In this document: positions 1 through 64,000 of the stretch, piece by piece
Position numbering within the stretch: the first letter of the stretch is position 1
How the letters are laid out: each line of letters starts with the position of its first letter
IMG/VR virus record: IMGVR_UViG_3300032304_000672
Coordinates: 1 to 64,000 of that record
Direction: 5' to 3' (one strand)
Origin: a virus
DNA length: 64,000 nucleotides
Program-made: the position numbers and the translations under genes
The notes under the pieces: generated by a model
What the model saw: only the letters and a program-made list of their open reading frames with translations
Database searches by the model: none
Told to the model about the DNA's origin: nothing

Positions 1-226
1 GACACAGAGCCTGTGGAAACAGAGCCAATTGACACAGAGCCTGTGGAAACAGAGCCAATTGACACAGAGCCTGTGGAAACAGAACCAGTAGACACAGAGC
101 CTGTGGAAACAGAACCAGTAGACACAGAGCCTGTGGAAACAGAGCCAATTGACACAGAGCCTGTGGAAACAGAGCCAATTGACACAGAGCCTGTGGAAAC
201 AGAACCAGTAGACACAGAGCCTGTGA
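1..226 (+). repeat. Coding tandem repeat, 30-bp unit (GACACAGAGCCTGTGGAAACAGARCCARTW), ~7.5 copies
   Basis: Directly visible; two unit variants encode DTEPVETEPI and DTEPVETEPV. Confidence 0.97.
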
Positions 227-864
227 CGGGATCAGAAGAAGCAGTAGAAGAATCTGTTGATGACGCATTGTCTGATGGTAAAATAGATGCAGAGGAAGCA
301 GAAGATATTTTAAATGAGTTAGCAAGTGATGGTGAAGTAACTGCAGAAGAAGTTCAAAATCTTGCAGATGCTTTATCCGAAGATGGAAAATTAACTAATG
401 CAGAAAAAGAATTAGTGGCAGAGGCTCTTGTAGAGTCTGTTGCTCCTGGAGAATCTTTAACTAAAGAACAAATACAAGAGGCTGGCATTGAGTATAAAGA
501 TTTGCCTGCAGATACACCTGTTGAAGTTCGTCAAGATGAAAACGGTAACGAAGTTGTTATTACTGCAGAGGTAGCAGCATCCTTAGTATTGCTTGAAGAT
601 CCTGCAGAGTTATTATCAACAGCATTTTCAGACCCTGGAGCGGCTATTGAAGCACTAAGCAATATAGGCGCAGATATGTCAGATGAAGAAAGAGAAGAGG
701 CAACAGAAATGGTTGTAGCAACAGTTGTAGCAGCAGGTGCCGCAATTAATGCAGCAGCAGTTGCAACAGGAGGAGCCACTGGAGGTGGCACAGGAGGCGG
801 AGGAAGTTCTGGTGGAGGCTCAGGAGCTAATTCACCAGGTCAAGGAGGAAGAAGAAAATGGTAA
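1..864 (+). CDS. Acidic repeat-containing protein (5'-truncated): TEPVE/TEPID repeats, acidic middle, hydrophobic segment, Gly-rich C-tail
   Basis: ORF track 13..864; the frame is open from the window start; function unknown. Confidence 0.75.
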   Translation, partial: DTEPVETEPIDTEPVETEPIDTEPVETEPVDTEPVETEPVDTEPVETEPIDTEPVETEPIDTEPVETEPVDTEPVTGSEEAVEESVDDALSDGKIDAEEAEDILNELASDGEVTAEEVQNLADALSEDGKLTNAEKELVAEALVESVAPGESLTKEQIQEAGIEYKDLPADTPVEVRQDENGNEVVITAEVAASLVLLEDPAELLSTAFSDPGAAIEALSNIGADMSDEEREEATEMVVATVVAAGAAINAAAVATGGATGGGTGGGGSSGGGSGANSPGQGGRRKW

Positions 865-1040
865 GAATACTAAAAAATATCATGAAGGATATGATCGATC
901 AGGCATGGACCCTTCTTGGAATGTTTATTGCCTGGGTAGTTTTGGACGGAAGTGCTAAAACTATAGTTGGTTATGGAATTATAGCTACTACAGCACTTTG
1001 GATAGCTACGAGCCCTATTAGAAATAGAAACTCAGAATAG
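858..1040 (+). CDS. Small 2-TM membrane protein
   Basis: Two hydrophobic stretches; overlaps the upstream stop. Confidence 0.7.
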   Translation: MVRILKNIMKDMIDQAWTLLGMFIAWVVLDGSAKTIVGYGIIATTALWIATSPIRNRNSE

Positions 1041-1054
1041 GGTATAATAGTGGT

Positions 1055-1270
1055 ATGAGGAAATTAATCACTATTGCCCTATCTGGGCTATTAATGCTAT
1101 CATTAACTGGATGCGACTCTTTAAATAGATATCGCTATGAATGCCAAGATCCTAAAAATTGGGAAATTGCAGCATGTAATCCTCCAGAATGTGAAGCCTC
1201 ACAGACTTGCACAAAAGATGTAATAAAAATTACACCTACTACACCAGAACAGGAAATAACAAATGGCTAA
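1055..1270 (+). CDS. Small Cys-containing lipoprotein
   Basis: Signal peptide with lipobox LTG-C; leaderless start 6 nt after TATAAT. Confidence 0.75.
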   Translation: MRKLITIALSGLLMLSLTGCDSLNRYRYECQDPKNWEIAACNPPECEASQTCTKDVIKITPTTPEQEITNG

Positions 1271-1673
1271 AGAAAGATTAACGGCTGCAGACTTAGATGC
1301 TCGTTTAAAGTTTATTCTAGGAATAACTCTTGGAGGCATTTTGTTTCTAACAGCACTTGGAATTATTTATGGACTATTGTTTGTAACACAACCTATCGGA
1401 GCTCAGTCAGAAAATGACAAAATGTTTTTTAATGTTCTAGGAAGTATTGCAACATTTATTACAGGAACCCTCGCAGGAATTTTGATTGGCAACTCAGGTG
1501 CCAAGGATATTATGGCGGCTCAAATACAAAACAAAGAAGTAGATGCAAAGAATACACAGGCGGATAAGAAGCTTGAAGCAGAAATTGATGCAACTGCAGC
1601 ACGTTTAGCGGCAAAACCAGATGGACAGATGCCAGAAGAACAGCCAGTTGATACAGATTGGGACAAAGAATAA
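1263..1673 (+). CDS. 2-TM membrane protein, possibly holin-like
   Basis: Two TM helices; directly upstream of the CHAP amidase. Confidence 0.6.
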   Translation: MAKERLTAADLDARLKFILGITLGGILFLTALGIIYGLLFVTQPIGAQSENDKMFFNVLGSIATFITGTLAGILIGNSGAKDIMAAQIQNKEVDAKNTQADKKLEAEIDATAARLAAKPDGQMPEEQPVDTDWDKE

Positions 1674-2248
1674 TGGCAGACCAAGGCACAGCAGCACGTT
1701 TAATCGAAGTTGCTACAGCAGAGATTGGGACTATTGAAGGTCCAAAGGATAACGAAACAAAGTATGGTGCCTACACTAAAGCTAATTTCCAACCATGGTG
1801 CGGAAGTTTCGTTAACTGGTGCGGAAATGAAGCTGGCGTAAAGATTCCAAATACTGTTTATACTCCAGCAGGAGTAACAGCATTTAAAAAAGCTGGCGCA
1901 TGGATTGATGGAGACATTGCAGATCCAGAACCAGGAGATATTGCCTATTTTGATTTCCCTTCAGATGGCGTCGATAGAGTGTCTCACGTAGGTATTGTTG
2001 TTAAAGATAACGAAGATGGAACTGTTTGGTGCATTGAAGGAAATACATCTTCAAAGAAGTCTGGAAGCCAAAGAAATGGCGGAGAAGTTTGCAAACAACT
2101 TCGTGCCTATAAGAAAAACAAGGCTGGAGTAATGATTTCTATTGTTGGCTTTGGCCGTCCTAAGTTTAAGGGTGCGGGTACTGCTCCTGCTGCAGCAAAA
2201 AAGACTGTCAAGGCTGAATCAAAAGTTTGCCCAACATGCGGTAAGTAA
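1673..2248 (+). CDS. CHAP-domain peptidoglycan amidase (endolysin)
   Basis: QPWCGSFV, PGDI, SHVGIV and IEGNT motifs; start at ATG 1673 coupled to the upstream TAA. Confidence 0.9.
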   Translation: MADQGTAARLIEVATAEIGTIEGPKDNETKYGAYTKANFQPWCGSFVNWCGNEAGVKIPNTVYTPAGVTAFKKAGAWIDGDIADPEPGDIAYFDFPSDGVDRVSHVGIVVKDNEDGTVWCIEGNTSSKKSGSQRNGGEVCKQLRAYKKNKAGVMISIVGFGRPKFKGAGTAPAAAKKTVKAESKVCPTCGK

Positions 2249-2390
2249 TGAATATTTATAGGGTTAAGTTAGAAGTAGAGGCAGAAGTAGAAGCCTTTGA
2301 TCAAGATGACGCTCTAGATTATGCAAATGATATTTTTGGCGTAGATGACGAAATCAAAAACGTTAAAGTAGTTAGTGTTAAGGAGAAATA

Positions 2391-3161
2391 ATGGCAAAAG
2401 AAGGATACAAACCAACTTCTGGTATGCAGTCAGCAGCACGTCGTGCTATTAAATTAAAAGAGCAGGGTAAGGCTAAAGGAGCTGGAACAGCGGTAGGCTG
2501 GACTCGTGCAGGACAGCTTGCTAGAGGAGAGACTCTAAGCCTTTCTACAGTTAAGCGTATGTATTCTTATTTCTCTCGTCATGAAGTAGATAAAAAGGGT
2601 AAAGATTGGGACAATGCAGAAAACCCATCTAATGGTAAGATTATGTGGTTAGCATGGGGTGGAGACGCAGGATTCTCCTGGTCCCGTAAAATAGTAAACA
2701 GGGAGAAGAATATGAAAAAGTCAGTAGAACTAAATGAAATTGTAGAAGAAATTAAAAGCATCCTTGATGATGCAGTTAATCCAATCACTAAGGTAATTGA
2801 AATCGAAGATGATCTAGCAAAAGCTGAAGAAATGACAGACACCAAGGGCTGCAAGTGCAACGGATGCATGGAATGTAAAGCTAATGGCGGATGCGACATG
2901 GAAAAGTGTAAGGGTCACGATAATATGTATAAGTCTGAAAACGAAATGGATGATGAAGATGATTATCAGTCAGACAATGAAGAAGAAGACAAATGGGACA
3001 ATATTGAAAAGGCTTGTTGGTCTGGATATGAGCAAGAAGGTATGAAGGAAAAGGGTGGAAGAATGGTTCCAAACTGTGTCCCAATTGAAAAATCATACGA
3101 TGAAGAAAAGAAAGAAGAGCCAGTTAAAAAGTCCATATGGGATGGAACTTTTATCAAATAG
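2391..3161 (+). CDS. Conserved phage protein (N-terminal TVKRMYSYFSRH/WLAWGG domain; C-terminal CWSGY...VPNCVP motif)
   Basis: Motifs recognisable from other phage proteins; function not assignable. Confidence 0.7.
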   Translation: MAKEGYKPTSGMQSAARRAIKLKEQGKAKGAGTAVGWTRAGQLARGETLSLSTVKRMYSYFSRHEVDKKGKDWDNAENPSNGKIMWLAWGGDAGFSWSRKIVNREKNMKKSVELNEIVEEIKSILDDAVNPITKVIEIEDDLAKAEEMTDTKGCKCNGCMECKANGGCDMEKCKGHDNMYKSENEMDDEDDYQSDNEEEDKWDNIEKACWSGYEQEGMKEKGGRMVPNCVPIEKSYDEEKKEEPVKKSIWDGTFIK

Positions 3162-3164
3162 TCA

Positions 3165-3194
3165 TTGACAAGGCCGTAGCATTTCCTGTATAAT
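3165..3194 (+). promoter_or_regulatory. Sigma70/HrdB-type promoter of the whiB operon, with the -10 flanked by an inverted repeat
   Basis: TTGACA-N18-TATAAT; CCGTAGCAT...ATGCTACGG flanks the -10. Confidence 0.75.
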
Positions 3195-3233
3195 ATATAT
3201 CAGTGGGATGCTACGGTTTATGTTTAGGAAGAT

Positions 3234-3461
3234 ATGTTAAATTTAACAGAACTAGGTGTCGAGGTCTTTATTAAAAAGGCTAAAAATATAACCCCATATT
3301 GGGACAATTACGACCTTATTATTTGGAAAAAAGATCATAACGGTTTTACTAACGTAAAGGGCATGTTCAGAGAGAACGCTTGGGGAATAGCAGATAAAAT
3401 TTCTGTTAACGATAACGGACTATGGAAGTTGCCCACAAAGTATGTCAGAAATTTTAAATGA
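3234..3461 (+). CDS. Hypothetical protein
   Basis: ORF with RBS; first gene of the operon. Confidence 0.7.
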   Translation: MLNLTELGVEVFIKKAKNITPYWDNYDLIIWKKDHNGFTNVKGMFRENAWGIADKISVNDNGLWKLPTKYVRNFK

Positions 3462-3753
3462 TCTAGGTATAGATTCAGAAGATTTAGATTGGTTCCACCT
3501 TGGTATATGTAGAGGAATGGATACCAATTTATTTTATGAAAAGTATGAAGCCGATTCTAATATAGCTAAAAATATAGATGAGATGTGTTTAAGTTGTCCA
3601 GTAATTAGTATGTGCTATGAAACTGGAGCAGAGGGAAACGAGTACGGAGTTTGGGGCGGAGTGTATTTAAGCTCTGGATCAATAGACAAATCGAAGAACT
3701 TGCATAAAACACCAGACACTTGGAAGAGGTTGAAAAAGAAAAATGTTTATTGA
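3442..3753 (+). CDS. whiB: WhiB-family Fe-S transcription regulator
   Basis: Four Cys (C..C-x2-C-x5-C) plus GVWGG turn. Confidence 0.9.
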   Translation: MSEILNDLGIDSEDLDWFHLGICRGMDTNLFYEKYEADSNIAKNIDEMCLSCPVISMCYETGAEGNEYGVWGGVYLSSGSIDKSKNLHKTPDTWKRLKKKNVY

Positions 3754-4069
3754 TAAATCAGCAGATAAGCAAAGAGAACATTTTAAATATGGGATCAATC
3801 ACTGGACAGGTGAACCAAATAAGCCAGTATTTTACACAGAAGAAATGAAAAAGGCAGTTCATAATCTCAAGAAGCCATCGATGCTTCTTATGGATATTGT
3901 AATGTATCCAGACTTCTTAGCATTAAGACTATATGAAGATAATTTTTTACAGTTTGAAGGAACCAAGAAAGAAATGGTTATTGATTACGTAGGAAAGGTC
4001 AAGCGCCTGCTTGAGTCATATGGAGTAAGATGCGAGTTGGAGGGAAGACCTAGTGATAGAGTACTATGA
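3743..4069 (+). CDS. Hypothetical protein
   Basis: Overlapping operon ORF. Confidence 0.7.
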   Translation: MFIDKSADKQREHFKYGINHWTGEPNKPVFYTEEMKKAVHNLKKPSMLLMDIVMYPDFLALRLYEDNFLQFEGTKKEMVIDYVGKVKRLLESYGVRCELEGRPSDRVL

Positions 4070-4249
4070 TACAACACATATTGTATATATCTATTCTGAA
4101 GAGTGCTATGGCACTGTAGAAAAACTTGGTGCATGGGCATCAACTGTAAAATATACTGTGGATGGAACAGAGTATAATGAGCTTATGGAAAATGACGAAT
4201 TTACTATAGTAGACGAAATAGTATTTAAACATATTGAGGAATCAAACTA

Positions 4250-4486
4250 ATGGAAAAGATTTTATGCTACAGCTGTAACAAATCAAAGAATAAACTTGAT
4301 GTTCGTAAGTCATCTCTTATGCCAATTAATTTATTAATTTGCGAGACATGTAATTCTGCTAAACTAGAACCTAGATGGGTTGTAATTTTGGCTGGAAGAT
4401 CAAATGGTCCAGATCATGTTAAAGAGTTTATTATAAAAAGAAGGTATATCGGAAGCGAGATAACTGCTTCTGAGCTGTTAATTTAG
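4250..4486 (+). CDS. Zn-finger-like hypothetical protein
   Basis: Two CxxC pairs. Confidence 0.65.
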   Translation: MEKILCYSCNKSKNKLDVRKSSLMPINLLICETCNSAKLEPRWVVILAGRSNGPDHVKEFIIKRRYIGSEITASELLI

Positions 4487-4514
4487 GTTAATTCTAATGT
4501 ATAATTAGTTTATC

Positions 4515-4844
4515 ATGGATATAAACTACACCTCTATTGTTATTGCTATTTCCGCTGCAATTCTAAGCGGAATGGGAACTGCAATTATAGCGGCAATTAA
4601 AGACAATAAAAAAGAAAAAAGAAGACAGTATGAGCGTGAGCAAGACCATCTAAAGTTAGAGATAAAAGACCTCAAAATCTCATTATATAAGATTGAGAGG
4701 GAGCTAACTGAATGGAAAGACAAGTACTATAATGCTATTCAAGAGCTCATATCCGTTAAATCTGAGCTTGAAGAAACACTACTTAAACTATCATTTATAG
4801 ACCATCATATAGAAGATTTAGAGGCATTGGACAGAGAATTTTAA
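4515..4844 (+). CDS. N-terminal TM plus coiled-coil protein
   Basis: Hydrophobic N-terminus, heptad-like C-terminus. Confidence 0.7.
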   Translation: MDINYTSIVIAISAAILSGMGTAIIAAIKDNKKEKRRQYEREQDHLKLEIKDLKISLYKIERELTEWKDKYYNAIQELISVKSELEETLLKLSFIDHHIEDLEALDREF

Positions 4845-4862
4845 AAATAGTATACTGTTAGC

Positions 4863-5429
4863 ATGACCTGTATAGTAGCGCTAATTCATGAAAACAAGGT
4901 ATACCTTGGTGGAGATGCCGCTGCCTCTGATGACAAGACTGGACTAATTGTCCAAAGAACAGATCCAAAAGTATTTAAAGTTGGACAATTTGGCATAGGG
5001 TTTACAGACAGCTTTAGGATGGGCCAGATCCTTCAATATAACTGGAAGCCACCTATTTATAAGCCAACAGTTGGAAATAAGAATTTAGACAAGTTCATGA
5101 GAACAACATTTGTTGACTCAATAAAAGAATGTTATAAGGATCATGGATACGGCAACTTTGGATCTTCAACAGAGGATGGCGATGAAGGCGGAATCTTTTT
5201 AGTAGCAGTTGCTGGAACTGGAAGACTCTTTACTATGGATGTAGACTTTCATATAGGAGAAGCAGACGTTATGTATATGGCAGAAGGAAGCGGACAGCAG
5301 GTAGCCCTTGGTTCTTTATACTCTACAGCACAAATTAAAACTCCACGTAAGCGTATCAGAATGGCTTTAGAAGCCTCTGCTAAATTTATTATGAGCGTAA
5401 GAGGCCCCTTTACAATTATTGAGCTCTAG
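4863..5429 (+). CDS. Ntn-hydrolase, HslV/proteasome-beta-like peptidase
   Basis: M-T-C-I-V start (Thr1 nucleophile), GGD, PKVF and GSG motifs. Confidence 0.8.
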   Translation: MTCIVALIHENKVYLGGDAAASDDKTGLIVQRTDPKVFKVGQFGIGFTDSFRMGQILQYNWKPPIYKPTVGNKNLDKFMRTTFVDSIKECYKDHGYGNFGSSTEDGDEGGIFLVAVAGTGRLFTMDVDFHIGEADVMYMAEGSGQQVALGSLYSTAQIKTPRKRIRMALEASAKFIMSVRGPFTIIEL

Positions 5430-5443
5430 AGTATAATAGATTT

Positions 5444-5761
5444 ATGACATGGGTAAACCGATTAGCTTTAGCCTTAACTGGATTGATAAGTATTGGTGTT
5501 GCACGAAATTTCTTTAGTAAGTACGACCTACTTATTTTTGACAAAAACGATGTAGAGCAAGCTCGTCAAGACCAAATGGTTTCTGGAATGGATCTTCGTG
5601 GCACTCCAACACATGAGTGTATTTGTGGATCACAGATTTTTAATATTAGAGCCGTGTTTGATAACTACGAAATTGCAACATATTTCTTAGATATGGAATG
5701 CGTTGAGTGTGGAAACCTAGCAACAGCACCCACTCCACTAGACAGAGAGAGCCAAGAATGA
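5444..5761 (+). CDS. TM plus Zn-ribbon hypothetical protein
   Basis: CxC and CxxC motifs; leaderless start. Confidence 0.65.
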   Translation: MTWVNRLALALTGLISIGVARNFFSKYDLLIFDKNDVEQARQDQMVSGMDLRGTPTHECICGSQIFNIRAVFDNYEIATYFLDMECVECGNLATAPTPLDRESQE

Positions 5762-5968
5762 GAAAGTCAGAACGTATAAGATTGCTTGAAATGGAAATGC
5801 TTAGAATGCAATTTCAGATTGAATATTTAAATACCGCAGTTAAATTGCTGCTTGATGAAAACAAGGTAACTGGTCCAGATATGGACGCTGGTAAATGGTA
5901 CGACGCTAAGCTAAATAAGAATAAGTAGGGTATTGACAAGACTTTCAGAATTTAGTATTATTACTACT

Positions 5969-6904
5969 ATGAATAAAAAAATAACAGGGGCTATGCTAGC
6001 CCTAACACTACTTATACCTGCAACCGCTAATGCGGCAAATTTGTCCAACAAAACAGTTGGAACACCAACCATTGCTATTTTAGATACAGCATTGGATACA
6101 TCACTTCCTATTTTTAAAGACAAGATTCTTTTTGAAGCATGCGTAACTCAATGGTCATCATGTCCTAATGGTTTATCTGAAATGGAAGGAACTGGATCTT
6201 CTGTTATGAAGCCAGAATGGATTTCAAAAAATGGATTTGATCATGGAACACAAATGGCTTCTATTGCAGTTGCAACTAATCCAAATGTAAAGATTGTTTT
6301 TGTTAGGATTATTGGAGCTAATGAAAGTGGACTAAGACAGTCAACTTCAGAGTCTACAGTGTTTAATGCTTTAGATTGGGTAATTAAAAACAAAGATAGA
6401 TTTAATATTCAGGCGGTATCAATGTCTCAGGGTCACACTGCTGGAAGAAGTTCTTCTGCTGATTACTGTCCTAAGACTCCCATTACAGAAGGAAAAATTA
6501 AAGCCTTGGCAAATGCTGGGGTTCCAGTGTTTTTCCCAACAGGTAACGAAAGAGACTACTCACGCATTAATTGGCCAGCATGCATTCCTTCATCAATTGC
6601 TATAGGTGCGACAATGCCAGCAGAAACAATTGCAATTTATTCAAACCATGACCCGCTACTTACAGACTTCTTTGCCCTTGGACAGGTAAAGGCAACTGTT
6701 CCAGGAGGTAGAATTATAAATGTAGGTGGAACATCTGCTTCATCAGTAATTGCTGCTACTCATTGGGCAACTATTAAATCTGCAAAGCCTAACCTAAAAT
6801 ACTCTGAAATCTATGAATTGATTTCTAAAACATCTAAGCCTACCTTTAACTCAAAAATTACAGGTGGTAAGCTTATTAATCTACAAGGAGCACTAAATGG
6901 ATAA
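5969..6904 (+). CDS. Secreted subtilisin-like S8 serine protease
   Basis: Signal peptide; catalytic motifs ILDT, HGT and GTS; probable start MNKK. Confidence 0.9.
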   Translation: MNKKITGAMLALTLLIPATANAANLSNKTVGTPTIAILDTALDTSLPIFKDKILFEACVTQWSSCPNGLSEMEGTGSSVMKPEWISKNGFDHGTQMASIAVATNPNVKIVFVRIIGANESGLRQSTSESTVFNALDWVIKNKDRFNIQAVSMSQGHTAGRSSSADYCPKTPITEGKIKALANAGVPVFFPTGNERDYSRINWPACIPSSIAIGATMPAETIAIYSNHDPLLTDFFALGQVKATVPGGRIINVGGTSASSVIAATHWATIKSAKPNLKYSEIYELISKTSKPTFNSKITGGKLINLQGALNG

Positions 6905-7130
6905 TAATGAAAAGAGAATTTCTGTTCTAGAATCAATTATTCAAGATGTTGCAAAGGCCCTATTTCAAAAGTGGGCAAATGCTCTTCCTGAAGATCAACG
7001 ATCAGAAGAAAATTTAGCCAACCTAAACAAGAATGCAACTGAGTCTACTTACTTTGTTGTAAAAATGTTTATGGATCAATTCAATGCAGCAGCAGATGAA
7101 TTGAAGGCTCAACCAGACGAAGACCAATGA
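6897..7130 (+). CDS. Hypothetical protein
   Basis: Coupled ORF. Confidence 0.65.
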   Translation: MDNNEKRISVLESIIQDVAKALFQKWANALPEDQRSEENLANLNKNATESTYFVVKMFMDQFNAAADELKAQPDEDQ

Positions 7131-7429
7131 TAGTAACTGACTCAAATTTTCAAGAGGCGCTGGATAAAAATAATCTTATCCTTATTGATTTTTGGGCAGA
7201 TTGGTGCGGTCCTTGTAAAAAGGTATCTCCAATACTAGATGAAATATCAAAGGACAAGGGCCTACTCGTTGGTAAGTTAAATATTGATGAGAATCCTGAG
7301 AAAACTCTGGAATACTCTATACATTCAATACCAACTATGGTACTATTTAGAGATGGAAAACCAGTCCACACCGTGCATGGCGCAAAGCCCAAGCACATTC
7401 TATTAAAAGAATTAGCGGAGTGGTTATGA
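7127..7429 (+). CDS. trxA: Thioredoxin
   Basis: DFWADWCGPC and SIPT motifs. Confidence 0.95.
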   Translation: MIVTDSNFQEALDKNNLILIDFWADWCGPCKKVSPILDEISKDKGLLVGKLNIDENPEKTLEYSIHSIPTMVLFRDGKPVHTVHGAKPKHILLKELAEWL

Positions 7430-7653
7430 CATTTGATGAATGGATTGCATACGGAATAGAAAAAGGTTGGTGCGGACCTCCAGTATGTTATACACATGAC
7501 GGACTACCAATGTCTGAACAAGAAGATGTAGAATTTGGCGAAGGCCAAGATCCCTGCATTCATGTTGTTCGAATGTACGAAGACATTGATACGAAAAAAG
7601 AAATAGAAGATAATCACTCTCCGTCTCAATGGCGGAACTCGTACACAAACTAG
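7420..7653 (+). CDS. Hypothetical protein
   Basis: Overlapping ORF with Cys/His motifs. Confidence 0.65.
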   Translation: MVMTFDEWIAYGIEKGWCGPPVCYTHDGLPMSEQEDVEFGEGQDPCIHVVRMYEDIDTKKEIEDNHSPSQWRNSYTN

Positions 7654-7700
7654 AATTCCATGCTCATCAAGAGGTGGATAAATTAAGGAGAATAAATTAA

Positions 7701-8735
7701 ATGAACTCATTTAAGAAAGTATCGCTAATCATCGCTGCAGCCCTGACTAGCACAATGCTTGTATCGCCAGCAGCTAACGCTAACGCTGGAACTGTCACCC
7801 TAACGGTGGCGGGAACTGCAGCAACAGGTGGAACAGTAGTAACAACTCCTGTATCACTACCAGTACCAGCAGATAACAGTGTAGATGCAGCAGATGCATT
7901 GAAGATTGCCGTAACAGGCGTAGACACTGGAACAGTAGTAACAGCAGTTGCAGTAAATGCAACACTTGTTCCTGCTCTATCAGCAACTGGTGCAGCAGTA
8001 ACAGCAACATCTGGAACCTCAACGCTATCAATTGCAACAGGAACTGGAACATCAGCAGACTTTTATGTATATACTAAAAGTACAGCAGTAGGATCAGTAT
8101 CGATTACTCGTGCTGGAACTACAACAATTTATTACGTACAAGGTACCGCAGGTGCTTTGAACTCAATTACGCTAACTGCCCCTGCATCAGCAGCAGCAGG
8201 CACATCACAGGTACTTAAGGTATCTGGATTTGACGTGTTCGGTAATCCAAAGGGTGGGGCCACAATTAATACTTTGGTTTCAAGCTCTGGAGTAGCACTA
8301 TCAACAGCGCTAACAACAGACACAGCCGTTGCAACTCTTGGAACAAAAGAGCAGACAGTAACAGTTCCTGCAACTGGTTCAATCACAGTAGTTGCGTATG
8401 CAACAGTAGCAACAGCCGTAACAGGCTTAGCAGCACCAGTCGGTTCTGTAAGCGCTACAATTGTAGTACGTGATATTGCAGCAGAACTTGCAGCAAAGAA
8501 TGCAGAACTTGCAGCAGCAAACCAAGCACTTGCAACAGCTAATGCAGCACTAGCAGCAGAGAAGGCAGGACGTGCAGCCGATAAGGCAGCATCAGATTCT
8601 GCAACAGTTACCGCTAAGGTGGCATCTGATCTAGCAGCAGCAACAGCAGCAGCAAAGTACAAGGCGGAATACAACGCTCTTGCTACAAAGTGGAACAAGA
8701 AGTTCCCTAAGCTAAAGGTTGCACTAAAGAAGTAA
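7701..8735 (+). CDS. Secreted Ala/Thr-rich surface-protein-like ORF
   Basis: Signal peptide (..PAANA), beta-rich A/T/V body, coiled coil and basic C-tail; strong AAGGAG RBS. Confidence 0.75.
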   Translation: MNSFKKVSLIIAAALTSTMLVSPAANANAGTVTLTVAGTAATGGTVVTTPVSLPVPADNSVDAADALKIAVTGVDTGTVVTAVAVNATLVPALSATGAAVTATSGTSTLSIATGTGTSADFYVYTKSTAVGSVSITRAGTTTIYYVQGTAGALNSITLTAPASAAAGTSQVLKVSGFDVFGNPKGGATINTLVSSSGVALSTALTTDTAVATLGTKEQTVTVPATGSITVVAYATVATAVTGLAAPVGSVSATIVVRDIAAELAAKNAELAAANQALATANAALAAEKAGRAADKAASDSATVTAKVASDLAAATAAAKYKAEYNALATKWNKKFPKLKVALKK

Positions 8736-8746
8736 TTCTTTATACA

Positions 8747-8778
8747 AAGGGGCAGGGCTCAAGGGTCTTGCCCCTTCG
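8747..8778 (+). terminator. GC-rich hairpin, probable terminator
   Basis: AAGGGGCAGGGCTC/GGGTCTTGCCCCTT directly after the stop. Confidence 0.6.
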
Positions 8779-8955
8779 GTATATAAATGATAGAATATAC
8801 TCATGGTACAAGATAATATCTATGACTTAGAAGGATATTTTGAAAAAAAATATACTAAGCTGATAGTAGATCAAATAAAGAACTTTGAGTTTCCAGACGA
8901 CTGGACACCAAAACAAGTAATAGATTATATTACTTATAAAATAGATAGGAAATAA

Positions 8956-9123
8956 ATGTTTAATAGATTAAAGTTATGGTTGCTAGAGCAACAGGTTAAA
9001 GCAATGATTGAACAGGATCAGTCTAGCCAAAAGCCAAAGAAGGCGGTAGCAAAGAAGAAGGCTCCAGTTAAGAAGGCTCCAGTTAAGAAGACTGCCCCTA
9101 AGAAGACTACAAAAAAGAAGTAA
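8956..9123 (+). CDS. Small Lys-rich protein with a histone-like tail
   Basis: Translated by eye: MFNRLKLWLL...KKAPVKKAPVKKTAPKKTTKKK; not in the ORF track. Confidence 0.7.
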   Translation: MFNRLKLWLLEQQVKAMIEQDQSSQKPKKAVAKKKAPVKKAPVKKTAPKKTTKKK

Positions 9124-9570
9124 TGCCAAAAGAAGAGTTATGTGAAATGGCGGGGTGCAAGAATACAGCATCCCGCCTAACCACCACAGAAACCAAATAT
9201 ATTACTATTTGCGAAGACTGCTGGCATACAAGATACAGAAACTGATAAATGCTATAATAGGTATATAGGTGGCATTCTAGACCCACCTAAATACAACCTA
9301 TAGGAGATTAAAATGGATAAGAACAACGTTCCAGCAGCAAATTACACAGAGGCTCCAAAGCCAGCTTTCCCAGCAACAGACAAGTCATCGCAAGATGGCG
9401 CAGGTCTTGGCAACGGCGGTAAGTAATAATGTGCGTTGAATGCGGATGTGAAGCATTCGGTAGCGAAACAGGAATTGCTTCAGTTGCTATCAATGATGTT
9501 TCAAGAGATGGAGAGTCAGGCCTAACTCTAGACATGACTTCAACACCAGAGCAGACAAGACAATTTATTA

Positions 9571-9786
9571 ATGAGCGATAACGGTACAGGAATGTCAACT
9601 CCGCCAAACAATCAACCGTCTGGCGCAGTAACTTCACAAGAAGCAGCAAGAAAGAATCCTTCGCAGGGTAAGTTTAAGTCTGGGTTTTCTAGCCCAAGAC
9701 CACCAACTAAGATTGATACAAACAAGCATGGTATTCGTAGAGAGACCGTACTTGGACAAAAGAAATCTAAGCCAAAGAAGGTTTAA
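9571..9786 (+). CDS. Basic low-complexity hypothetical protein
   Basis: ORF followed by a terminator hairpin at 9795-9835. Confidence 0.55.
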   Translation: MSDNGTGMSTPPNNQPSGAVTSQEAARKNPSQGKFKSGFSSPRPPTKIDTNKHGIRRETVLGQKKSKPKKV

Positions 9787-10157
9787 TTAAGTATTCCCCA
9801 CTAAGCCCTACTTATAGGGCTGGTGGGGATCTTTATTGGAGATATATGTGCAAAGAATGCGGAAGCTGTGATAAAGAACACAGCAAGACAATAGACGATG
9901 CTATTGACAAAACCCTAGACTCTCCTATATAATTAATAGATATAGAAAGAGGCGGAAATGCTAGAAACATTTTTTATAGTACTGTCATTTGCGGCAGGCA
10001 GATGGTTAGGTATAGAACAGTCTAAGAAGGTAGCGGATACATCTAATACAGATGAATTAGAAGCTCAGCTTTTAGATGCGGAACTAAGAGCAGAAACATG
10101 GAAGCGCAGATACAACAATCTACTTCCAACTACACAAACATCATTTGAGGAATAGTA

Positions 10158-10388
10158 ATGGCATGGTCTTGGGTATTAGCGGCAATTGGGGTAACAGGAA
10201 TATTTTTTGTAGGACGCAAGGTCATATGGGCCTGGCTCCTATTGCTATTTAATGAGTGCCTATGGATCATATATGCTGTAACAACTAAGCAGTACGGTTT
10301 TATAGTCGCAGCCCTTGCATATGGGGTTGTATATATTAGATCTTACATACATTGGTCTAAAGATAAGGTGAATGATATATCACTATGA
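10158..10388 (+). CDS. PnuC-like small membrane protein
   Basis: Three TM helices with a W/Y pattern resembling half-size PnuC-like phage proteins. Confidence 0.6.
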   Translation: MAWSWVLAAIGVTGIFFVGRKVIWAWLLLLFNECLWIIYAVTTKQYGFIVAALAYGVVYIRSYIHWSKDKVNDISL

Positions 10389-10505
10389 ACAAGAAAACAA
10401 TTACATTGATTGGGCTCCTGATAGCCCTTGCTGCGGTTGCGCTTGCAGTATACAACAGCTTTAGTCAACTAAAGGATGTTGATTACGACCTATTTGGAAC
10501 GGAAG

Positions 10506-10817
10506 ATGATGAAGACTATTAAGCCTATTGGCGGAATGCTATTGGTCACAAAGACACAGGACTCTGATAAGACTACTAAGTCTGGCTTAGTTATTTCAGC
10601 AGCATTTAATGATTCTGGACCTAAGTCTGGAACTATTGTAGATATGGGCGCTGGTGAGGTCAACTACAAAGGCGACTTGATGCCTATCCCAGAGCTTGAG
10701 GTAGGGGATGTAGTTTATTTCCCAGACCACACGGGCACTGAGATTGAGGATGATCAATCTAATAAATATCTTCTTATTAATCATAAACATATTATGGCTA
10801 AATTGCATCGCAATTAG
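10506..10817 (+). CDS. groES: Co-chaperonin GroES (Cpn10)
   Basis: IKPIGG, KTTKSGLVI mobile loop, VGDVVYF. Confidence 0.85.
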   Translation: MMKTIKPIGGMLLVTKTQDSDKTTKSGLVISAAFNDSGPKSGTIVDMGAGEVNYKGDLMPIPELEVGDVVYFPDHTGTEIEDDQSNKYLLINHKHIMAKLHRN

Positions 10818-11313
10818 TGAAGCGAAAAGTGCGGCGAAAGTAGAGACCCCATTGACGGTACCCGTCAGATATAGTATACTCTTCATATGAATGAACCTAA
10901 GATTATGCGTATGGATTGGCGGGCATTAGGGTACTGGCCTGTATATAAAGATGGAAAGCTGACTTGGGAGGCGGACGGAATGTGCAATAAATGCGGGATG
11001 GATAAGGAAAACATAGAGTACTGGGATAATCACCAGACTATGTCTGACTATAAGGTATGGTGTGCTAAATGATTGATTGGTTAGTAAATAAGCTATTTTG
11101 GTATACTCCACTCAGAGAGGCCTTGATTTCAGAGGCTACACTCTACAACTCATTAACTAGAACTATGAAGGATCCAGAGTCTATGAAGACTGCTTCGGCA
11201 TTCTGGGATGAAGGAGATGGCTGGAGAGGCTGGAGTATCGAAGGGGATAAGTATTACTTTAACGATGTACCAGAGCATGACCTTATGGGTATAATCCTAG
11301 CAATTGAAGAGAT

Positions 11314-11810
11314 GCATGAGCAGAGACCACTTTAAAAAGCTGTGGTCAACTATCCTATCGAACGGTGTACGCCAGGATTCTGAGGGAAACTGGACAGTCA
11401 TTAACTCTTCCACTAATAAGAGGAGAATGCTAAAGACTGGTTCCTCAGTAGGTGGAGCATCAGGTCCGTCTTCTCAGGAATGGATCCCTGCTAAAATATA
11501 TGTAACCCCAGAAGAGTTGGCGGAGATCTGGGATAAACAGGGCGGGAAGTGTTATTGGTTTAATATCCCATTAGATCTAACACTACTATATAAAGACCAT
11601 AAAGATTGGATGCCTAAACATCCATTAGCTCCATCCATTGATAAGATAGATGTAAATGGAGACTACACAAAAGAGAATATTGTTATCTGCACAAGGTTTG
11701 CTAACTTTGGAAGAAATGTATGTGAGTTTGATAAGTTCCATGAAATTGTCGACATATTACAAGGAAAGCAGTCAACTAGAATTATAGAACAATTATCTCT
11801 ATTTAACTAA
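11314..11810 (+). CDS. HNH-like endonuclease-fold protein
   Basis: Q.GKCYW...PSIDKID...YTKENIVIC...N motif. Confidence 0.6.
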
Positions 11811-12708
11811 GGAGACATATTATGGGAATACTAGATAATTTAGAAGCATGGCTAGATTTTGAAGAAGAGATCGACAAGGATCCAGAGATAGTGTCAGGAT
11901 ATTCAACAGGCAAATGGTCAGATGATGATGATGCACATCCTACAATTACTCCATTCTTTGGACCAAATAAATAAAGGCGGGGAGGCCGAATAATGTTAGA
12001 ACTACTACTAATAGCCATTACATGGTATATAACCAAGTACTACTATACAAGGTCATTTACCCTTGATGTAGACGATATGGAAGATAATGGTCTAACCCAG
12101 GTAATTTGCAGCAAATGTGCAAGATCAGGATATATAAGCCAAGATAACCTACGTGTTCCCTATTACTGCATGTCCTGCAAATAGACCAAATTAGCTTCAT
12201 ACCCTAGATTCCCCCCTCCAATAAACACCTCTCTAATAGCCTCCTAGAGCCTTATTTGGCATATTCTAGAGATGATCTACCATAAAATATACTACTAATT
12301 CTTGATCAATTACTACTGATATATGTATAGTTAGATATACATGTAATTGAGCCCTCCCTTTTACTCCACCGTAATCCATTTTGCTCCACATAGATCCATA
12401 TGTGTGGCATATTTGAGGGATTTTGTCAATAGCCTCGTAAATGGCATATTTTGCCCACATTGTCAAGGCTTCAGGGGCATTTAATATGTCTCCGTAAACG
12501 GAGAAATTCGCCCACATTTTGACAGATATGGATCTCATTATCTGAGATTCTATATATGTTTCTTTAGATTAATATACATTCTTCTAGAAATTTGAGGGAT
12601 TTTTTATAGCTTGCCGTAAAGGGGAAATTTGGCCCACATTTTTTCCACAAAAATATCCACAGGCTGTGGATAAACCTGTGGATAAGTTTGGGCTATATAT
12701 TAGATTAG

Positions 12709-13125
12709 TTAGATGATTCCCTGGTTCATATGATTTATATTAGATCCATTATTGGTCTCATGTAGCCAAGAGTATCTATAGTTTTGTTCTTGTGTTTGAG
12801 GAAGGGACTTTACGAATTCCCCCCGTTCTTTTGGAGTGATAGGTAGTTGAACTGATTTAAGGTCATTAGATACCTTTATTTTATCAATCACCTTGTCTAG
12901 ATGATTAGCAATGATTAATCCTTCACAGACTGTGCCTTCATTGGCTACTTCTCGTCTGTATCGTTCCGCCTGCTTTTCTACTATCCACGCCACAACTTCG
13001 ATAATGCGGTCTATGGTGTAGATAGGTTGTTCTGCTAGATACCTGCCTAAAGCAGCAGGGTTGAAGAAATGGTCTTCTACTGAGTTTGCTAGTAGTTCTC
13101 CGATTTGCTGTTCTTTGGTTTTCAT
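12709..13125 (-). CDS. Hypothetical early protein
   Basis: ORF with GAAAGG RBS and an upstream TGTCAG promoter. Confidence 0.75.
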   Translation of the reverse strand: MKTKEQQIGELLANSVEDHFFNPAALGRYLAEQPIYTIDRIIEVVAWIVEKQAERYRREVANEGTVCEGLIIANHLDKVIDKIKVSNDLKSVQLPITPKERGEFVKSLPQTQEQNYRYSWLHETNNGSNINHMNQGII

Positions 13126-13191
13126 AGTCCGCCTTTCGTCTATAGATTATAGCAGAAGGGACTGACAAGCGCCAGCCCCTCCTGTACACAA

Positions 13192-13338
13192 TTACTTCTT
13201 TGGTGTTGGCTTTTCTGCTTCGAACGTCACGCCTTGGCTAGCTGCGTCCTCCAGAGCTTTGTTTGCTGCTGATGAGAAACGACCACGGGCCCCTACAGTA
13301 ATTCCCTTTGACTTTAAATATTCACGCTTTGTTGCCAT
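13192..13338 (-). CDS. Lsr2 C-terminal DNA-binding-domain-like mini-protein (48 aa)
   Basis: MATKREYLKSKGITVGARGRFSSAANKALEDAA resembles the Lsr2 REWA..G..V..RGR AT-hook motif. Confidence 0.7.
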   Translation of the reverse strand: MATKREYLKSKGITVGARGRFSSAANKALEDAASQGVTFEAEKPTPKK

Positions 13339-13442
13339 TTGATAATCCCCTTTCAAGAGATAGATGTTTTATTTATTATATCGGATACCCACGATTTTGT
13401 AAATACCCCCGTAAGAGCTAAGATCAGCCCCTATGTTCCGCC

Positions 13443-15308
13443 TTAGATATTAAGTTGTAGATCTTCTGATGTATCTTCATCTAAGAATACATCTGTAGCT
13501 TCGATCTCATCATCTGTTGGGATCTCATCCCAATCGGTTGACGGACGAAGGTTCGCAATCTCCGCTGCTTGATATTCGTCGGCAGCGGAAACAATGGTGT
13601 AATAGTTTGTATACTTGGTACCAAAGACTCTATAGATTGGCAAGCATTTCCCTCATTTCCCATTCGGCATATGTACGGACAATAAAGTCCTTATCTAGAT
13701 TATAACAATACAGGACAGCTTTTGTCAAGGAATCCGTCTCATATATTGGCATGTCCATTATGACCTCATTGTCCCCTTTGTCATATACCTCAAAGGTTCT
13801 AATTCCTCCAGGTGAACAATCATATGCAACTTCCAGGATTTCTAAGCTAGGCTCATAATGAGTCATTTGTTCCCTCATCCCCAGACATACGATCTTTGAT
13901 AAGTTTGCTAATGATATTATGTGCTTCGATATTTTCTGTTTCAGACCCACCCCACAAAAGCTTTTGGGCTTTGTTTAATTGATCATTGATATAGATATCA
14001 CTCATCTTCATCTTCTTCCTCCTCTTCGTCTTCTTCAAACATTGTATCCACAATGTACTCACGATTCATCATCCATTCAAGTACGTCATCGTTGTGCTGT
14101 TCCGCCCCGTACTCCAGAGAGAAGCCCTGGCCCGCCTCTACAGCCTCACAGAGGTGGTCCCACATCTCATCTATGGTGCAGTTCTGCTTGTAGGTCTCAT
14201 CCTCAAAGATGTTGTTAATGGTAGACCAAGTCCATAGCCAAACTAAGGATAGACCTAGGTCCGTTGTATCTAGAATCTTTAAACATTCATTTAGTTTATC
14301 TTTATCTTCAGGCTTCATCCCGTGCTCCTTTCGCAAAAGCAATGTCATATGTCAATTTGTACAAATCTCCTAGAGCGTCAAGGTACCCTTCTAGGTGTAA
14401 GCGGTCCACGGTTTGGTCATACTGTTCGTCATCTTGATTTGTATATTCAGATAACTTCTTTTCTGTTTCAACCATTAGGACCTTTAGTTCCCCGTGCATT
14501 ATGTCAGCCCCGTCCATTCCGATGTTTATCATACGTTGCAAATGGGGCGGGAGCCCAATGTCTTCATTATTCATTAATATACCTTTCGTTAGAGTTATTC
14601 ATTATATCAGTAGCCACTGACAATAAATGTTCGGTTGCCATAATTTGTCCCTGGATATTAATCTTAGATTGAACATTGTAATCACCCTCTAAGTCCTGGT
14701 TAAGACTAATTAGATGTAACTTCATATACTCCAGGAAGTATGATGATTTAGTTTGTGTAGTCAAAGTAACCCTCCGCCCACAGACCTTGCAAGAAACTAA
14801 CAGCGTCTTCCAAGTCTTTCCTCAAAGGCTCCTTGTTCATTAAATCGGACGGGGTCCTAAGATAAAAAAGCTTTGAATCGTGTACAGCATTAATCATTCT
14901 ATTTAGATCAGACTCAGTGTAACCTAGCATAGGTCATACTCCATATCCCAAGATACATCAGGCCAATTTAAATCATATCTTGCGCTATCAACTTCACCTA
15001 AATCGTTTAGGTGTAGATTAATTTTCTCGTGTGCTTCTTTCTCATTATTGGCCATTACTGCACCTTCTAATTTAATTACAAATCCATACTTATTCAAAGT
15101 AGTCCTCATCTCCTTCTGTTAGGTTATAGAATTTATTAAATTCAGATTGAATAAACTCATCTCCTGACATTTCAGCAAATTGTTTATCTGCATAATATTG
15201 CCCTTCGTCAAGATTACTATTAATCCAATCTTCAAGTAATTGTTCTGCTATATCTTGGTAGCAAGCGTCAATTACCATTTGATTTACATCTTCTAAGAAA
15301 CTAGCCAT
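13443..15308 (-). CDS. Run of ~9 coupled small, mostly acidic hypothetical genes
   Basis: ORF track: 13443-13643, 13630-~13866, ~13853-14005, 13998-~14320, 14308-14574, 14567-14764, 14748-14930, 14924-~15100, 15090-15308. Confidence 0.7.
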
Positions 15309-16092
15309 TTAGCGCTTCCTCCTGTGTGTAGGTTTTCAAAGGTAATAATACACTATGGGTCTGACATTCTTTCATAGCCACCTCATCCTGCCAAGAGCCT
15401 TCATTACATTCTGAGCAGAATTCACCGCAGTCATCTTCACAATAACTTAATGTATCGTAAGACTGGCAAGCATAGCAACGATTCTCATATTCAACTAATT
15501 CTTTTACTTCACCACGGACAATCTCATATTCCCCACCCCAACCTGTTTCTTCCTCAAACTCTAATGTAAGCAGGCAGTTAGGAACAAGATTACTTAGTTT
15601 AGTTAAGATAGTTACAGCAGGTGACCAAGCCGTCTCATACTTATAGACAACCCAGTTGTCATCACCTTCTGATTTATATTCAAGCAATTCCGTATTTGGA
15701 TATTTATCACCGTCACGGACGGCTACATCCCATTTAGTTCCCCAGTTGGAGTTATTCCACGAATACCAATCCTTCTGTGTCTTAGCAAACTCAACAGATT
15801 TGCGGAACCAATCAGGGTCATTCTGAATATCTATACCACCACGAGAAGGCTGGCAGGCATACTCTTCATCAGTAATACCTTCATCTTTATATGAGTGAAT
15901 ATTGAAGAAAGCAAAGACAGGATTAGAATAACTTACCTGTTCAATTTTGGTGGGGAATCCTGAAAGACTAATATCACCCATACCATAAGTCTCTTGTGCT
16001 AATGTAAATGGACTATTCAGTCTATCCTTGATATAATCAACTTCTGACTTTGGTCCTTGAATTGTTAACGTATTGTAACACCAATTTGGCAT
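15301..16092 (-). CDS. DUF1281/YubB ferredoxin-like protein with C-terminal Cys cluster
   Basis: MPNWC.N, WGTKWD and TAWSP motifs. Confidence 0.8.
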   Translation of the reverse strand: MPNWCYNTLTIQGPKSEVDYIKDRLNSPFTLAQETYGMGDISLSGFPTKIEQVSYSNPVFAFFNIHSYKDEGITDEEYACQPSRGGIDIQNDPDWFRKSVEFAKTQKDWYSWNNSNWGTKWDVAVRDGDKYPNTELLEYKSEGDDNWVVYKYETAWSPAVTILTKLSNLVPNCLLTLEFEEETGWGGEYEIVRGEVKELVEYENRCYACQSYDTLSYCEDDCGEFCSECNEGSWQDEVAMKECQTHSVLLPLKTYTQEEALNG

Positions 16093-16264
16093 TTTATTTC
16101 CTTTCGCTAATAACCCAATTATATACTAGACCACTGACATTTGGAATACCTTTTGGGTGTGTTCCACACCACATTTTCCAAGCTATGTGGTCAAGATCAC
16201 AAAATTTCAGGGGAATTATATTGACTTCCGTAAAAGAGATATGATACCCTCACCTGTTGCGGGC

Positions 16265-16415
16265 AAACAAAAATCCCCCAGGGCAAGCTGGGGGATCAGA
16301 TAAGTAAGGCTGCTAGCAGAACGAAAGGAATTTAGTAAACGCTGCTTTATTTAACGACTTGGGGAAAACCCTAGTAGCCGCACCATACTTTAATGAAAAG
16401 GTCCGCTAGGACCTA
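16265..16415 (-). ncRNA. Candidate sRNA carrying the anti-RBS loop UUCCUUUCGUU
   Basis: Extended -10 TGCTATAAT at 16429-16421; nested stems; terminator ATCCCCCAG/CTGGGGGAT followed by a U-tract; no ORF. Confidence 0.55.
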
Positions 16416-16441
16416 TTCATATTATAGCATATCTTAGTTAA

Positions 16442-16846
16442 CTAAACTGGGACAACAACATCTGCGTACTTCTCAACGAAGTTACTCAGGTCCATAGTAA
16501 AGAGCGCTTCATTGCTCATCCCATTAACCTTGTTATCCAAATCATTCCTTGGCGCCTCTTCGTGAAGACTGAATGTCTGCTGCTGGAAATCGACAATAGC
16601 AATCTTGTGCTCGTTATCGCCAATCTCATTTACGTGCAAGCCCCATCCAGTTTCCATATTCCACTGGTCCGCAATCATATTACTGATTGTGATACGTGTT
16701 GCATATGAAGGGTCATTCCAACGAGGACGTGCTTTAAACACTGCCTCTGCTAGATTCGCTAGCATTTTATGGCCTGCCCAGTGACCGTATAGTACAATTG
16801 TATTTCCGTTAGGTTGGACGAATCCAAAGTTTGCTCTATCTCCCAT
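16442..16846 (-). CDS. Hypothetical protein
   Basis: ORF with RBS. Confidence 0.75.
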   Translation of the reverse strand: MGDRANFGFVQPNGNTIVLYGHWAGHKMLANLAEAVFKARPRWNDPSYATRITISNMIADQWNMETGWGLHVNEIGDNEHKIAIVDFQQQTFSLHEEAPRNDLDNKVNGMSNEALFTMDLSNFVEKYADVVVPV

Positions 16847-17413
16847 TACATTTCCGCCTTTTCTAGTTGAGGTACTTCTTCGGTTTTATTCAATTCTATC
16901 ATTTCAAAGGAGACCTTGTCAAGGGCCTCTTTGTTTTTATTATAGTGGTGGTGGCAAAAGAAAAGCTCACCATCTACTAGTTTAATTAGATACATAGCCT
17001 GAGCTGTACCGCATTGATCACAGCCGATCCATCTAGTTAGATCCTCAGAGGTCATAGTCAACGGTTCCAAATTCAATACGGTCTGCAATGTCATCGTATA
17101 CTTGGCCATCATCCTCAGACTCAGCCCACACACGAATGTTTGCGACAATTACTTCACGAGCAAATTTGACGCCGTCTTCAAAACCATCTTGGTAATCCAT
17201 TTTATCTCCTTGTATATCCTGTCGGTTCGTAGTCTGATGTATAACTCTCTGTGAGATTATACTTATCTCGAATCCGACTTACTTTCTCAATGCTACCAGT
17301 TCCGATGTTGAATGTCAACGGTGATAATGCAGTTGGGTCCAGCCCAATCATCTGAGCATCCCAATAGGCCATCTCCATAGATAGCCTATCGGGAGCAGTC
17401 AACTCAAAATACA

Positions 17414-18049
17414 TTATGCTTCCCTCACATTACAAACTTCTTGGTCACCAATTTCAATGTTACCATTGTTTGATTCAGCAAAGATAGCATCTGTAATTTC
17501 TGACTCAAGGTCTAAGTCATAATCATTTTCAAGAATGTTGTAAGAATATGTTCCGCTAACTTCGATAGATGCGGTCCACTCAACTTCCTTAATTAATTCA
17601 ATTGATAGCGCTTCAGCAATTTCACGCAATGTGTCTTGGTCTTGTGAGTCTGCATATGCCTCGCAGATAATTTCCTTAACTGCATCAATCTTGCCATTTA
17701 GAACGCCGTTAGTCTTCTGTGCTTGACGGGCATTGTGCAGGTCCCATTCAATTGATGTAACCTTATCAGTTGCATATTCTGCATCTGAATATCCACGGAT
17801 AACTTTATAGGTTACCAATAGATTAGGGTTATATGTATCAGGCACCGTTACTGTGTTTGTCTCTTCCATTTTATTTCCTTCCGTTTCTGTTGGTTGTATT
17901 GTAGCATCTTCGACTGACAATAACACTGTACTATTGTTACACGGGCATGTGATATTAGTCACAGGCTGAAATGCATCGGGACATGTAAATTCAATTAAAG
18001 AATCACATGTACTGCACACGTATGTATATTTACTCCAGGTTTGTGTCAT
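17414..18049 (-). CDS. Hypothetical protein with Cys-rich N-extension and internal start at 17869
   Basis: Leaderless start at 18049; internal promoter and RBS before MEETNT. Confidence 0.7.
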   Translation of the reverse strand: MTQTWSKYTYVCSTCDSLIEFTCPDAFQPVTNITCPCNNSTVLLSVEDATIQPTETEGNKMEETNTVTVPDTYNPNLLVTYKVIRGYSDAEYATDKVTSIEWDLHNARQAQKTNGVLNGKIDAVKEIICEAYADSQDQDTLREIAEALSIELIKEVEWTASIEVSGTYSYNILENDYDLDLESEITDAIFAESNNGNIEIGDQEVCNVREA

Positions 18050-18175
18050 GCGAGTATTGTACAGGACCCCACTGACATTTACAATAGAATTCAGGGCTTT
18101 TTTTATGTGATCCGTAACACAGAAATCCTGCCTTCAATGTTGCGGGCGTCTCATATATTGAGAATCAAATCTTAG

Positions 18176-18249
18176 CGATCCATATCGGACTTGAACCGAC
18201 GGCCTCTACCGTGACAGGGTAGCGCTCTAACCAACTGAGCTAATGGACC
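18176..18249 (-). tRNA. tRNA-Asp(GTC)
   Basis: GGTCCATTAGCTCAGTTGG...CTGTCAC...GGTTCAAGTCC cloverleaf. Confidence 0.93.
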
Positions 18250-18290
18250 TAATGGTGAGCAGTTTTAAATCTTGCTCAGGATTTTTTTAT

Positions 18291-19295
18291 TTAGAAAGTT
18301 GCAACCATTCGATACAACTTATTTTTTTCTGCGGTTAGAATTGGGTCAAACCCTGATGCACCCGCCATAAGAGTTTCACCATTGCCACGACCTGAACGAT
18401 AGTAATCAAGGCGCTCAGTTAGTGCATTGAACGCACCCCACTTTGTTCCCTTGATTGTAGCGTTAGTTGGTGAGTTGTGATACAAATCGTCAATGAGAAC
18501 AACTTTGTTTTCCCATTTCTTCAATGAACCCTTCAAATCCTTGTCAGGCTTAGGATAGATTGTCTGAATCAACTTAGAGAATTCAGCATCGGTGATTGCT
18601 TGTGAGTAAAGTGCCTTTGCTTGAACTTCGAATTCATCAAAGTATCCAAGAGCAAGCCCAAGAGTTTCACGAGCAACTTGAATGCGACCTTCAACAGATT
18701 GCGTGTGGCGAATCTTGAAAGATTGCTTAGCATTCTTCATTGCAAGGTTTAGCGTGTTTTGGCATACAACACGAACAGGTGTAACGGCTGCTTGAACAGC
18801 AACAGAACCATCGTGTGAAGTCCAGACAATGAGATAAAGTTTTGTCTCATCGTTGGCGCCTTGTGGGTCAAGAACCATTGTGCGTGGAATGTCCACAGTT
18901 CCGAACACAACTTTGCCCTTCTTTAGTGAGCCAGCAGATTCCCAACGGCAATCAGCATTGGCATCGTGAATTGCATCAGCGAATGCAAACAGTTCTTCAT
19001 TCTGAACTGGCTTGTAACGTTTTCCAACAGTTGCGAGAACATCAGTTCCGCCGTTGAATGGATTGTCACGAATGACAAGAGATGCTTCTGAAACATCATT
19101 CCAAGATTCTGAAATGTGGTCAGTTAGTGGAGACAAGCGAACATTCCAATTTGCTAACTTTGCTTCTTCAAGCATTGTTGCAGTTGTAACTTCCTCATCT
19201 TTTGTGAAGATACGATTTGCAAGGTTGTGCCAAGCAGGTGCGCCACGAAGAGCAAATGCAACTTCGCCGTTTTCGACTTCGAGATTGTGAGCCAT
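18291..19295 (-). CDS. DUF932/DUF945 family (TIGR03299-like phage/plasmid protein)
   Basis: MAHN...AWH, Y.PVQN, SHDGS, RVVCQNTL and RHT motifs. Confidence 0.9.
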   Translation of the reverse strand: MAHNLEVENGEVAFALRGAPAWHNLANRIFTKDEEVTTATMLEEAKLANWNVRLSPLTDHISESWNDVSEASLVIRDNPFNGGTDVLATVGKRYKPVQNEELFAFADAIHDANADCRWESAGSLKKGKVVFGTVDIPRTMVLDPQGANDETKLYLIVWTSHDGSVAVQAAVTPVRVVCQNTLNLAMKNAKQSFKIRHTQSVEGRIQVARETLGLALGYFDEFEVQAKALYSQAITDAEFSKLIQTIYPKPDKDLKGSLKKWENKVVLIDDLYHNSPTNATIKGTKWGAFNALTERLDYYRSGRGNGETLMAGASGFDPILTAEKNKLYRMVATF

Positions 19296-19505
19296 TTATT
19301 TCCTTTCGATTAGTTGTTGATTGCAATTATAACAGGTGGCACTGACATTGTCTAGATTAGTTAGTCATTTGTCCGAATTGTCTGGGGTGATCATTATCAC
19401 AAATTTTTGGGGGTTTTCCACAGGTAGTCGTAAGGCTGTGGATAACCCCGCAGCTCTGCGGGCAGCTGGGGAAATAGGGCGGGAATAAGATCCCGCCCTA
19501 AGTCT

Positions 19506-19745
19506 TTAGATTAGTTTAGTTAATTCAGTTTTCTTAGGAAGAACGTCCATTGGTAAAAACAAAGCAGTTGTTTTCTTTTTCTTTATGTTGTCATAAACAA
19601 ACGCTTTAATGTTTCCTTGAAATCTGCGTAGATTAGAAAATACCATTTCAGTTAAGTATTCTTTATCTACACCTTGCTCAGAGTAAAGAGTTAAATCGTT
19701 AGCCTTTACTTCATCATAGATTTCAATTCTATAACGATTTTTCAT
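19506..19745 (-). CDS. Hypothetical protein
   Basis: ORF with RBS; downstream hairpin at 19476-19500. Confidence 0.7.
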   Translation of the reverse strand: MKNRYRIEIYDEVKANDLTLYSEQGVDKEYLTEMVFSNLRRFQGNIKAFVYDNIKKKKTTALFLPMDVLPKKTELTKLI

Positions 19746-19890
19746 TTTGTTCCTTTGTTAGTAGGGATACGAATTATAGCATTGGGACGTATAGTTTGTC
19801 TAGCCCCGTAGGGTTGAGCAGTTTTGCGACTTACTCAGGTCGTTTGGGTTTAGGTGTCTAGACTTTGTGTGCTAACCCCCCAAAACCTAT

Positions 19891-20307
19891 TTAGAGATAC
19901 TTAGCAATCTGCTTCATTGTAGAAGCATTTACTGTTTCCTCATCTGTCATTTTGAGAATTGTTAGGGCATTTGTAATGTCCTCTTTCATCTCACGATAAC
20001 TGTGCTGATGGATTTGCTCAAAATCCTTTTCAGGTTCAGCAGGGAAGTTGCCTTCCTTTGTGATAATGTCAAAATCAACATTGAGAGTGTTGTTCCATTG
20101 ACGATAGTTTGTGCGAAGGTTCTCAGCCTTTGAGAAGTTAGCAATAGCCCACTTACCAATTTCCTTTTTCCACGCTTCTACTGCTTTCTGAAACTTTGCT
20201 TCTTTTTCTGATTGTGAAGCATAGTCTTTCTCTAGTGTTGCTAGACGAGTTTCTAGTGCCTTGATTACTTTGGTAGTTGCTACCTTTACTGTGATTTGTC
20301 TTGACAT
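19891..20307 (-). CDS. Hypothetical protein (start revised to MSRQ)
   Basis: RBS and promoter lie inside the track's longer ORF. Confidence 0.75.
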   Translation of the reverse strand: MSRQITVKVATTKVIKALETRLATLEKDYASQSEKEAKFQKAVEAWKKEIGKWAIANFSKAENLRTNYRQWNNTLNVDFDIITKEGNFPAEPEKDFEQIHQHSYREMKEDITNALTILKMTDEETVNASTMKQIAKYL

Positions 20308-20439
20308 TTTTTCCCTTTCGTTTAGTTTGTTTGGTTGTATTGTATCAGGTGCTACTGACATTTCCACCCGAAGGTGGAGAGTTCTTACTTACGACATTGG
20401 ACTAGAACACTCTCTAAACTGTCCCTGTTTCGATTTTAT

Positions 20440-20595
20440 TTAGTTGTTAGGTGCGCTAGTCCAGCGTTCCTTGCCATTTACATCAAGCAGGATACGATTT
20501 GTTCCGCTAGGGTGATTATCAACCGCCTTGATAACTCCTGTGATACCGCTTGTTGTTGTTGTGTAGGTCTGACCTACTTCTAGTGTTGTTGTCAT
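20440..20595 (-). CDS. Small beta-rich hypothetical protein (start revised to MTTT)
   Basis: GAAAGGAA RBS and promoter upstream. Confidence 0.7.
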   Translation of the reverse strand: MTTTLEVGQTYTTTTSGITGVIKAVDNHPSGTNRILLDVNGKERWTSAPNN

Positions 20596-20710
20596 TTTGT
20601 TTCCTTTCGCTAGGGTTGTTATTATACAGGGTGGGTCTGACATTTTCCACCCCAATCTTATTATTTGAGATGATAAGCGTGTGAGTAATCTCACACGCCT
20701 ATCTTGATCC

Positions 20711-21204
20711 CTAGTCCTCGTATTGAGGGAGCCACGCTTCTAGGTGGTGAGCATCTACTATTGCAGACGCAGGGCAGGAAGTCTGACCTCGCCAAGTGAT
20801 ACCTTCAGGAAGATTAATCTCTCGACTATACTCCTCATCATAGAACGCATCAATAGCGTCTATGCAAGGTTGCACCATTGAGACGGGAACGGGTGGGTAA
20901 TGATTACCTTGTAAGTGATAGGCAAGTCCTGCCTCTAGTCCTAATTCTTCTTCTAGTGCTAACGCTGTTGTGTATCCCATTAGATAGTTTCCTTTACTGT
21001 TAATTCTGCCCAAGTGTTATTTTCATTTGCTACTGTTAGTGTGTTAGACATAGCAAGAGCGTTAATTGTTGCATCCTTACACATTTGCTGAATTGCAGTT
21101 TCATCAAGAGCAATTAGCGCAGGCAATAAGTTTGCAGGGATTTTATCCAAGTCAATAATTGCCTCGAATACTACTGTGTGTGGAACTTTCATTAGGTTAG
21201 ACAT
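20711..21204 (-). CDS. Two coupled hypothetical genes (20980-21204 and 20711-20980)
   Basis: TAATG overlap. Confidence 0.7.
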
Positions 21205-21495
21205 TTGTTACCTTTCGTTGTTGGAATAATGGTATTTTACACTAAGCCACTGACATTACCTAATCCATTATGGGCGTGTCGCAGCTTTTGTGAGATTAAT
21301 CACAAAATTTCAGGGTTATCCACAACTAGTCCGTAAGCCTGTGGATAAACCCGCAGTATTGCGGGCCCTTTACTCTTCTTCGGACCAGATATCAGGATCC
21401 TTTTCTTTTAAATATTCTAGTGCAGCTTTTCTCTGATCATCAGTTCCCATTACCGTGGCCATTAATGCATTGAAGTATTCCATTTTTATTTCTCC

Positions 21496-22215
21496 TTATT
21501 TTTTAGTTGCGCTAAATCGAATGTCTGCTTTACCGTAAACACATAATCCACAAGATACACAAGCAGAACCAGCATTGCTAATTAGTGGAATTGATTTCAT
21601 ATTCTCAGGACACTTAGCGCCAGGCTTGCCCGTCAATTCTTTCATTGTGCTTTCGGTTACGGCGAATGTCTTCCCTAAGTATGCAAGGCGAATACCTTCA
21701 TTTGCTTTTAGTTCGTGACCGATTTCTTTATTATCATCGTCGGTAGAATAGTAAAGAGATAGGTTAGATACATCCTTAAGAATAAGCGCTGCAGACTTTA
21801 CACGTGTGTAAACCCAGAATTGAACATCGGTGTGCTCATTGATTACATTCTTCCAGGCATAAGTATAGAAATCATTAAAGAAATCCCCGTCCCAGTGGAT
21901 ACGGAATAACTTAGGAGCGTCTTTCTTATCACAATCAGATTTAAATTCAATAATCATTTCATTTAGCAATTGATACATTGTTTCCATATCAGCATTGCGT
22001 AGCAATTCCCAATTGTGTAGAAGATTAGTTTTTACTCCCTTGAAGAGTTTTTCCAATTTTCCTGCGTAGCAAACACTCTCACAAATACTAGTGGCACCAG
22101 GGCACGAGTAATCCTTTCCAGCGGGGAGACCGAACGTGTTAGCAATTGCGGCTTGCTTTCCATTTTTTGTGACAAGGTTAGCCACCTTTCTATCATTAGA
22201 ACGTTTTAGTTTCAT
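21496..22215 (-). CDS. Gp88-like Cys-rich (Fe-S/radical-SAM-like) protein
   Basis: CPGA...C...CYA, RIHWDGDF, YTR and C..C.LC motifs; leaderless start MKLK. Confidence 0.75.
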   Translation of the reverse strand: MKLKRSNDRKVANLVTKNGKQAAIANTFGLPAGKDYSCPGATSICESVCYAGKLEKLFKGVKTNLLHNWELLRNADMETMYQLLNEMIIEFKSDCDKKDAPKLFRIHWDGDFFNDFYTYAWKNVINEHTDVQFWVYTRVKSAALILKDVSNLSLYYSTDDDNKEIGHELKANEGIRLAYLGKTFAVTESTMKELTGKPGAKCPENMKSIPLISNAGSACVSCGLCVYGKADIRFSATKK

Positions 22216-22246
22216 AGGCGTAATTATAGCGGTTAGGTCCGACATA

Positions 22247-23873
22247 TTAGTAATCTTCATCCATACCAAAACCAGCGGAAGCAAGAGCATCGGAATCAGC
22301 CCAGCCAGTTAATTCATAGAATTCCATTTCTTCAGCATCATAGCATTCAGCGCAGATATAGTCATCACCATAGATTTCATATTCTTCAATTGAATCGAAA
22401 GTTTCTTGAGCACCACAAATTTCATAGTTCAAGCAAGCGACAGTAAATAGTTCCATTATGGACCTCTTTCGTTAGTAGATAGTGGAATTATAGCAGACTA
22501 GACTGACATTTTTTGCAACTCGCTCAAAATTCTAGGGTGTTTTAGATCACACCCGTAACGACACGCCCGACTCCGCAGCTCTGCGGGCATCCCGCTTGTT
22601 TGTCAAGCGGGGCACACCATTTATTTAACGCTAACCTTTTTCTTTTTTATTAGCGCTTTAATTTGTCTTTCTGTTACTCGTGTTCGTTCTGTTGAATACT
22701 TATAAATTGTTCCCGCCTTCTTTGCTTCCTTTACATAGATGCGGTCAAACTCTGCACGATGCTTTTTAATTAACTGCTTTACTGCTTCGTTTCTAATTGC
22801 TGTTGCTGGTGGTGTCATTTTTATTCCCTTTCGTTTTTGTTTTTGTGTTTTGTTTTGCGTGTGTATTTCTTTTTATTCCTAACAGGTTGCGCCGCATTAC
22901 TGCGACGCAATTCCTGAATGCGTTTTACCTTATCAAGAACGGAACTGCGGAACATTATACCCACTCGCTTCGTGAAATCGTTTTACATCAAATCGCTCAT
23001 TATCTTTTGCGAACATCTCCGCAAAATCATTTACCATTTTAGAAAATACAGCAGGGTGAGTTTTATTGCTGACATACTTTAGAATTTCTGCCGTTGCGAT
23101 GTAATCTTTTCTAGTCATCATTTTACTGCCACCATTCCGCTACGATAGAAAACTTTTGTATAGCATTTGCCTGCTGGCGTGTAGAGATTAACTGTAGAGT
23201 ATTCGTTAGCCATTCCCCAGTCGGTGAATAAGAAAAAGTTTTCCCACGCACCAAATTCGCTTTCGTATTCTGCTGACCAATGCGGAGCATTTGAGTCATA
23301 GGCGCAAGTTAGTTTATACATTATCCATTTACCCAATCTACTGTTAATTCATCTGCTACATCTGCGATACAATCGCAAGGCTCGCAATCATAATTATTTT
23401 CATTTCCCCAAAATACAAATCCTGCGCCACCGCATTCATCACAATTCGCTGCGATTATTTCTATGTATTCTTTCATTTTAGCCATTTAGGTTTTCCCTTT
23501 CGTTTGTTTGTTTAGTTATTGTATCAGGTAGCACTGACAAATTAGATAGCGCCCTCTTGAAATAATCCAATTTCAAGAGTTAGCATTTCATCGGGTGTTG
23601 CTTCGGATAAATCTACCCAGCCAGCACCCTCGTTGTCCATTCGGAAAATTTCGATGTATCCCATTATTATTCACCAACCTTTACTGCGATTGTTGCGAAT
23701 TTATTTCGCAGACCGCCAGCACGAACCTCGATTAGATAGGCTTCAGTTTTTTCGCCATACCAAATTTCTGGGCGGTGTTCCGCTGAAACGATTTCGCCAG
23801 AAAAATGGCGATTTCGTGAGCGATAGTTTTTCCCTACAAGTAGGCTTTCGATTGTGTATAGTTTGGTAGCCAT
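22247..23873 (-). CDS. Series of small hypothetical genes
   Basis: 22247-22456, 22621-22818, 22933-23121, 23118-~23320, 23667-23873 and short intervening ORFs, with RBS. Confidence 0.65.
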
Positions 23874-24127
23874 TGGCAGACCTTCTTTCGTTTGTTGTTA
23901 TGTATGGAATTATACACGAACGGACTGACATTTTCACATTACTAGCCAGTAAATCCAAATAGTGAGACGCTCAAGCCGTGTGATACTAATCACATAAAAA
24001 TGTCCGATTTGTCTGTCAAATCGACACGCCGTAGAATTCAGGGAATTTTATAACAAATCCGTAACGACACGCCCGACCCCGTGCCTTTGCGGGCCAGCTT
24101 GAGTTTGTCAAGCCGACACGCCGTTAG

Positions 24128-25795
24128 TTATTCAAAATCTTCAAATATTTTTTCTAGTTGAAGAATTTGCTCATCGGTAAGATGATCTAATTCGATTGCG
24201 TGTTCGAATCCATAAAATTCCATTTTTATTTTTCCTCTTCTTCTAAATTAAAAGTGTTTTCTAAAACGGAATTTGCTTTAGTTAAAGCGGATAACGCATT
24301 CGCAAGACTTTCCTTGCGTTGTGTTTCAACGTGATTTTTAAATTCTTCTAAATTCATTAGTTAGACTCCTTATCTAAACAGTTAATACAATTACAATTTT
24401 TACTAGAGAATAAAAACTTTAACAACTCTTTACGAGTGTAAGTATCTAAACCATAAGAGGATTTTACTCCGCCGTTATGGTAATCGTGAACGATAGTAGA
24501 GAATAGAGTTTCATTTAGTGTAGTCATTTGAGACCACCTTTCTTTTAACGATTAAAACCTTATTTAATCTTGATACTAGTATCCTATCATAGACCACTGA
24601 CATTTTGACCCCTTTTTCGGGCGTGTCGGAAAACTATTTTTGTGATTTAGGTCATGTGGATAACTTACGCTCAAATTTTGGGGGATTTCCACACCTGTGC
24701 ATAAAGCTGTGGATAACGCCCGCAAAAGACTGCGGGCCGAATCGCCTTTGTCAAGGCGACACGCCGTTAGGCTAGTGTGATTTATCCCACTCTCTAAAGT
24801 CTGCGACGATCTCCCGCCACATTAGGCGGAGCATTAGCAGGGTAGGTATTCCGATACCTAATTGGACGGCGGTAGTTAGTAAGCGATTAGTAGTCATTAC
24901 TTATTCTTCTTTCTCTTATAAATCTTATAAGCGATTAGTGCTAGGGCGGTGATAATAATAGTGTGCCAAGGTAAGTAGATAGAGCCTAAGAAACTATCAA
25001 ACTCTAATCCGTATTCGCTTGTTATGTATAAATCAAATCCGTTAGGTATCATTCGTATGCCTCCCAATCTAATGTTAATGATTTAGATAATTCATCTTCA
25101 TCGTATTCGGTAGAGCCTAACTCTATTAAGCCCTCTTCTAGAGCCTTGTTATACATTTCTTCTTCATCAAGATAGACATAAGCGTCTGCTACATCTGCCT
25201 GAATAGTATCCCATTTAGTCATCATTACTTTACCTCTACTTCTCTAATGTTATAAGTGAAACCCTTACCGAGTTTATTTAGTTCAGCAATTACCGCTAAG
25301 ATTTCTTCAGGCTTACTAGCCTTTTGATTTACGGCTAATAGTTGAGAGCCTTGCCATAGTGTGTAGGTTATTGTCATTTTATTTTCTATCCTTTTCGTTA
25401 GTTGTTAGTTGGTTGTTGAGCGATTATTTGCTAGGCTCACCTTTCGGATTATTTGCTAGGCTCACGCTCTAATTCTTATTTAGTTATGGTGTAACCTTAT
25501 CACGGGCTACTGACATTTAGTCGGATTTAGCCGATAGTGTCGGTGTGATTATGCTCACACTTAGACTCTATCTCGTGTCCGTATTCCTCTACGAGTTCCT
25601 CGTAGATTTCGTCCATATAGTCAAGATAATCGTTCATTAGTTATTCTCCTTTCCAAGAGTGTTGTGTGTAGCGTAGTTACCGCCACACATTACGCAGAGT
25701 GTCCAAGCGGTTACTCTACCGCACCCTGCTGAGCAAGATACATAGTCGTTATTAGTAAGGTAGTCGTTACGACTTTCCCAAATTCTGTTTGTCAT
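24128..25795 (-). CDS. Array of ~9 translationally coupled micro-ORFs (25-58 aa)
   Basis: Translated by eye; TAATG/ATGA overlaps, RBS and promoters present; below the ORF-track cutoff. Confidence 0.65.
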
Positions 25796-26871
25796 TTTAT
25801 TGACCTTTCTTTTTAAGTATTAAGTATTTCTTAACTTCTTATACTATAAGCCTAACAGGGGGGACTGACAAATAGGGGGGTTACTGGCAAGTATTGTTAA
25901 ACTATTTTTGTGATTAGCATCACATCTACGCTCAAAGTTAATAATCTATGGGCGCACTATATAGACAAAACGGACATTTTAAAACTCTGGATCATACAAA
26001 ATAAATGGCTATTAACATTTTGATAAATCTGATATTGCAGTTGACTGAAACAATGCTACAATAAGCTATGAACTTAATTCAAGCGGCAGTGATATTTGGT
26101 CCAGTTATTATTCTCTTGATCGCATTTCGCAAAGATATTTTTTAAAAACTCTTGACCTAGCAAAATCTGCCATGTTATACTTAAGGCTGGTTTGTGGGGG
26201 CTTACACTGAAACTCATAATGACGGAAATGTGTAGCTTCTCTATCTTACAAAATTGATTTCAAATTTTGGGGGGTAGGGGGGCTTTCCTAAAATCTAAAA
26301 ATCTGGAAATGTAATTAAAAGAAATATATATCATATATATCTTAGTTGACTAGAATATAGATAGAGTATACAATAAAACAATGGCATCAACCCGATTAGT
26401 AACTTGTGATAAATGTGGGCGGGAAATCGAAGTGAGATCTGGATTTGCCCATATGACACTAATGAATCACCAAAAGATATGTAAGTGATATAATTAGACT
26501 ATGCATGATCACAATAATATAACTTTAGCTACTGGTTCAGGAATAACTGAAATGCAACTCATGTGGTTCATAATGGGTGTAATGGCAATACATCACACTT
26601 GGATGTGGTGGAAAATGCGTTCAAAGAAATGTACTTGCAAAAAATAATTTTTTAACATTTTGTTAAATCTGATATTATAGTCGACTAGGATTAATATGAA
26701 TATGAAATGTAATTTCTGTGATAATCAAAAGTATGTTGAAAGATTAAACAACAAAGGTGTACTTGAGAATTACTGTGTACAATGTATTGAAAAATTAAAA
26801 AGGCGGGAAGGCTAGAAACTTCTCTTGCTATAATTAAGCTATATGGGACTCTATAAGGGTACAAGGTACCA

Positions 26872-27156
26872 ATGAAGTCTGAAAAGCTCTCTGTAGCCAA
26901 GCAGAAGGCTTATTTGGCTCAGTATATTAGAGACCTTAAGGAAAAATCTCCTTGTGGAGACTGTGGGAAGTTTTATCCATACTATGTCATGGATTTTGAC
27001 CACGTACGTGGAGTAAAGCATGCCAATGTTATGGAACTTATTCCCACTCTGTCTAAAAAGAAAATTGATCTAGAAATCGCTAAATGTGAGATAGTATGTT
27101 CTAATTGTCATCGTATTAGGACTCATATGCGTAAAGTATCTAAAAGGAATAAATAG
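26872..27156 (+). CDS. HNH endonuclease
   Basis: CGDC...MDFDH...CSNCHRIRT. Confidence 0.85.
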   Translation: MKSEKLSVAKQKAYLAQYIRDLKEKSPCGDCGKFYPYYVMDFDHVRGVKHANVMELIPTLSKKKIDLEIAKCEIVCSNCHRIRTHMRKVSKRNK

Positions 27157-27412
27157 ATATCTTCTCTTCCCGCCGCACTTTATTTCTTAAATTTAGTCCA
27201 AAGCCAGAATTTAATACCTTGAATAGTCTTATCTATTTTCTGCTCGACTCTAATATCCTTCTTATTAAAACTTTTAGGACTATTGCTTAGATTAAAGAAA
27301 TGTCTGGGCATATAATAATTATATCTTATATTTGTATGTGGTTCTACTTTCGCCGCACTTTTTTCGGGCGCACTTTTCAATTCGCACTTTATTTAGTATA
27401 CTTATAATATAT

Positions 27413-27485
27413 TGACCCATAGCTCAGTTGGTAGAGCGTCGAACTGTTAATTCGAATGTCCCAGGATCGAGACCTGGTGGGTCAG
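27413..27485 (+). tRNA. tRNA-Asn(GTT)
   Basis: TGACCCA/TGGGTCA acceptor stem; CTGTTAA loop; atypical T-loop GATCGAGA. Confidence 0.88.
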
Positions 27486-27489
27486 CGAT

Positions 27490-27563
27490 GCGAGTGTTAC
27501 ATAATGGTAGTGTCTCTGCCTTCCAAGCAGATAGTGCCAGTTCGATTCTGGTCACTCGCTCCA
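27490..27563 (+). tRNA. tRNA-Gly(TCC)
   Basis: GCGAGTG/CACTCGC stem, CTTCCAA loop, encoded CCA. Confidence 0.92.
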
Positions 27564-27564
27564 G

Positions 27565-27637
27565 CTCTTCGTAGCTCAGAGGACAGAGCATTCGGTTTCT
27601 ACCCGACTGGTCGCAGGTTCGACTCCTGCCGAAGAGA
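27565..27637 (+). tRNA. tRNA-Arg(TCT)
   Basis: CTCTTCG/CGAAGAG stem, TTTCTAC loop, GGTTCGACTCC. Confidence 0.88.
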
Positions 27638-27642
27638 CTTAT

Positions 27643-27743
27643 AAAAAGGACAAAACCCAATCAGAGGCGGATCCGATTGGGTTCTGCTGATCTTGCGATC
27701 ATGTACTGGGAGCAAATTTTGGTGGGATGCTACAACCAGTACT
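27643..27743 (-). ncRNA. Candidate ~100-nt three-hairpin sRNA
   Basis: Promoter TTGACT-N17-TATACT (27777-27749); hairpins GTACTGG/CCAGTAC and TGATC-GCAA-GATCA; terminator; no ORF. Confidence 0.65.
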
Positions 27744-27780
27744 TATAGAGTATAAAATAATCTCTATCTAAAGTCAATGG

Positions 27781-28539
27781 TTAGTCCCAAATGCTTTGTT
27801 GTTTTGGATTAAATTCCCAAGGTACTTCTTTGTATTTATCGTCTTCGGTTAAATCGTATAGAATATCCATAAGGACTTTGCAGTCATCGTGTTTCCATGT
27901 AAGAGTACAATGCCCATTTTCTACATTTAGGCATTTATTTAAGTATGACTCTATTTTTTCTACCATCCACTTTAAAGCTTCAGTGGCTTTTGATACGTCT
28001 TCGTAAACGGTTTTTTCCGCCCGATTCATCCTATACGCTATTTGATCAGCGTGGATTCTCTTCATCAGCACCTTGTGGAGTAAATGATGGGGTCGGTCCA
28101 AGAAGAAATCCCTGGTTATGATATTCAACCATCTTGGATACATCTTCTGGACCAACTAGCTTATTAGCAATAAGTGTAAGTAGGTCGTATATGCGATGAA
28201 GCATAATGTAGTTGACCATTGGAAGATTATCTTCTAAATTTTGTGGTTGTTCATTTTCCGTCATCTGGTCTACCCATATCTTCCCAAAACTTCTCTCGAC
28301 CCATTTGGTCTGTTTCTTTTATTTGTCCACCGTCAGTTTGAATCAACGGCTGATTTAAGTTCTCCATAGTATTCCAATCCCACAGTTTTCTTGAAGCTGC
28401 ACGATAAGCAGTATAGATAAATTATACCTTCATTTGTTTCGTTGCACATTAAAGGGCCCTGATCCAGTGGACATTCAAGTCTAGGAACAAGGCCCTTCTC
28501 TGCAAGCAAAAGGTACTTAGACACGTACTGTATCTTCAT
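27781..28539 (-). CDS. Small hypothetical genes (27781-~28030, 28046-28264, 28333-28539 Zn-ribbon)
   Basis: ORF track; CxxC motifs in 28333-28539. Confidence 0.65.
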
Positions 28540-28551
28540 GTACCTTCCCCT

Positions 28552-29112
28552 CTAATATTTGAATTCCGCTAGGAACTCTTTGTATCTTGCCCCATTCAGG
28601 GAAGACCACGATGACCAATCAGTGCCGCCTTTAGTCATATAATACGTTATCTCTGCGTTTATTACTGGGTCAAACAATAAGATGTTTGACTTTAGATCAA
28701 ATTTTTCTTTACGATCAATGCCGAGTTCACCCAACATATTAATCTGAAAAATTCCGTAGGAACTGTCTCCAGTTTTCCTGTTACCATTGTAAGCCATAGG
28801 CCTTGAATTGGATTCTGACTTAGCAATAGCCCAAGCCTGTTTAAGGGCTTTTCCTTCAAAGCCAACAGCTGATAGGAGTTCTTTTAGTTCTCCGTCTGTT
28901 AGCGTCTCAGAAGGCTTGTACACAGTAGTGCTGTACTTCTCTAAGGTTTCTTTCTTTAGTTGTACTGTTGATTTCACAGGTGCTTCCACCTGCAATGCTT
29001 GACTAGCTGTTGGTCCAGGCTGGACAGTAAATAAAAATAATGTTATCATTCCTATATACGACCAGTTATGAGCAACATCACTCAAACGTTGTTTTACTTT
29101 CTCCATTGGCAT
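28552..29112 (-). CDS. Membrane-anchored/secreted lytic transglycosylase (lysozyme-like SLT fold)
   Basis: IAKSES catalytic Glu, SYGIFQIN, DPVINA and W..W motifs. Confidence 0.85.
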   Translation of the reverse strand: MPMEKVKQRLSDVAHNWSYIGMITLFLFTVQPGPTASQALQVEAPVKSTVQLKKETLEKYSTTVYKPSETLTDGELKELLSAVGFEGKALKQAWAIAKSESNSRPMAYNGNRKTGDSSYGIFQINMLGELGIDRKEKFDLKSNILLFDPVINAEITYYMTKGGTDWSSWSSLNGARYKEFLAEFKY

Positions 29113-29192
29113 TTCCTCCTTTAGAGATAACGAACTATAATAGTAACATTACTTGGCAGTAGGTGTCAAGCCAGTCAACCAGAAAGATTATC

Positions 29193-30173
29193 ATGGAAAT
29201 ATCATATTCTACCCCTAGATCTAATCTGACAACTAAAAATGGTTATGGTCACGCTGGATTTAAATTTACAGAAGCACTTACTAGAATGGGTCATAGATTA
29301 ACTTATCAGAACCCAAAGGCTAAACTACAAATTAATTTTTCTCAGCCATCATTATACAAAATGCATAAATATCAATATCAGATTGGATATACTCCATGGG
29401 AGTCAACAGTCGTTCCAGAATCCTGGAGAGAAAAGATAGAGGCATGTGATGAGTTTTGGACAACCTCTCAATGGTGCAAAGATGTATATGAAGATAATGG
29501 ATTTAAGGTTTCTAATGTTTTCCCACACGGGATAGATGCAATTTGGTCTCCAAAGAAACGTGAGAAGACAAATGTAATAAAGTTTCTGCATGTTGGAGAG
29601 CCTTCAGCAAGAAAAGGCGGGCAGGATACAGTTAATGCTTTTATAAAAGCATTTGGCAATAACCCTAATTATACATTAACAATAAAGGCTCATAAGACTA
29701 GCACTTTAAGAGTTTATGATTCAATGGGAACTATTATTGGAGTTCCTCACGAAATGTATAGCAATATAAATCTTGACACAAGAGAACTAGAAGATGATGA
29801 GCTAGTTAAGATGTACCACGACCACGATATTATGATTTATCCTAGTTACGGAGAAGGTTTTGGATTCATTCCTTTCCAAGCACTTGCAACTGGTATGCCA
29901 GTTATATCAACACATGATTGGGCTGACTATAAAAAGTATCTAGGTCCTCTAAAGCTTAACTCTACACTTATAGATTCTCCATGGGAAGTCATGCATCCTG
30001 GAAAAATTTATTTTCCGAACAATGATCATTTAGTTAGTTTGCTTGAAGAAGCAGCCATTAACTTTAAAGCATATTCTGGATACTATTATGCTCAGTCAAC
30101 TGAAATACATAAAGAATATAACTGGGATCAGTTGACCAATAAAGCATTTGAAGAAATATTGAAAAAGCTATAA
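29193..30173 (+). CDS. Glycosyltransferase family 4 (GT-B)
   Basis: HGID, RKG and EGFG...QALATGMPVI motifs. Confidence 0.9.
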   Translation: MEISYSTPRSNLTTKNGYGHAGFKFTEALTRMGHRLTYQNPKAKLQINFSQPSLYKMHKYQYQIGYTPWESTVVPESWREKIEACDEFWTTSQWCKDVYEDNGFKVSNVFPHGIDAIWSPKKREKTNVIKFLHVGEPSARKGGQDTVNAFIKAFGNNPNYTLTIKAHKTSTLRVYDSMGTIIGVPHEMYSNINLDTRELEDDELVKMYHDHDIMIYPSYGEGFGFIPFQALATGMPVISTHDWADYKKYLGPLKLNSTLIDSPWEVMHPGKIYFPNNDHLVSLLEEAAINFKAYSGYYYAQSTEIHKEYNWDQLTNKAFEEILKKL

Positions 30174-30265
30174 AACCTCTTCCCCTTTAGATTAAAGTTT
30201 GGTAGAATTAGATTTCAACTCAAAAATCATATAAACCGCAAGGCGGAGAAAAGGTGTTATTAAAA

Positions 30266-32200
30266 ATGTCAAGAACTATTGAAAACCCGTACGAAAACTT
30301 TATCGCATTATCTAGATATGCAAGATGGATATCTGAAGATAATCGTCGTGAAACATGGGGTGAAACAGTAGATAGATATTTTGACTTTATGCTAAATCAT
30401 CTTTTTCAAAACCATGCATACGAGCCAGATTCTAAGTTGGTTGAAGAACTAAAGGATGCAGTCTATAACCGTAACGTTATGCCATCAATGAGATCTGTAA
30501 TGACTGCAGGAGCTGCATTGGATAGAGATCATGTTGCAGGATACAACTGCTCATTTGTTCCAGTAGATAATCCTCGTTCTTTTGATGAGACTATGTACAT
30601 CCTTATGTGCGGAACAGGTGTTGGTTTCTCTGTTGAGTACAAGTATGTAAATAAACTTCCTTCCGTCCCAGAAACATTTGAGAAGTCAACAACCGTAATT
30701 GTAGTAGAAGACTCTAAGCAAGGCTGGGCAAAAGCTTATCGTGAACTTCTAGCACTTCTTTGGACTGGACAGATTCCAGCAATTGATGTTTCTAAGGTGC
30801 GTCCAGCTGGAGCAAGACTTAAGACTATGGGAGGAAGATCATCTGGGCCACAACCACTTGTAAATCTTTTTGATTTTACTATTGCAAAGTTTAAGAATGC
30901 AGCAGGACGCCAGCTAAAGCCTATTGAAGCGCATGACATTATGTGTAAGATTGGTGAAGTAGTAGTTGTTGGAGGAGTTCGCCGCTCAGCAATGATTTCT
31001 CTTTCTAATATTAACGATATTGAAATGGCATCAGCAAAGTCTGGTAACTGGTGGGAAAACAATACACAACGTGCACTATCAAATAATTCTGTTGCGTACT
31101 CACGCAAGCCAGACATGGAGCAGTTTATTGCAGAATGGAAATCACTGTATGATTCGAAATCAGGAGAACGAGGTATATACAATGTGGCCGCAGCTCAGGC
31201 CCAAGCAGCCAAATACGGTAGAAGAGATCCAGATATTCACTATGGGACTAACCCGTGCTCAGAGATTATCCTACGTCCTTATCAGTTTTGCAACCTTTCA
31301 GAAGTCGTACTACGTGAGCAAGATACAAAAGAGGATATCTCGAATAAAGTACGTCTTGCAACAATACTTGGAACGTGGCAATCAACGCTAACAGATTTTA
31401 AATACCTTCGTAAAATTTGGAAGGACAACACAGAAGAAGAAAGACTGCTTGGTGTTTCATTAACTGGACAATTTGGACATAAGTTTATGTCTGGAAAACA
31501 AGACATTGTTGCTCTAGAAGCTTACCTTATGTCTTTAAGAGAACATGCTCGTGAAATGAATAAAGAAGAGGCTGGAAAAATTGGGATTTCTGAGTCTGCA
31601 GCAATTACTTGCGTAAAGCCTTCAGGTACAGTATCTCAATTGGTCGGGGTGTCTTCAGGAATGCATGCATGGCATTCTCCATATTATATTAGAACAGTTC
31701 GTGGGTCAAAGGGAGATCCAATTTCTGTATTTCTAAAAGAGGTGGGTATTCCAGTAGAAGATGATGTAATGAAGCCAAACGATACCTACGTTTTCTCATT
31801 CCCAGTAAAAGCACCAGAGGGTGCAATTGTAAGAAATGATCTAACAGCTATTGAGCACTTGAATATTTGGTTAGTTTACCAACGTGCATGGTGTGAGCAT
31901 AAACCATCAATTACGGTTTCTGTAAAGGAAGATGAATGGATGGAAGTTGGGGCATGGGTATATAAGCATTTTGATGAGGTATCTGGAATTTCATTCCTTC
32001 CCCACTCAGATCATACATACAAGCAAGCTCCTTATCAGGAAGTTACAAAAGAAGAATATGAAGAGCTTCTTTCAAAGATGCCAAGTAGTATTCGTTGGGA
32101 AGACCTATCTTTTTATGAAACAGAAGACGGAACCTCAACAAACGCTACTCTTGCATGCACATCGGACGGAAATTGCGAGATTGTAGACATTTCCGCATAA
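30266..32200 (+). CDS. nrdJ: Class II adenosylcobalamin-dependent ribonucleotide reductase (monomeric RTPR type)
   Basis: YNCSF, GGVRRSA, TNPCSEI, KPSGT, EHKPS and C-terminal Cys pair. Confidence 0.95.
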   Translation: MSRTIENPYENFIALSRYARWISEDNRRETWGETVDRYFDFMLNHLFQNHAYEPDSKLVEELKDAVYNRNVMPSMRSVMTAGAALDRDHVAGYNCSFVPVDNPRSFDETMYILMCGTGVGFSVEYKYVNKLPSVPETFEKSTTVIVVEDSKQGWAKAYRELLALLWTGQIPAIDVSKVRPAGARLKTMGGRSSGPQPLVNLFDFTIAKFKNAAGRQLKPIEAHDIMCKIGEVVVVGGVRRSAMISLSNINDIEMASAKSGNWWENNTQRALSNNSVAYSRKPDMEQFIAEWKSLYDSKSGERGIYNVAAAQAQAAKYGRRDPDIHYGTNPCSEIILRPYQFCNLSEVVLREQDTKEDISNKVRLATILGTWQSTLTDFKYLRKIWKDNTEEERLLGVSLTGQFGHKFMSGKQDIVALEAYLMSLREHAREMNKEEAGKIGISESAAITCVKPSGTVSQLVGVSSGMHAWHSPYYIRTVRGSKGDPISVFLKEVGIPVEDDVMKPNDTYVFSFPVKAPEGAIVRNDLTAIEHLNIWLVYQRAWCEHKPSITVSVKEDEWMEVGAWVYKHFDEVSGISFLPHSDHTYKQAPYQEVTKEEYEELLSKMPSSIRWEDLSFYETEDGTSTNATLACTSDGNCEIVDISA

Positions 32201-32270
32201 AGGGTATATAATAAATATTGGGGTAAGCCCCAAAATTCCTGGGCACAATGCCCAGAAATAGGAGGATCTA

Positions 32271-32495
32271 ATGAAACAAGATCTAAACAATGATGGAAAG
32301 GTAACTATGCAAGAGAAAATTCTAGCAGCGTTAGCAAGCTATGGTCGTCACTTTTTGGGTGCAGCCATTGCTCTTTACATGACTGGAAATACTGACCCAG
32401 GAGACCTAATCAAGGGTGGTATTGCAGCCATTTTGCCAGTAATTCTTAAAGCGCTTAATACTAATGAGCCAGCTTTTGGATTTACTAAGAAGTAA
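32271..32495 (+). CDS. Putative holin
   Basis: Small 2-TM protein with basic C-terminus. Confidence 0.6.
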   Translation: MKQDLNNDGKVTMQEKILAALASYGRHFLGAAIALYMTGNTDPGDLIKGGIAAILPVILKALNTNEPAFGFTKK

Positions 32496-32569
32496 AAATT
32501 AGTAAGTAGTTAGGACGGCTCCTATGCTAAAATGAGCATAGGAGTTTTCCTATTTAGGAGATTTAGCAA

Positions 32570-33354
32570 ATGGCAGGACAAAAGAATTTCGAAGTAGATC
32601 AAAATACTACTTTTTCATTTATTGTTGAATATAAAGACAATAACGGATTGCCCATTGATTTAACAGGTTCATCAGCAAAGTTGCAAGTTCGTGATACAAA
32701 AGGCGGAAGCAAGTTAGCTTTTACACTAACATCCCCATCAGGCGGAATTACAATAACTCCACTTCTTGGTAAATTGACTATTAAGATGACCCCTACACAA
32801 ACCAGTAAGTTATTCTATCCAAAGTCATCTTATGACATAATGATAACTGACTCAAATACAAATAAAATTAAATTGCTAGAAGGATTTTTAACTCTTAGCA
32901 GATCGGTGACAATCTAATGGCAGAGACAGTAATAGTAACGGAAGTTGTAAATGATGTAATTGTTTCAACCCCAGGACCACAAGGCCCTAGAGGTAAATCA
33001 ATATTAAATGGTAACGGAGTTCCTGCAGATAACCTAGGACTTGAAGGAGACTTCTACTATGACAAAGCCACAACAAGATTCTATGGGCCAAAGCCAACAG
33101 ATCTGACATGGGCTGGAGCAACAAATTACCTTCTAAGCACAAGCACACTTACATACCCATTCTCAATTGGGCAGGTTCTAAATCAAGGATCCTACTGGTC
33201 GCTTGAAATAACCCATAATATGGGATATAACCCAAATGTAACTGTTAAGAATAGCGCAGGCGATATATTAGAAACTGGAATAGACTATAATAGTATTAAC
33301 AAGATAACACTGACAATGGCTCAACCATTCGGTGGGATAGCGTACCTATCCTAA
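32570..33354 (+). CDS. Two virion structural proteins (32570-32917 Ig-like/BppU-like; 32917-33354 with GPQGPRG and GDFYYD motifs)
   Basis: Motifs typical of minor tail proteins. Confidence 0.7.
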
Positions 33355-33367
33355 AGGAGAATAGAAT

Positions 33368-34570
33368 ATGGCAAGATTATTTGTAACTGATATCAATCTT
33401 AACAAGAATGAACTTCAGAACGCAAGAATTCAGGGATTAGCTTCAGCTCCATCAGCCCCTGTAACTGGACAGATTTATTATGACACATCGAATAACACGA
33501 TGTACTACTACAATGGACTAGCATCACCAAACGGTCCATGGGTAGCAATGAATGCTTCTCAAGAAGTAATTCAAGATGTAATTGGTGCTTCTGTATCAGG
33601 CGGAACAGGATTAACAGCAACATATGTTGATTCAACAGGAGTCACAACACTAGATTTAGATAACACAACAGTAACTGCAGGATCTTATGGTTCCTCAACA
33701 GCAATTCCTATCTTTACAGTAGATGCTCAAGGTCGTTTGACTGCAGCATCAACTGCAACAGTAGCAACAAATCTTTCAATTGCTGCAGATACGGGAACAG
33801 CTGACACAGTAAGTCTTTTAACAGACACATTTACAATTAGCGGTGGCGAAGGAATTGACACTGCAGTAACAAACAATACAATTACAATATCTGGAGAAGA
33901 TGCAACTACCACTAATAAGGGTATTGCTTCATTTGCAGATGCAGACTTTACAGTAACAACTGGCGCAGTAACAATCAAGAATGTTAACCTTGCTACACAG
34001 ACAACTGGAAACTATATTGCAACTATTGCTGGAACAGCAAATGAAGTTGAAGTTTCAGGTTCAGGTTCAGAAAACTCTGCAGTAACAATTGGTCTTCCAA
34101 ATGACGTAACAATCACTAATAACCTTACAGTTGGCGGTAACTTAAACGTAACTGGAACAATCAACTCAGTAAACACCACTCAGGTAAATATTGTTGATAA
34201 CAAGATCAATCTTAATACCGACTTTACAGGAGATCCAACAGCTGATGCTGGTATCCGTGTAGAGCGTGGAAATGCCGCAGATGTTGAAATTCTTTGGAAT
34301 GAAACAAACGACAACTGGACCCTTACAAATAACGGTACAAATTATCACGCAATTACACGCAAGTTTACCTCAACAGTTGGTAATGGAACCCTAACACAGA
34401 TTCCAGTAACTCACAATTTAGGATCTAGAGAAGTAGTTGTAAATGTTTACGATTCAGCAACATATGACACCGTAGAGTGTGATGTTGTTAGAACTTCAAC
34501 AACTGTTGTAACACTAGGATTCACAGTAGCACCAGCTTCTGGAGCATATACGGTAGTAATCGTAGGATAA
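33368..34570 (+). CDS. Tail fibre-like protein
   Basis: Thr-rich; VDAQGRLT and KGIASF fibre motifs. Confidence 0.75.
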   Translation: MARLFVTDINLNKNELQNARIQGLASAPSAPVTGQIYYDTSNNTMYYYNGLASPNGPWVAMNASQEVIQDVIGASVSGGTGLTATYVDSTGVTTLDLDNTTVTAGSYGSSTAIPIFTVDAQGRLTAASTATVATNLSIAADTGTADTVSLLTDTFTISGGEGIDTAVTNNTITISGEDATTTNKGIASFADADFTVTTGAVTIKNVNLATQTTGNYIATIAGTANEVEVSGSGSENSAVTIGLPNDVTITNNLTVGGNLNVTGTINSVNTTQVNIVDNKINLNTDFTGDPTADAGIRVERGNAADVEILWNETNDNWTLTNNGTNYHAITRKFTSTVGNGTLTQIPVTHNLGSREVVVNVYDSATYDTVECDVVRTSTTVVTLGFTVAPASGAYTVVIVG

Positions 34571-34581
34571 GGGGACATTAA

Positions 34582-34836
34582 ATGTCTGTAAAAAGATTAG
34601 TCCCTTTACATGCAGTAGCACTTGCCACAGATCCTTCTGGAGCCCGCATTGGAGATATTTATTACAATACGGAAGATGAAGAATTAAGATTCTATGACGG
34701 TACCGATTGGAATCCAATTGGCGCAGGAGCAGTTACAGGACTACTAGATCATATTCACACATATGATGGCGATGTATTTTCCGTAGAAGCAACAGAAGTT
34801 CCAGCAGCTGGAACAGTTGACGGCGGAACAGCATAA
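34582..34836 (+). CDS. Small virion protein
   Basis: GDIYYNT...FYDG..W motif. Confidence 0.65.
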   Translation: MSVKRLVPLHAVALATDPSGARIGDIYYNTEDEELRFYDGTDWNPIGAGAVTGLLDHIHTYDGDVFSVEATEVPAAGTVDGGTA

Positions 34837-36383
34837 TGCCAGTTATAAAAATAAGAAGAGGCACAACTACTCAGTGGAATGCATCTACTAGAGTTTTGCA
34901 AGTTGGCGAACTTGGAATAGATACAACTTTAAATAGAATAAAGGCAGGAAACGGAACTAACGTTTGGTCAGCCCTTCCGTATTTATCTTTATCTTCTACA
35001 GAAATAGAAGAGTTATCTCAAGATGCAGTTTCAACCGCTTTAGCGGCTGGCACACATTCAAATATAACCGTTACATATAGCGATAACGGTAATTCAATAA
35101 GTTTAGCAACTGGCCCAGATGTTATAACACAGACCAGCCTATCAAATACTTTAACAAATCCAACTACTGGCTACGTATCAATTGGAGATGTTGGAGTTGC
35201 AGATGGAGTGGCTTCATTAGGTTCAAATGGCAAGATTCCAGATTCAGAAATTCCAGCAGGTATTGCAAGATTATCTTCCCCTACATTTACAGGTACAGTT
35301 GCTGGTATAACAAAAACTATGGTTGGTCTTGGAAATGTTGATAATACTACAGATGCAAATAAACCAGTTTCAACTGCTACACAGACAGCCCTTGATTTAA
35401 AAGCACCATTATCTTCTCCAGCACTTACTGGAACTCCAACTGCACCATTAGCGGTAACTGGAACAAATACAACTCAAATTGCAACAACAAGCTTTGTCCA
35501 ACAAGAGCTCAGTATTTTAACAACTGGTGCTCCAGCAGCACTCAACACCCTTGATGAACTGGCAGCAGCTCTTGGCGATGATGCCAACTACGCAGCTACA
35601 ATTACGACAGCTCTTGGCAATAAAGCCCCAATTGCAAATCCAACATTTACTGGAACCGTAGGCGGAATTACAAAGTCAATGGTAGGACTTGATAATGTTG
35701 ACAATACAACTGATGCAAATAAGCCAGTTTCTACAGCAACTCAAACAGCATTAGATTTAAAATTAAATTTATCAGATCCTTCGGTTGACTATTATATTAC
35801 AAACTCTGGAACAGGATACTATATAATAAATGGAGTAGCTAGTTCACTTATTACATTTGAAAAAGGAAAAAAATATAGAATTCACATCAATGCCGCAGGC
35901 CACCCATTTTGGATTCAAACAGTTCCTGGAGCCTATAGCTCAGGTAACGTATATTCTACTGGAATAACAAATGGTGGTGCACAGGTAGGTCATATACTAG
36001 TAGAGCTTCCTCAAGATGCACCAGATAACCTTTACTATGCCTGCCAGTTCCATTCATCTATGAGCGGACCAATTTCTGTGCAGTCTGATGATGCAATAAC
36101 AATAAATTCTAAAGCAGGCAACTATACTATACTTCCAATAGATTCGGGAAGACTTATTGAGATAGCTGGAGCTGGAACTGTTACGATAACAGATTCTGCT
36201 TCTTTCCCAGTAGGATTCTCTGTAGATGTATTAAGAACAGGCGATGGTGCTGTATCTATTGCAGGAAATGGTTTTACTCCAAATGCTACCCCTGGATTAA
36301 CTCTACGTACAAAATGGAGTAGCGCAACACTATTAAAGAGGGCGTTAAATAGCTGGGTTGTCCTCGGAGACTTGTCGGCATAA
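34836..36383 (+). CDS. Tail fibre protein with Mtd-N-like N-terminus
   Basis: IKIRRGT..W...GELG.DT; duplicated GL.NVDNTTDANKPVSTATQTALD; LYYACQFH cupredoxin-like segment. Confidence 0.8.
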   Translation: MPVIKIRRGTTTQWNASTRVLQVGELGIDTTLNRIKAGNGTNVWSALPYLSLSSTEIEELSQDAVSTALAAGTHSNITVTYSDNGNSISLATGPDVITQTSLSNTLTNPTTGYVSIGDVGVADGVASLGSNGKIPDSEIPAGIARLSSPTFTGTVAGITKTMVGLGNVDNTTDANKPVSTATQTALDLKAPLSSPALTGTPTAPLAVTGTNTTQIATTSFVQQELSILTTGAPAALNTLDELAAALGDDANYAATITTALGNKAPIANPTFTGTVGGITKSMVGLDNVDNTTDANKPVSTATQTALDLKLNLSDPSVDYYITNSGTGYYIINGVASSLITFEKGKKYRIHINAAGHPFWIQTVPGAYSSGNVYSTGITNGGAQVGHILVELPQDAPDNLYYACQFHSSMSGPISVQSDDAITINSKAGNYTILPIDSGRLIEIAGAGTVTITDSASFPVGFSVDVLRTGDGAVSIAGNGFTPNATPGLTLRTKWSSATLLKRALNSWVVLGDLSA

Positions 36384-36386
36384 CAA

Positions 36387-37004
36387 ATGGCAAAAGAAGA
36401 TATTACCGTAGTCTATGACTTTATATCAGAAGAAGAGTGCCAAACTCTTTTAGAGTATGAAAAATATTTAACAGAAAATGATTTATGGGATAAAAGCGAT
36501 ATTATAAGCGATCCAAATCAACACTGGTCAAAAAGATTTTTAGGCGCAGCAAATATGGTAGTAAAAGAAAAAGGATTTGGAAATCCAAAAGATCTTGAAA
36601 TAATGAACTTGTGTATAGATATTAGAAAAAGAATTACGCAGCAGATAACCTCTTCTTGGGGATTAAAAGAAAGCATTTATGCTGACTCTCTTAACTTAAT
36701 AAGATGGCCTCTAGGAGAAGAACAGCCACCTCATTCAGATTATGAAAATTTTGGCAGAGAGCCACACGTTTGGAACTGGAGAGATATAGGCGTTGTATTA
36801 TATCTAAATGACGATTTTGTAGGGGGACAAATATACTTCCCTCAGCATGATCACGAGATACAAATCAAAGAAAGAATGCTTGCATTTTTTCCAGGAGATA
36901 AGCACCACGTGCATGGAGTAAAGAAAATAGAAGAAGGGTGTAGGTATACAGTTAATATGTTCTACACTTATTTTGAATCTCATAAGGATAGGTTGCCACA
37001 ATGA
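36387..37004 (+). CDS. 2OG-Fe(II) oxygenase (prolyl-4-hydroxylase-like)
   Basis: HSD, LYLNDDF.GG, HGV and RY motifs. Confidence 0.9.
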   Translation: MAKEDITVVYDFISEEECQTLLEYEKYLTENDLWDKSDIISDPNQHWSKRFLGAANMVVKEKGFGNPKDLEIMNLCIDIRKRITQQITSSWGLKESIYADSLNLIRWPLGEEQPPHSDYENFGREPHVWNWRDIGVVLYLNDDFVGGQIYFPQHDHEIQIKERMLAFFPGDKHHVHGVKKIEEGCRYTVNMFYTYFESHKDRLPQ

Positions 37005-37393
37005 ACGATCCCTCATTAGTTAGATGGCAAAAAGAGAATATATTTCAATTTCCTCAAACGCACCTATTACTAGAAACAATTAAAACAGCGGCTGGTAAAT
37101 ATCAAACTGCAATATTTGAATGTGACGAAATTGGAAGGCTTAGACACGTAGGCATACAGTATTCAGATTATTATAAAGATGAAAACGAAGCTATCTTAAA
37201 CCATGAAAGAATAATATCTGAATTCAAAAAAATACAGGAAGATACAGAAATTTCATCTATAAGAGATGTTTATTTAAAGATAGATTCTCTAGGAATAATT
37301 CCTCCACATGAAGGCCCAAAGTTTTTCTCGTTTGTTCCTGTTCGTGGCGGTAATGCGGCAATAGGATTTAGAGAGCCTGTGCATCGTGGCTAG
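37001..37393 (+). CDS. Hypothetical protein
   Basis: Coupled ORF. Confidence 0.65.
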   Translation: MNDPSLVRWQKENIFQFPQTHLLLETIKTAAGKYQTAIFECDEIGRLRHVGIQYSDYYKDENEAILNHERIISEFKKIQEDTEISSIRDVYLKIDSLGIIPPHEGPKFFSFVPVRGGNAAIGFREPVHRG

Positions 37394-37922
37394 ATTTAAA
37401 AAAAAATTAAGTAGAGTTAAAAGCTCTCGGTCAGGTCCTAGAAAAGTAGTTGTTCCAAATCTTTCAGGACTTTCTAGATCGGCAGCTCAAAATTCATTAA
37501 CAAGCCTTGGATTAGTATATTCAGAATCATCTACAACAACATCAGTTTCGGGAGAAGATAATACTATTTCTTCTCAGGGTGTTGCTGCTTCTTCAACTGT
37601 AAATATTGGTTCAACTATTAGCTTTGTATATCGGTCTTATGTTGCTCCATATAGCAACCCTCCACCATACGATAATACTTATTATAATCCTTATAGCAAT
37701 CCACCTCCGTATGATAATACATACAGCAATCCTCCACCTTATAGCAATACCTATAGTAACCCACCAGCATCAGATTGTGAAGATGATGATGCAGGATTCT
37801 GTAGTGGATGTGCTTTTTACCAGTATCAAACTAGCCCTAGTGGACAATTCTCATGCTCTCCAAGACTTCTATGCGCTAATGGATGCTGGTACAACTGCGG
37901 AACGGCCTATTCAGGCTGTTAA
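37386..37922 (+). CDS. PASTA-domain protein with YSNPPPY repeats and Cys-rich tail
   Basis: VVPNLSGLS...A...L...GL...SQ...GSTI PASTA pattern. Confidence 0.8.
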   Translation: MARFKKKLSRVKSSRSGPRKVVVPNLSGLSRSAAQNSLTSLGLVYSESSTTTSVSGEDNTISSQGVAASSTVNIGSTISFVYRSYVAPYSNPPPYDNTYYNPYSNPPPYDNTYSNPPPYSNTYSNPPASDCEDDDAGFCSGCAFYQYQTSPSGQFSCSPRLLCANGCWYNCGTAYSGC

Positions 37923-37955
37923 CAATATGATATACTTTTATAAAGGAGATAAATT

Positions 37956-38577
37956 ATGGCTACTCAAGTAAGAATATTAGTGGGAGAAGACTATGTGGGT
38001 GATTTTTATATTAAAGAAAATTCAAGAGAGTATTGGCAAAAATATGTAAACGCTGCCAAAGAAAACCCTATTGTAGTTTTAATTGACAAGGATAGTCAGA
38101 CTATTCCTGTGGAGGGCATGATTTATCAAAATGGAAGTTTTATAAGCTCTGAACTTAATGAAAGCTTTATAGCAAACAATATAGCAGTAGACTTTCAAAG
38201 ATTTGCCCTTGTTGTAAATAATATCTACGCTGCAAGCCATGATGTGTCTATATCATCTATGCAAAATGTTATAGCAGCTTATCAAAGTAGCCCAACTTTT
38301 GTTGTAAATACAGTAGAAATTACCCCAGAGGGATTCCATGAGTGATAGCCTAAGCCCATGGCAAAGATATAAACAGAACCTGGGAGAGGTAAGGCCGTGG
38401 GATCTTTTAAACCCAAACTCAGAATGGGCTTCTGAAGAAAAAGCAGATAATAGATATAGCACCTGCTTGTCTTGCCCAGAACTCATTGATTTAACAAAAA
38501 CCTGCAAAAAATGTGGATGCTTTATGGCAGCAAAAGTAAAGCTTGAAAAGGCCACATGCCCAATAGGTAAGTGGTAA
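37956..38577 (+). CDS. Two hypothetical genes (37956-38345; 38338-38577 Cys-rich)
   Basis: CxxC..CxxCGC..CPIGKW in the second gene. Confidence 0.7.
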
Positions 38578-38622
38578 TTACTAATAGATATTGATGTATA
38601 ATTAGGGAAGAGGTATACGTAA

Positions 38623-39363
38623 ATGGCAACAAATTTCCCAACTAGTTTGGATAGCTTGACCAATCCGCAAGGAACTGATTCCGTAGCGGCAGTTCCTCAT
38701 GCCGCCCAACACGCAAATGCAAATGATGCAATCGAAGCCCTTGAAGCCAAGGTCGGTGCCAATAATTCTGCTGTCACAACATCATTAGACTATAGAGTTC
38801 GGACACTAGAAAATGCTTCGGTAGATACAGAAGCAATTCAAGATATCGTCGGCGGAATGGTATCCTCTAATACCGAAACAGATATAACAGTTGAATATAA
38901 TGACACTACGGGCAAGCTGAACTTTGCCGCAGGAGCAAATCTTGTAACAACAACATCTCTTACAAATACCCTAACTAATCCAACAACTGGATATGTTCCA
39001 GTTGGAGACCTGGCTCAATCAGATGGAGTGGCTACTCTTGGTCCAGATGGATTTGTTCCAGCCTCTCAATTAAATCTAGATGAAAAAATTCAAGATGTAG
39101 CAGCTCTTATGTTTACATCTGCAACACATAGTAATATAACAGTTGCATATGATGACAATACTGGAAGATTAGCTCTTACTGGAATCCCGCTCACACAAGA
39201 GCAGGTACAAGATTTTATAGCGCCACTTTTTGCTCACGCATTTCACACAAATGTTACAGCAACATATGATGATACAAATAATAGAGTAGTTCTTGAAGGT
39301 TCAGGCGGGGGAGGATCAGGAACAGGCGGAAGCCTAACAAACTCCTGGTTCCTAGGAGCATAA
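38623..39363 (+). CDS. Virion/tail-associated protein
   Basis: Shares SLxNTLTNPTTGYV and ITV.Y.D repeats with 34836-36383. Confidence 0.7.
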   Translation: MATNFPTSLDSLTNPQGTDSVAAVPHAAQHANANDAIEALEAKVGANNSAVTTSLDYRVRTLENASVDTEAIQDIVGGMVSSNTETDITVEYNDTTGKLNFAAGANLVTTTSLTNTLTNPTTGYVPVGDLAQSDGVATLGPDGFVPASQLNLDEKIQDVAALMFTSATHSNITVAYDDNTGRLALTGIPLTQEQVQDFIAPLFAHAFHTNVTATYDDTNNRVVLEGSGGGGSGTGGSLTNSWFLGA

Positions 39364-39364
39364 T

Positions 39365-39823
39365 ATGGCAGTCAGACGTTTAGGCATATCTAATCCAACA
39401 CTTAATACAGATGCTTCTGTATTTACTGCAGTATCTGCCACGTACCTTTGCTCAGTAATTGTTACAAATAAAGATTCTGTCGAAAAGACAGCTAGAGTTT
39501 GGGTAGTACCTTCGGGCGCCACCCTCGCATCTCAATATGGCTATATTGTTTACGATGTTGTAGTTCCTGCAGGGAACTCGATTGAAACTCACAGATTTGC
39601 AATTTCGGACGGGGATGCAGTATGGGTAAGAGGAAATAGCTCAAACCTATCATTCTCTCTTAACGGTATATATGATTCGTCGGCTTCAATAGATGATCAT
39701 ATTATTGATACTACAGGTGTCCATGGAATTGCAGATACATCACAATTAGCCACACTTACTACAACAAATTCCCTAAATACCCGCCTTATCTCAATTGAGC
39801 TAGGCCTAGGGATATTTGATTAA
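39365..39823 (+). CDS. Small beta-sandwich virion protein (paralog of 43979, 44372 and 50249)
   Basis: SVI.TNK...RVWVVP...GD.V.VR pattern. Confidence 0.7.
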   Translation: MAVRRLGISNPTLNTDASVFTAVSATYLCSVIVTNKDSVEKTARVWVVPSGATLASQYGYIVYDVVVPAGNSIETHRFAISDGDAVWVRGNSSNLSFSLNGIYDSSASIDDHIIDTTGVHGIADTSQLATLTTTNSLNTRLISIELGLGIFD

Positions 39824-39859
39824 AACTTACAGAATGCTATAATACATTAGGAGAAAAAA

Positions 39860-41770
39860 ATGCCAAATTATTCAAGTTTATCAACCCAGATCGATGCGAT
39901 CAAGAGCGAAATATCATCCTCTCTCGCAGCATCTGCCTATTCCGCTCAAGATCTAGTATATGTAGCCAAAGCGCTACAAGCGCTAGGTTCAGTAGTTGCA
40001 CCAGATGGTGTATCTAACATTACAATTAACGACAATATTTATCTTGGCACAACAGCAGAAGCGTTTGCAACCACTGCTGCACTAACAAATCCTAATTTAG
40101 TAATTACTGTGAGCAAAGATGACTACGCACAAATAGCATTTTCAAATAGATCTTCAAATGCCAATGCATCAACAGATATCATTCTTTATTCAAATAATGG
40201 TAATGACGCATCTGGTTATATTGATATGGGTATTACATCTTCTAACTTTGCCGACCCAGACTTCACAGTTACTGGAAAGGGCGATGGCTATATATTTATG
40301 GTCGGAGCAGAAGCTGGCACAACAGATAGAGGAAACCTAGTATTTGCAACTTCAAATACTGGAACACAAAACAAAATTATTTTCGCTGCAGGAGGATTGG
40401 CTTCTGATAACGAACAAATGTCGATTACTCCAGATCAGAATGTGCATATCGAAATTGACACTCCGTCTACCTCACCTACAACTGGTGCACTGACTGTAGT
40501 CGGCGGAGTTGGTATTTCTGGTGACGTTAACATCGACGGAACAATTACATTTGGCGGAGCGGGAACCACAGTAGAGACTTCAAACCTTGCAGTTACAGAT
40601 CCTCTTATCTTTACAGGAAATGAAAACCAAGGAGATGCACTTGACCTAGGATTTGTTGGAGAATTTGCAAATCCAATTGCAACAATTACTAAGACGGTTT
40701 CTAACAAGGCCCTTACATCTAACGTAGCAACACTTACTACATCAACAACCCACGGATTCTCCGTCGGAGACATTGCTGTTATCACAGGAGTGGACGCAAC
40801 ATTCAATGGAACTTATTATGTAAAAGCAGTTCCTACAACTACAACATTTACATTTGATAAAACTAATGCTAACGTAACTTCAGCAGCAGCAACAGGCTCA
40901 GTCTCAGTATCAGGTCAACGCAGATTTGCGGCGGTAGCAAGAGATGCCTCTGACGGAGTCATTAAATTCTTAACAAACATTACAACAAAGCCTACAACTA
41001 CAATTAACTTTGCGGAGGCAGGAACAGTATACGCAGACATACTAGTAGATGATATTACAGCAGATGCAATTACTGCAACATCAGCCACAATTGGCGATGT
41101 ATCAAATACAGAGCTACAGTATCTCAATAACGTATCTTCAAATATTCAAACACAGTTAGATGCTAAACTAGCATCAGCAACAGCGGCAACAACATATGCC
41201 CCTATTGCTTCTCCAACATTAACTGGAACACCATTATCAACAACAGCGGCAGTAGATACAAATACAACTCAAATTGCTACAACAGCATATGTAGTTGGAC
41301 AAGGATATCTAAAGTCTGCTACAGCATCTTCAACATATGCACCATTAACAAATGCTAACCTTGTTAGCCCAGTTCTACAGTCTCCAGAAGAAGTAATTAC
41401 AGTAGCTGCAACTGCAGCAACTGGCACAATTAACGTAGATCTCGCAACATCTGCAATTCATTATTACACTGCAAACTCTTCAGCAGACTGGACATTTAAT
41501 TTTAGAGGAAATGGATCAACAACATTAAACTCTATGCTAAATGTTGGCGGAACAATATCAGTAGCATTTATGATTACAAATGGTGCTACTCCATATAAGC
41601 CAGCAGCAACATCAGTTCAAGTAGATGGAGTTACAGTTACTCCTAAATGGAACGGTGGAACGGCACCTTCTACAGGAAATGCTAACTCAATAGACGTTTA
41701 TACATTTACAATTATTAAAACAGCATCAGCAACATATACTGTTCTTGGAACACAATCTAAGTTTGCATAG
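39860..41770 (+). CDS. Tail fibre paralog 1
   Basis: Shared ASTD.I.YS..G...G.IDMGIT and NKALT.NVATLT domains. Confidence 0.8.
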   Translation: MPNYSSLSTQIDAIKSEISSSLAASAYSAQDLVYVAKALQALGSVVAPDGVSNITINDNIYLGTTAEAFATTAALTNPNLVITVSKDDYAQIAFSNRSSNANASTDIILYSNNGNDASGYIDMGITSSNFADPDFTVTGKGDGYIFMVGAEAGTTDRGNLVFATSNTGTQNKIIFAAGGLASDNEQMSITPDQNVHIEIDTPSTSPTTGALTVVGGVGISGDVNIDGTITFGGAGTTVETSNLAVTDPLIFTGNENQGDALDLGFVGEFANPIATITKTVSNKALTSNVATLTTSTTHGFSVGDIAVITGVDATFNGTYYVKAVPTTTTFTFDKTNANVTSAAATGSVSVSGQRRFAAVARDASDGVIKFLTNITTKPTTTINFAEAGTVYADILVDDITADAITATSATIGDVSNTELQYLNNVSSNIQTQLDAKLASATAATTYAPIASPTLTGTPLSTTAAVDTNTTQIATTAYVVGQGYLKSATASSTYAPLTNANLVSPVLQSPEEVITVAATAATGTINVDLATSAIHYYTANSSADWTFNFRGNGSTTLNSMLNVGGTISVAFMITNGATPYKPAATSVQVDGVTVTPKWNGGTAPSTGNANSIDVYTFTIIKTASATYTVLGTQSKFA

Positions 41771-41779
41771 GGGGACTAA

Positions 41780-42643
41780 GTGCCAATAATTACAACAATA
41801 CGTGGCAATCTTAGGCCATTCGGTAAAAGAGCTACATTTTTAAGAGATTCAACAGGTGGAGATATTTCTACCGCTGGTTCTTATAGAGTACATACTTTTT
41901 CCAGCATTGGCACTACAACTTTTAATGCAGGCGCAAATGGATCTGTAGAGGTTTTAGTTTTAGCTGGAGGAGGCTCTGGTGGCCCAGGCCAACCAGGATT
42001 TTGGGAAATTGGCGGTGGCGGTGGAGCAGGAGGATTAATTTATAATTCATCTGTTTCTGTTTCAGAAGGACCAATTACGGTTACAGTAGGAGACGGAGGG
42101 CTTGGTAAATCTGGCAATACAGGCGATGACCCAGGACTACCTGGACAAAACTCAGTATTCGGATCACTAACAGCAATTGGAGGCGGCGGAGGAGCAGCTA
42201 ATTATTCAAGTACCAACCCAGCTTATGTTCCTTATATGAATGGAGGCTCAGGTGGTGGAGGACAAGGTAACTTTGCATCAGTCAGAGGATTAGGTACTTC
42301 AGGACAAGGAAACAACGGAGGATTTTCTACAGCAAATGCAGATAACTCTGGCGCAGGCGGAGGAGGCGGAGCAGGAGCCGTTGGCAACAATGCTTCAGGC
42401 AACAGTGGCGGATCAGGTGGATCAGGTTTATCAGTATTTGGTACAACTTACGCAGGCGGAGGAGGAGGTTCACATTCTTCAAGTGGGAGTGGAAGTATGG
42501 GCGGAGGAGGCTCAGGAGGAGGCGGAGCAGGCGGAAACAACAATGGGACAGATGGACTCGGCGGTGGTGGCGGAGGAAATCGTGTTGGAAATAGATCTGG
42601 CGACGGCGGATCTGGAGTAGTTATAGTAAGGTATATACCTTAG
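41780..42643 (+). CDS. Glycine-rich domain virion protein
   Basis: YRVHTF...AGGG...GGSGVVIVRY. Confidence 0.8.
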   Translation: MPIITTIRGNLRPFGKRATFLRDSTGGDISTAGSYRVHTFSSIGTTTFNAGANGSVEVLVLAGGGSGGPGQPGFWEIGGGGGAGGLIYNSSVSVSEGPITVTVGDGGLGKSGNTGDDPGLPGQNSVFGSLTAIGGGGGAANYSSTNPAYVPYMNGGSGGGGQGNFASVRGLGTSGQGNNGGFSTANADNSGAGGGGGAGAVGNNASGNSGGSGGSGLSVFGTTYAGGGGGSHSSSGSGSMGGGGSGGGGAGGNNNGTDGLGGGGGGNRVGNRSGDGGSGVVIVRYIP

Positions 42644-42646
42644 ATT

Positions 42647-43366
42647 TTAGTTAAATCTTTTTTTAACCCAATGATTTTTTTTATACCCACCCCAAAAATG
42701 TTTTCTTAATTTTTGTACGTAATGGGTTTGAGCATCTTCGTTATACTCATTAGACTCAGATCGCCACTCGTCCCTTTTAAAAGGAATTATTTGATACATA
42801 GGCGTTCCTATTGGAATAATCCCAGTAAAATTATTTTTTAATAAAAACGGAAGATTAGATCCTTCTTGAGATTGATTATAAGTATCACAATCAATAATCC
42901 CAGATAAAGTATAAAAAGGTAAATCTGTTCTATTAAGTGGATGGGTTATAATAGCAGAGTAGCCTTTAGGAAGTTCTGGAATCCATACTGGATGCCACAT
43001 CAATTCAAATTGATAGTACTCTGAAGGTATTGGAAGCTTATGTTTTCCTTGATTTCTAACCCCCATAATATCAGGCTTTGTTGGATATTGATAAGCAAAT
43101 GCTTTCTGCTGATTGCCATTGTCATTTAATGATATATTTATCTCTTGCCAGGTTTCCTGGATATATCCCATAGATAAAGAGTCTAAAAATGGCATACACA
43201 TTTTAATTGTTCTATCTGTGGTTCCAGAGCTATCAAAACTAGGCTTGCCATTTTGAAAAGCTGGTATATCCTTATACCAATCTGGCAAATACTCTCTAGA
43301 TGGCCTAGGAGCTTTTACAGAAAGCTCAGTAAGCTTACTTACCGCATTAAACTTAATAATTTGCAT
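42647..43366 (-). CDS. Conserved phage hypothetical protein (KMCMPFLD...GIID.D...GTP..QIIPFKR)
   Basis: Full ORF on the opposite strand, divergent from an oxygenase. Confidence 0.75.
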   Translation of the reverse strand: MQIIKFNAVSKLTELSVKAPRPSREYLPDWYKDIPAFQNGKPSFDSSGTTDRTIKMCMPFLDSLSMGYIQETWQEINISLNDNGNQQKAFAYQYPTKPDIMGVRNQGKHKLPIPSEYYQFELMWHPVWIPELPKGYSAIITHPLNRTDLPFYTLSGIIDCDTYNQSQEGSNLPFLLKNNFTGIIPIGTPMYQIIPFKRDEWRSESNEYNEDAQTHYVQKLRKHFWGGYKKNHWVKKRFN

Positions 43367-43437
43367 TTTTGCTCTTTTCTGAATAGTATAGTAAACTATA
43401 TCATATAGACCTTATAATTTCAATACCTGGAGGAAGC

Positions 43438-43938
43438 ATGTTAAACGTAACAAAAAATTTTTTATCAGAAAGCCATATTAATATCATATCAAAACATCAA
43501 TCCTTAAATTCATTTTCAGCCACCCAGTCCGAAGATTTTGAAACAATTAAAGAGATAATTAGTCTAATAAAGAATAAAATTAATATAGATTTTTCTACTC
43601 TGGACCTATACCTTGAAAATGTGGGAATTAAAACAAATTTTGCTGGAGAATCTATCCCATTGCACTATGATGCTAGCGGCATCACCCTAGGCAGAAGAGA
43701 ATATGCAGCACATCTTTATTTAAATAATGATTTTACTGGGGGAGAGATTTGCTATCCAAATCAAGAATTTAATGAAAAGCCAGAATGCAACACCCTAATT
43801 ATATTCCCTACTACAGAAGAATACTCTCATGAAATGAAGACAATCCTTTCTGGCGAAAGAAGAGTAATGCTAATTCATTTTACTAGCAATAAAGACCTAG
43901 CCTATACCCACAACATGGCTGGATATAGCTCAATCTAG
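43438..43938 (+). CDS. 2OG-Fe(II) oxygenase
   Basis: HYD, LYLNNDF.GGE, HE and R motifs. Confidence 0.85.
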   Translation: MLNVTKNFLSESHINIISKHQSLNSFSATQSEDFETIKEIISLIKNKINIDFSTLDLYLENVGIKTNFAGESIPLHYDASGITLGRREYAAHLYLNNDFTGGEICYPNQEFNEKPECNTLIIFPTTEEYSHEMKTILSGERRVMLIHFTSNKDLAYTHNMAGYSSI

Positions 43939-43978
43939 ACAGATGCAAATTTATCAAATATCGAGTATAATGTAAATT

Positions 43979-44937
43979 ATGGCTATCTCAAGACTAGCAA
44001 CATCTAATCCAGCATCCAATACAGATATACTTTTGTATACTGGATCAAGAACTATTCTATCTTCAGTTATTGCTACAAATAAATCTTCAGATCCCGCCAC
44101 AATTAGAGTATGGGTTGTCCCATTAGATCAGGATGCAACTGCTGCAAATCATGTATTTATTTCTTACAATGTATCAATTGGCGGAAACAACAGTCTTGAA
44201 ACTTTTAGATTTCCAGTTTTAACTGGAGATAAAGTTTATGTGCGGGCATCAACAGCAGATATTTCATTTAGCCTTTCAGGTATAGATGATACAACAGTTA
44301 CTGGGCTTGAGTATGCGACCTTAGAGGCGCTTATTCTGGGCTTGGCATAGGAGATATAGTATAATAACAATATGGCAAATTTCGGGAATGTAAAGTCAAC
44401 TTCAGTAGGAACCTCGGCGGTAAACCTAAAGGTTGTAACTACCCCTACTCTTGTAACAGGATGTAATATTCTAAACAAGACTGGATCAACTGCCTCAATA
44501 TCTCTTTATGTAACAAACACCTCAGTAGATTACTACATATTTAAAAACAAACAGATTGACGGAAATACAAATATAGAGGCAATAACAGGAAACAAGATTG
44601 TCCTAGTAAGTGGCGATACATTAAAGGCAATATCAGATGTTTCAGCCGCCTTTGATATAATTGTTTCTACATTGGACGGATTCTAATGGCCACAATATCT
44701 AACCCAAATGAGGTCTCAGACCTCAGCTTTGCAAATAACACATTTTATGGATTTAAGATTATTGCCAATACAGGCAAGTTCTACGTCCATGTAATAAATG
44801 ACGGGTCAACCGTAGAATTACCCGTAGATGACGTACTAAAAGATAATCAGTATAGAACTTGGATTTGGACCAAAAATACTGTACAATTTAGTTGGGACGG
44901 CACAAAGAAGACACACCTTAAGATGGAGATAAAATAA
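43979..44937 (+). CDS. Three small virion proteins (43979-44350, 44372-44686, 44686-44937)
   Basis: Paralogy with 39365; leaderless starts. Confidence 0.7.
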
Positions 44938-47354
44938 TGACACAAATTATAGATTTAGGCAAACTTAGATTTCACTGGGCAGACGCATGGAGTTCTTCCA
45001 CAGAATACGAATTAAACGACGTAGTCAAATACGGTGGAAACGCATATGTTTACACAAACGCAGTAGCCACAACTAGCAACCTCCCAACTAATACCACATA
45101 TTGGAAAACAATGGTGGAAGGAATAAACTTCTTGGGTGCATACTCATCTAACACAGCATATAAGCCAGGAGACTCAGTAACACATGGTGCAAACCTTTAT
45201 CTTTGCGAAAATCCATCAACTAGCAACACTCCCCCAAATGCAACATATTGGTCAAAGCTTGCAAGCGGAATTCAATATGAAGGATCATATAATGGAGGAA
45301 CTCAATATGAAAAAGACGATATTGTGTCTTACGGCGGAAGCGTATATATTAGATTGCAAGATGGCGCAGGAAACCTTCCAACAGATGCTACACATTGGGC
45401 AAAATTAGTAGACGGTACATATCCAGCACAAGCTGGCTTAACAAATTATATTTTAAAGACAGACGGTACAAACGTATCATGGACAAATGCCCCAACATTA
45501 GATGATGCAACAATTGTTGACGATTTAATTGTAGGAGGAACAACATATGCTGGAAATGCTGCAGATAATTTTGATACTGACGCAGTATTAACTGGAGCAC
45601 GAGCAGTATTTGATATGGACTCATCTCCATATGGACAGATTGCAGTACACAACTCAAACACAACTTCATCAACAGATGTTATTGCATATTCCGCAAATGG
45701 AGTAGATGCATCTGGTTGGATTGATATGGGTATCACTGGAGAAGATTTTAACCAGGCAACATTTGGAATTACAGGACCAAATGATGGATATATCTTTATG
45801 CAAGCCCCTGAAACATTTACAGAAACTGTAACAAACAAAGCATTAACAAACAACGTAGCGACACTAACTATTGGAGCAAACGACTTTAGAGTTGGAATGC
45901 CAGTAACCGTAACAGGCGTTGACGCAACATTTAACGGCACATATACAATTACAGCCAGAACATCTACAACATTTAGTTATGCAAAAACAGCATCTAACGT
46001 AACATCAACAGCGGCTTCAGGTACAGCAGTTGCTGGTAAAACAGGAGCAGGTAATTTAGTTCTTGCAACTGGCGCAAACGGTACAGATAATAAGATTATA
46101 TTTGCAGCAGGTGGATATGATTCTGGTAATGAGCAAATGAGCATTACCCCTGATGAAAACGTACATATTGAAATTGATACCCCTTCAACATCTGCTTCAA
46201 CTGGAGCACTAACCGTAGTCGGAGGTGTCGGTGTACAGGGAGATATGAACGTCGCAGGAGATGTTTCTATCGTAGGTAACCTATCATTTGGCGGAGGATC
46301 AACAAGCGCAGAAAATCTAGCAGTTACAAACCCACTAGTATTCGTAGGAGATCAAAATAACGCAGATACTCAAGACTTAGGTCTTGTAGGAGAATATTCA
46401 GCTACAGTAACAGTTTCTACAGCTACAGTAAATAATAAAGCATTAACAAACAATGTTGCGACATTAACAACTGCAGCGGCACACAATTTCCTAGTAGGAG
46501 ATAGAATAACAGTCGCTGGAGTAGATGCAACCTTCAATGGTACATATGCACTAACAGCAATTCCAACAGCCACAACATTTAGCTATGCCAAAACAGCATC
46601 AAATGTAACTTCAGCAGCAGTATCGCCAACAGGAACAGCAGATGCTGTAACTCGTAGAGAGTTTGCTGGAGCAGTAAGAGATGCCTCAGATGGAGTATTT
46701 AAATTTTTCCAGGATGCAGTCACAAAGCCATCATCCACAGTTAACTTTGCAGAGGCAGGATTAACATATGCTCCTATTAGAGTAAAAGACATTACTGCAG
46801 ATCAAATTACTGGCTCAGGAAACCTTGCAGTCGGCACAGATAAGCTAACAGTAAATGCTTCAACAGGTGCAGTTGGAATGGCTGGAGCTCTAACTACAAC
46901 AGGACTAATCACAGCAAATGGTGGACTAACTACATCAGGAGCATTAACAGTATCAGGTGGAGCAACATTTACTGGAACAACAGATGTTCAAGAACTTCGT
47001 GAAAATGTAGTTGATGTAACATTATCTTCAAATGCAGGAACATTAGATTGGACTGCAGGAAATATTTATTATATTGCAACAGCACCAACTGGAAACATGA
47101 CTTATAACCTAACAAATCTTCCTGCAACTAATTCAAAGATTATGACCATAAACGTACTTGTTACACAAGGTGCAACTGGTTATATTCCATCTACCTTCCA
47201 AATTGGTGGAGCATCACAAACAATTCGCTGGGCTGGTGGAAGTGCACCAACCCCAACATCTTCAGCAGGAAAGATTGATATATTTAACTTTACCCTACAA
47301 AGAACTACTGCTGGGGCATGGATAGTATACGCAACATCATCCCTAAATTTCTAA
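44937..47354 (+). CDS. Tail fibre paralog 2 with N-terminal CBM5/12-like repeats
   Basis: Three Y...D.V.YGG..Y...P.....W repeats plus the shared fibre domains. Confidence 0.8.
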   Translation: MTQIIDLGKLRFHWADAWSSSTEYELNDVVKYGGNAYVYTNAVATTSNLPTNTTYWKTMVEGINFLGAYSSNTAYKPGDSVTHGANLYLCENPSTSNTPPNATYWSKLASGIQYEGSYNGGTQYEKDDIVSYGGSVYIRLQDGAGNLPTDATHWAKLVDGTYPAQAGLTNYILKTDGTNVSWTNAPTLDDATIVDDLIVGGTTYAGNAADNFDTDAVLTGARAVFDMDSSPYGQIAVHNSNTTSSTDVIAYSANGVDASGWIDMGITGEDFNQATFGITGPNDGYIFMQAPETFTETVTNKALTNNVATLTIGANDFRVGMPVTVTGVDATFNGTYTITARTSTTFSYAKTASNVTSTAASGTAVAGKTGAGNLVLATGANGTDNKIIFAAGGYDSGNEQMSITPDENVHIEIDTPSTSASTGALTVVGGVGVQGDMNVAGDVSIVGNLSFGGGSTSAENLAVTNPLVFVGDQNNADTQDLGLVGEYSATVTVSTATVNNKALTNNVATLTTAAAHNFLVGDRITVAGVDATFNGTYALTAIPTATTFSYAKTASNVTSAAVSPTGTADAVTRREFAGAVRDASDGVFKFFQDAVTKPSSTVNFAEAGLTYAPIRVKDITADQITGSGNLAVGTDKLTVNASTGAVGMAGALTTTGLITANGGLTTSGALTVSGGATFTGTTDVQELRENVVDVTLSSNAGTLDWTAGNIYYIATAPTGNMTYNLTNLPATNSKIMTINVLVTQGATGYIPSTFQIGGASQTIRWAGGSAPTPTSSAGKIDIFNFTLQRTTAGAWIVYATSSLNF

Positions 47355-47364
47355 GGAGAAATAA

Positions 47365-48159
47365 ATGCCATTTATTAGCAGCGTAAGAGGTTCACATGGT
47401 GCACAAAGTAGACTGCGTGGATTTATCCCAACAATTTCAAATTCTACTGGCGGAACAATTACAAATTCTGGTGCATATAGAATACATACATTTACTACAA
47501 TTGGAAACTCAACACTTACTTTATCAGGAGCTGGAACTGTTGAGTATTTAATTCTCGCAGGCGGCGGTGGCGGCGGATCTGACGGAGATGTTGGCGGCGG
47601 AGGAGGAGCAGGAGGTCTTCTTTCTGGAAGCGTATCTCTTTCTGCAGCAAACTACACTATAACTGTAGGAGATGGAGGAATAGCAGGCAGCACTACCGCT
47701 TGGGGTGGTTCAGATTTTTCTGGCACAGGTGCTGGAACTAATGGAACTCAAGGAAACAATTCTATTTTTAATGGTTTAACTGCAATTGGCGGAGGTTACG
47801 GAGGTACTCGTGAGGCGGCTGGAGGTAACGGTGGCTCGGGAGGCGGCGGTGGAGACAACTCTAAGCCTGGAGGCTCAGGAACAGCGGGTCAGGGAAATCG
47901 TGGTGGAGATGGACCAGGAATGAATACCCAAGGTGGGCAAGACTCAGGTGGTGGTGGTGGTGCGGGAAGCGCAGCCTCATTTAATAATCCAGGATCAGGA
48001 CTTGCAAATTCAATTTCTGGAAACTCAGTTACTTACGCTGCAGGCGGCAGAGGAATTCAGCTAAATACGGCGCAGGCTGCTGCAAACAACACTGGAAATG
48101 GTGGCCCTGGAGTTCGTAAAGGTGGATCTGGTGTAGTAATAGTTCGTTACACAATATAA
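47365..48159 (+). CDS. Glycine-rich domain virion protein
   Basis: Paralog of 41780. Confidence 0.8.
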   Translation: MPFISSVRGSHGAQSRLRGFIPTISNSTGGTITNSGAYRIHTFTTIGNSTLTLSGAGTVEYLILAGGGGGGSDGDVGGGGGAGGLLSGSVSLSAANYTITVGDGGIAGSTTAWGGSDFSGTGAGTNGTQGNNSIFNGLTAIGGGYGGTREAAGGNGGSGGGGGDNSKPGGSGTAGQGNRGGDGPGMNTQGGQDSGGGGGAGSAASFNNPGSGLANSISGNSVTYAAGGRGIQLNTAQAAANNTGNGGPGVRKGGSGVVIVRYTI

Positions 48160-48175
48160 CAGAAAAGAATTAACA

Positions 48176-48559
48176 TTGAGATTTAAATCAACACAAAATA
48201 TATTTAAAGATTTTGGCGAAGTGTTTGAACAATCATGGATGGACTCTAACAAAGTTGGTATGCCACCAAAAACAGAATGGGATTATTCTCGCCAACTACA
48301 AATTGAAGATGTAGATATTTGGGAAGTTATTTATGAACAAGGCGGAGCAGTAGGAGTATATGCTGCATGGTCTCCATATGCTGAATTCTATATGGTAAGA
48401 GTTGGCTGGCAAAAAGAAGCTGAAGGTTATGGAGTTGAAACATATTATGGTCCAGGGGCACAAAAACAAGTACAGAATAGAATGCGTGAAATGAACATTC
48501 CTTTTAGCGTTAATCAAACATGGGTAGAGCCAGAAGATATGTGGTTATATACAAATTGA
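48176..48559 (+). CDS. Hypothetical protein
   Basis: ORF track. Confidence 0.65.
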   Translation: MRFKSTQNIFKDFGEVFEQSWMDSNKVGMPPKTEWDYSRQLQIEDVDIWEVIYEQGGAVGVYAAWSPYAEFYMVRVGWQKEAEGYGVETYYGPGAQKQVQNRMREMNIPFSVNQTWVEPEDMWLYTN

Positions 48560-48756
48560 GGTATAATTAAACCATGCCTGGATACTTGACTAATAGATAT
48601 ATTACCTTGAACCCCGCCGCCGATGTTCAGACGGTAACAACAAGCGTAACAACCCTTGCCTCAAGAGTAACTGAGGCGGAAGCAAGCATAGATGATCTTA
48701 GCCTTAATATAGGCGTTTAAACCTACTTAATGCTATAATTTCAGAAGGAGATACAC

Positions 48757-50247
48757 ATGGCACTTACAACAGAAATTGGTTTAGTTAAAACGGAAATAGC
48801 TTCATCGCTAGCCGCTTCTCTATATACCGCAAAAGATTTAGTATACGTAGCAAAGGCGATTGAAGCCCTAGCAAATGCAGAGACAACAACTGGAGTCTTT
48901 GAGACAGTCGATGTAAACTCTCTTCTATATGTTGGCCCAAATGCAGACACATTTAATACAGCGGCGGGACTAACAAATCCTGTAATCGTTGCACAGATAT
49001 CAAATAATGATTATGCTCAAATAGCATTTAAGAATACCAGCTCAGGCACAAACGCCTCAACAGACTTTATTGCATACTCAAACAATGGAACAGACTCAGA
49101 TGGATACATTGATATGGGTATTACTTCACAAAACTTTTCAGACCCAGATTTTACTATTACAGGAGCTGGCGATGGATATATATTTATGGTCGGTGCCGCA
49201 GGCGGAGCAGATAAGGGTAACTTAGTACTTGCTACATCCGATACAGGTTCACAAAACAAAATTATTTTCGCAGCAGGTGGCTTAGCATCTGATGATACTC
49301 AAATGGTTATTACTCCAAATCAGAATGTACATATTGAAATTCCAACCCCCTCAACATCACCAACTACTGGTGCATTAACAGTTGTCGGTGGCGTAGGTAT
49401 ATCTGGCGATATTAATATTGCTGGTAACGTAACATTTGGTGGAACAGGAACTACTCTTGAAACATCTACTCTTGCAGTAGCAGATCCACTAATATTCGTA
49501 GGTAATGATAATATTACAGATGCCGTAGACCTAGGACTAATTACAGAATATGGCACAGCATTAGCTTCAACACTAACAGGAACAATTACAAATAAAGCAT
49601 TGACTTCAAATGTAGCAACACTTACAACTGGAGCAACTCATGGATTTGCAATCGGAGACATTGTAGTAGTAGCTTCAGTAGATGCAACATTTAACGGAAC
49701 ACATGTAGTTAAAGCAGTTCCAACAACAACAACTTTCACATTTGATAAGACAAACGCTAACGTAACTTCAGCGGCAGTTAGCCCAGCAGGAACATTCTCA
49801 GCGTCAACAAAACGCAGATTCGCAGGAGCAGTAAGAGATGCCTCAGATGGAGTAATTAAAGTATTTAAAGATGCTACAACTAAACCATCTGGCACAGTTA
49901 ACTTCTCAGAAAGCGGACTTGCATTTGCAGATATGAGAATGGCAGGACTAACAGCATCTTCAATTACAGTCGGAGATGTATCAAACACAGAATTTGGATA
50001 TTTGAACGGTGTTACAAGTGCCATTCAAACACAGCTAGATGCTAAAGCCGTATATCCATCACAAACTTCTAACAGTGGTAAATATCTTACTACTGACGGA
50101 AGCGCAACATCTTGGGCAACGGTAGATGCCCTTCCAGCACAAGCAAATAATTCTGGATATTATCTAACCACAAATGGTACAGCGGCATCATGGGCAGCAC
50201 TTGTCACTGATCCGAATCCACAAATATTCATGATGATGGGAGCATAA
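48757..50247 (+). CDS. Tail fibre paralog 3
   Basis: Near-collinear with 39860-41770. Confidence 0.8.
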   Translation: MALTTEIGLVKTEIASSLAASLYTAKDLVYVAKAIEALANAETTTGVFETVDVNSLLYVGPNADTFNTAAGLTNPVIVAQISNNDYAQIAFKNTSSGTNASTDFIAYSNNGTDSDGYIDMGITSQNFSDPDFTITGAGDGYIFMVGAAGGADKGNLVLATSDTGSQNKIIFAAGGLASDDTQMVITPNQNVHIEIPTPSTSPTTGALTVVGGVGISGDINIAGNVTFGGTGTTLETSTLAVADPLIFVGNDNITDAVDLGLITEYGTALASTLTGTITNKALTSNVATLTTGATHGFAIGDIVVVASVDATFNGTHVVKAVPTTTTFTFDKTNANVTSAAVSPAGTFSASTKRRFAGAVRDASDGVIKVFKDATTKPSGTVNFSESGLAFADMRMAGLTASSITVGDVSNTEFGYLNGVTSAIQTQLDAKAVYPSQTSNSGKYLTTDGSATSWATVDALPAQANNSGYYLTTNGTAASWAALVTDPNPQIFMMMGA

Positions 50248-50248
50248 C

Positions 50249-50581
50249 ATGCCAACAACTTATAAGGTACTAGGAAGAAAAGCTTCAGCGGCTACAACAA
50301 TGGAAGAACTCTATGCAGTTCCTTCATCTACTTCAGCAGTAATTTCAACAATTACAGTATGCAATAGAGCGGCGGCAGCAAGAACATACAGAATTGCAAT
50401 CAAGCCAGCAACAGGAACAACATTAGCAAACGAACACTATGTAGCTTATGATGTAACAATTGCAGCAAATGACACAACTGCTTTGACACTTGGTCTAACA
50501 CTTGCAACAGGTAATTCAATTCAAGTATACGCATCTGCAGCAGATTTAACTTTCCAGGCTTTCGGCTCAGAGATATCGTAA
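50249..50581 (+). CDS. Small beta-sandwich virion protein
   Basis: LYAVP...ISTITVCN motif. Confidence 0.7.
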   Translation: MPTTYKVLGRKASAATTMEELYAVPSSTSAVISTITVCNRAAAARTYRIAIKPATGTTLANEHYVAYDVTIAANDTTALTLGLTLATGNSIQVYASAADLTFQAFGSEIS

Positions 50582-50596
50582 TAGGAGGAATAGTTA

Positions 50597-52404
50597 ATGA
50601 CTGTTTCTCGTTTTAATAAATCAACAGTTAAAACTGGTAATCCAAAATATAATACTTTTAATGATAGTGTTATTCCTGCAAATGGAGTAGAGGTATTAAT
50701 CGTCGGCGGCGGAGGCGGCGGAGGATTTGCAGCAGGCGGAGGCGGCGGAGGCGGCGGGGTCGTATATCTTCCTTTATATCAGGTAGCTTTAGGACAAACA
50801 TATAGCGTAATTGTTGGCGGTGGACAAGCGGGCGCAACTACCTATCCACAAACACTTAGCAATGGGCAAAATAGTTCATTTGATAACATAATTGCATATG
50901 GTGGTGGAAGCGGTGCAGGGTACACGGGAAATGGTAACTCATCCGCAACAGGCGGAGGATCAGGAGGATCTGGAAGCGGAACGAACGGATCTAGCAGTTA
51001 TCAAAATCAAGGATTCGATGGAGGTTTTGGAAGAAACGTTGGCGGCGGCGGAGGCGGCGGCGCAGGAGGACCTGGGCAAAGCCCCTTGGTAACTACTGGA
51101 ATGGCAAATATGGCAGGATCTGGTGGTCCTGGAGTTTTATTTTATGAAAATTATTATGGCGGCGGAGGCGGCGGTGGTGGATTTAATCCTGCAACCTATC
51201 CAGCAAATGGCGGAGTTGGAGGCGGTGGCGCAGGAGGAGTTGCAACAGATTCTGGCGCAGAATCACCTGCACCAACTCCTGGGACAAATGGACTAGGCGG
51301 CGGAGGCGGCGGTGGTGGAGGATCGAAAAATGGAGCAGCAGGTGGTAATGGAACCGTGATAATAGTTTATCCTATTTCACAACGTGCAGCGATTGCTACA
51401 ACAGGAACAGTTAACATCACAACATATAGCGGTGGAACAAAACGTGCATATATATTTACATCAACTGGGAGTATAACTTTCTAATGACAAAATCATTTTC
51501 TACATCATCAATTAATTCTTTAATAAATCTTTCTTCTTTTAAAGATAAAATTTACGCAACTGGCGGTAATCAAGTTATTGATATTAATAATTTTAGATAT
51601 CATGTATTTACAAGCGTAGGTTTGAATTCTTTTCAAGTTTTGTCTGGAAAACAAAGCGTGGAAGTAATGATGTGTGGCGGTGGTGGTGCTGGAGGATACA
51701 GAATCGGCGGCGGTGGCGGTGGCGGAGAGTTAAAGTTATTCACAGCAACAACATTAAATCAAGGAGTATATCAAGTTATTGTAGGATACGGAGGTTTAAG
51801 AGGCACTGGTAGTAACGGGATAAAAAATAATGGTGGATCTTCCAGGCTTATAAAAGATTCAACAATTATTTTGTCGGCTTTAGGAGGCGGCGCTGGTGGC
51901 ACACAAGGAAATGGTGATGGAAACACTGGAGGCTCTGGCGGCGGAGCGAACGAATGGTCGCTTACTGGAACTGGTGGAAAACCAGGCCTTGCTGTTGGAT
52001 CTAATACAAATGCTGGTGGAGATTCAAGGACTAATCCCTGGGCAGGCGGTGGCGGTGGCGGAGTAACTGCTTCTGGTTCTTCAGCTTTTCCACTAGGAGG
52101 AAACGGCGGCGGAGGCGGCTCGGGAATTGTGTTAACAAATGTAGATTCAAATTTTACATCAGGAAATTTTTCAACATTTTCTGGAATGACAGTAATTTGT
52201 TCTGGAGGTGGCGGAGGTTCTTATAATTCAGGCACAACTGGTGGACCTGGTGGCACTGGTGCAGGATCTGGAGGAACCCCTAGCGTTGTCGCTACAAGCG
52301 CAACTTCTTTTGGCTCTGGCGGCGGTGGCGGCGGCGGAGATCAAGGTGGAGCACTTGGTTCAAGTGGGTACCAAGGTATTGTAGTTATTAAATATTCTTT
52401 ATAG
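50597..52404 (+). CDS. Two glycine-rich domain proteins (50597-51484, 51484-52404)
   Basis: Poly-Gly motifs; G.G.V.I.Y end motif. Confidence 0.8.
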
Positions 52405-52419
52405 TAGTATAATAATATT

Positions 52420-54165
52420 ATGAGTTATCAACTGAAGGTAATTAAAGATTATCCGATTGGCTTTTGGCCGTTGGATGAATCTTCGGGTACCACCGCTTCT
52501 GATATTTCAGGATGTGGAAATAACGCTACTTATGTAGGATCACCTGCATCAAACATGTTACCAATTATTCCAGGCGGCGGATCAGGAACTAAGATAACCA
52601 ATACTGCTTATATAACAGTACCAACATCAAAAGACTTTTATGGCTCATCCGTTTCAAACGGACTAGGCAATAAATACTCTTCAGACAACGACTTCACACT
52701 AGAATTATGGGTAAGCCCATCTATTCAGTCATCCACCCTAACCACACTGTTTGCAGACACTACAGACAAGATCGGTTTATATTGGGAAAAAGGCGATGTT
52801 CTATTTAAGGTTACAGATACAGAACAAATTAGGTGGGCTGTAACATATAGCAAAAAGGCAATGCACATTGTAGGAATATATTCCGTAAACTCTATTTCTT
52901 TATATATTGATGGAACTCAAGTAGCAACTAAAACTATAGACTCTAATTTTAAATTTACTAACACATCTTTAGACTTACAGATAGGACCAACATCAGATGC
53001 TGGAGATTCTTTTGTAGTAGATGCACCAGCAGTATATCGATATGGATTAAATGCGGCATCTATTAATAGACACTACAACGATGCCAATTATTACATTCAG
53101 CCAATACATGTTGTTAACCCAGAAGAGGGAGTGTTATTTTCCTGCTCTGATAGAACAAATAAAATAGATTTTAGCTACACCTATGGAGTAGATGCAACAT
53201 GGGATAGCTTTTTAGATTCAAATACTTACTATGACGATAAGGGAAAGTATATTGGATTTATTCCAACTGCCACCTCTGAATCAAAGTCATCGGTAATTAC
53301 TGATTTCTTGTTTATTCCAATGGAGTCGGGCTTTGTAGATTCTAAAATTGAATGGCGTAATGAATTAGGGATAACAGTAGAAACTAGCGTAGATGGAACT
53401 ACTTACTCAACTTGCGTAAATGGAGAATCAATTCCACAATATAAAAAGGGCAGCTTCGGTACAAGCGGACTCCTATATATTAAAATTACTATGGCTACTA
53501 CAGATGCCAGCAAGTTCTTGCCAAGATTATCATATTTCTCAATTAGATTTTATAGTCAGTCTAGAGTTTATGCAGATAACTTTAATAGTTATATTGAATC
53601 TAACAATCAATTCGCAATAGGATCTCTAAATTATTCCCCACTTCTAAGACATTACAATAATGGAATTAGACCAAATTCAGGATATGGATTTAATATCAAT
53701 ACTGGATTAAATATAAATACAGTAGAGATGTTTTTTACTCCTAAAACAACTGGAGCAAATACTTTATTTAGCCATGCAGCATCAGGCACTAAGTATGCCT
53801 GGAATGGGTCTGGCGTGGTCTCTAAGGCCTCTATAAGCAAAGTTTATATCAATGGGGTAGATAAGACCTCACAGACCAATATAAGCAATTTCCTGGTGGC
53901 TGGAGAGCCTCATCATATAGTCCTTGTATTTACTTCAGCAATAACTGGAGTCCTTCGGTTTAATTATGAAACTTCAGGCGGGCCAGATAATCTATACAAT
54001 AACATAGCAATATATAATAGAACGCTTACTCAGGCAGATGTTACCGCCCACTTTGATTTATATTGTGGCAGACCAACCTCTACAATCACTGATCCTGTAA
54101 TTGACCTGACAGAATTATCTCCTGAATATTACGATAATGACTGGGTCGTTATCCAAAGCGTCTAA
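52420..54165 (+). CDS. LamG/concanavalin-like domain virion protein
   Basis: FWPLDESSGT, FTLELW, HIVG.Y and LYIDG motifs. Confidence 0.8.
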   Translation: MSYQLKVIKDYPIGFWPLDESSGTTASDISGCGNNATYVGSPASNMLPIIPGGGSGTKITNTAYITVPTSKDFYGSSVSNGLGNKYSSDNDFTLELWVSPSIQSSTLTTLFADTTDKIGLYWEKGDVLFKVTDTEQIRWAVTYSKKAMHIVGIYSVNSISLYIDGTQVATKTIDSNFKFTNTSLDLQIGPTSDAGDSFVVDAPAVYRYGLNAASINRHYNDANYYIQPIHVVNPEEGVLFSCSDRTNKIDFSYTYGVDATWDSFLDSNTYYDDKGKYIGFIPTATSESKSSVITDFLFIPMESGFVDSKIEWRNELGITVETSVDGTTYSTCVNGESIPQYKKGSFGTSGLLYIKITMATTDASKFLPRLSYFSIRFYSQSRVYADNFNSYIESNNQFAIGSLNYSPLLRHYNNGIRPNSGYGFNINTGLNINTVEMFFTPKTTGANTLFSHAASGTKYAWNGSGVVSKASISKVYINGVDKTSQTNISNFLVAGEPHHIVLVFTSAITGVLRFNYETSGGPDNLYNNIAIYNRTLTQADVTAHFDLYCGRPTSTITDPVIDLTELSPEYYDNDWVVIQSV

Positions 54166-54228
54166 ATTTGTCATCTTCCGTGACAAAAAGCTGGACTTAA
54201 ACCATAAAGAGTGGTAAAATAAAATACT

Positions 54229-54573
54229 ATGGATATCAATAAAATAAATAGTCAAGTTATGGACGAAGAGTCTACCCTTGGGATCTATGTTTGGGAAATG
54301 CCAGACGGAAGATGGATTGGCGATGATGAGGGAAACTACTTGTCTATTACTTCTAAAAAGAATAATAAATCAAGAATTGAAGCCCTTGCTAAAGAGGTTA
54401 GAGGATTTGGTATCTATGAAGGGCAGCCTAAGTTTCTTAGCGCCCGTCGAAAAGTTACAGATGAAGAATTTGAAGAACAGCAATCAAGACTTAAGTGGGG
54501 CCTAGTTCCAGATCCTTTAGATATTGGTAACTACAAGGACGAAGTTAAAAAGTACGGTAATCTAAGGGGATAA
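54229..54573 (+). CDS. Conserved hypothetical protein preceding the portal
   Basis: ORF with its own -10. Confidence 0.75.
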   Translation: MDINKINSQVMDEESTLGIYVWEMPDGRWIGDDEGNYLSITSKKNNKSRIEALAKEVRGFGIYEGQPKFLSARRKVTDEEFEEQQSRLKWGLVPDPLDIGNYKDEVKKYGNLRG

Positions 54574-54575
54574 AG

Positions 54576-56156
54576 ATGCAATTTATGGAAGACGACGACT
54601 CAGCAGATATTTCAATTTCTAACATGGCGGATTGGATGAAGTTTAATACTCCAACACAATCAACAAGCAATGATCCTTTCAAGATTGAAGGAGAAGAGCT
54701 AACTAAAGTCTCAGGACTTGGTGCAACATTCCGTCGTAAAATGAATCGTGATCTTCAAAAGAGATTTCAAGGAATTGAAGGAACAGAGACTCAGCAGAAC
54801 CTGCTTGCACAGGCAATTACAGGCTATGCAATGTTCGATCTTATTGAACCTCCATATAACTTAGATTATCTTTCTCGTATTTATGAAATTTCTCCATATA
54901 ACTATGCAGCAATTAATGCTAAAGTTTCTAATATCGTAGGCCTAGGCCACGACTTTGTAGAAACAAGAAAAACAAATGAAGCTTTCGATAATATTACAGA
55001 TGACAAGTCTTTAGAACGTGCACGACGTAAACTTAATAGACTACGTCAAGATCTATATGAGTGGTTAGAGCAGTGCAACGAAGAAGAAACATTTACAGAA
55101 ACATTAATAAAAGCTTACACAGATGTTGAATCTACAGGAAATGGCTATATCGAAATTGGCAGAACATCTGCTGGAAAGATTGGCTATATCGGACATATTC
55201 CAGCAAAGACAATGCGTGTGCGTCGCCTACGTGATGGCTTTATTCAATTGCTTTACGGCAAGGCAGTTTACTTCCGTAACTTTGGAGATCAAGATACACC
55301 GAATCCGATTGATGGCGGACTAGAGAGACCAAATGAGATTATTCATTTAAAGAAGTACACTCCAACAAATAACTATTATGGTATTCCAGATATCGTAGCG
55401 TCTTCAAATGCTATGGCTGGAAACGAGTTTGCTGGCAAGTACAACCTTGATTACTTTGAGAATAAGGCGGTCCCAAGATACATTATCACAGTAAAGGGAG
55501 CTAAATTATCTACAGAGTCAGAGCGTAAGCTCCTTGAATTTTTCCAGGTTGGCCTAAGAGGAAAGAATCACAGATCCCTATATATTCCGCTTCCACCAGA
55601 TTCACCAGACTCAAAGGTTGAATTTAAGATGGAGCCAATTGAGGCAGGAACTCAGGAGTCCTCATTTAACGTGTATCGTAAATCTAATAGAGATGAAATC
55701 CTATTATCTCACCGTGTCCCAATTAATAAAATTGGAACTCCAGAAGGAGTTAATTTAGCGGTAGCAAGAGATGCCGATAAAACATTTAGAGAGCAAGTAT
55801 GTCGTCCAGCTCAAATGAATTTAGAAAAGAAATTAAATAAAATTATTGAAGAGATGACCGATGCCCTATTACTTAAATTTAATGAGCTTACTTTGACCGA
55901 TGAGGATACTCAATCCAAGATCGATGAGCGATATTTGAGAATGCAGGTAATTACCCCTAATGAAGTTAGAATTAGAATGGGTATGGTTCCAATTGATGGT
56001 GGAGATAAAGTCGTAGAATTAAAGCCACAAGCTGCAGCAGAACAAAGAGCCCAAGCAGGGCAGACCAGAACCAGAGATTCTGAAAGGTCTGCAAATTCAC
56101 CAGATATTTCTGGAGAGGGCAGAAATGCTCAGGGCGACGGAAGACAAGTCAACTGA
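54576..56156 (+). CDS. Portal protein
   Basis: GNGYIE, EIIH, YYGIP, YFEN.A.P, HRVP and ITPNEVR motifs. Confidence 0.92.
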   Translation: MQFMEDDDSADISISNMADWMKFNTPTQSTSNDPFKIEGEELTKVSGLGATFRRKMNRDLQKRFQGIEGTETQQNLLAQAITGYAMFDLIEPPYNLDYLSRIYEISPYNYAAINAKVSNIVGLGHDFVETRKTNEAFDNITDDKSLERARRKLNRLRQDLYEWLEQCNEEETFTETLIKAYTDVESTGNGYIEIGRTSAGKIGYIGHIPAKTMRVRRLRDGFIQLLYGKAVYFRNFGDQDTPNPIDGGLERPNEIIHLKKYTPTNNYYGIPDIVASSNAMAGNEFAGKYNLDYFENKAVPRYIITVKGAKLSTESERKLLEFFQVGLRGKNHRSLYIPLPPDSPDSKVEFKMEPIEAGTQESSFNVYRKSNRDEILLSHRVPINKIGTPEGVNLAVARDADKTFREQVCRPAQMNLEKKLNKIIEEMTDALLLKFNELTLTDEDTQSKIDERYLRMQVITPNEVRIRMGMVPIDGGDKVVELKPQAAAEQRAQAGQTRTRDSERSANSPDISGEGRNAQGDGRQVN

Positions 56157-56209
56157 CCCTACTCGACCAGTATTTGCCTTATATACAATAACGTTATAAA
56201 ATTAAGCAT

Positions 56210-57526
56210 ATGAACATTGAAAAATCACTTTGGTCTTCGCATGGCGACAACATTACGTTGTCCGTGCCATTCACCAAAGTTAACCGTGAAAAAAGAACAG
56301 TCTCAGGATTTGCAACTCTAGATAATCTTGATCAGACTGGTGATGTTGTTACAGCAGAAGCAAGCCTAAAAGCATTTGAAAGTTTTCGTGGAAACATTCG
56401 TGAGATGCACGGGTCAAACGCAGTTGGTAAAATGGTTTCATTTAAACCAGAAACATTTTATGATCCAACAACAAAAGAATTTTACAATGGAGTTTATGTT
56501 GACGCATACATCTCAAAGGGCGCACAAGATACTTGGGAAAAGATTCTTGATGGCACATTAGCAGGATTTTCAATTGGCGGAAAGATTGTAGATTCAGAAA
56601 ACGAAGTTAACAAGTCTACAGGTAAGCCAGTTAGATTTATTAAAGAATACTCATTGATGGAGTTGTCAGTAGTTGACTCACCAGCAAACGAGCTATGCAA
56701 CATCTTGTCTGTTCAGAAAATGAATGGTCAGCTAGTATTTAAAGGAATGGCAACAGAAGTTGTAGCAGAAAATATTTTTTATTGTGAAGATAGCGATTCA
56801 GTATTTGTATCAACAGAGTCATCATATGATTCACCAGTTACAGGTAAGCCTGCAACATTGATCGGATGGGTAGAATCAAACGATGTTAACAAAGCAAAAG
56901 AAATAGATAAGATTCTTGATTTACATAAAAGATCAAGATTGTCCTTGCCTGAAACACAAATTGCAAAACAGGCAGACATAGAAGGAGGTAATGAAGTGTC
57001 AGAAAATACAGAAACAGTATCAGTCGAAGAGACTGTAGTAGAAACTCCTGTTGAAGAAGCACCAGTTGTTGCTGAAGAAGCACCAGCAGTTGTAGACGCA
57101 CCAGCAGAATCAACAGACGCTTCTGCCGAAACTCTAGAAAAAGCAGCCGACGTATCAGAAGTTATGGTTGATGAACCTGATTTTGCAAAGATGCTTGGCG
57201 ATCTTAAGGGATTTTTCTCAGAGACATTGAATAAGGCTTCAGAAGCAAATGCTGCTCAAGTTACAACTATTAAAGATACAGTTGAAACTTTCAGCAAGAG
57301 CGTAGATGGTCGAATTTCAGAATTGGCAGAACAGCATGCAGCACTTTCAAAGGCTGTAGAAAATATCAAGAGCACGATTGATGGCGTAGAGAAGCGTGTC
57401 GATGCAGTAGAATCAGAGACTGCAATTAAGAAGTCCTCGGACCTTGGCGGGTCTCAGGAAGTAACAATCAAAAAATCAAAGTGGAACGGTTCTTTCCTCG
57501 GTTCCGTAAATGAAATTTTTAACTAA
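56210..57526 (+). CDS. Prohead protease fused to an acidic scaffold region
   Basis: REMH, GFSIGG and ELSVVDSPAN motifs. Confidence 0.9.
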   Translation: MNIEKSLWSSHGDNITLSVPFTKVNREKRTVSGFATLDNLDQTGDVVTAEASLKAFESFRGNIREMHGSNAVGKMVSFKPETFYDPTTKEFYNGVYVDAYISKGAQDTWEKILDGTLAGFSIGGKIVDSENEVNKSTGKPVRFIKEYSLMELSVVDSPANELCNILSVQKMNGQLVFKGMATEVVAENIFYCEDSDSVFVSTESSYDSPVTGKPATLIGWVESNDVNKAKEIDKILDLHKRSRLSLPETQIAKQADIEGGNEVSENTETVSVEETVVETPVEEAPVVAEEAPAVVDAPAESTDASAETLEKAADVSEVMVDEPDFAKMLGDLKGFFSETLNKASEANAAQVTTIKDTVETFSKSVDGRISELAEQHAALSKAVENIKSTIDGVEKRVDAVESETAIKKSSDLGGSQEVTIKKSKWNGSFLGSVNEIFN

Positions 57527-57548
57527 AAAAGGTAGGTGAAAATATAAA

Positions 57549-58613
57549 ATGAGTAATGAACTATTAGCGAAGACAATCGCAGCAGGTACAACTGCTACAG
57601 GCACATTCACTTCCATTGCTGACACAGGTTCTAACGTAACTGGTGTTCATCAGGGCAGCGAAGCAGGCAACGGCGGTCTTCTAAACGCAGAACAATCAGC
57701 TCGCTTCCTGGACTACATGTTCGACGCTACCGTAATCGGTAAGGTCGCACGTACTGTCCGAATGAGAGCAGACACAACTGAGATTGATCGTATGTCAGTA
57801 GGCGAGAAGCTTATGAAGCTCGCAACTGAAGGAGATGACACAGCAGCAAACAGCGCTGTAACTTTCTCAAAGATCTCTCTCACAACAAAGAAACTTCGTC
57901 TAGATTGGGAACTTTCAACTGAGTCTCTAGAAGACAATATTGAAGGTCCAGACCTAGAAGATCACATTGCACGTATGATGGCAACACAGGCAGGTAACGA
58001 TATTGAAGACGTAGTCCTCAATGGAAATACAGCTCTTTCATCAGACGCACTATACAAGTCATTTGACGGTGTAGTAAAGAAGGCTAAGGCCTATGGACAC
58101 GTTGTAGACGCAGGTGGAGCTGCAGTAAGCCGTGCTGTATTTAACAGCGCTCTTAAGGCTCTTCCACGTAAGTACAAGCAACGTCGTGCAGACCTTCGTT
58201 TCTTGGCAGGATCAAACCTAATCCAAGACTTCCTATATGCTAACAGCATTGGAACAAACAACACAATTCCACAGGATATCGCTTCAAGCGTAATCCGTGG
58301 TCAAGGTGTACAGCCACTAGGTGGCCCAGCAGGATATGTGGCACCATTCGCATTCGGTATTCCGATTGTTGAAGTTCCACTTCTTCCAGAGGCACAGGAT
58401 GGCGATTATTCAGGAGAGACTGGTAATCACGGAGATATCCACTTGACATTCCCAAATAACGTAGTTATTGGTATCAAGCGTGATGTAACTGTTTATCGCT
58501 TCTTCTGGCCACGTAAGGACTCAATTGAGTACACAATGTATACTCGTGTTGGCGTCCAGATCGAGCAAGCAGACGCTTGGGTCGTTGTTAAGAACGTTAA
58601 GGTAGCATCATAA
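57549..58613 (+). CDS. Major capsid protein (HK97 fold)
   Basis: GGLL, ESLEDNIE, NG and DG motifs; position after the protease; terminator follows. Confidence 0.92.
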   Translation: MSNELLAKTIAAGTTATGTFTSIADTGSNVTGVHQGSEAGNGGLLNAEQSARFLDYMFDATVIGKVARTVRMRADTTEIDRMSVGEKLMKLATEGDDTAANSAVTFSKISLTTKKLRLDWELSTESLEDNIEGPDLEDHIARMMATQAGNDIEDVVLNGNTALSSDALYKSFDGVVKKAKAYGHVVDAGGAAVSRAVFNSALKALPRKYKQRRADLRFLAGSNLIQDFLYANSIGTNNTIPQDIASSVIRGQGVQPLGGPAGYVAPFAFGIPIVEVPLLPEAQDGDYSGETGNHGDIHLTFPNNVVIGIKRDVTVYRFFWPRKDSIEYTMYTRVGVQIEQADAWVVVKNVKVAS

Positions 58614-58636
58614 TTTAATTATTGCTAACCAGCTGG

Positions 58637-58672
58637 AAAGGCCCCCGAATTAATTTTTGGGGGCTTTTCATT
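58637..58672 (+). terminator. Intrinsic terminator
   Basis: AAAGGCCCCC/GGGGGCTTTT. Confidence 0.85.
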
Positions 58673-58720
58673 TTAATTTAGTAATGCTATAATTGTTTAG
58701 AGTAGAAATAGGAGATTTAC

Positions 58721-59122
58721 ATGTCATTTGAGACATTGAAGGTTTCAGAAATAAAGAAAATTGCAGAAGATTTTGCAGTTGATACAGACGGCTTAAAAAA
58801 TAAAGCCGATATTATTGCGGCCCTTGCAGAAGAAGGCGTAACCTGGTCTGTATATAACAAGACCATTGAAAAGATGGAAGAAGACGAAGAAGATATGGCA
58901 GTAGAGGTATTACCTAAGTTCGATCCAAAGGCGGAACATCCAGAGGATACAGTGCTAGTAAGAATGACCAGAGCTAATTTTAGATATGATATTATGGGGT
59001 ATACGTTCACAAAAGAGCACCCATTTGTAGCAATGCATAAAGAAGATGCTCAAGAAATTTTTGACAGGGAGGAAGGGTTTAGATTAGCAACTCCAAAGGA
59101 AGTTCAGGAGTATTACAACTAA
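58721..59122 (+). CDS. Rho-N/HeH-like domain protein
   Basis: LKVSEIKKIA...KADII pattern. Confidence 0.65.
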   Translation: MSFETLKVSEIKKIAEDFAVDTDGLKNKADIIAALAEEGVTWSVYNKTIEKMEEDEEDMAVEVLPKFDPKAEHPEDTVLVRMTRANFRYDIMGYTFTKEHPFVAMHKEDAQEIFDREEGFRLATPKEVQEYYN

Positions 59123-59135
59123 CTAAACCTACACT

Positions 59136-60110
59136 ATGGAAATTTATGTAGGATCAACTAACCCAGTAAAACACAAAGTGTTTTGGAGGGGCGAACCAAC
59201 AGACGCAGACTCTAACCCAACAGTTACAGTTTATGATATTACCAACGATCCAGAAACAAACATAAATCCAAACACTGCTTTGTACTCAAATCTGGCTACC
59301 GAGAAAGCAGAAACTGACATTGGTGTTTATAATTTAAATCTACCAGTAAATGCAACATATAAGTCTAGAGAATTAAAACTTGTATGGTCTTATGTCGTTC
59401 AAGGCAGCTCTCAGTCTAAAGAACATAAACTATTCGTGGTTGTTCCTTACGTAGACCTTGCTCAGGCCTCTGATAGTTTAGGTGTTGGAAATGATCCATC
59501 GGATCCGAATTATAAAACATTTAATGAAATATCTGCAGCTGAAAGATATGCTCGTAAAGTAATAGAAAATCACACAGGCCAAAAGTTTTACACATATTCA
59601 GAGACATGTTCTGTTTACGGCGTAGATTCAGACACTCTTGTGTTACCTTCTAGAATAGAGTCCTTATATAAGTTATATTCAAATGACATACTTTTAGAAG
59701 ACAATTTAAATAATATTGATAATTGGAATTATAAGGTAGATGTTACTGAGAGCGGATTTGGTTTGCGTATAAATAGAGCCAACATGCTCGATAATACAGT
59801 TTACACTGCAAATGGCATGGTTCCTCCAACAATTCATGATTACTCTGGTATTTTTAAAAGAGGAGTAAGATATAAAGTATTTGGAAAATTTGGATGGGAC
59901 GAAGTTCCAGATGAAGTAGAGCTAGCAACAATAGAATTAATGAAAGATTATTTTTCTAAAGATAATCTATGGAGAAATAAGTACATCAATAAGATCTCAA
60001 CATTTGACTGGGATTTTGAGTACGGAAGCGGATCAACTTCAGGAACTGGAAATCTGTATGCAGATCAATTGCTTTCAGACTATGTAGTTTCTAAAGTTAT
60101 ACTTATCTAA
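59136..60110 (+). CDS. Head-tail adaptor
   Basis: Synteny; IENHTGQ.F and GW..VPDEV motifs. Confidence 0.75.
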   Translation: MEIYVGSTNPVKHKVFWRGEPTDADSNPTVTVYDITNDPETNINPNTALYSNLATEKAETDIGVYNLNLPVNATYKSRELKLVWSYVVQGSSQSKEHKLFVVVPYVDLAQASDSLGVGNDPSDPNYKTFNEISAAERYARKVIENHTGQKFYTYSETCSVYGVDSDTLVLPSRIESLYKLYSNDILLEDNLNNIDNWNYKVDVTESGFGLRINRANMLDNTVYTANGMVPPTIHDYSGIFKRGVRYKVFGKFGWDEVPDEVELATIELMKDYFSKDNLWRNKYINKISTFDWDFEYGSGSTSGTGNLYADQLLSDYVVSKVILI

Positions 60111-60538
60111 TGAATGGAATTATAGACTCAGTCCTGTCTATGAATTTAGATGTTTACAAACAATTTGAAGTTCAAGACACTGATACAGGAGCAATCGTTA
60201 GAGAGTGGAACTATTACAGAACCGTTCCCTGCCACGTAAAAGGAGTTATTAGCAACTCTGCTACTACTAGGTCTAGCGACAAGCAACTATTTTCAAACAA
60301 ATATATAAACGATCAGGTTATTCAAGTACGAACAATAGAAAAGTTAACTATTAGAGAAAAAGTTACAAACATTAGAGACTCTCAGGGGAACGCCATTTGG
60401 ACAGAAATTAATTATCCTAATGATACCCCTACAGTTTTTGAAGTAATGGGAACTACTCCAGTCACAGATCCTTTTGGAAGAGTAATAGGATACAACTCAG
60501 CAATGAAGAGATCGGAGAATCAGCAAATTGGACAATAG
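60110..60538 (+). CDS. Head closure (stopper) protein
   Basis: Synteny and size. Confidence 0.6.
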   Translation: MNGIIDSVLSMNLDVYKQFEVQDTDTGAIVREWNYYRTVPCHVKGVISNSATTRSSDKQLFSNKYINDQVIQVRTIEKLTIREKVTNIRDSQGNAIWTEINYPNDTPTVFEVMGTTPVTDPFGRVIGYNSAMKRSENQQIGQ

Positions 60539-61310
60539 CGGAATGCTGATTCAAGCGGCAAGCGGACTTGAAAGAATGATGTACGCAAATCAAAACGGAC
60601 CACTGAAAGATAGTACAGTTGCACAGATATCAGCTTATGTATATTATGAGGCAGCCGTAATATCTAAGCTTACAACAAATGCTAAATTTAAAGCAGCATT
60701 TACAAAGATAATGTTTGACCAGATAGATACAGATTTTGGCAACTATATTGATGCACTGGCAAGATCAAAACCTAAATCACTACATCATGTTTATGAATGG
60801 AAAAAGTCAGGAAACAAGTCTTCAAGACTTTTTAAGCTTAATAAGATTTCAGATGATGGATTATCATTTAGAGTAAACTACACACTACTTCCCTCAAAGT
60901 CTATGGTGCCTACAACAAACGGTAAAAGAAGACACGTATTTGTAAACAAAGCTTCTATAATGGAAGAAGGAAAGCCTTTAGTAATTAGGCCAAAAAATTC
61001 AGATAGACTTGTTTTTCAAGTTGACGGAGAAACAGTATTTATGCCAAAGGGCAAATCAGTTACAGTAAAAAGACCTGGTGGATCAGCAGCAACAAATCAA
61101 TTTAGCTTAGCTCATTCAAGATTTTTTAGCGGAAGATTGGTAAACGAATCAATAAAAAGATCTGGTTTTCAAAAGATATTTAACTCAAGCCTTACTAAAG
61201 CCTTAAGCGTTCCTGCTGATATTAAAAAGGTTCAGTATTCATTTTCACCAAATACAATTAAGTCTCAGGCAGATGCAGCATTAACTGCGTCATTTGGAGG
61301 TGCAATGTGA
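60528..61310 (+). CDS. Neck/tail-completion protein
   Basis: Synteny. Confidence 0.55.
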   Translation: MDNSGMLIQAASGLERMMYANQNGPLKDSTVAQISAYVYYEAAVISKLTTNAKFKAAFTKIMFDQIDTDFGNYIDALARSKPKSLHHVYEWKKSGNKSSRLFKLNKISDDGLSFRVNYTLLPSKSMVPTTNGKRRHVFVNKASIMEEGKPLVIRPKNSDRLVFQVDGETVFMPKGKSVTVKRPGGSAATNQFSLAHSRFFSGRLVNESIKRSGFQKIFNSSLTKALSVPADIKKVQYSFSPNTIKSQADAALTASFGGAM

Positions 61311-61819
61311 CGGCTAACTATAAATTAGATGCGATGCTTGAACTAAGAAAGTATCTATGGAAAGAGCTATATACAAGAAATATATTTGACGAGGATGATT
61401 ACTGGTCAGACAATCTAAATGAAAATATAGTTCCAATTATTCCAGTTCAACAGTCTGCCGAAATGAATCAATTCTTGAGCGGAAAGAAGCATATAGTCTA
61501 TGATAAGATTGGAATGTCATATGATGACAACTGGCTAATATGCTGCGAGCAGATCTTGTTTACTCTATATTCAACTTCAGTAGCAGAGATTAATGAGATT
61601 AGAAACTATATGACTGATGAGTTTAGAAGAATGGATGAGTCAGCTAGAGACATAAATCAATGGTCAGGGCTTTCAGATAAGTTTAAATTTCATACTATTT
61701 GGGTTGCCGATATCTCCCCTACAGCCCCATCAGAAGAGCTTCAGGGATTTTTCTCTGCTGAGGTTATCTTAGAAATAAAGTATTCAAGAATTACAGACGG
61801 TCAGGGCAGGTTCCTTTAG
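61307..61819 (+). CDS. Tail terminator
   Basis: Synteny; directly before the tail tube. Confidence 0.6.
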   Translation: MTANYKLDAMLELRKYLWKELYTRNIFDEDDYWSDNLNENIVPIIPVQQSAEMNQFLSGKKHIVYDKIGMSYDDNWLICCEQILFTLYSTSVAEINEIRNYMTDEFRRMDESARDINQWSGLSDKFKFHTIWVADISPTAPSEELQGFFSAEVILEIKYSRITDGQGRFL

Positions 61820-61943
61820 GGTTTGCCTTTTTACCCTTAATGCAATAGAATTATACCAAGAGGGAAGAGGCCTAGCCAGCCAAGATTTAAAATTTGATTT
61901 TACAATTTAATAACCAAAGAATTCCAGGAGGTGGAAACACAAT

Positions 61944-62696
61944 ATGGCACAAAATACAGGTAATGCTAGAAACATTCTCGTAGGTGCATCCCCATTGTTT
62001 ATTTCGAATATCGATTCAACATCAGCAGGATATGCAACATACGAAAACTCAGAACCAGGATCAGCCAACGCAGGTGCGCTTGTACCAGGAACATCCTATA
62101 CAGACACACTTAACGGCATTGATTCAGGTACATTCTACTACAGAAACGTAGGATTTACTAACAATGGTTTGCAAATTACTTACAACCCAACATATGATTC
62201 AGTAACAGTGGATCAGCTTCTTGATACAGCTAAGCTGTTCAAGTCTGCTATGGAGGTCATGATCGCAACTGAAATGTCAGAAGGTACACTAGAAAACGTT
62301 CTAGTAGTATTCGGACAGCCAGACGATCCAACAAACAACTCTGCAATTACTCAGGATAATACAATTATCAAGAGTGGCGCAGGAACATCACACAAGACTA
62401 CACTAGGACTTGCAGCAGGAGCTCTCGGTATTGCACCAACAGAGCGTCAGCTTATTGCAGTTGGTCAAGCACCAACAAGACTAGCTTCAGGAGTTTCTCT
62501 TGCAGAAACTAACGTGGCAAAATCAGAGCGTGTATACTATGGGCGTCGTGTCCTTTCAGTACAGCAATCAGCTTTCACACTAGCTAGATCAGCCCCAACT
62601 ACATTCCCAGTAACATTCCGTCTTCTTCCAACCGCTACTAGCGGATACGAAGGACAAGAGTACGGTAAGATTATTGACCGTGTACTAACAGTATAA
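61944..62696 (+). CDS. Major tail (tube) protein
   Basis: NILVGA, VGFT..G, VDQ and E.TLEN motifs; strong RBS; terminator at 62717-62743. Confidence 0.85.
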   Translation: MAQNTGNARNILVGASPLFISNIDSTSAGYATYENSEPGSANAGALVPGTSYTDTLNGIDSGTFYYRNVGFTNNGLQITYNPTYDSVTVDQLLDTAKLFKSAMEVMIATEMSEGTLENVLVVFGQPDDPTNNSAITQDNTIIKSGAGTSHKTTLGLAAGALGIAPTERQLIAVGQAPTRLASGVSLAETNVAKSERVYYGRRVLSVQQSAFTLARSAPTTFPVTFRLLPTATSGYEGQEYGKIIDRVLTV

Positions 62697-62805
62697 TAAT
62701 TTATTAATTATTCTACAGGGCCCCCAAGAAATTGGGGGCTTTTGTGGTTGTATTAGTATATTTCTTTTAGTATAATGAATATGACTAGATCCTAGGAGGA
62801 TTAAA

Positions 62806-63470
62806 TTGGCAACAACAGTATATGACGTAGAAGAGGTTCAGCTACAAAACGGGCAGACCGTAAAGCTAAAGCCTTTATCAATTAAAGAACTTCGTAAGTT
62901 CATGATAGCAATTAAGAAGACAGCAGAATCTCAAACAGAAGATGACACTCTAAACATCCTAATTGATGCATGTGCAATTGCACTAGAAAAGCAGCTTCCA
63001 GAATTGGTCGCAGACAGAGAAGCATTTGAAGATGCTATCGATGTACCAACAATGAATCGCATACTTGAAGTTTGCGGAGGAATTAAACTTGACGACCCAA
63101 ACCTACTAGCGGCAGCGGTTCTGGCTGGTCAGAACTAGATTTAGCCGCTTTAGAAGGAGAAGTTTTCGTACTTGGACATTGGAAGAATTACGAAGAACTT
63201 GAAGAAAATTTATCAATGCCAGAACTTATAAATACTCTGCAGGCTTTAAAGAAAAAGGATTACGAAGATAAAAAATTCTTTGCATCTTTAAAGGGAATAG
63301 ATATAGGTGATAATCAAAATGATAAAAATGGAGGTCCTACTTTCGAAGACATGGAGTTAAGGGCAGCAGGAATAAATGCAGCAGGTAACGATGTGGTTTC
63401 TTTACAAGGAAGATTCGCAGCTCAGGCTGGTTTTGGAATTGGTGAAGGATTAGGATACTCAAGGGAGTAG
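62806..63470 (+). CDS. Tail assembly chaperone (short form 62806-63138; long form via -1 frameshift to 63470)
   Basis: Slippery heptamer C CCA AAC at 63096-63102; the -1 frame is open into 63216-63470. Confidence 0.85.
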
Positions 63471-63481
63471 TTTGAATATAA

Positions 63482-64000
63482 ATGGCTGACGAAACAATCA
63501 GTACCCGAATAGTCGCTAATGCCGACTTCTCATCCCTTATTGCCGATGTGCATAAGGTTACTGCCAGCCTATCCAAATTACAGGAACAATTAGCTAACTC
63601 CAATAAAATGATGGCAAATCAAATTGCTGTCATGAATAGATCTTTTTCAGATACACTAAGAAGCACTGGCCAGTTCTCGACACACTTTGTAAGTCTTCAG
63701 TCAGATGTAGAAAAGTTTGGTAAAAATCTTGATGGTGGAAAGCTAAAGCTAAATCAATATTTTAATACTTTTAGAGATCAAGCTAGAACATCTGGCGGAC
63801 TTATAAGAGATCTGGCAAAACAACAAGTAGCCCTACAAAATTCAGTATTACAACCGCTAGGCAGAAACGCACAAGGATTAATGCAATTCAATGTGCATGT
63901 TCCAAGAGGGCTAGATGAAGTAAAGAATAAGACTGCAATTGCAAGACAAGAATTGCAGATTATGAATAAAGTTATTCAAGATGGTGCAACTGGACTTATT
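63482..64000 (+). CDS. Tape measure protein (5' part)
   Basis: ATG at 63482, open to the window end; helical; follows the chaperone. Confidence 0.85.
   Translation, partial: MADETISTRIVANADFSSLIADVHKVTASLSKLQEQLANSNKMMANQIAVMNRSFSDTLRSTGQFSTHFVSLQSDVEKFGKNLDGGKLKLNQYFNTFRDQARTSGGLIRDLAKQQVALQNSVLQPLGRNAQGLMQFNVHVPRGLDEVKNKTAIARQELQIMNKVIQDGATGLI

Follow-up and report, generated by a model that had tools for sequence, protein, structure and literature searches.

A strand-locked, gapped DNA signal in the early-gene block of a lake actinophage, with a possible parallel in the injection-stop region of phage T5

What is a gapped DNA signal of ~55 bp doing in ten copies, all in a single orientation, within the early-gene block of a lake actinophage? 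The question arises from a 64,000-nucleotide stretch of the IMG/VR virus record IMGVR_UViG_3300032304_000672 (positions 1 to 64,000, hereafter the window), part of a genome of 103,695 bp. The original prediction described ten copies of RGGG-N16-CGTAA, and the count stands: nine exact matches lie on the + strand (at 12416, 12473, 12595, 16209, 18093, 19409, 21312, 22534 and 24040), and a tenth copy at 24680 carries CATAA instead of CGTAA, against a chance expectation of 0.36 and a maximum of 3 in dinucleotide shuffles. All ten fall within 12.4-24.7 kb, and the rest of the genome holds no further exact match on either strand. The flanking blocks were also correctly described, with CCC 18 nt past the start of CGTAA, and GCGGGC 29-32 nt past it in the seven dispersed copies (ending at 16264, 18147, 19463, 21366, 22588, 24094 and 24737). 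The early genes lie on the minus strand, on which the unit reads GCCC-N10-GGG-N13-TTACG-N15/16-CCCTGAA; this is the orientation used below unless the + strand is named.

Three of the copies are clustered at 12.4-12.64 kb, as had been claimed, where either direction leads into antisense or non-coding DNA. The first (12412..12460, minus strand; position weight matrix score 48.5) reads TGTGGGC-N12-TTTACG-N16-CCCTCAA and contains, within its N16 spacer, a TTGACA that is kept in relatives; the second lies at 12469..12517 (minus strand, score 32.5), and the third (12591..12639, minus strand, score 52.3) abuts a cluster of DnaA boxes at 12641..12693. In + strand order this cluster comprises TTTTCCACA, ATATCCACA and two TGTGGATAA 3 bp apart, its last three boxes forming a conserved triplet; the two TGTGGATAA and an inverted box thus stand next to the three tandem elements. 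Replication-origin iterons are laid out in a like manner, as direct repeats in tandem with DnaA boxes and AT-rich DNA alongside, a resemblance of layout alone. Beyond the ten copies, the weight matrix adds two degenerate ones on the minus strand to the predicted number: one near 13414 (13385..13432, score 10.0), which keeps GGGGC..TTACG..TTTACA without CCCTGAA and overlaps a sigma-70-like TTTACA-17-TATAAT promoter, and one near 28006 (27978..28025, score 15.4), in which CCAC replaces CCCT, downstream of a minus-strand lysozyme-like gene (28552-29112).

The signal is not peculiar to this phage, being common to hundreds of related phage contigs. Its recurrence in relatives, on which the original prediction turned, is borne out by 80 related IMG/VR loci, in which 201 copies lie on the gene strand and 3 on the opposite strand. 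In five near-complete relatives every copy occupies one strand, and all but one (in G001, at 74.9 kb) fall inside one 10-12 kb block; the number of copies differs between relatives. The blocks GCCC, GGG, TTACG, AAAA and CCCTGAA are conserved and the spacers between them variable in sequence. The claim of rigid spacing holds for the geometry as a whole, with the amendment that the distance from TTACG to CCCT is not strictly 16: it is 15 in 58 unique copies, 16 in 93 and 17 once, with no other value across the range of 10 to 23. The proposed CCGCA/TGCGG hairpin fared less well. Among the relatives, neither GGG..CCC with its inner arms nor GCCCGCA/TGCGGGC is paired more often than shuffling would predict, and this absence of base-pair covariation argues that the element is read as DNA sequence and not as structure. 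A structured RNA, an intrinsic terminator and a cruciform were accordingly rejected, the pairs not being kept by compensatory changes and the element finding no match in Rfam.

Where, then, does the signal sit with respect to the genes? Followed on the gene strand, each of the seven dispersed copies comes after an early transcription unit, 40-134 nt ahead of the next promoter. The copy at 16205..16264 directly follows an intrinsic terminator (16297-16272) and has a PafBC-type promoter 94 nt on, near 16139; that at 18089..18147 lies downstream of a tRNA-Asp gene, with a PafBC-type promoter 40 nt on; that at 19405..19463 again comes right after an intrinsic terminator; and those at 21308..21366, 22530..22588 and 24036..24094 are followed in the direction opposite to transcription by the weak copy at 24676..24737 (score 7.0), which is the first to be encountered by transcription and has TTATG in place of TTACG (all on the minus strand). 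The statement that every dispersed copy lies upstream of a TGTCAG promoter is right for six of the seven, which have TGTC(A/G)G-N10-TAnnnT, a PafBC-type promoter, 40-134 nt downstream; for the copy at 24040 the pattern match, 134 nt on, lies beyond the next gene start, and the promoter-like site that directly follows is of the TTGACA type. Of 227 copies, about half lie 0-40 nt past an upstream stop codon or terminator, and the distance from element to next promoter is variable, from 18 to 134 nt. In a comparison of six genomes, the early block opens in five with one to four PafBC-type promoters that no element precedes; at its 3' end it has tandem copies, two or three in number, except for a single strict match in G002.

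The spacers were said to hold sites for host regulators, and at the level of sequence this is supported for DnaA and partly so for CRP. Every one of the genome's seven perfect TTATCCACA boxes is inside an element or next to one, and the three copies named as carrying them (19409, 21312 and 24680) do contain perfect boxes, as an inverted pair in the N13 and N16 spacers of the first, as two boxes in the spacers of the second, and likewise in the spacers of the third. Amongst relatives, 172 of 253 unique DnaA boxes lie within 60 nt of an element, DNA that makes up only 3.6% of the total, giving an enrichment of ~19-fold. As for CRP, the 18093 copy has a TGTGT-N6-TCACA palindrome centred on TTACG, and the 22534 copy, for which a site had also been claimed, offers a half match only; a further CRP-like site starts 11 nt past the CCC of the 21308..21366 copy. 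The shared cargo CGACACGCCCGA is found in both the 22534 and the 24040 copies as described, and on the gene strand the N13 spacer of each holds GTCGGGCGTGTCG.

Cultured Streptomyces phages carry the core in a weaker form. The freshwater-family profile gives no significant match on these phages (E = 0.2-2), and the suggested link to them rests on the short core together with its context. The BE1 records (EGole, Coruscant and Riptide) are linear with a terminal repeat of ~11 kb (11,341 bp in EGole). Matches to the core are confined to the opening ~800 bp of each copy of this repeat, where they lie on the minus strand; the remainder of the ~130 kb has none. There the copies point toward the DNA end, 220 bp off, with nothing to transcribe; PafBC-type promoters occur all through the repeat, and elements only at its end. 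The DnaA triplet is recognisable too, with an 11-nt insertion, in EGole, whose three perfect DnaA boxes are found beyond the repeat, 50 bp from its boundary; in the BE1 phages the start of the terminal repeat falls between the DnaA triplet and the element array. In the BE2 phage Gilson, a three-copy cluster and a near-identical DnaA triplet share a 1.76-kb non-coding gap, and four dispersed copies keep the strand of the cluster though their flanking genes run the opposite way. All seven Gilson copies are antisense to genes when read as TTTACG..CCCTGAA, and orientation in BE2 follows the genome map and not the local genes. The terminal repeat of Gilson measures 766 bp and the cluster is located elsewhere, which rules out the cutting of ends as a general role.

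The original prediction offered several readings of the element, of which a protein-binding site and a DNA-entry or packaging signal fit best, given a tandem cluster embedded in a conserved non-coding DnaA-box module that, in the cultured BE1 relatives, brackets the physical start of the terminal repeat. We tentatively favour, whilst holding it at somewhat below even chances, a polar DNA signal that is read by a protein, belongs to a module of genome end and DnaA boxes, resembles the injection stop of phage T5, and has had copies added at the boundaries of early units. The conserved non-coding end module would consist of the DnaA-box triplet and a tandem array of TTTACG-N15/16-CC(C)NGRA in one orientation, to which the freshwater lineage would have added single copies after each early unit, always in the orientation of the array. 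A candidate sequence-specific DNA-binding protein, probably phage-encoded, would occupy the boxes; host DnaA, and at some copies a CRP-type regulator, would dock in or beside them; and the resulting complexes would serve as polar holds or boundaries along the DNA, one at each early-unit end and three at the end of the block, a logic that has been proposed for the injection-stop repeats at the inner end of the T5 terminal repeat. None of the 30 early ORFs has a Pfam DNA-binding domain that would single out such a reader. By homology, the region at 12.2-12.7 kb is probably the same boundary as the start of the BE1 repeat, and the leftward early block probably the terminal repeat of this phage; we infer the long repeat here, as the record displays only an 83-bp overlap of its ends.

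Judged by the prohead protease, the lineage is distantly T5-like. In the terminal repeat of T5 the pre-early genes run leftward, and the injection-stop region combines DnaA boxes, paired at a distance of 3 bp, with oriented direct repeats (10.1101/866236). Both are large siphoviruses with, probably in our case, a long terminal repeat and small early genes directed toward the end, and the untranslated repeat regions of T5 ('Repeat Region 3') offer the nearest parallel: a non-coding region at the repeat boundary, DnaA pairs 3 bp apart, many direct repeats in one orientation, and related repeat regions dispersed inside the terminal repeat. The DNA at 12.4-12.7 kb is likewise non-coding, with paired DnaA boxes and oriented direct repeats, and its location at the boundary of a long terminal repeat is seen in BE1, probable for this phage, and contradicted in Gilson. 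The T5 repeats (e.g. TGTGCAAATCCGACA), however, share no sequence with TTTACG-N16-CCCTGAA, T5 lacks a four-block scaffold holding cargo in its spacers, and copies at every early-unit boundary are a feature of the phage studied here. As an analogue the T5 region has a function that is itself unproven, as is that of the element.

Could the element instead be a promoter? The original prediction had raised a + strand promoter for an alternative sigma factor, and in geometry and -10 block the element does look ECF-like: TTYCAGGG-N15/16-YCGTAAA, with a hexamer-like and an octamer-like block 15-16 bp apart, inside the 15-19 bp of the sigma-70 family and its tolerance of about 1 bp, spacers of only 15 or 16 nt and rigid spacing of the other blocks, would suit an RNA polymerase holoenzyme that is ECF-like or modified by the phage. 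Such a promoter would, in this phage and in BE1, fire inward from the genome end and antisense to the early units. Its firing would silence these units, and might also prime replication or help to draw the DNA in; in BE2 it would run in the sense direction. A 'CGT'-type -10 is a feature of many ECF promoters, and the + strand element has one, along with a T-tract past its -35 block. Antisense promoters could well be placed as the elements are, one where each early unit finishes and several in tandem where the block does. The spacer and +1, which harbour DnaA and CRP-like sites, are classic places for operators, and in Gilson the + strand reading is co-directional with the genes: tRNA-Gln lies 9 nt past the end of one copy, and start codons lie 29 and 37 nt past the ends of two more. 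Against this, Sigma70_r2 (PF04542) has no match at E <= 1 in the six lineage genomes (this one and five relatives), and the only sigma region-4-like match is in a 53-aa frame. The core is common to phages of Streptomyces and of a low-GC lake actinobacterium, hosts so different as to argue against one host ECF, and in this phage, as in BE1, such a promoter would yield nothing but antisense or non-coding RNA. We found no known actinobacterial sigma motif that fits; the SigH/E/R motifs, to our knowledge, do not, and TAnnnT is absent at a fixed offset in either direction, making appropriation of sigma-A unlikely. ECF-sigma promoters such as that of sigma-ShbA/SigD (CGTAAC-N16-CGATGA, PMC12019637) come close: on the + strand the element shows two blocks across 15/16 nt, a CGT in the downstream one and a T-tract past the upstream one, a tract also remarked on for ECF promoters in PMC12019637. 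The element does not fit the ShbA/SigD sequence, however, and its upstream block TTCAGGG lacks the AAC hallmark. On balance we regard a + strand promoter as rather unlikely, though deserving of attention. The same geometry read on the gene strand, with TTTACG as -35, CCCTGAA as -10 and an A/T tract at the UP-element position, would equip the early units with another promoter, timed differently, ahead of the PafBC-type one and co-directional with downstream genes in the freshwater family. Phages commonly carry early and middle promoters in tandem, and tandem promoters combined with AT-rich DNA are an origin design of T7 and T4; at the cluster, such a promoter would activate an origin by firing into the AT-rich DNA beside the DnaA boxes. 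We consider it improbable: the BE1 copies aim at a DNA end 220 bp away, those of Gilson are antisense throughout, the first units of the block lack the element in five of six genomes, the A that sigma-A requires is a G or C in the '-10', and again no sigma gene was found in the six lineage genomes.

Two further readings concern events on the DNA itself. Virion DNA could be interrupted at the elements, on one strand, by nicks or by short gaps. In T5 nicks occur in one strand only, with one major nick in the injection-stop region, and the single strand laid bare at an element could switch on, locally, the PafBC-type promoter downstream of it. The strand lock, independent of local gene direction across lineages, would agree with this, as would the distant T5 kinship, the promoters downstream of six of the seven dispersed copies, and PafBC itself, which single-stranded DNA activates and which can bind gaps (PMC11804915). 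A 55-bp four-block site nevertheless far exceeds any nick motif known to us, the T5 nick sequence in the record (GCGC context) is unrelated to the motif, and in BE1 the promoters run throughout the repeat with elements at the end only, leaving nicking with a slim chance. The suggestion of a recombination site that shuffles early gene cassettes, in the manner of integron attC sites or T4-type promoter-stem-loop (PeSL) cassettes, found no specific support and is very unlikely. The elements do bound gene blocks, their number varies between relatives, and segments have been replaced and re-ordered among these (part matching 22.8-25.1 kb of the window); yet the breakpoints fall in intergenic DNA generally, synteny is mostly kept, orthologous copies retain their own cargo, the BE1 element occurs at the genome end only, and four blocks at fixed spacing are conserved well past the needs of homology-driven exchange. 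Scans of 50 ORFs against Pfam or PHROGs brought up no conspicuous recombinase.

Other repeated signals of phage genomes bear a partial likeness. The stoperators of mycobacteriophage L5 and cluster A are likewise many asymmetric sites in short actinophage intergenic spaces, in one orientation with respect to transcription, at which a phage protein presumably halts elongation with a polarity. Stoperators belong to a temperate phage, however, in which each is an uninterrupted 13-bp site for the prophage repressor, in contrast to a 55-bp gapped site in a phage whose scanned ORFs include no recognised repressor or integrase, and the orientation of the element in BE2, unlike theirs, does not follow transcription. 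The PeSL cassettes join a terminator hairpin to a promoter, and can be gained, lost and shuffled. Like the intergenic repeats of halovirus HF2, described in PMC8707807 as short repeated regulatory cassettes, they lie between small early genes; these repeats, however, are themselves the terminator and promoter, whereas the element sits between the two at variable distance and also forms a gene-less terminal array.

The RGGG-N16-CGTAA scaffold proposed in the original prediction has nine exact matches, all on the plus strand, against 0.36 expected; a tenth copy reads CATAA, and nothing further matches across the entire genome. Three copies form a tandem cluster at 12.4-12.64 kb and seven are dispersed as far as 24.7 kb. 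Read on the minus (gene) strand, the unit becomes GCCC-N10-(TG)nGGG-N13-TTACG-N16-CCCT(G/C)AA followed by a T-rich run, and a weight matrix built from relatives recovers the ten copies together with two degenerate ones near 13414 and 28006. Relatives were gathered via the DUF932 gene, which gave 286 related IMG/VR stretches. Among the best 80 of them (protein identity at least 90%, DNA approximately 70-85% identical), counts of the strict pattern were 201 for the gene strand and 3 for the other, against 7 and 29 for a reversed control pattern. The roughly 250 distinct copies obtained from the 80 share the blocks GCCC (-30 to -27), T-G-n-GGG (-19 to -14), (T)TTACG(A/G), AAAA and CCCTG(A/G)AA then TTT, separated by variable spacers; the spacing from GGG to TTACG is fixed in 224 of 253 copies, and that from TTACG to CCC is 15 or 16, with essentially no other value. 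Five near-complete relatives carry all their copies on one strand and, apart from a single copy at 74.9 kb in the relative G001, within one 10-12 kb block. As far as literature searches reach, the element is undescribed.

Along the direction of transcription, the early intergenic regions follow a common order: stop codon, often an intrinsic terminator or GC hairpin, element, variable stretch, promoter, leader, gene. The element starts 0-40 nt past the stop codon in about half of 227 copies, and in 30% of distinct copies CCC is followed by a CRP-like TGTGA that begins exactly 11 nt on. The stretch that follows ranges from 18 to 134 nt, so there is no fixed phase between element and downstream promoter. 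The promoter itself takes the PafBC-type form TGTC(A/G)G-N10-TAnnnT, and is followed by a conserved ACGAAAGG leader and then the gene. That such a promoter follows each dispersed copy held for six of the seven, in which the pattern lies 40-102 nt on, but not for the copy at 24040: there the nearest match, 134 nt on, is already beyond the start of the next gene, and the element is directly followed by a TTGACA-type site instead. Between 13167 and 25870 of the window the PafBC-type pattern occurs 14 times on the gene strand and never on the other; allowing TGTC(A/G/C)G-N10-TAnnnT, the minus-strand TGTC starts are at 25870, 25515, 24602, 23930, 23539, 22508, 21255, 20360, 19347, 18077, 17919, 16139, 14622 and 13167. 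Six genomes were compared, and in five of them the block opens with one to four PafBC-type promoters that have no element ahead of them. Two or three tandem elements stand at the 3' end of the block, past the last gene (one strict match in the relative G002). The PafBC-type form is also present in the Streptomyces phage EGole (TGTCGG-N10-TAGACT), with a similar ATCGAAAGGG leader.

The window is the opening 64 kb of a 103,695-bp IMG/VR record, which is rated complete by CheckV and has an end overlap of just 83 bp. No useful DNA match, near or distant, was found in the cultured-phage collection; the nearest proteins are those of Streptomyces BE-cluster phages (Stanwilliamsviridae), with a prohead protease about 45% identical, and T5-like phages (Serratia phage Slocum, Vibrio phage phi 3) are more distant protein relatives. 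Considering these BE-cluster relatives, a phage-encoded WhiB protein, and DUF932, GP88 and DUF7455 among the early proteins, the host is an actinobacterium. The sole hit in a GroES search for the host, 83% identical to the phage's own protein, sits on a 3.7-kb contig (JALQTA010000056.1) binned in a 'Candidatus Paceibacterota' MAG, which is probably a mis-binned phage fragment and no evidence on the host. Genes run on the plus strand from 1 to 12.2 kb, as small minus-strand genes from 12.7 to 27 kb, and on the plus strand again from 27.4 kb, where tRNAs, ribonucleotide reductase, tail, portal and protease are encoded.

The linear records of cultured Streptomyces phages place the element within a wider architecture. 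In EGole (BE1), the element recurs 124,312 bp apart, giving a terminal repeat of 11,341 bp, in keeping with the terminal repeats of about 11 kb published for BE1 genomes (PMC5764925). As in our phage, a leftward block of small genes runs toward the left end, with DUF932 at 1.6-2.8 kb, and the final 1.2 kb before that end is non-coding. This end stretch holds five minus-strand TTTACGA-N14-17-CC(N)GRA boxes (at approximately 673, 638, 426, 292 and 220), a pattern found elsewhere in the 135 kb solely at the equivalent places in the right repeat copy; in the BE1 phages Coruscant and Riptide the core boxes are located as in EGole. Three perfect DnaA boxes, forward-reverse-reverse, lie 50 bp outside the EGole repeat boundary with the array inside it, and the repeat start, or left genome end, therefore falls between triplet and array. 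Gilson (BE2) has a 766-bp repeat located away from its box cluster; three boxes stand at 120.3-120.47 kb in a 1.76-kb non-coding gap, a DnaA triplet almost identical to that in the window lies about 540 bp to their right, and four more copies are spread over short gaps between genes at 97-104.6 kb. An nhmmer profile built from the freshwater copies scores Streptomyces phages at a non-significant E = 0.2-2, with several of its best matches being the boxes named here, and returns nothing on T5 or Rhodococcus phage Trina. The profile alone thus shows no homology with the BE elements, and the proposed link is drawn from a short shared core, its restricted location, its strand and the DnaA triplet next to it.

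The comparison implies that the tandem copies at 12.4-12.64 kb represent the element's ancestral form, within a conserved non-coding module that separates the end of the right-arm genes from the early block. Homology with BE1 also makes it probable that a long terminal repeat, collapsed by the assembler, begins around 12.2-12.4 kb. When structural genes are set on the plus strand, all three groups have their boxes on the minus strand. The element is co-directional with the genes in our phage and antisense to them in Gilson, in which seven of seven copies are on the minus strand amid plus-strand genes. Its orientation tracks the module and genome map rather than local genes. Any function on behalf of the flanking genes becomes less likely as a result, and the evidence points to a genome-wide polar process or a DNA-bound protein complex.

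The DnaA boxes reported in the spacers were confirmed: the 104-kb genome has seven perfect TTATCCACA boxes, and every one falls within element spacers or adjoins the tandem cluster. The relatives have 253 distinct perfect boxes, of which 172 are at most 60 nt from an element, although such DNA amounts to just 3.6% of the total. At the cluster, one forward box is followed by two reverse boxes 3 bp apart (this phage has a fourth, weaker box besides), a forward-reverse-reverse set kept in five of six related genomes. In its terminal region, G002 retains the TTTACG elements and has TATATACA-type words where other genomes have DnaA boxes, and the two parts of the module are therefore separable.

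The element is read as sequence and not as structure, given that its arms pair at the shuffled level and without covariation. Pairing of the arms around TTACG, in ungapped registers, was no commoner than under column shuffling, and the CCGCA/TGCGG hairpin that had been claimed fared no better: its GCCCGCA/TGCGGGC stem likewise lacks covariation and pairs at column-shuffle level. An RNA or DNA hairpin is thereby ruled out for both pairings tested. Copies that resemble a long hairpin contain an inverted pair of DnaA boxes in the two spacers, and Rfam returned tRNAs only, with nothing for the element.

The closest known system is the set of untranslated repeat regions in the terminal repeat of phage T5. 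In the T5 record, leftward pre-early genes lie in a repeat of 10.2 kb, which 'enters host cell first'. An injection-stop signal (9140-10149) is annotated where this repeat has its inner boundary, with a major single-strand interruption inside the signal. This region contains paired DnaA boxes 3 bp apart and nine oriented direct repeats, and related repeat regions occur further inside the terminal repeat. Membrane-bound DnaA has been proposed, without experimental proof, to halt the entering T5 DNA in this region (Davison preprint, 10.1101/866236). We group the element with the DnaA-box-bearing repeats that mark the terminal-repeat boundary in T5-like phages. The T5 repeat sequences are unrelated to ours. 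Our element has a sharply defined motif and is found at every early-unit boundary as well, and the sole detected tie of the actinophage lineage to T5 is a weak prohead-protease match. The nine T5 direct repeats (9750-10480) carry AAATCCGACA, and (A)AATCGGACA recurs near early promoters at 19360-19380 and 24000-24020 of the window and in EGole; this likeness may be chance.

What, then, reads the element? We tentatively favour, at somewhat short of even chances, a polar DNA signal that is read by a protein and belongs to the end/DnaA module. It would act as a hold or boundary, present singly where each early unit ends and three times over where the block ends. A plus-strand ECF-like promoter is possible, though rather unlikely: the geometry fits, it would run in the sense direction in Gilson, and one copy there ends 9 nt before a tRNA. 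In our phage the transcripts would be antisense and would start from the 3' end of each early unit. Six genomes of the lineage yielded no detectable sigma factor, neither strand bears a TAnnnT box, and sigma-ShbA/SigD (CGTAAC-N16-CGATGA), the only CGTAA-containing actinobacterial ECF motif found, does not fit. A promoter on the gene strand is a poor prospect, with the BE1 and BE2 data speaking against it; a -10 box at a fixed distance past CCCTGAA was searched for and none was found. The suggested recombination site that shuffles gene cassettes is very improbable, as the breakpoint analysis gave breakpoints that are not element-specific. As for phage-encoded readers, a phage sigma factor or PafBC mimic was rejected (no Sigma70_r2, no WYL domain), and Pfam found no DNA-binding domain in 30 early ORFs. 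The lone region-4-like match, a weak sigma-70-type helix-turn-helix (E = 2.9e-4, below the Pfam cut-off) in a 53-aa frame beyond the window at 95694-95786, is a small DNA-binding candidate.

The analogy with T5 invites two further readings. Strand-specific nick sites as in T5, which could supply single-stranded DNA to PafBC, have a slim chance of being correct. We also consider it quite unlikely that the elements are programmed checkpoints on the incoming genome, acting as entry brakes and/or strand-specific nicks. The first-entering terminal repeat would then be parcelled into units, each released or activated in turn; the brake would be provided by spacer sites for host DnaA or CRP, and the PafBC-type promoters that follow would be fed by exposed single-stranded DNA. 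If true, this would be a multi-step version of the two-step T5 DNA transfer, wired to a host DNA-damage sensor and found in a large uncultured actinophage family.

The purpose of the T5 repeat/DnaA-box region has been without explanation for decades, and a comparable layout (oriented repeats and paired DnaA boxes at or near a repeat boundary, beside early genes pointing at the end) is now seen in an actinophage lineage that includes cultured Streptomyces phages open to manipulation. With a sharply defined motif and cultured relatives, the reader of such end modules is therefore testable. For these lake phages, the element comes as a further layer on top of the PafBC-type early promoters.

Several smaller features accompany the early block. 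At its non-coding head, opposite the tRNA cluster, AAGTGCG(C/G)C is repeated four to five times on the minus strand (27210-27400). A non-coding minus-strand stretch between two early units (16267-16425) has a terminator at both ends and a weak, sub-threshold Rfam match to MicX (25 bits against a gathering score of 75). The word GGCGTGTCG, which contains a WhiA-like GACAC, occurs seven times in 3.5 kb (21273, 22567, 24030, 24073, 24122, 24620 and 24765), adjoining TTGACA or within element spacers. Minus-strand hairpins with the loop TTGACA(A)A are found at 22590-22615, 24100-24125 and 24745-24770, and also in Gilson, where the design is regular: the preceding hairpin carries the -35 box in its loop, and AAGCTTG and a -10 box come next. 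Most other gene gaps in Gilson contain a UUCG or GNRA tetraloop hairpin, then AAGCTTCC, then a Shine-Dalgarno sequence.

What the first reader, a model, noticed from the sequence alone, without database searches (positions are those of the whole stretch)
13146..25870. Phage early island wired to the host PafBC (RecA-NDp) DNA-damage promoter motif: 16 copies
Seen: 16 minus-strand sites read TGTCRG-N10-TA-N3-T with invariant spacing. Examples are TGTCAGTGGCTACTGATATAAT (14622-14601), TGTCAGTGGTCTAGTATATAAT (16139-16118) and TGTCGGACCTAACCGCTATAAT (22244-22223). Each lies just upstream of an RBS or a leaderless ATG. I saw none in the late + strand genes, which use TTGACA or TGn-extended -10 promoters. 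Known: this matches the actinobacterial LexA-independent RecA-NDp motif recognised by the WYL-domain activator PafBC, which reads a -26 element via sigma adaptation and is activated by ssDNA. Inference: the early programme is switched on by host PafBC, either sensing host DNA damage or triggered by incoming phage DNA, or by a phage-encoded PafBC/WYL mimic outside this window. I know of no described phage regulon of this kind.
Basis: partly seen in the sequence, partly recalled or inferred. Interest (0 to 1): 0.92.

Follow-up and report, generated by a model that had tools for sequence, protein, structure and literature searches.

The report
Lake phage promoters copying PafBC promoters
An uncultured 104-kb lake phage of actinobacteria drives its one block of small genes from 17 promoters built exactly like the host promoters that the single-stranded-DNA alarm protein PafBC switches on (for example at recA), so the phage probably plugs into its host's DNA-damage switch; nothing has been tested at the bench.

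Summary
TGTCRG-N10-TANNNT occurs 17 times (16 TGTCAG, 1 TGTCGG). All sites are on the minus strand at 13146-25870, and there are none elsewhere in the 103.7-kb genome (0.99 expected by chance).

Each site heads a short unit of small ORFs. Two are followed by an ATG 6-7 nt after the -10 box, which suggests leaderless mRNAs.

In 428 orthologous alignments from relatives, T,G,T,C,-,G and TA---T are 98-100% conserved, while the spacer is 51-79% conserved.

The geometry equals the published PafBC consensus tGTCgg(N10)tA(N3)T. There is no -35 box, and a TGn extended -10 is added.

The phage encodes WhiB, so its host is an actinobacterium. It has no WYL or PafBC homologue and no integrase.

Sampled actinobacterial genomes carry canonical pafB-pafC and the same motif before recA. 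The closest match is in 1.4-Mb genomes.

A second phage lineage (portal 52% identical) carries arrays of the TGTCGG variant. The cultured Streptomyces relatives Karimac and BillNye carry none.

Use of host PafBC is the best reading (confidence about 0.65) but is untested. The 'early' timing and the host identity are inferred.

I found no paper describing this. The scan has already noted the same thing on other DNA: 47 notes in at least 41 genomes.

The parts
12709..25870 (-). The only minus-strand gene block of the genome. It holds about 45 small ORFs in at least 17 short transcription units. Contents: DUF932 at 18291-19295, GP88/PF17338 at 21496-22215, DUF7455 at 16846-17148, an Api92-like gene at 15301-16092, and the rest without a known family.
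13146..13167 (-). PafBC-type promoter TGTCAGTCCCTTCTGCTATAAT
14601..14622 (-). PafBC-type promoter TGTCAGTGGCTACTGATATAAT
15345..15366 (-). PafBC-type promoter TGTCAGACCCATAGTGTATTAT
16118..16139 (-). PafBC-type promoter TGTCAGTGGTCTAGTATATAAT
17898..17919 (-). PafBC-type promoter inside the 211-aa ORF. It is followed by a Shine-Dalgarno and an in-frame ATG at 17869, which would give a 151-aa short form.
18056..18077 (-). PafBC-type promoter. The ATG at 18049 lies 6 nt after the -10 box, so the 211-aa ORF 17414-18049 would start leaderless.
19326..19347 (-). PafBC-type promoter TGTCAGTGCCACCTGTTATAAT, before the DUF932 gene
20339..20360 (-). PafBC-type promoter
20621..20642 (-). PafBC-type promoter
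21234..21255 (-). PafBC-type promoter
22223..22244 (-). PafBC-type promoter, the single TGTCGG variant. The ATG at 22215 lies 7 nt after the -10 box, so the GP88-family gene would start leaderless.
22487..22508 (-). PafBC-type promoter
23518..23539 (-). PafBC-type promoter
23909..23930 (-). PafBC-type promoter
24581..24602 (-). PafBC-type promoter (-10 box TAGGAT)
25494..25515 (-). PafBC-type promoter (-10 box TAAGGT)
25849..25870 (-). PafBC-type promoter (-10 box TAGGCT), the first of the block
16186..25924 (.). Nine CRP/GlxR-like palindromes TGTGA-N6-TCACA with at most 1 mismatch, starting at 16186, 17948, 18106, 19386, 20680, 21289, 23979, 25544 and 25909. Each is centred 36.5 to 56.5 nt upstream of a TGTCAG (five at 36.5 or 46.5); in relatives the distances fall in 10-nt steps.
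16268..16425 (-). Candidate small RNA inside the block. It has a TGn -10 box, a loop UUCCUUUCGUU complementary to the shared leader AACGAAAGGAA, and an intrinsic terminator.
3442..3753 (+). Phage WhiB gene behind a canonical TTGACA-N18-TATAAT promoter at 3165. This is context: it marks an actinobacterial host.

Best explanation
The 17 sites are promoters of the PafBC-dependent (RecA-NDp) class. Each has a -26 element TGTCAG(T) at -28 to -23, no -35 box, and a TGn-extended -10 box exactly 10 nt downstream. The proposed mechanism is inferred, not shown. The host heterodimer PafBC, once loaded with single-stranded DNA, inserts between sigma-A region 4 and the DNA ('sigma adaptation') and recruits host RNA polymerase to these promoters. 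The phage's block of about 45 small genes would then fire when ssDNA appears in the cell. That ssDNA could come from processing of the incoming phage DNA, from replication or host-DNA breakdown, or from UV damage to the host. The phage supplies only the DNA sites; the factor is the host's. Unlike the host's recA-type promoters, the phage sites carry no LexA box, so they would be switched on by the alarm but not held off by LexA. About half the promoters also have a helically phased CRP/GlxR-type palindrome upstream, which suggests a second input.
For: SHOWN. (1) The motif is crisp, strand-specific and confined to one block.
(2) The sites sit at unit starts. Two give an ATG 6-7 nt after the -10 box, which places the transcription start where the model needs it.
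(3) Selection acts on exactly the PafBC-read bases. In 428 orthologous alignments below 97% identity, T0, G1, T2, C3, G5 and T16, A17, T21 are 98-100% conserved. Position 4 (the R of TGTCRG) is 85% conserved, the spacer 51-79% and the flanks 65-90%. 410 of the 428 keep the motif.
(4) In 80 related loci there are 1047 sites on the gene strand and 10 on the other strand. A logo from 743 contexts shows no -35 box.
(5) The published consensus is tGTCgg(N10)tA(N3)T. Its -26 element lies at -23 to -28, and the GTC triplet is read by PafB R46 and R50 (PMC8635444).
(6) On the host side, WYL genes are present in 200 of 201 genomes of the class sampled. Genome G142 has pafB-pafC-tatA-tatC, and its PafB aligns to M. 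smegmatis PafB (7P5X) and keeps R46 and R50. The strict motif lies before recA in 25 of 31 genomes. In G097 and G142 it reads TGTCAGTGGCnCCTGCTAnnnT (G203: TGTCAGAGG...), which matches the phage's flavour.
(7) The phage has no WYL domain and no PafB or PafC homologue.
(8) A second lineage, G211, has a portal only 52% identical to ours. It carries 15 co-oriented sites, nearly all the TGTCGG variant. Phage lineages therefore differ only at the position where host PafBC sites are degenerate.
(9) Mis-spaced patterns (+1 nt) found only single hits in IMG/VR, whereas the correct spacing found more than 120 loci, many of them with arrays.
Against: No binding, transcription or expression data exist. 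The host is unknown and uncultured, so its PafBC is inferred from sampled relatives. 83% of phage sites add a TGn extended -10 box and a near-consensus TATAAT, which is far more than the host sites do (4 of 15 in G142). These promoters may therefore work with sigma-A alone. PafBC needs ssDNA to act (PMC11804915), which is awkward for genes expressed immediately after injection. The closest cultured relatives, Streptomyces phages Karimac and BillNye, have no such site. A matrix built from host recA sites ranks 15 of the 17 phage sites in the top 24 positions, but its absolute scores lie within the range of shuffled sequence because of GC bias.
Confidence: 0.65

Rival explanations
1. The TGTCRG element is read by a phage-encoded factor of unknown family, acting as a MotA-like activator or adaptor, or by another host factor. 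Under this reading the likeness to PafBC sites is convergence or competition.
For: Most of the roughly 45 block genes and many + strand genes have no known family, so a novel DNA-binding protein cannot be excluded. Canonical sigma-A promoters at 3165, 9904 and 82742 could express such a factor first. The motif is absent from the cultured relatives Karimac and BillNye although their hosts have PafBC.
Against: An independent element would have to match both the 6-nt host element and its exact 10-nt spacing. Only the R position varies between phage lineages, as in host sites. There is no WYL domain and no PafB or PafC-like HTH in the phage. The block genes turn over fast between lineages that keep the motif, with only 1-6 shared ORFs at 40-64% identity, so no obvious co-inherited factor gene lies in the block.
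Confidence: 0.15
2. These are constitutive sigma-A promoters driven by the TGn-extended -10 box. TGTCRG then serves as a site for negative control, or as a sink that titrates PafBC-RNAP away from the host's repair and defence regulon.
For: G at -14 occurs in 83% of sites and the -10 box is close to TATAAT. Seventeen strong sites on a replicating genome could soak up a scarce activator. In host genome G142 the same promoter type heads a low-GC island with two cytosine methylases, TPR proteins and a protease, which a phage might want kept silent.
Against: The element is asymmetric and locked to the -10 box on one strand, which is typical of a promoter element rather than a dimeric operator. A pure sink would not need to sit before every transcription unit. 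PafBC forms its complex only together with RNAP on promoter DNA (PMC11804915), so 'binding' and 'activating' are hard to separate.
Confidence: 0.12
3. The array is a by-product of repeated duplication of one promoter-leader cassette, or a chance pattern, and has no regulatory meaning.
For: The units share a similar layout of palindrome, TGTCAG, -10 box and the AACGAAAGG leader.
Against: Spacers and flanks are not alike between the 17 copies, yet the eight motif bases are 98-100% kept in orthologues. Shuffles never exceed 3 sites.
Confidence: 0.01

Closest known systems
PafBC-dependent (RecA-NDp, recA P1-type) promoters of Mycobacterium and other Actinobacteria, read by 'sigma adaptation' (PMC8635444, PMC11804915)
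   Same: The hexamer TGTCRG at -28 to -23, an invariant 10-nt spacer to TAnnnT, no -35 box, the GTC triplet under the strongest constraint, and the same motif at recA of sampled host-type genomes.
   Different: The sites lie on a lytic-type phage genome as a dense array of 17, before genes of unknown function rather than repair genes. They add a TGn extended -10 box and a near-consensus TATAAT, and they lack the LexA box that accompanies the motif at host recA, dnaE2 and LysM genes. PafBC dependence has not been tested.
T4 middle promoters (a MotA box at -30 plus a -10 box, read through AsiA/MotA 'sigma appropriation'). This comes from my own knowledge and from the comparison drawn in PMC8635444.
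   Same: A phage gene class whose promoters replace the -35 box with a factor-specific element upstream of a normal -10 box, read through a remodelled sigma region 4.
   Different: In T4 both factors are phage-encoded. Here no phage factor was found, and the element equals a host activator's site.
Phage and prophage genes wired to the host SOS repressor LexA, for example LexA-controlled antirepressors of temperate phages (my own knowledge)
   Same: Phage transcription coupled to the host's DNA-damage signal.
   Different: That coupling is repression by LexA in temperate phages. Here it is an activator-type promoter in a phage with no LexA boxes and no integrase.
WYL-domain regulators of anti-phage defence islands (BrxR, CapW; PMC9122601, PMC9122588, PMC11662680, listed)
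   Same: ssDNA-sensing WYL factors link phage attack or DNA damage to transcription. In host genome G142 PafBC-type promoters head a defence-like island.
   Different: Those regulators act on host defence genes, mostly as repressors. Here the phage itself carries the sites.

Membership tests
PafBC-dependent (RecA-NDp) promoter class | A -26 element tGTCgg (TGTCRG) on the coding strand | tested here: met
   17 of 17 sites (16 TGTCAG, 1 TGTCGG). T, G, T, C and the final G are 99-100% conserved in orthologues.
PafBC-dependent (RecA-NDp) promoter class | Exactly 10 nt between the hexamer and a TAnnnT -10 box | tested here: met
   17 sites at N10 against 0-4 at any other spacing. IMG/VR scans with a +1 spacing found only single hits.
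PafBC-dependent (RecA-NDp) promoter class | No -35 hexamer | tested here: met
   The logo of 743 contexts has no information upstream of the hexamer other than A at -3 to -1 relative to it.
PafBC-dependent (RecA-NDp) promoter class | Transcription starts about 7 nt after the -10 box | tested here: inconclusive
   Support is indirect only: in-frame ATGs 6-7 nt after the -10 box at 18049 and 22215.
PafBC-dependent (RecA-NDp) promoter class | The cell in which the promoter acts encodes PafB-PafC | tested here: inconclusive
   The true host is unknown. WYL genes occur in 200 of 201 genomes of the sampled class, or 193 of 194 without the unpublished ones. Canonical pafB-pafC-tatA-tatC is present in G142, with R46 and R50 kept. 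The phage itself has none.
PafBC-dependent (RecA-NDp) promoter class | PafBC binding with RNAP-sigma-A, and ssDNA- or DNA-damage-dependent activation | not testable with these tools
   This needs in vitro transcription, ChIP or reporter assays.
T4-type sigma appropriation (MotA/AsiA) | A phage-encoded activator and co-activator that read the upstream element | tested here: inconclusive
   No known DNA-binding family was found among the 20 largest block and flanking proteins scanned. The MotA and AsiA families were not searched specifically.
LexA/SOS-controlled phage genes | An actinobacterial LexA box TCGAAC-N4-GTTCGA at the promoters | tested here: not met
   One match with 2 mismatches in 64 kb, which is chance level.

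The most novel reading that the evidence does not exclude
A large, abundant group of lake actinophages uses the host's ssDNA alarm (PafBC) as its own infection sensor. The same signal that switches on host repair genes, and in genomes such as G142 a defence-like island, would fire the phage's block of small, fast-evolving genes, which are possibly counter-defence genes. A phased CRP-type input and an anti-leader small RNA would tune the response. That would be a host activator-based 'sigma adaptation' regulon captured wholesale by a virus.
Probability: 0.3. Interest if true: 0.85.

Novelty: new variant of a known kind. Interest (0 to 1): 0.72.

Why it matters
PafBC and sigma adaptation are known only as a bacterial DNA-damage response. 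Arrays of its promoter on abundant lake phages would show that viruses can adopt a host activator-dependent promoter class for a whole gene block without encoding any factor. Phage gene expression in sunlit waters would then be tied to DNA damage and ssDNA in the host.

The idea can be tested directly with published M. smegmatis assays, because the motif is shared across actinobacteria. It would also give a sequence signature for assigning uncultured phages to actinobacterial hosts and for marking a co-regulated block of probable host-takeover genes.

Tried and rejected
- Megablast of the block against cultured phages found no match.
- A WhiB search of bacterial genomes mostly hit phage contigs mis-binned into Bacteroidia, Arenimonas and Chitinophagaceae MAGs. 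It gave no firm host. The 41%-GC contig in an Aquiluna MAG is itself phage-like.
- Two IMG/VR pattern scans were typed by mistake with one extra spacer base. I kept them as spacing controls.
- A matrix from 25 host recA sites ranked the phage sites high, but its absolute scores were no better than in shuffled sequence because of the hosts' high GC. I count this as weak support only.
- Also tested and rejected: a phage WYL or PafBC mimic, LexA boxes, degenerate extra sites and integrases.
- I ran no structure or complex prediction, because no protein-protein claim is made.
Full report

The pattern TGTCRG-N10-TANNNT has 17 exact matches in the window. All are on the minus strand between 13146 and 25870. 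Dinucleotide shuffles gave a mean of 0.99 and never more than 3.

The window is the first 64 kb of a 103,695-bp IMG/VR virus record. The record's 'terminal repeat' is only an 83-bp overlap inside a tandem-repeat gene, which indicates a circular assembly. The rest of the genome has no further site, and the + strand has none.

Only the 10-nt spacer is used: 17 sites, against 0-4 for any other spacer. One-mismatch variants are at chance level, so the class is sharply defined.

**2. Anatomy**

The sites lie in the only minus-strand block of the genome, about 12.7-25.9 kb. The block holds about 45 small ORFs. The few with a family are DUF932, GP88 (PF17338, a mycobacteriophage family), DUF7455 and an Api92-like domain.

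Each site heads a unit of 1-6 ORFs. Fifteen sites are followed 20-50 nt later by an A-rich, G-poor leader ending in (A)ACGAAAGG and a start codon.

Two sites are followed by an in-frame ATG 6-7 nt after the -10 box:
- At 18049, the start of the 211-aa ORF.
- At 22215, residue 26 of the GP88 ORF, which is where many relatives' matches begin.

Leaderless mRNAs of this kind are typical of actinobacteria (my own knowledge). They place the transcription start where a -10 box reading requires it.

A logo from 743 distinct contexts in relatives reads aAA-TGTCAG-T-S-S-nnn-c-T-G-c-TAtAAT. G at -14 occurs in 83% of sites, which makes a TGn extended -10 box, and nothing is conserved where a -35 box would lie.

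**3. Conservation**

The GP88-like gene has more than 588 relatives in IMG/VR. In the 80 best loci (1.2 Mb) the motif occurs 1047 times on the gene strand and 10 times on the other.

To avoid circular reasoning, I aligned the 17 sites with 150-nt flanks to these loci without requiring the motif. This gave 428 distinct alignments below 97% identity:

| Positions | Conservation |
|---|---|
| T0, G1, T2, C3, G5 | 99-100% |
| T16, A17, T21 | 98-100% |
| Position 4 (the R of TGTCRG) | 85% |
| Spacer | 51-79% |
| Flanks | 65-90% |

410 of the 428 alignments keep the motif. Selection therefore acts on exactly these eight bases.

**4. What the motif matches**

The PafBC ChIP-seq consensus is tGTCgg(N10)tA(N3)T. 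The cryo-EM work places the PafB HTH on a '-26 element' at -23 to -28, finds no -35 box, and shows the GTC triplet read by PafB R46 and R50 (PMC8635444). PafBC joins RNAP-sigma-A on such promoters only when ssDNA is bound to its WYL domains (PMC11804915). The phage sites have the same hexamer, the same spacing and the same lack of a -35 box.

**5. Host side**

The phage encodes a WhiB at 3442-3753, a hallmark of actinophages. Its portal is 58-60% identical to those of Streptomyces phages of the Stanwilliamsviridae. It has no WYL domain, no PafB or PafC homologue (phmmer E above 0.8) and no integrase.

The true host is unknown. I reached actinobacterial genomes through a WhiB hit in an Aquiluna MAG:
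- WYL genes were found in 200 of 201 genomes sampled from that class. This tally includes seven unpublished genomes (G009, G017, G026, G032, G034, G038, G045). Without them it is 193 of 194.
- In the published genomes, a strict TGTC[AG]G-N10-TAnnnT lies upstream of recA on the recA strand in 25 of 31. Three more have a one-mismatch version at the same place.
- The nearest match to the phage's flavour is in three 1.4-Mb, roughly 51%-GC, single-contig genomes: G097 and G142 read TGTCAGTGGCnCCTGCTACCTT (G203: TGTCAGAGGCGCC...), each followed by a LexA box.
- G142 has pafB (WYL+WCX), pafC (HTH_PafC+WYL), tatA and tatC in that order. Its PafB aligns to M. smegmatis PafB in 7P5X and 9FND (E about 4e-39) and keeps the RMFER arginines, R46 and R50.
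- In G142 the motif also precedes a ChiZ-like LysM gene, a DnaE2-type operon and carD. About nine sites head genes in a low-GC island, many with an ATG 6 nt after the -10 box.

**6. Breadth**

The cultured relatives Karimac and BillNye have no site at all.

In IMG/VR, patterns typed with one extra spacer base found only single hits. The correct spacing with TGTCGGTG found more than 120 loci, many of them with arrays.

One of these is a complete 112-kb phage, G211, whose portal is only 52% identical to ours. It has 15 co-oriented sites in one block, nearly all TGTCGG-T-[GA]-G. At least two deep lineages therefore carry arrays. They differ at the one hexamer position where host PafBC sites are degenerate, while the genes in the block are largely different. 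This favours a shared host factor over a phage factor inherited together with the block.

**7. Mechanism**

My committed reading, at about 0.65 confidence, is that host PafBC activated by ssDNA adapts RNAP-sigma-A to these promoters and so switches the block on.

- Shown: the sites, their placement, their selective constraint, their identity with the host promoter class, and the absence of a phage PafBC.
- Inferred: binding and activation by PafBC, the source of ssDNA, the 'early' timing, and the host.

The genome also has canonical TTGACA-type promoters before the whiB operon (3165) and the replication module (82742). The PafBC-type block may therefore be delayed-early rather than immediate.

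The phage sites lack LexA boxes. They would respond to the alarm without LexA repression.

The main caveat is that the strong TGn/TATAAT -10 boxes might work without any activator.

**8. Rivals**

- A phage-encoded or other factor reading TGTCRG: 0.15.
- Sigma-A-only promoters, with TGTCRG serving as an operator or a PafBC sink: 0.12.
- Duplication or chance: about 0.01, contradicted.

**9. Novelty**

Full-text searches for PafBC or RecA-NDp together with phage terms found no description of phage promoters of this class. whiB-encoding lake actinophages are known as a group (PMC10914622). A 2025 paper cited in PMC12848934 links pafBC to mycobacteriophage resistance, but it does not concern phage promoters.

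This scan has already noted the same feature on other DNA: 47 notes in at least 41 genomes, with follow-ups that reached the same reading. Those are AI notes and I do not count them as evidence.

I rate this a new variant of a known kind. The promoter class is known; its wholesale use by a virus is not.

Noticed in passing
window 16186-25924 (palindromes starting at 16186, 17948, 18106, 19386, 20680, 21289, 23979, 25544, 25909): CRP/GlxR-like palindromes TGTGA-N6-TCACA: 10 in the window against 2.8 expected, 9 of them in the block. Their centres lie a set distance before the TGTCAG. In 430 of 739 distinct promoter contexts from relatives the distances peak at 26, 36, 46 and 56 nt, with a minor peak at 41. 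This is helical phasing, at about -54.5, -64.5, -74.5 and -84.5. It suggests a second, dimeric regulator acting from one face of the helix, either a host cAMP-receptor-type protein or a phage protein.
   Followed up: partly
window 16268-16425, minus strand: An ORF-free transcript candidate behind a TGcTATAAT -10 box. It folds well (-51.3 kcal/mol, z = -3.98) and ends in an intrinsic terminator at 16297-16272. Its hairpin loop exposes UUCCUUUCGUU, the complement of the leader AACGAAAGGAA shared by most genes of the block. It may be an anti-leader small RNA that damps translation of the block.
   Followed up: partly
L111 and L112 (genome G142, contig 1, 438-476 kb): In a 1.44-Mb actinobacterial genome, about nine TGTCAGTG-type promoters cluster in a low-GC (0.44-0.46) island. 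Most have an ATG 6 nt after the -10 box. The island encodes two C5 DNA methyltransferases (Type II), TPR proteins and a trypsin-like protease. G097 and G203 show similar clusters. PafBC-type control of a defence-like island would fit the role of WYL regulators in phage defence.
   Followed up: partly
window 17414-18077, minus strand: Two PafBC-type promoters serve one reading frame. The promoter at 18077 gives a leaderless 211-aa product from the ATG at 18049. The promoter at 17919, inside that ORF, is followed by a Shine-Dalgarno and an in-frame ATG at 17869, giving a 151-aa product. One gene may thus yield long and short forms.
   Followed up: no
window 1-400 and genome 103300-103695: The record's 'direct terminal repeat' is an 83-bp overlap within 30-nt-period tandem repeats of a Pro/Thr/Glu-rich gene that spans the record ends. 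It signals a circular assembly, not physical genome ends.
   Followed up: no
L092-L098 (MAGs G204, G205, G206); L095 (Aquiluna MAG G001): Contigs of related whiB phages are binned into Bacteroidia, Arenimonas and Chitinophagaceae MAGs of GTDB species representatives. In G204, contigs C6, C57 and C106 carry arrays of the same motif. This is bin contamination by an abundant phage group, so these MAGs should not be used for host assignment.
   Followed up: partly
window 18175-18249 (-), 27413-27638 (+); genome 100170-100244 (+): There are five phage tRNA genes: Asp, the cluster Asn-Gly-Arg, and Met. tRNA-Asp sits inside the PafBC-type block, just upstream of the promoter at 18077.
   Followed up: no

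Follow-up and report, generated by a model that had tools for sequence, protein, structure and literature searches.

Does a short, ORF-less stretch in the early region of a phage genome encode a small RNA, and is a loop of that RNA addressed to the ribosome-binding sites shared by the early genes? The locus was analyzed within a window of 64,000 nt (the whole stretch of DNA under study, to which all coordinates without a locus name refer), taken from the start of an IMG/VR virus record that measures 103,695 bp and has direct terminal repeats. The GC content of the window is 38.9%. The host is most likely a low-GC freshwater actinobacterium, because the window encodes a WhiB-family ORF (3490-3663, plus strand; 43.5 bits) and GP88, DUF932, and DUF7455 family proteins, and because the best protein relatives are found in Streptomyces and Mycobacterium phages. 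The candidate RNA gene is placed within the early region, on the early (minus) strand, between two protein-coding neighbors (Table 1).

The RNA gene, its relatives, and its predicted fold

On the minus strand, no ORF of at least 30 aa was found between 16441 and 16093. A sequence-only reading of the same DNA had described this ORF-less stretch together with TGCTATAAT and a GC hairpin with a U-tract, and all three are present. The TATAAT of the extended -10 box is nearly invariant, and in 71 of the 84 distinct homologues TG stands ahead of it. Upstream there is no TGTCRG box such as the early promoters have, so the earlier assignment to a different promoter class was fair. The stem sequence of the terminator varies between relatives with its pairing kept. 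A conserved promoter of its own and a Rho-independent terminator around a short region lacking ORFs are features of the small-RNA class. The RNA can be regarded as a separate gene, because it has a conserved -10 box and a covarying terminator and because an additional early promoter lies ahead of the next gene; the comparison of homologues supports an independent, conserved, structured small-RNA gene of approximately 150 nt at 16429-16265 (minus strand). A small peptide was rejected as the product, since P3 varies by insertions and deletions and short frames are not preserved. The segment from the terminator to the next early promoter (16140-16264, minus strand) is also conserved in relatives, with a GCCCGCAA..TGAGGGTA..CAT block followed by TTTACG and GTCAA.

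Neighbor-protein searches and two DNA-pattern scans of IMG/VR yielded more than 200 related loci, which are contigs of uncultured phages; the longest, near-complete ones measure approximately 104-118 kb, and the matching runs among their samples were mostly labeled freshwater. In structure-free MAFFT alignments of these loci, the -10 box was conserved and the core highly so, and both the 5′ hairpin and the terminator covaried. A covariance model built from 62 distinct sequences (R1) gave a single match in its own 103.7-kb genome (16298-16433, 136.9 bits) and matched all 89 of the 89 related loci searched, nearly always approximately 200-350 nt upstream of the DUF1281_C gene. Of more than 150 related IMG/VR contigs, nearly all carry a copy of the RNA at the corresponding position. 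In the clade of the complete genome G002, a homologue of the scaffold lies approximately 1.4 kb downstream of the DUF1281_C gene, not upstream of it (L101:5217-5327, corresponding to G002:12616-12726, minus strand). Its P4 hairpin is of 4 bp, and a tRNA gene occupies the region upstream of the DUF1281_C gene (L101, about 2750-2826).

Searches for known RNAs were negative at this locus. At gathering thresholds, Rfam returned four tRNAs only for the whole window, and in E-value mode the RNA locus gave only sub-threshold matches to MicX, NsiR1, and mir-247. ARAGORN found neither a tRNA nor a tmRNA at the RNA site, and four tRNAs elsewhere in the window. Among deposited phages (INPHARED), megablast of the locus and tblastn of the downstream protein gave nothing useful, and the RNA itself had no blastn match among 50,697 deposited phages. 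A pattern scan of bacterial and archaeal genomes returned eight matches, of which six were chance matches in coding DNA. The other two were short phage-like contigs that carry the RNA and had been binned into MAGs (L228 and L233). The Polynucleobacter label of L228, a 3.2-kb contig, is probably due to mis-binning, because the phage carries WhiB and actinophage-type genes. The RNA, which matches no Rfam family and no deposited phage, thus appears to represent a new family.

The predicted fold is a 5′ hairpin (P0) and a three-way junction (P1/P2-P3/P4), followed by the terminator. RNAalifold showed two helices, the closing stem being one of them, in which compensatory changes are numerous. In the alignment of 84 distinct sequences, which was fitted to the covariance model and so favors structure somewhat, standard pairs were formed in 92.9% of cells, compared with 74.5% in shuffles; 19 of 27 pairs showed changes on both sides, and the covariation score was 0.447, compared with 0.141 in shuffles and at most 0.118 for slid partners. 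The same helices are visible in the structure-free MAFFT alignment. Covariation in related phages, one of the checks proposed by the sequence-only reading, was therefore found, and it revised the fold that had been proposed there. That fold was a pair of nested stems. The outer one (GGCTACTAG/CTAGCAGCC) did not survive, because covariation in the 84 homologues supports the pairings of P1 and P2 instead and hence a three-way junction; the inner one (GCAG/CUGC) roughly corresponds to P4.

Changes on both sides were observed in five of the eight P1 pairs, with up to 49 such cells in one pair. P2 was paired in 99.6% of cells, and four of its six pairs change on both sides (GC/CG/AU; GU/UG/CG). The innermost pair of P4 occurred as GC (24), CG (23), UA (17), and AU (7), and mutual information revealed an additional P4 pair (A:U, 55; G:C, 17). 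Within the RNA, conservation is highest at the junction nucleotides. Positions 16354 and 16350 change together (C..G in 58 and U..A in 22 of 84), and 16354 is also in the last P2 pair; this covariation suggests a local tertiary contact, which may be a base triple or a UAA mini-loop. A pairing of J2/4 with UUUACU of the loop may form a pseudoknot or an alternative hairpin: the two segments are complementary in many type-1 members, but the complementarity is missing in many members and is not compensated where J2/4 changes. In single-sequence folding, the core was no better than shuffles (z = -0.5), and the whole RNA was modestly better than they were (z = -2.7). The case for structure thus rests on covariation.

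Table 1. Features of the RNA gene, its neighbors, and the putative target leaders in the window
Feature	Position	Strand	Basis or remark
Extended -10 box TGnTATAAT, TGCTATAAT	16429-16421	-	sequence; transcript start predicted near 16414
P0, 5′ hairpin AGGTCC/GGACCT, 6 bp, 4-nt loop, then short U-run	16414-16399	-	6/6 pairs change on both sides among homologues
Core, about 90 nt	between P0 and terminator	-	
P1 closing stem, 5′ strand AGUAUGGU	16389-16382	-	RNAalifold and pair counts
P1 closing stem, 3′ strand GCCUUACU	16310-16303	-	RNAalifold and pair counts
P2, GCGGCU (16381-16376) with AGUCGU (16359-16354)	16381-16354	-	encloses internal loop and P3
P3, short variable hairpin	16371-16369 with 16363-16361	-	covaries in 2/3 pairs
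J2/4 junction strand, 8 nt, UAARUAAA	16353-16346	-	nearly invariant in alignments A1 and A2
P4 hairpin	stem 16345-16341 with 16317-16312; 23-nt apical loop 16340-16318	-	stem 99.4% paired
Anti-leader element in P4 loop, UUCCUUUCGUU	16330-16320	-	complement of AACGAAAG in early leaders
Intrinsic terminator: GC-rich 10-bp stem, 6-nt loop, U-tract	16297-16265	-	
Upstream neighbor, 134-aa ORF	16846-16442	-	
Downstream neighbor, 263-aa DUF1281_C/Api92-like ORF	16092-15301	-	
Putative target leader, 138-aa ORF	13130..13140	-	
Possible target leader, 106-aa ORF	14325..14335	-	
Putative target leader, 88-aa ORF	14580..14590	-	
Putative target leader, 263-aa DUF1281_C/Api92-like gene	16098..16108	-	gene directly downstream of the RNA
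Putative target leader, DUF932 gene, 334 aa	19300..19310	-	
Putative target leader, 138-aa ORF	20312..20322	-	
Putative target leader, 51-aa ORF	20601..20611	-	
Putative target leader, 74-aa ORF	21209..21219	-	
Weaker target leader, 69-aa ORF	22463..22473	-	CGAAAGAGG
Putative target leader, 65-aa ORF	22825..22835	-	
Putative target leader, 54-aa ORF	23494..23504	-	
Weaker target leader, 68-aa ORF	23882..23892	-	CGAAAGAAGG

The P4 loop and the leaders of the early genes

The element in the P4 loop that the sequence-only reading had singled out is present, and its core CUUUCGUU (16327-16320) is invariant in nearly all members of the family (more than 95%), while the P4 stem varies freely. Twelve early genes of the minus strand (13.1-23.9 kb) carry the AACGAAAGG leader, which includes all eight sites listed in that reading and four more. 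Their CGAAAG-type leaders lie 9-17 nt before the start codons (minus strand, 13138 to 23890), and (A)ACGAAAGG ends 5-8 nt ahead of the start codon in the 12 genes. No late plus-strand gene in the window has the leader motif. CGAAAGGRA occurs seven times, compared with 0.68 times expected; CG precedes AAAGGR in 7 of 48 cases on the minus strand and in 2 of 78 on the plus strand, one of these two being the antisense of the RNA itself. The plus-strand copy is, as had been claimed, not followed by a start codon. The family thus combines a conserved, predicted single-stranded seed with complementary leaders at the ribosome-binding site, which is a further feature of the small-RNA class.

Most of the motif leaders follow TGTCRG-N10-TAnnnT promoters. 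The distance between the -10 box and the motif is variable, whereas that between the motif and the start codon is fixed, so the motif belongs to the translation-initiation region and not to the promoter. Between 13100 and 25900 of the window (minus strand), 16 starts were observed behind TGTC[AG][GC]-N9-11-TAnnnT promoters. Two of the 16 are leaderless, with ATG 3-4 nt past the predicted transcript start (near 22215 and 18049).

When the 14 early leaders that are not leaderless were paired with the loop, the real loop gave a mean of -11.7 kcal/mol, compared with -6.9 ± 1.2 kcal/mol for 500 shuffled loops, none of which paired as well (0 of 500). The longest Watson-Crick run with the leaders averaged 7.9 nt for the real loop and 5.2 nt for shuffled ones. 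The predicted pairing that the sequence-only reading had suggested checking was recovered in this computation. Part of this complementarity is trivial, since any CU-rich loop pairs with a Shine-Dalgarno element. When duplexes were scanned across the whole genome, the early leaders reached -14 to -16 kcal/mol and were not at the top, with sites in coding regions reaching -21 kcal/mol. GAAAGG fits the usual anti-Shine-Dalgarno tail of actinobacterial 16S rRNA, whereas the preceding AAC, and especially its C, does not. The AAC of the leader is exactly complementary to GUU of the loop. Taken together, the comparison with shuffled loops supports a predicted complementarity between the loop and the shared early leader well beyond chance.

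Relatives differ in the flanks of the loop core, which is preceded by UUC, UUA, or UUU and followed by GG or by other nucleotides. Among unique leaders, which are not phylogenetically independent, GAA after CGAAAG was found in 125 of 239 leaders of phages with a UUC loop, compared with 48 of 305 where the loop has A or U. Likewise, C at -3 was found in 143 of 338 unique leaders where the loop continues with GG, compared with 37 of 201 otherwise, and within UUC loops these counts were 21 of 39 with GG and 37 of 201 otherwise (the same dependence applies). In a 2 × 2 energy test, type-2 leaders favored the type-2 loop by approximately 2.9 kcal/mol, and type-1 leaders slightly favored the type-1 loop; in the cross test, the leaders of each set formed the stronger pairing with the loop of their own type (interaction, about -3 kcal/mol). 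The correlation does not reflect one split between clades, because the loop types are spread over the adjacent gene's tree, where well-supported branches force at least three to six changes. The leader of the DUF1281_C gene, for which physical linkage to the RNA has to be borne in mind, varies together with the loop's 3′ flank, and up to 12 contiguous pairs can be formed in type-2 phages.

The same association was observed at the level of the motif. CGAAAG is present in 529 of the 762 leaders of phages with the loop motif, compared with none of 16 promoter-defined leaders of the clade lacking it. In the complete genome of that clade (G002, with a short P4 hairpin), 1 of 11 leaders has CGAAAG. 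Leaders of the clade read AAAGAAAG, and at least one other G002 leader reads CCGAAAGG. Together with the flank counts, these figures, in which the leaders are likewise not phylogenetically independent, support the view that loop and leaders have changed together across the relatives.

Two relatives appear to depart from this pattern in the position of the element. L139 and its 99%-complete genome (G001) keep many AACGAAAGG leaders and have a P4 without the motif; the P3 loop of L139 reads ACCCUUUCGG, a version of CCCUUUCGG. L089 also has a P4 loop without the motif, and UUCCCUUUCGUUG forms the loop sequence of a separate, very stable hairpin at a distance of 1.6 kb. The anti-leader sequence in P3 of L139 and L089 looks as if it had been moved to another arm. 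Both RNAs (L139:2700-2790 and L089:2700-2790, plus strand) are divergent homologues with a short P4, and the P3 loop of L089 reads ACCUUUCA. The free-standing UUCCCUUUCGUUG hairpin (L089:5345-5400, plus strand) is followed by two -10-like boxes and is the sole case among approximately 300 loci.

Other readings of the RNA

The scaffold itself may carry the main function. Under this explanation, which we consider unlikely, a structured RNA would do its work through the three-way junction, for example as a binding partner or sponge for a small ligand or for a protein of the phage or host, and the loop would be secondary or clade-specific, perhaps a general anti-Shine-Dalgarno mimic. The strong conservation of the junction nucleotides and the covarying non-helical junction pair, a hint of tertiary structure, are in line with it. 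The scaffold is also conserved where P4 has no anti-leader loop (the G002 clade, L158, and L259, all with short, unrelated P4 loops), and the record of L259 has no clustered sites complementary to its differing P4 loop. Because of this persistence, the scaffold may have a function apart from the seed, such as stability, seed presentation, or protein binding. The invariant loop core of more than 95% of the members and the joint change of loop flanks and leaders speak against a subordinate loop. In addition, a protein that reads the leader motif would need the same sequence in the RNA, not its complement, and no partner protein gene is consistently adjacent to the RNA among the relatives except the DUF1281_C gene.

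About equally improbable is a base-pairing small RNA that is aimed mainly at host mRNAs in host takeover, with the match to the phage leaders as a by-product or minor feedback. The seed, being similar to an anti-Shine-Dalgarno sequence, would match ribosome-binding sites in many actinobacterial mRNAs, and several known phage small RNAs act on host transcripts (PMC12197685). The leader-specific AAC extension points instead to phage targets, as do the co-variation of the flanks with the phage leaders and the loss of CG in the clade without the loop.

Still less probable is an element acting in cis, either as the 3′ UTR or terminator of the upstream gene or as a 5′ leader or riboswitch-like attenuator of the DUF1281_C gene. 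The 5′ hairpin with its U-run resembles a weak terminator for the upstream ORF, and the sequence-only reading had itself cautioned that this hairpin might simply terminate the upstream gene. It may also do so, yet it covaries in 6 of 6 pairs and is retained whichever gene lies upstream. The RNA does lie nearly always just upstream of the DUF1281_C gene, but this gene has its own early promoter approximately 140 nt past the RNA terminator. Moreover, the near-consensus extended -10 box directly upstream of the RNA is conserved, and the element is kept even where the upstream gene differs. A riboswitch or attenuator was rejected, as the 3′ part of the core is invariant, the terminator stems differ completely, and the downstream promoter is separate; no antiterminator alternative exists, because the invariant part cannot pair with such highly variable stems.

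One metatranscriptome contig, which spans the upstream genes into the core, is also in line with a cis element. It stems from a set of 16 sequencing runs that contain parts of the stretch. Four of these are metatranscriptome runs, available as assembled contigs with no usable ends or strand, in which relatives at 85-97% identity over the RNA and the upstream gene were found. The contigs show no coverage of 16210-16291. Several stop at 16306-16309, where the conserved core gives way to the variable 3′ part, and these ends are therefore best read as assembly breaks. In a relative, a 152× metatranscriptome contig ends in an Illumina adapter right after GCAGC of the core (window 16308-16319), which could be a frequent fragment end, a processing site, or an artefact.

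A chance, non-functional intergenic sequence, with which the unremarkable single-sequence folding energy of the core would agree, has a negligible probability and is refuted by the strong covariation and the positional conservation in more than 150 contigs.

Proposed mechanism and comparison with known systems

The reading we favor, with a probability of roughly 55%, is that the phage encodes a trans-acting small RNA of approximately 150 nt that pairs with the shared early leader and likely represses the early class. The RNA would be transcribed independently, as a discrete transcript, from its own extended -10 promoter, and the 5′ hairpin would stabilize it. The three-way-junction scaffold would present an unpaired loop, in which CUUUCGUU and its variable flanks could pair with the AACGAAAGG(AA) leader that is common to approximately 12 early genes here and to approximately 70% of such leaders across the family. 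A pairing of 9-12 bp would cover the Shine-Dalgarno element and block ribosome binding as the RNA accumulates. Early proteins would then be dampened or shut off, and the late genes, which are without the motif, would be spared. Repression would be the natural outcome, because the duplex covers the Shine-Dalgarno element. The sequences show the gene, its fold, the complementarity, and the co-variation, whereas the discrete RNA, its pairing in vivo, repression rather than activation, the timing, and the early-to-late switch that the sequence-only reading had put forward are inferred; the position of the gene inside the early region, on the early strand, does not readily account for a delay. Actinobacteria lack Hfq, and a seed displayed in a hairpin loop fits such a probable host.

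A broader version is more tentative, and we put it at somewhat below even odds. One RNA would be the master translational off-switch or governor of approximately 12-16 separately transcribed early genes that share an 8-11-nt "address" fused to the Shine-Dalgarno element. A modular three-way-junction chassis would carry an exchangeable seed loop, seed and address would have co-evolved across a large family of freshwater actinobacterial phages, and the motif could be moved to another loop or hairpin. Phage temporal programs are known to be run by proteins, namely, sigma factors, anti-sigma factors, the nuclease RegB, and the repressor RegA, and known phage antisense RNAs act on single genes. In literature searches, no phage small RNA was found that acts on an entire class of early genes by way of a common leader. 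If the proposal is true, an RNA with this property would be a new design for early shut-off, and a rare case of RNA-based regulation both in Hfq-less Actinobacteria and in abundant, mostly uncultured freshwater phages. The family offers a natural series of seed and leader variants, which makes the idea directly testable with reporters, and the compact chassis, whose seed can be exchanged, could find use in actinobacteria as a programmable repressor of translation.

Several known RNAs share features with the one proposed here. The mycobacteriophages L5, D29, and StarStuff make small, stable, highly expressed early non-coding transcripts (PMC5712189); blastn found no similarity between them and the RNA. 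Membership in the MicX family of Vibrio cholerae (RF01808) was rejected. In a 261-nt search, the score was 25.3 bits (E = 7e-4), whereas 75 are required for gathering. Both RNAs have a 5′ hairpin, a UUCCUU-CG loop, and a terminator in the weak alignment over the full length, but MicX belongs to a different phylum and context. The RNA is not considered a member, because the match consists mostly of generic small-RNA features and scores below gathering.

Similar in style is actinobacterial 6C/B11, a trans-acting small RNA that directs pyrimidine-rich hairpin-loop seeds against purine-rich mRNA sites. B11 is the subject of PMC10470900. Unlike the phage RNA, 6C is a host RNA with two C-rich loops, and although it is represented in Rfam, neither a sequence nor a model match was found.

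A mechanistic likeness is seen to the c4 RNA of P1 and P7 and the sar RNA of P22, which display in a loop an antisense sequence against the ribosome-binding site of a phage mRNA and block its translation (PMC12197685), a pairing that is predicted for the RNA here. The c4 RNA, which arises by processing of a longer transcript, acts on one operon (icd-ant) in the immunity of temperate phages that infect Proteobacteria, whereas the RNA described here would act on approximately 12 separate early transcription units via a shared leader, in a large terminal-repeat phage with a probable actinobacterial host. The Rfam C4 model gave no match to it at the gathering threshold or in E-value mode.

In purpose, the functional analogues are found in T4, where the RegB endoribonuclease and the RegA repressor inactivate many early mRNAs at the Shine-Dalgarno or initiation region and so bring about early shut-off. 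Both are reviewed in PMC3014915. The T4 effectors are proteins, whereas the effector proposed here is an RNA that would read an "address" in the leader.
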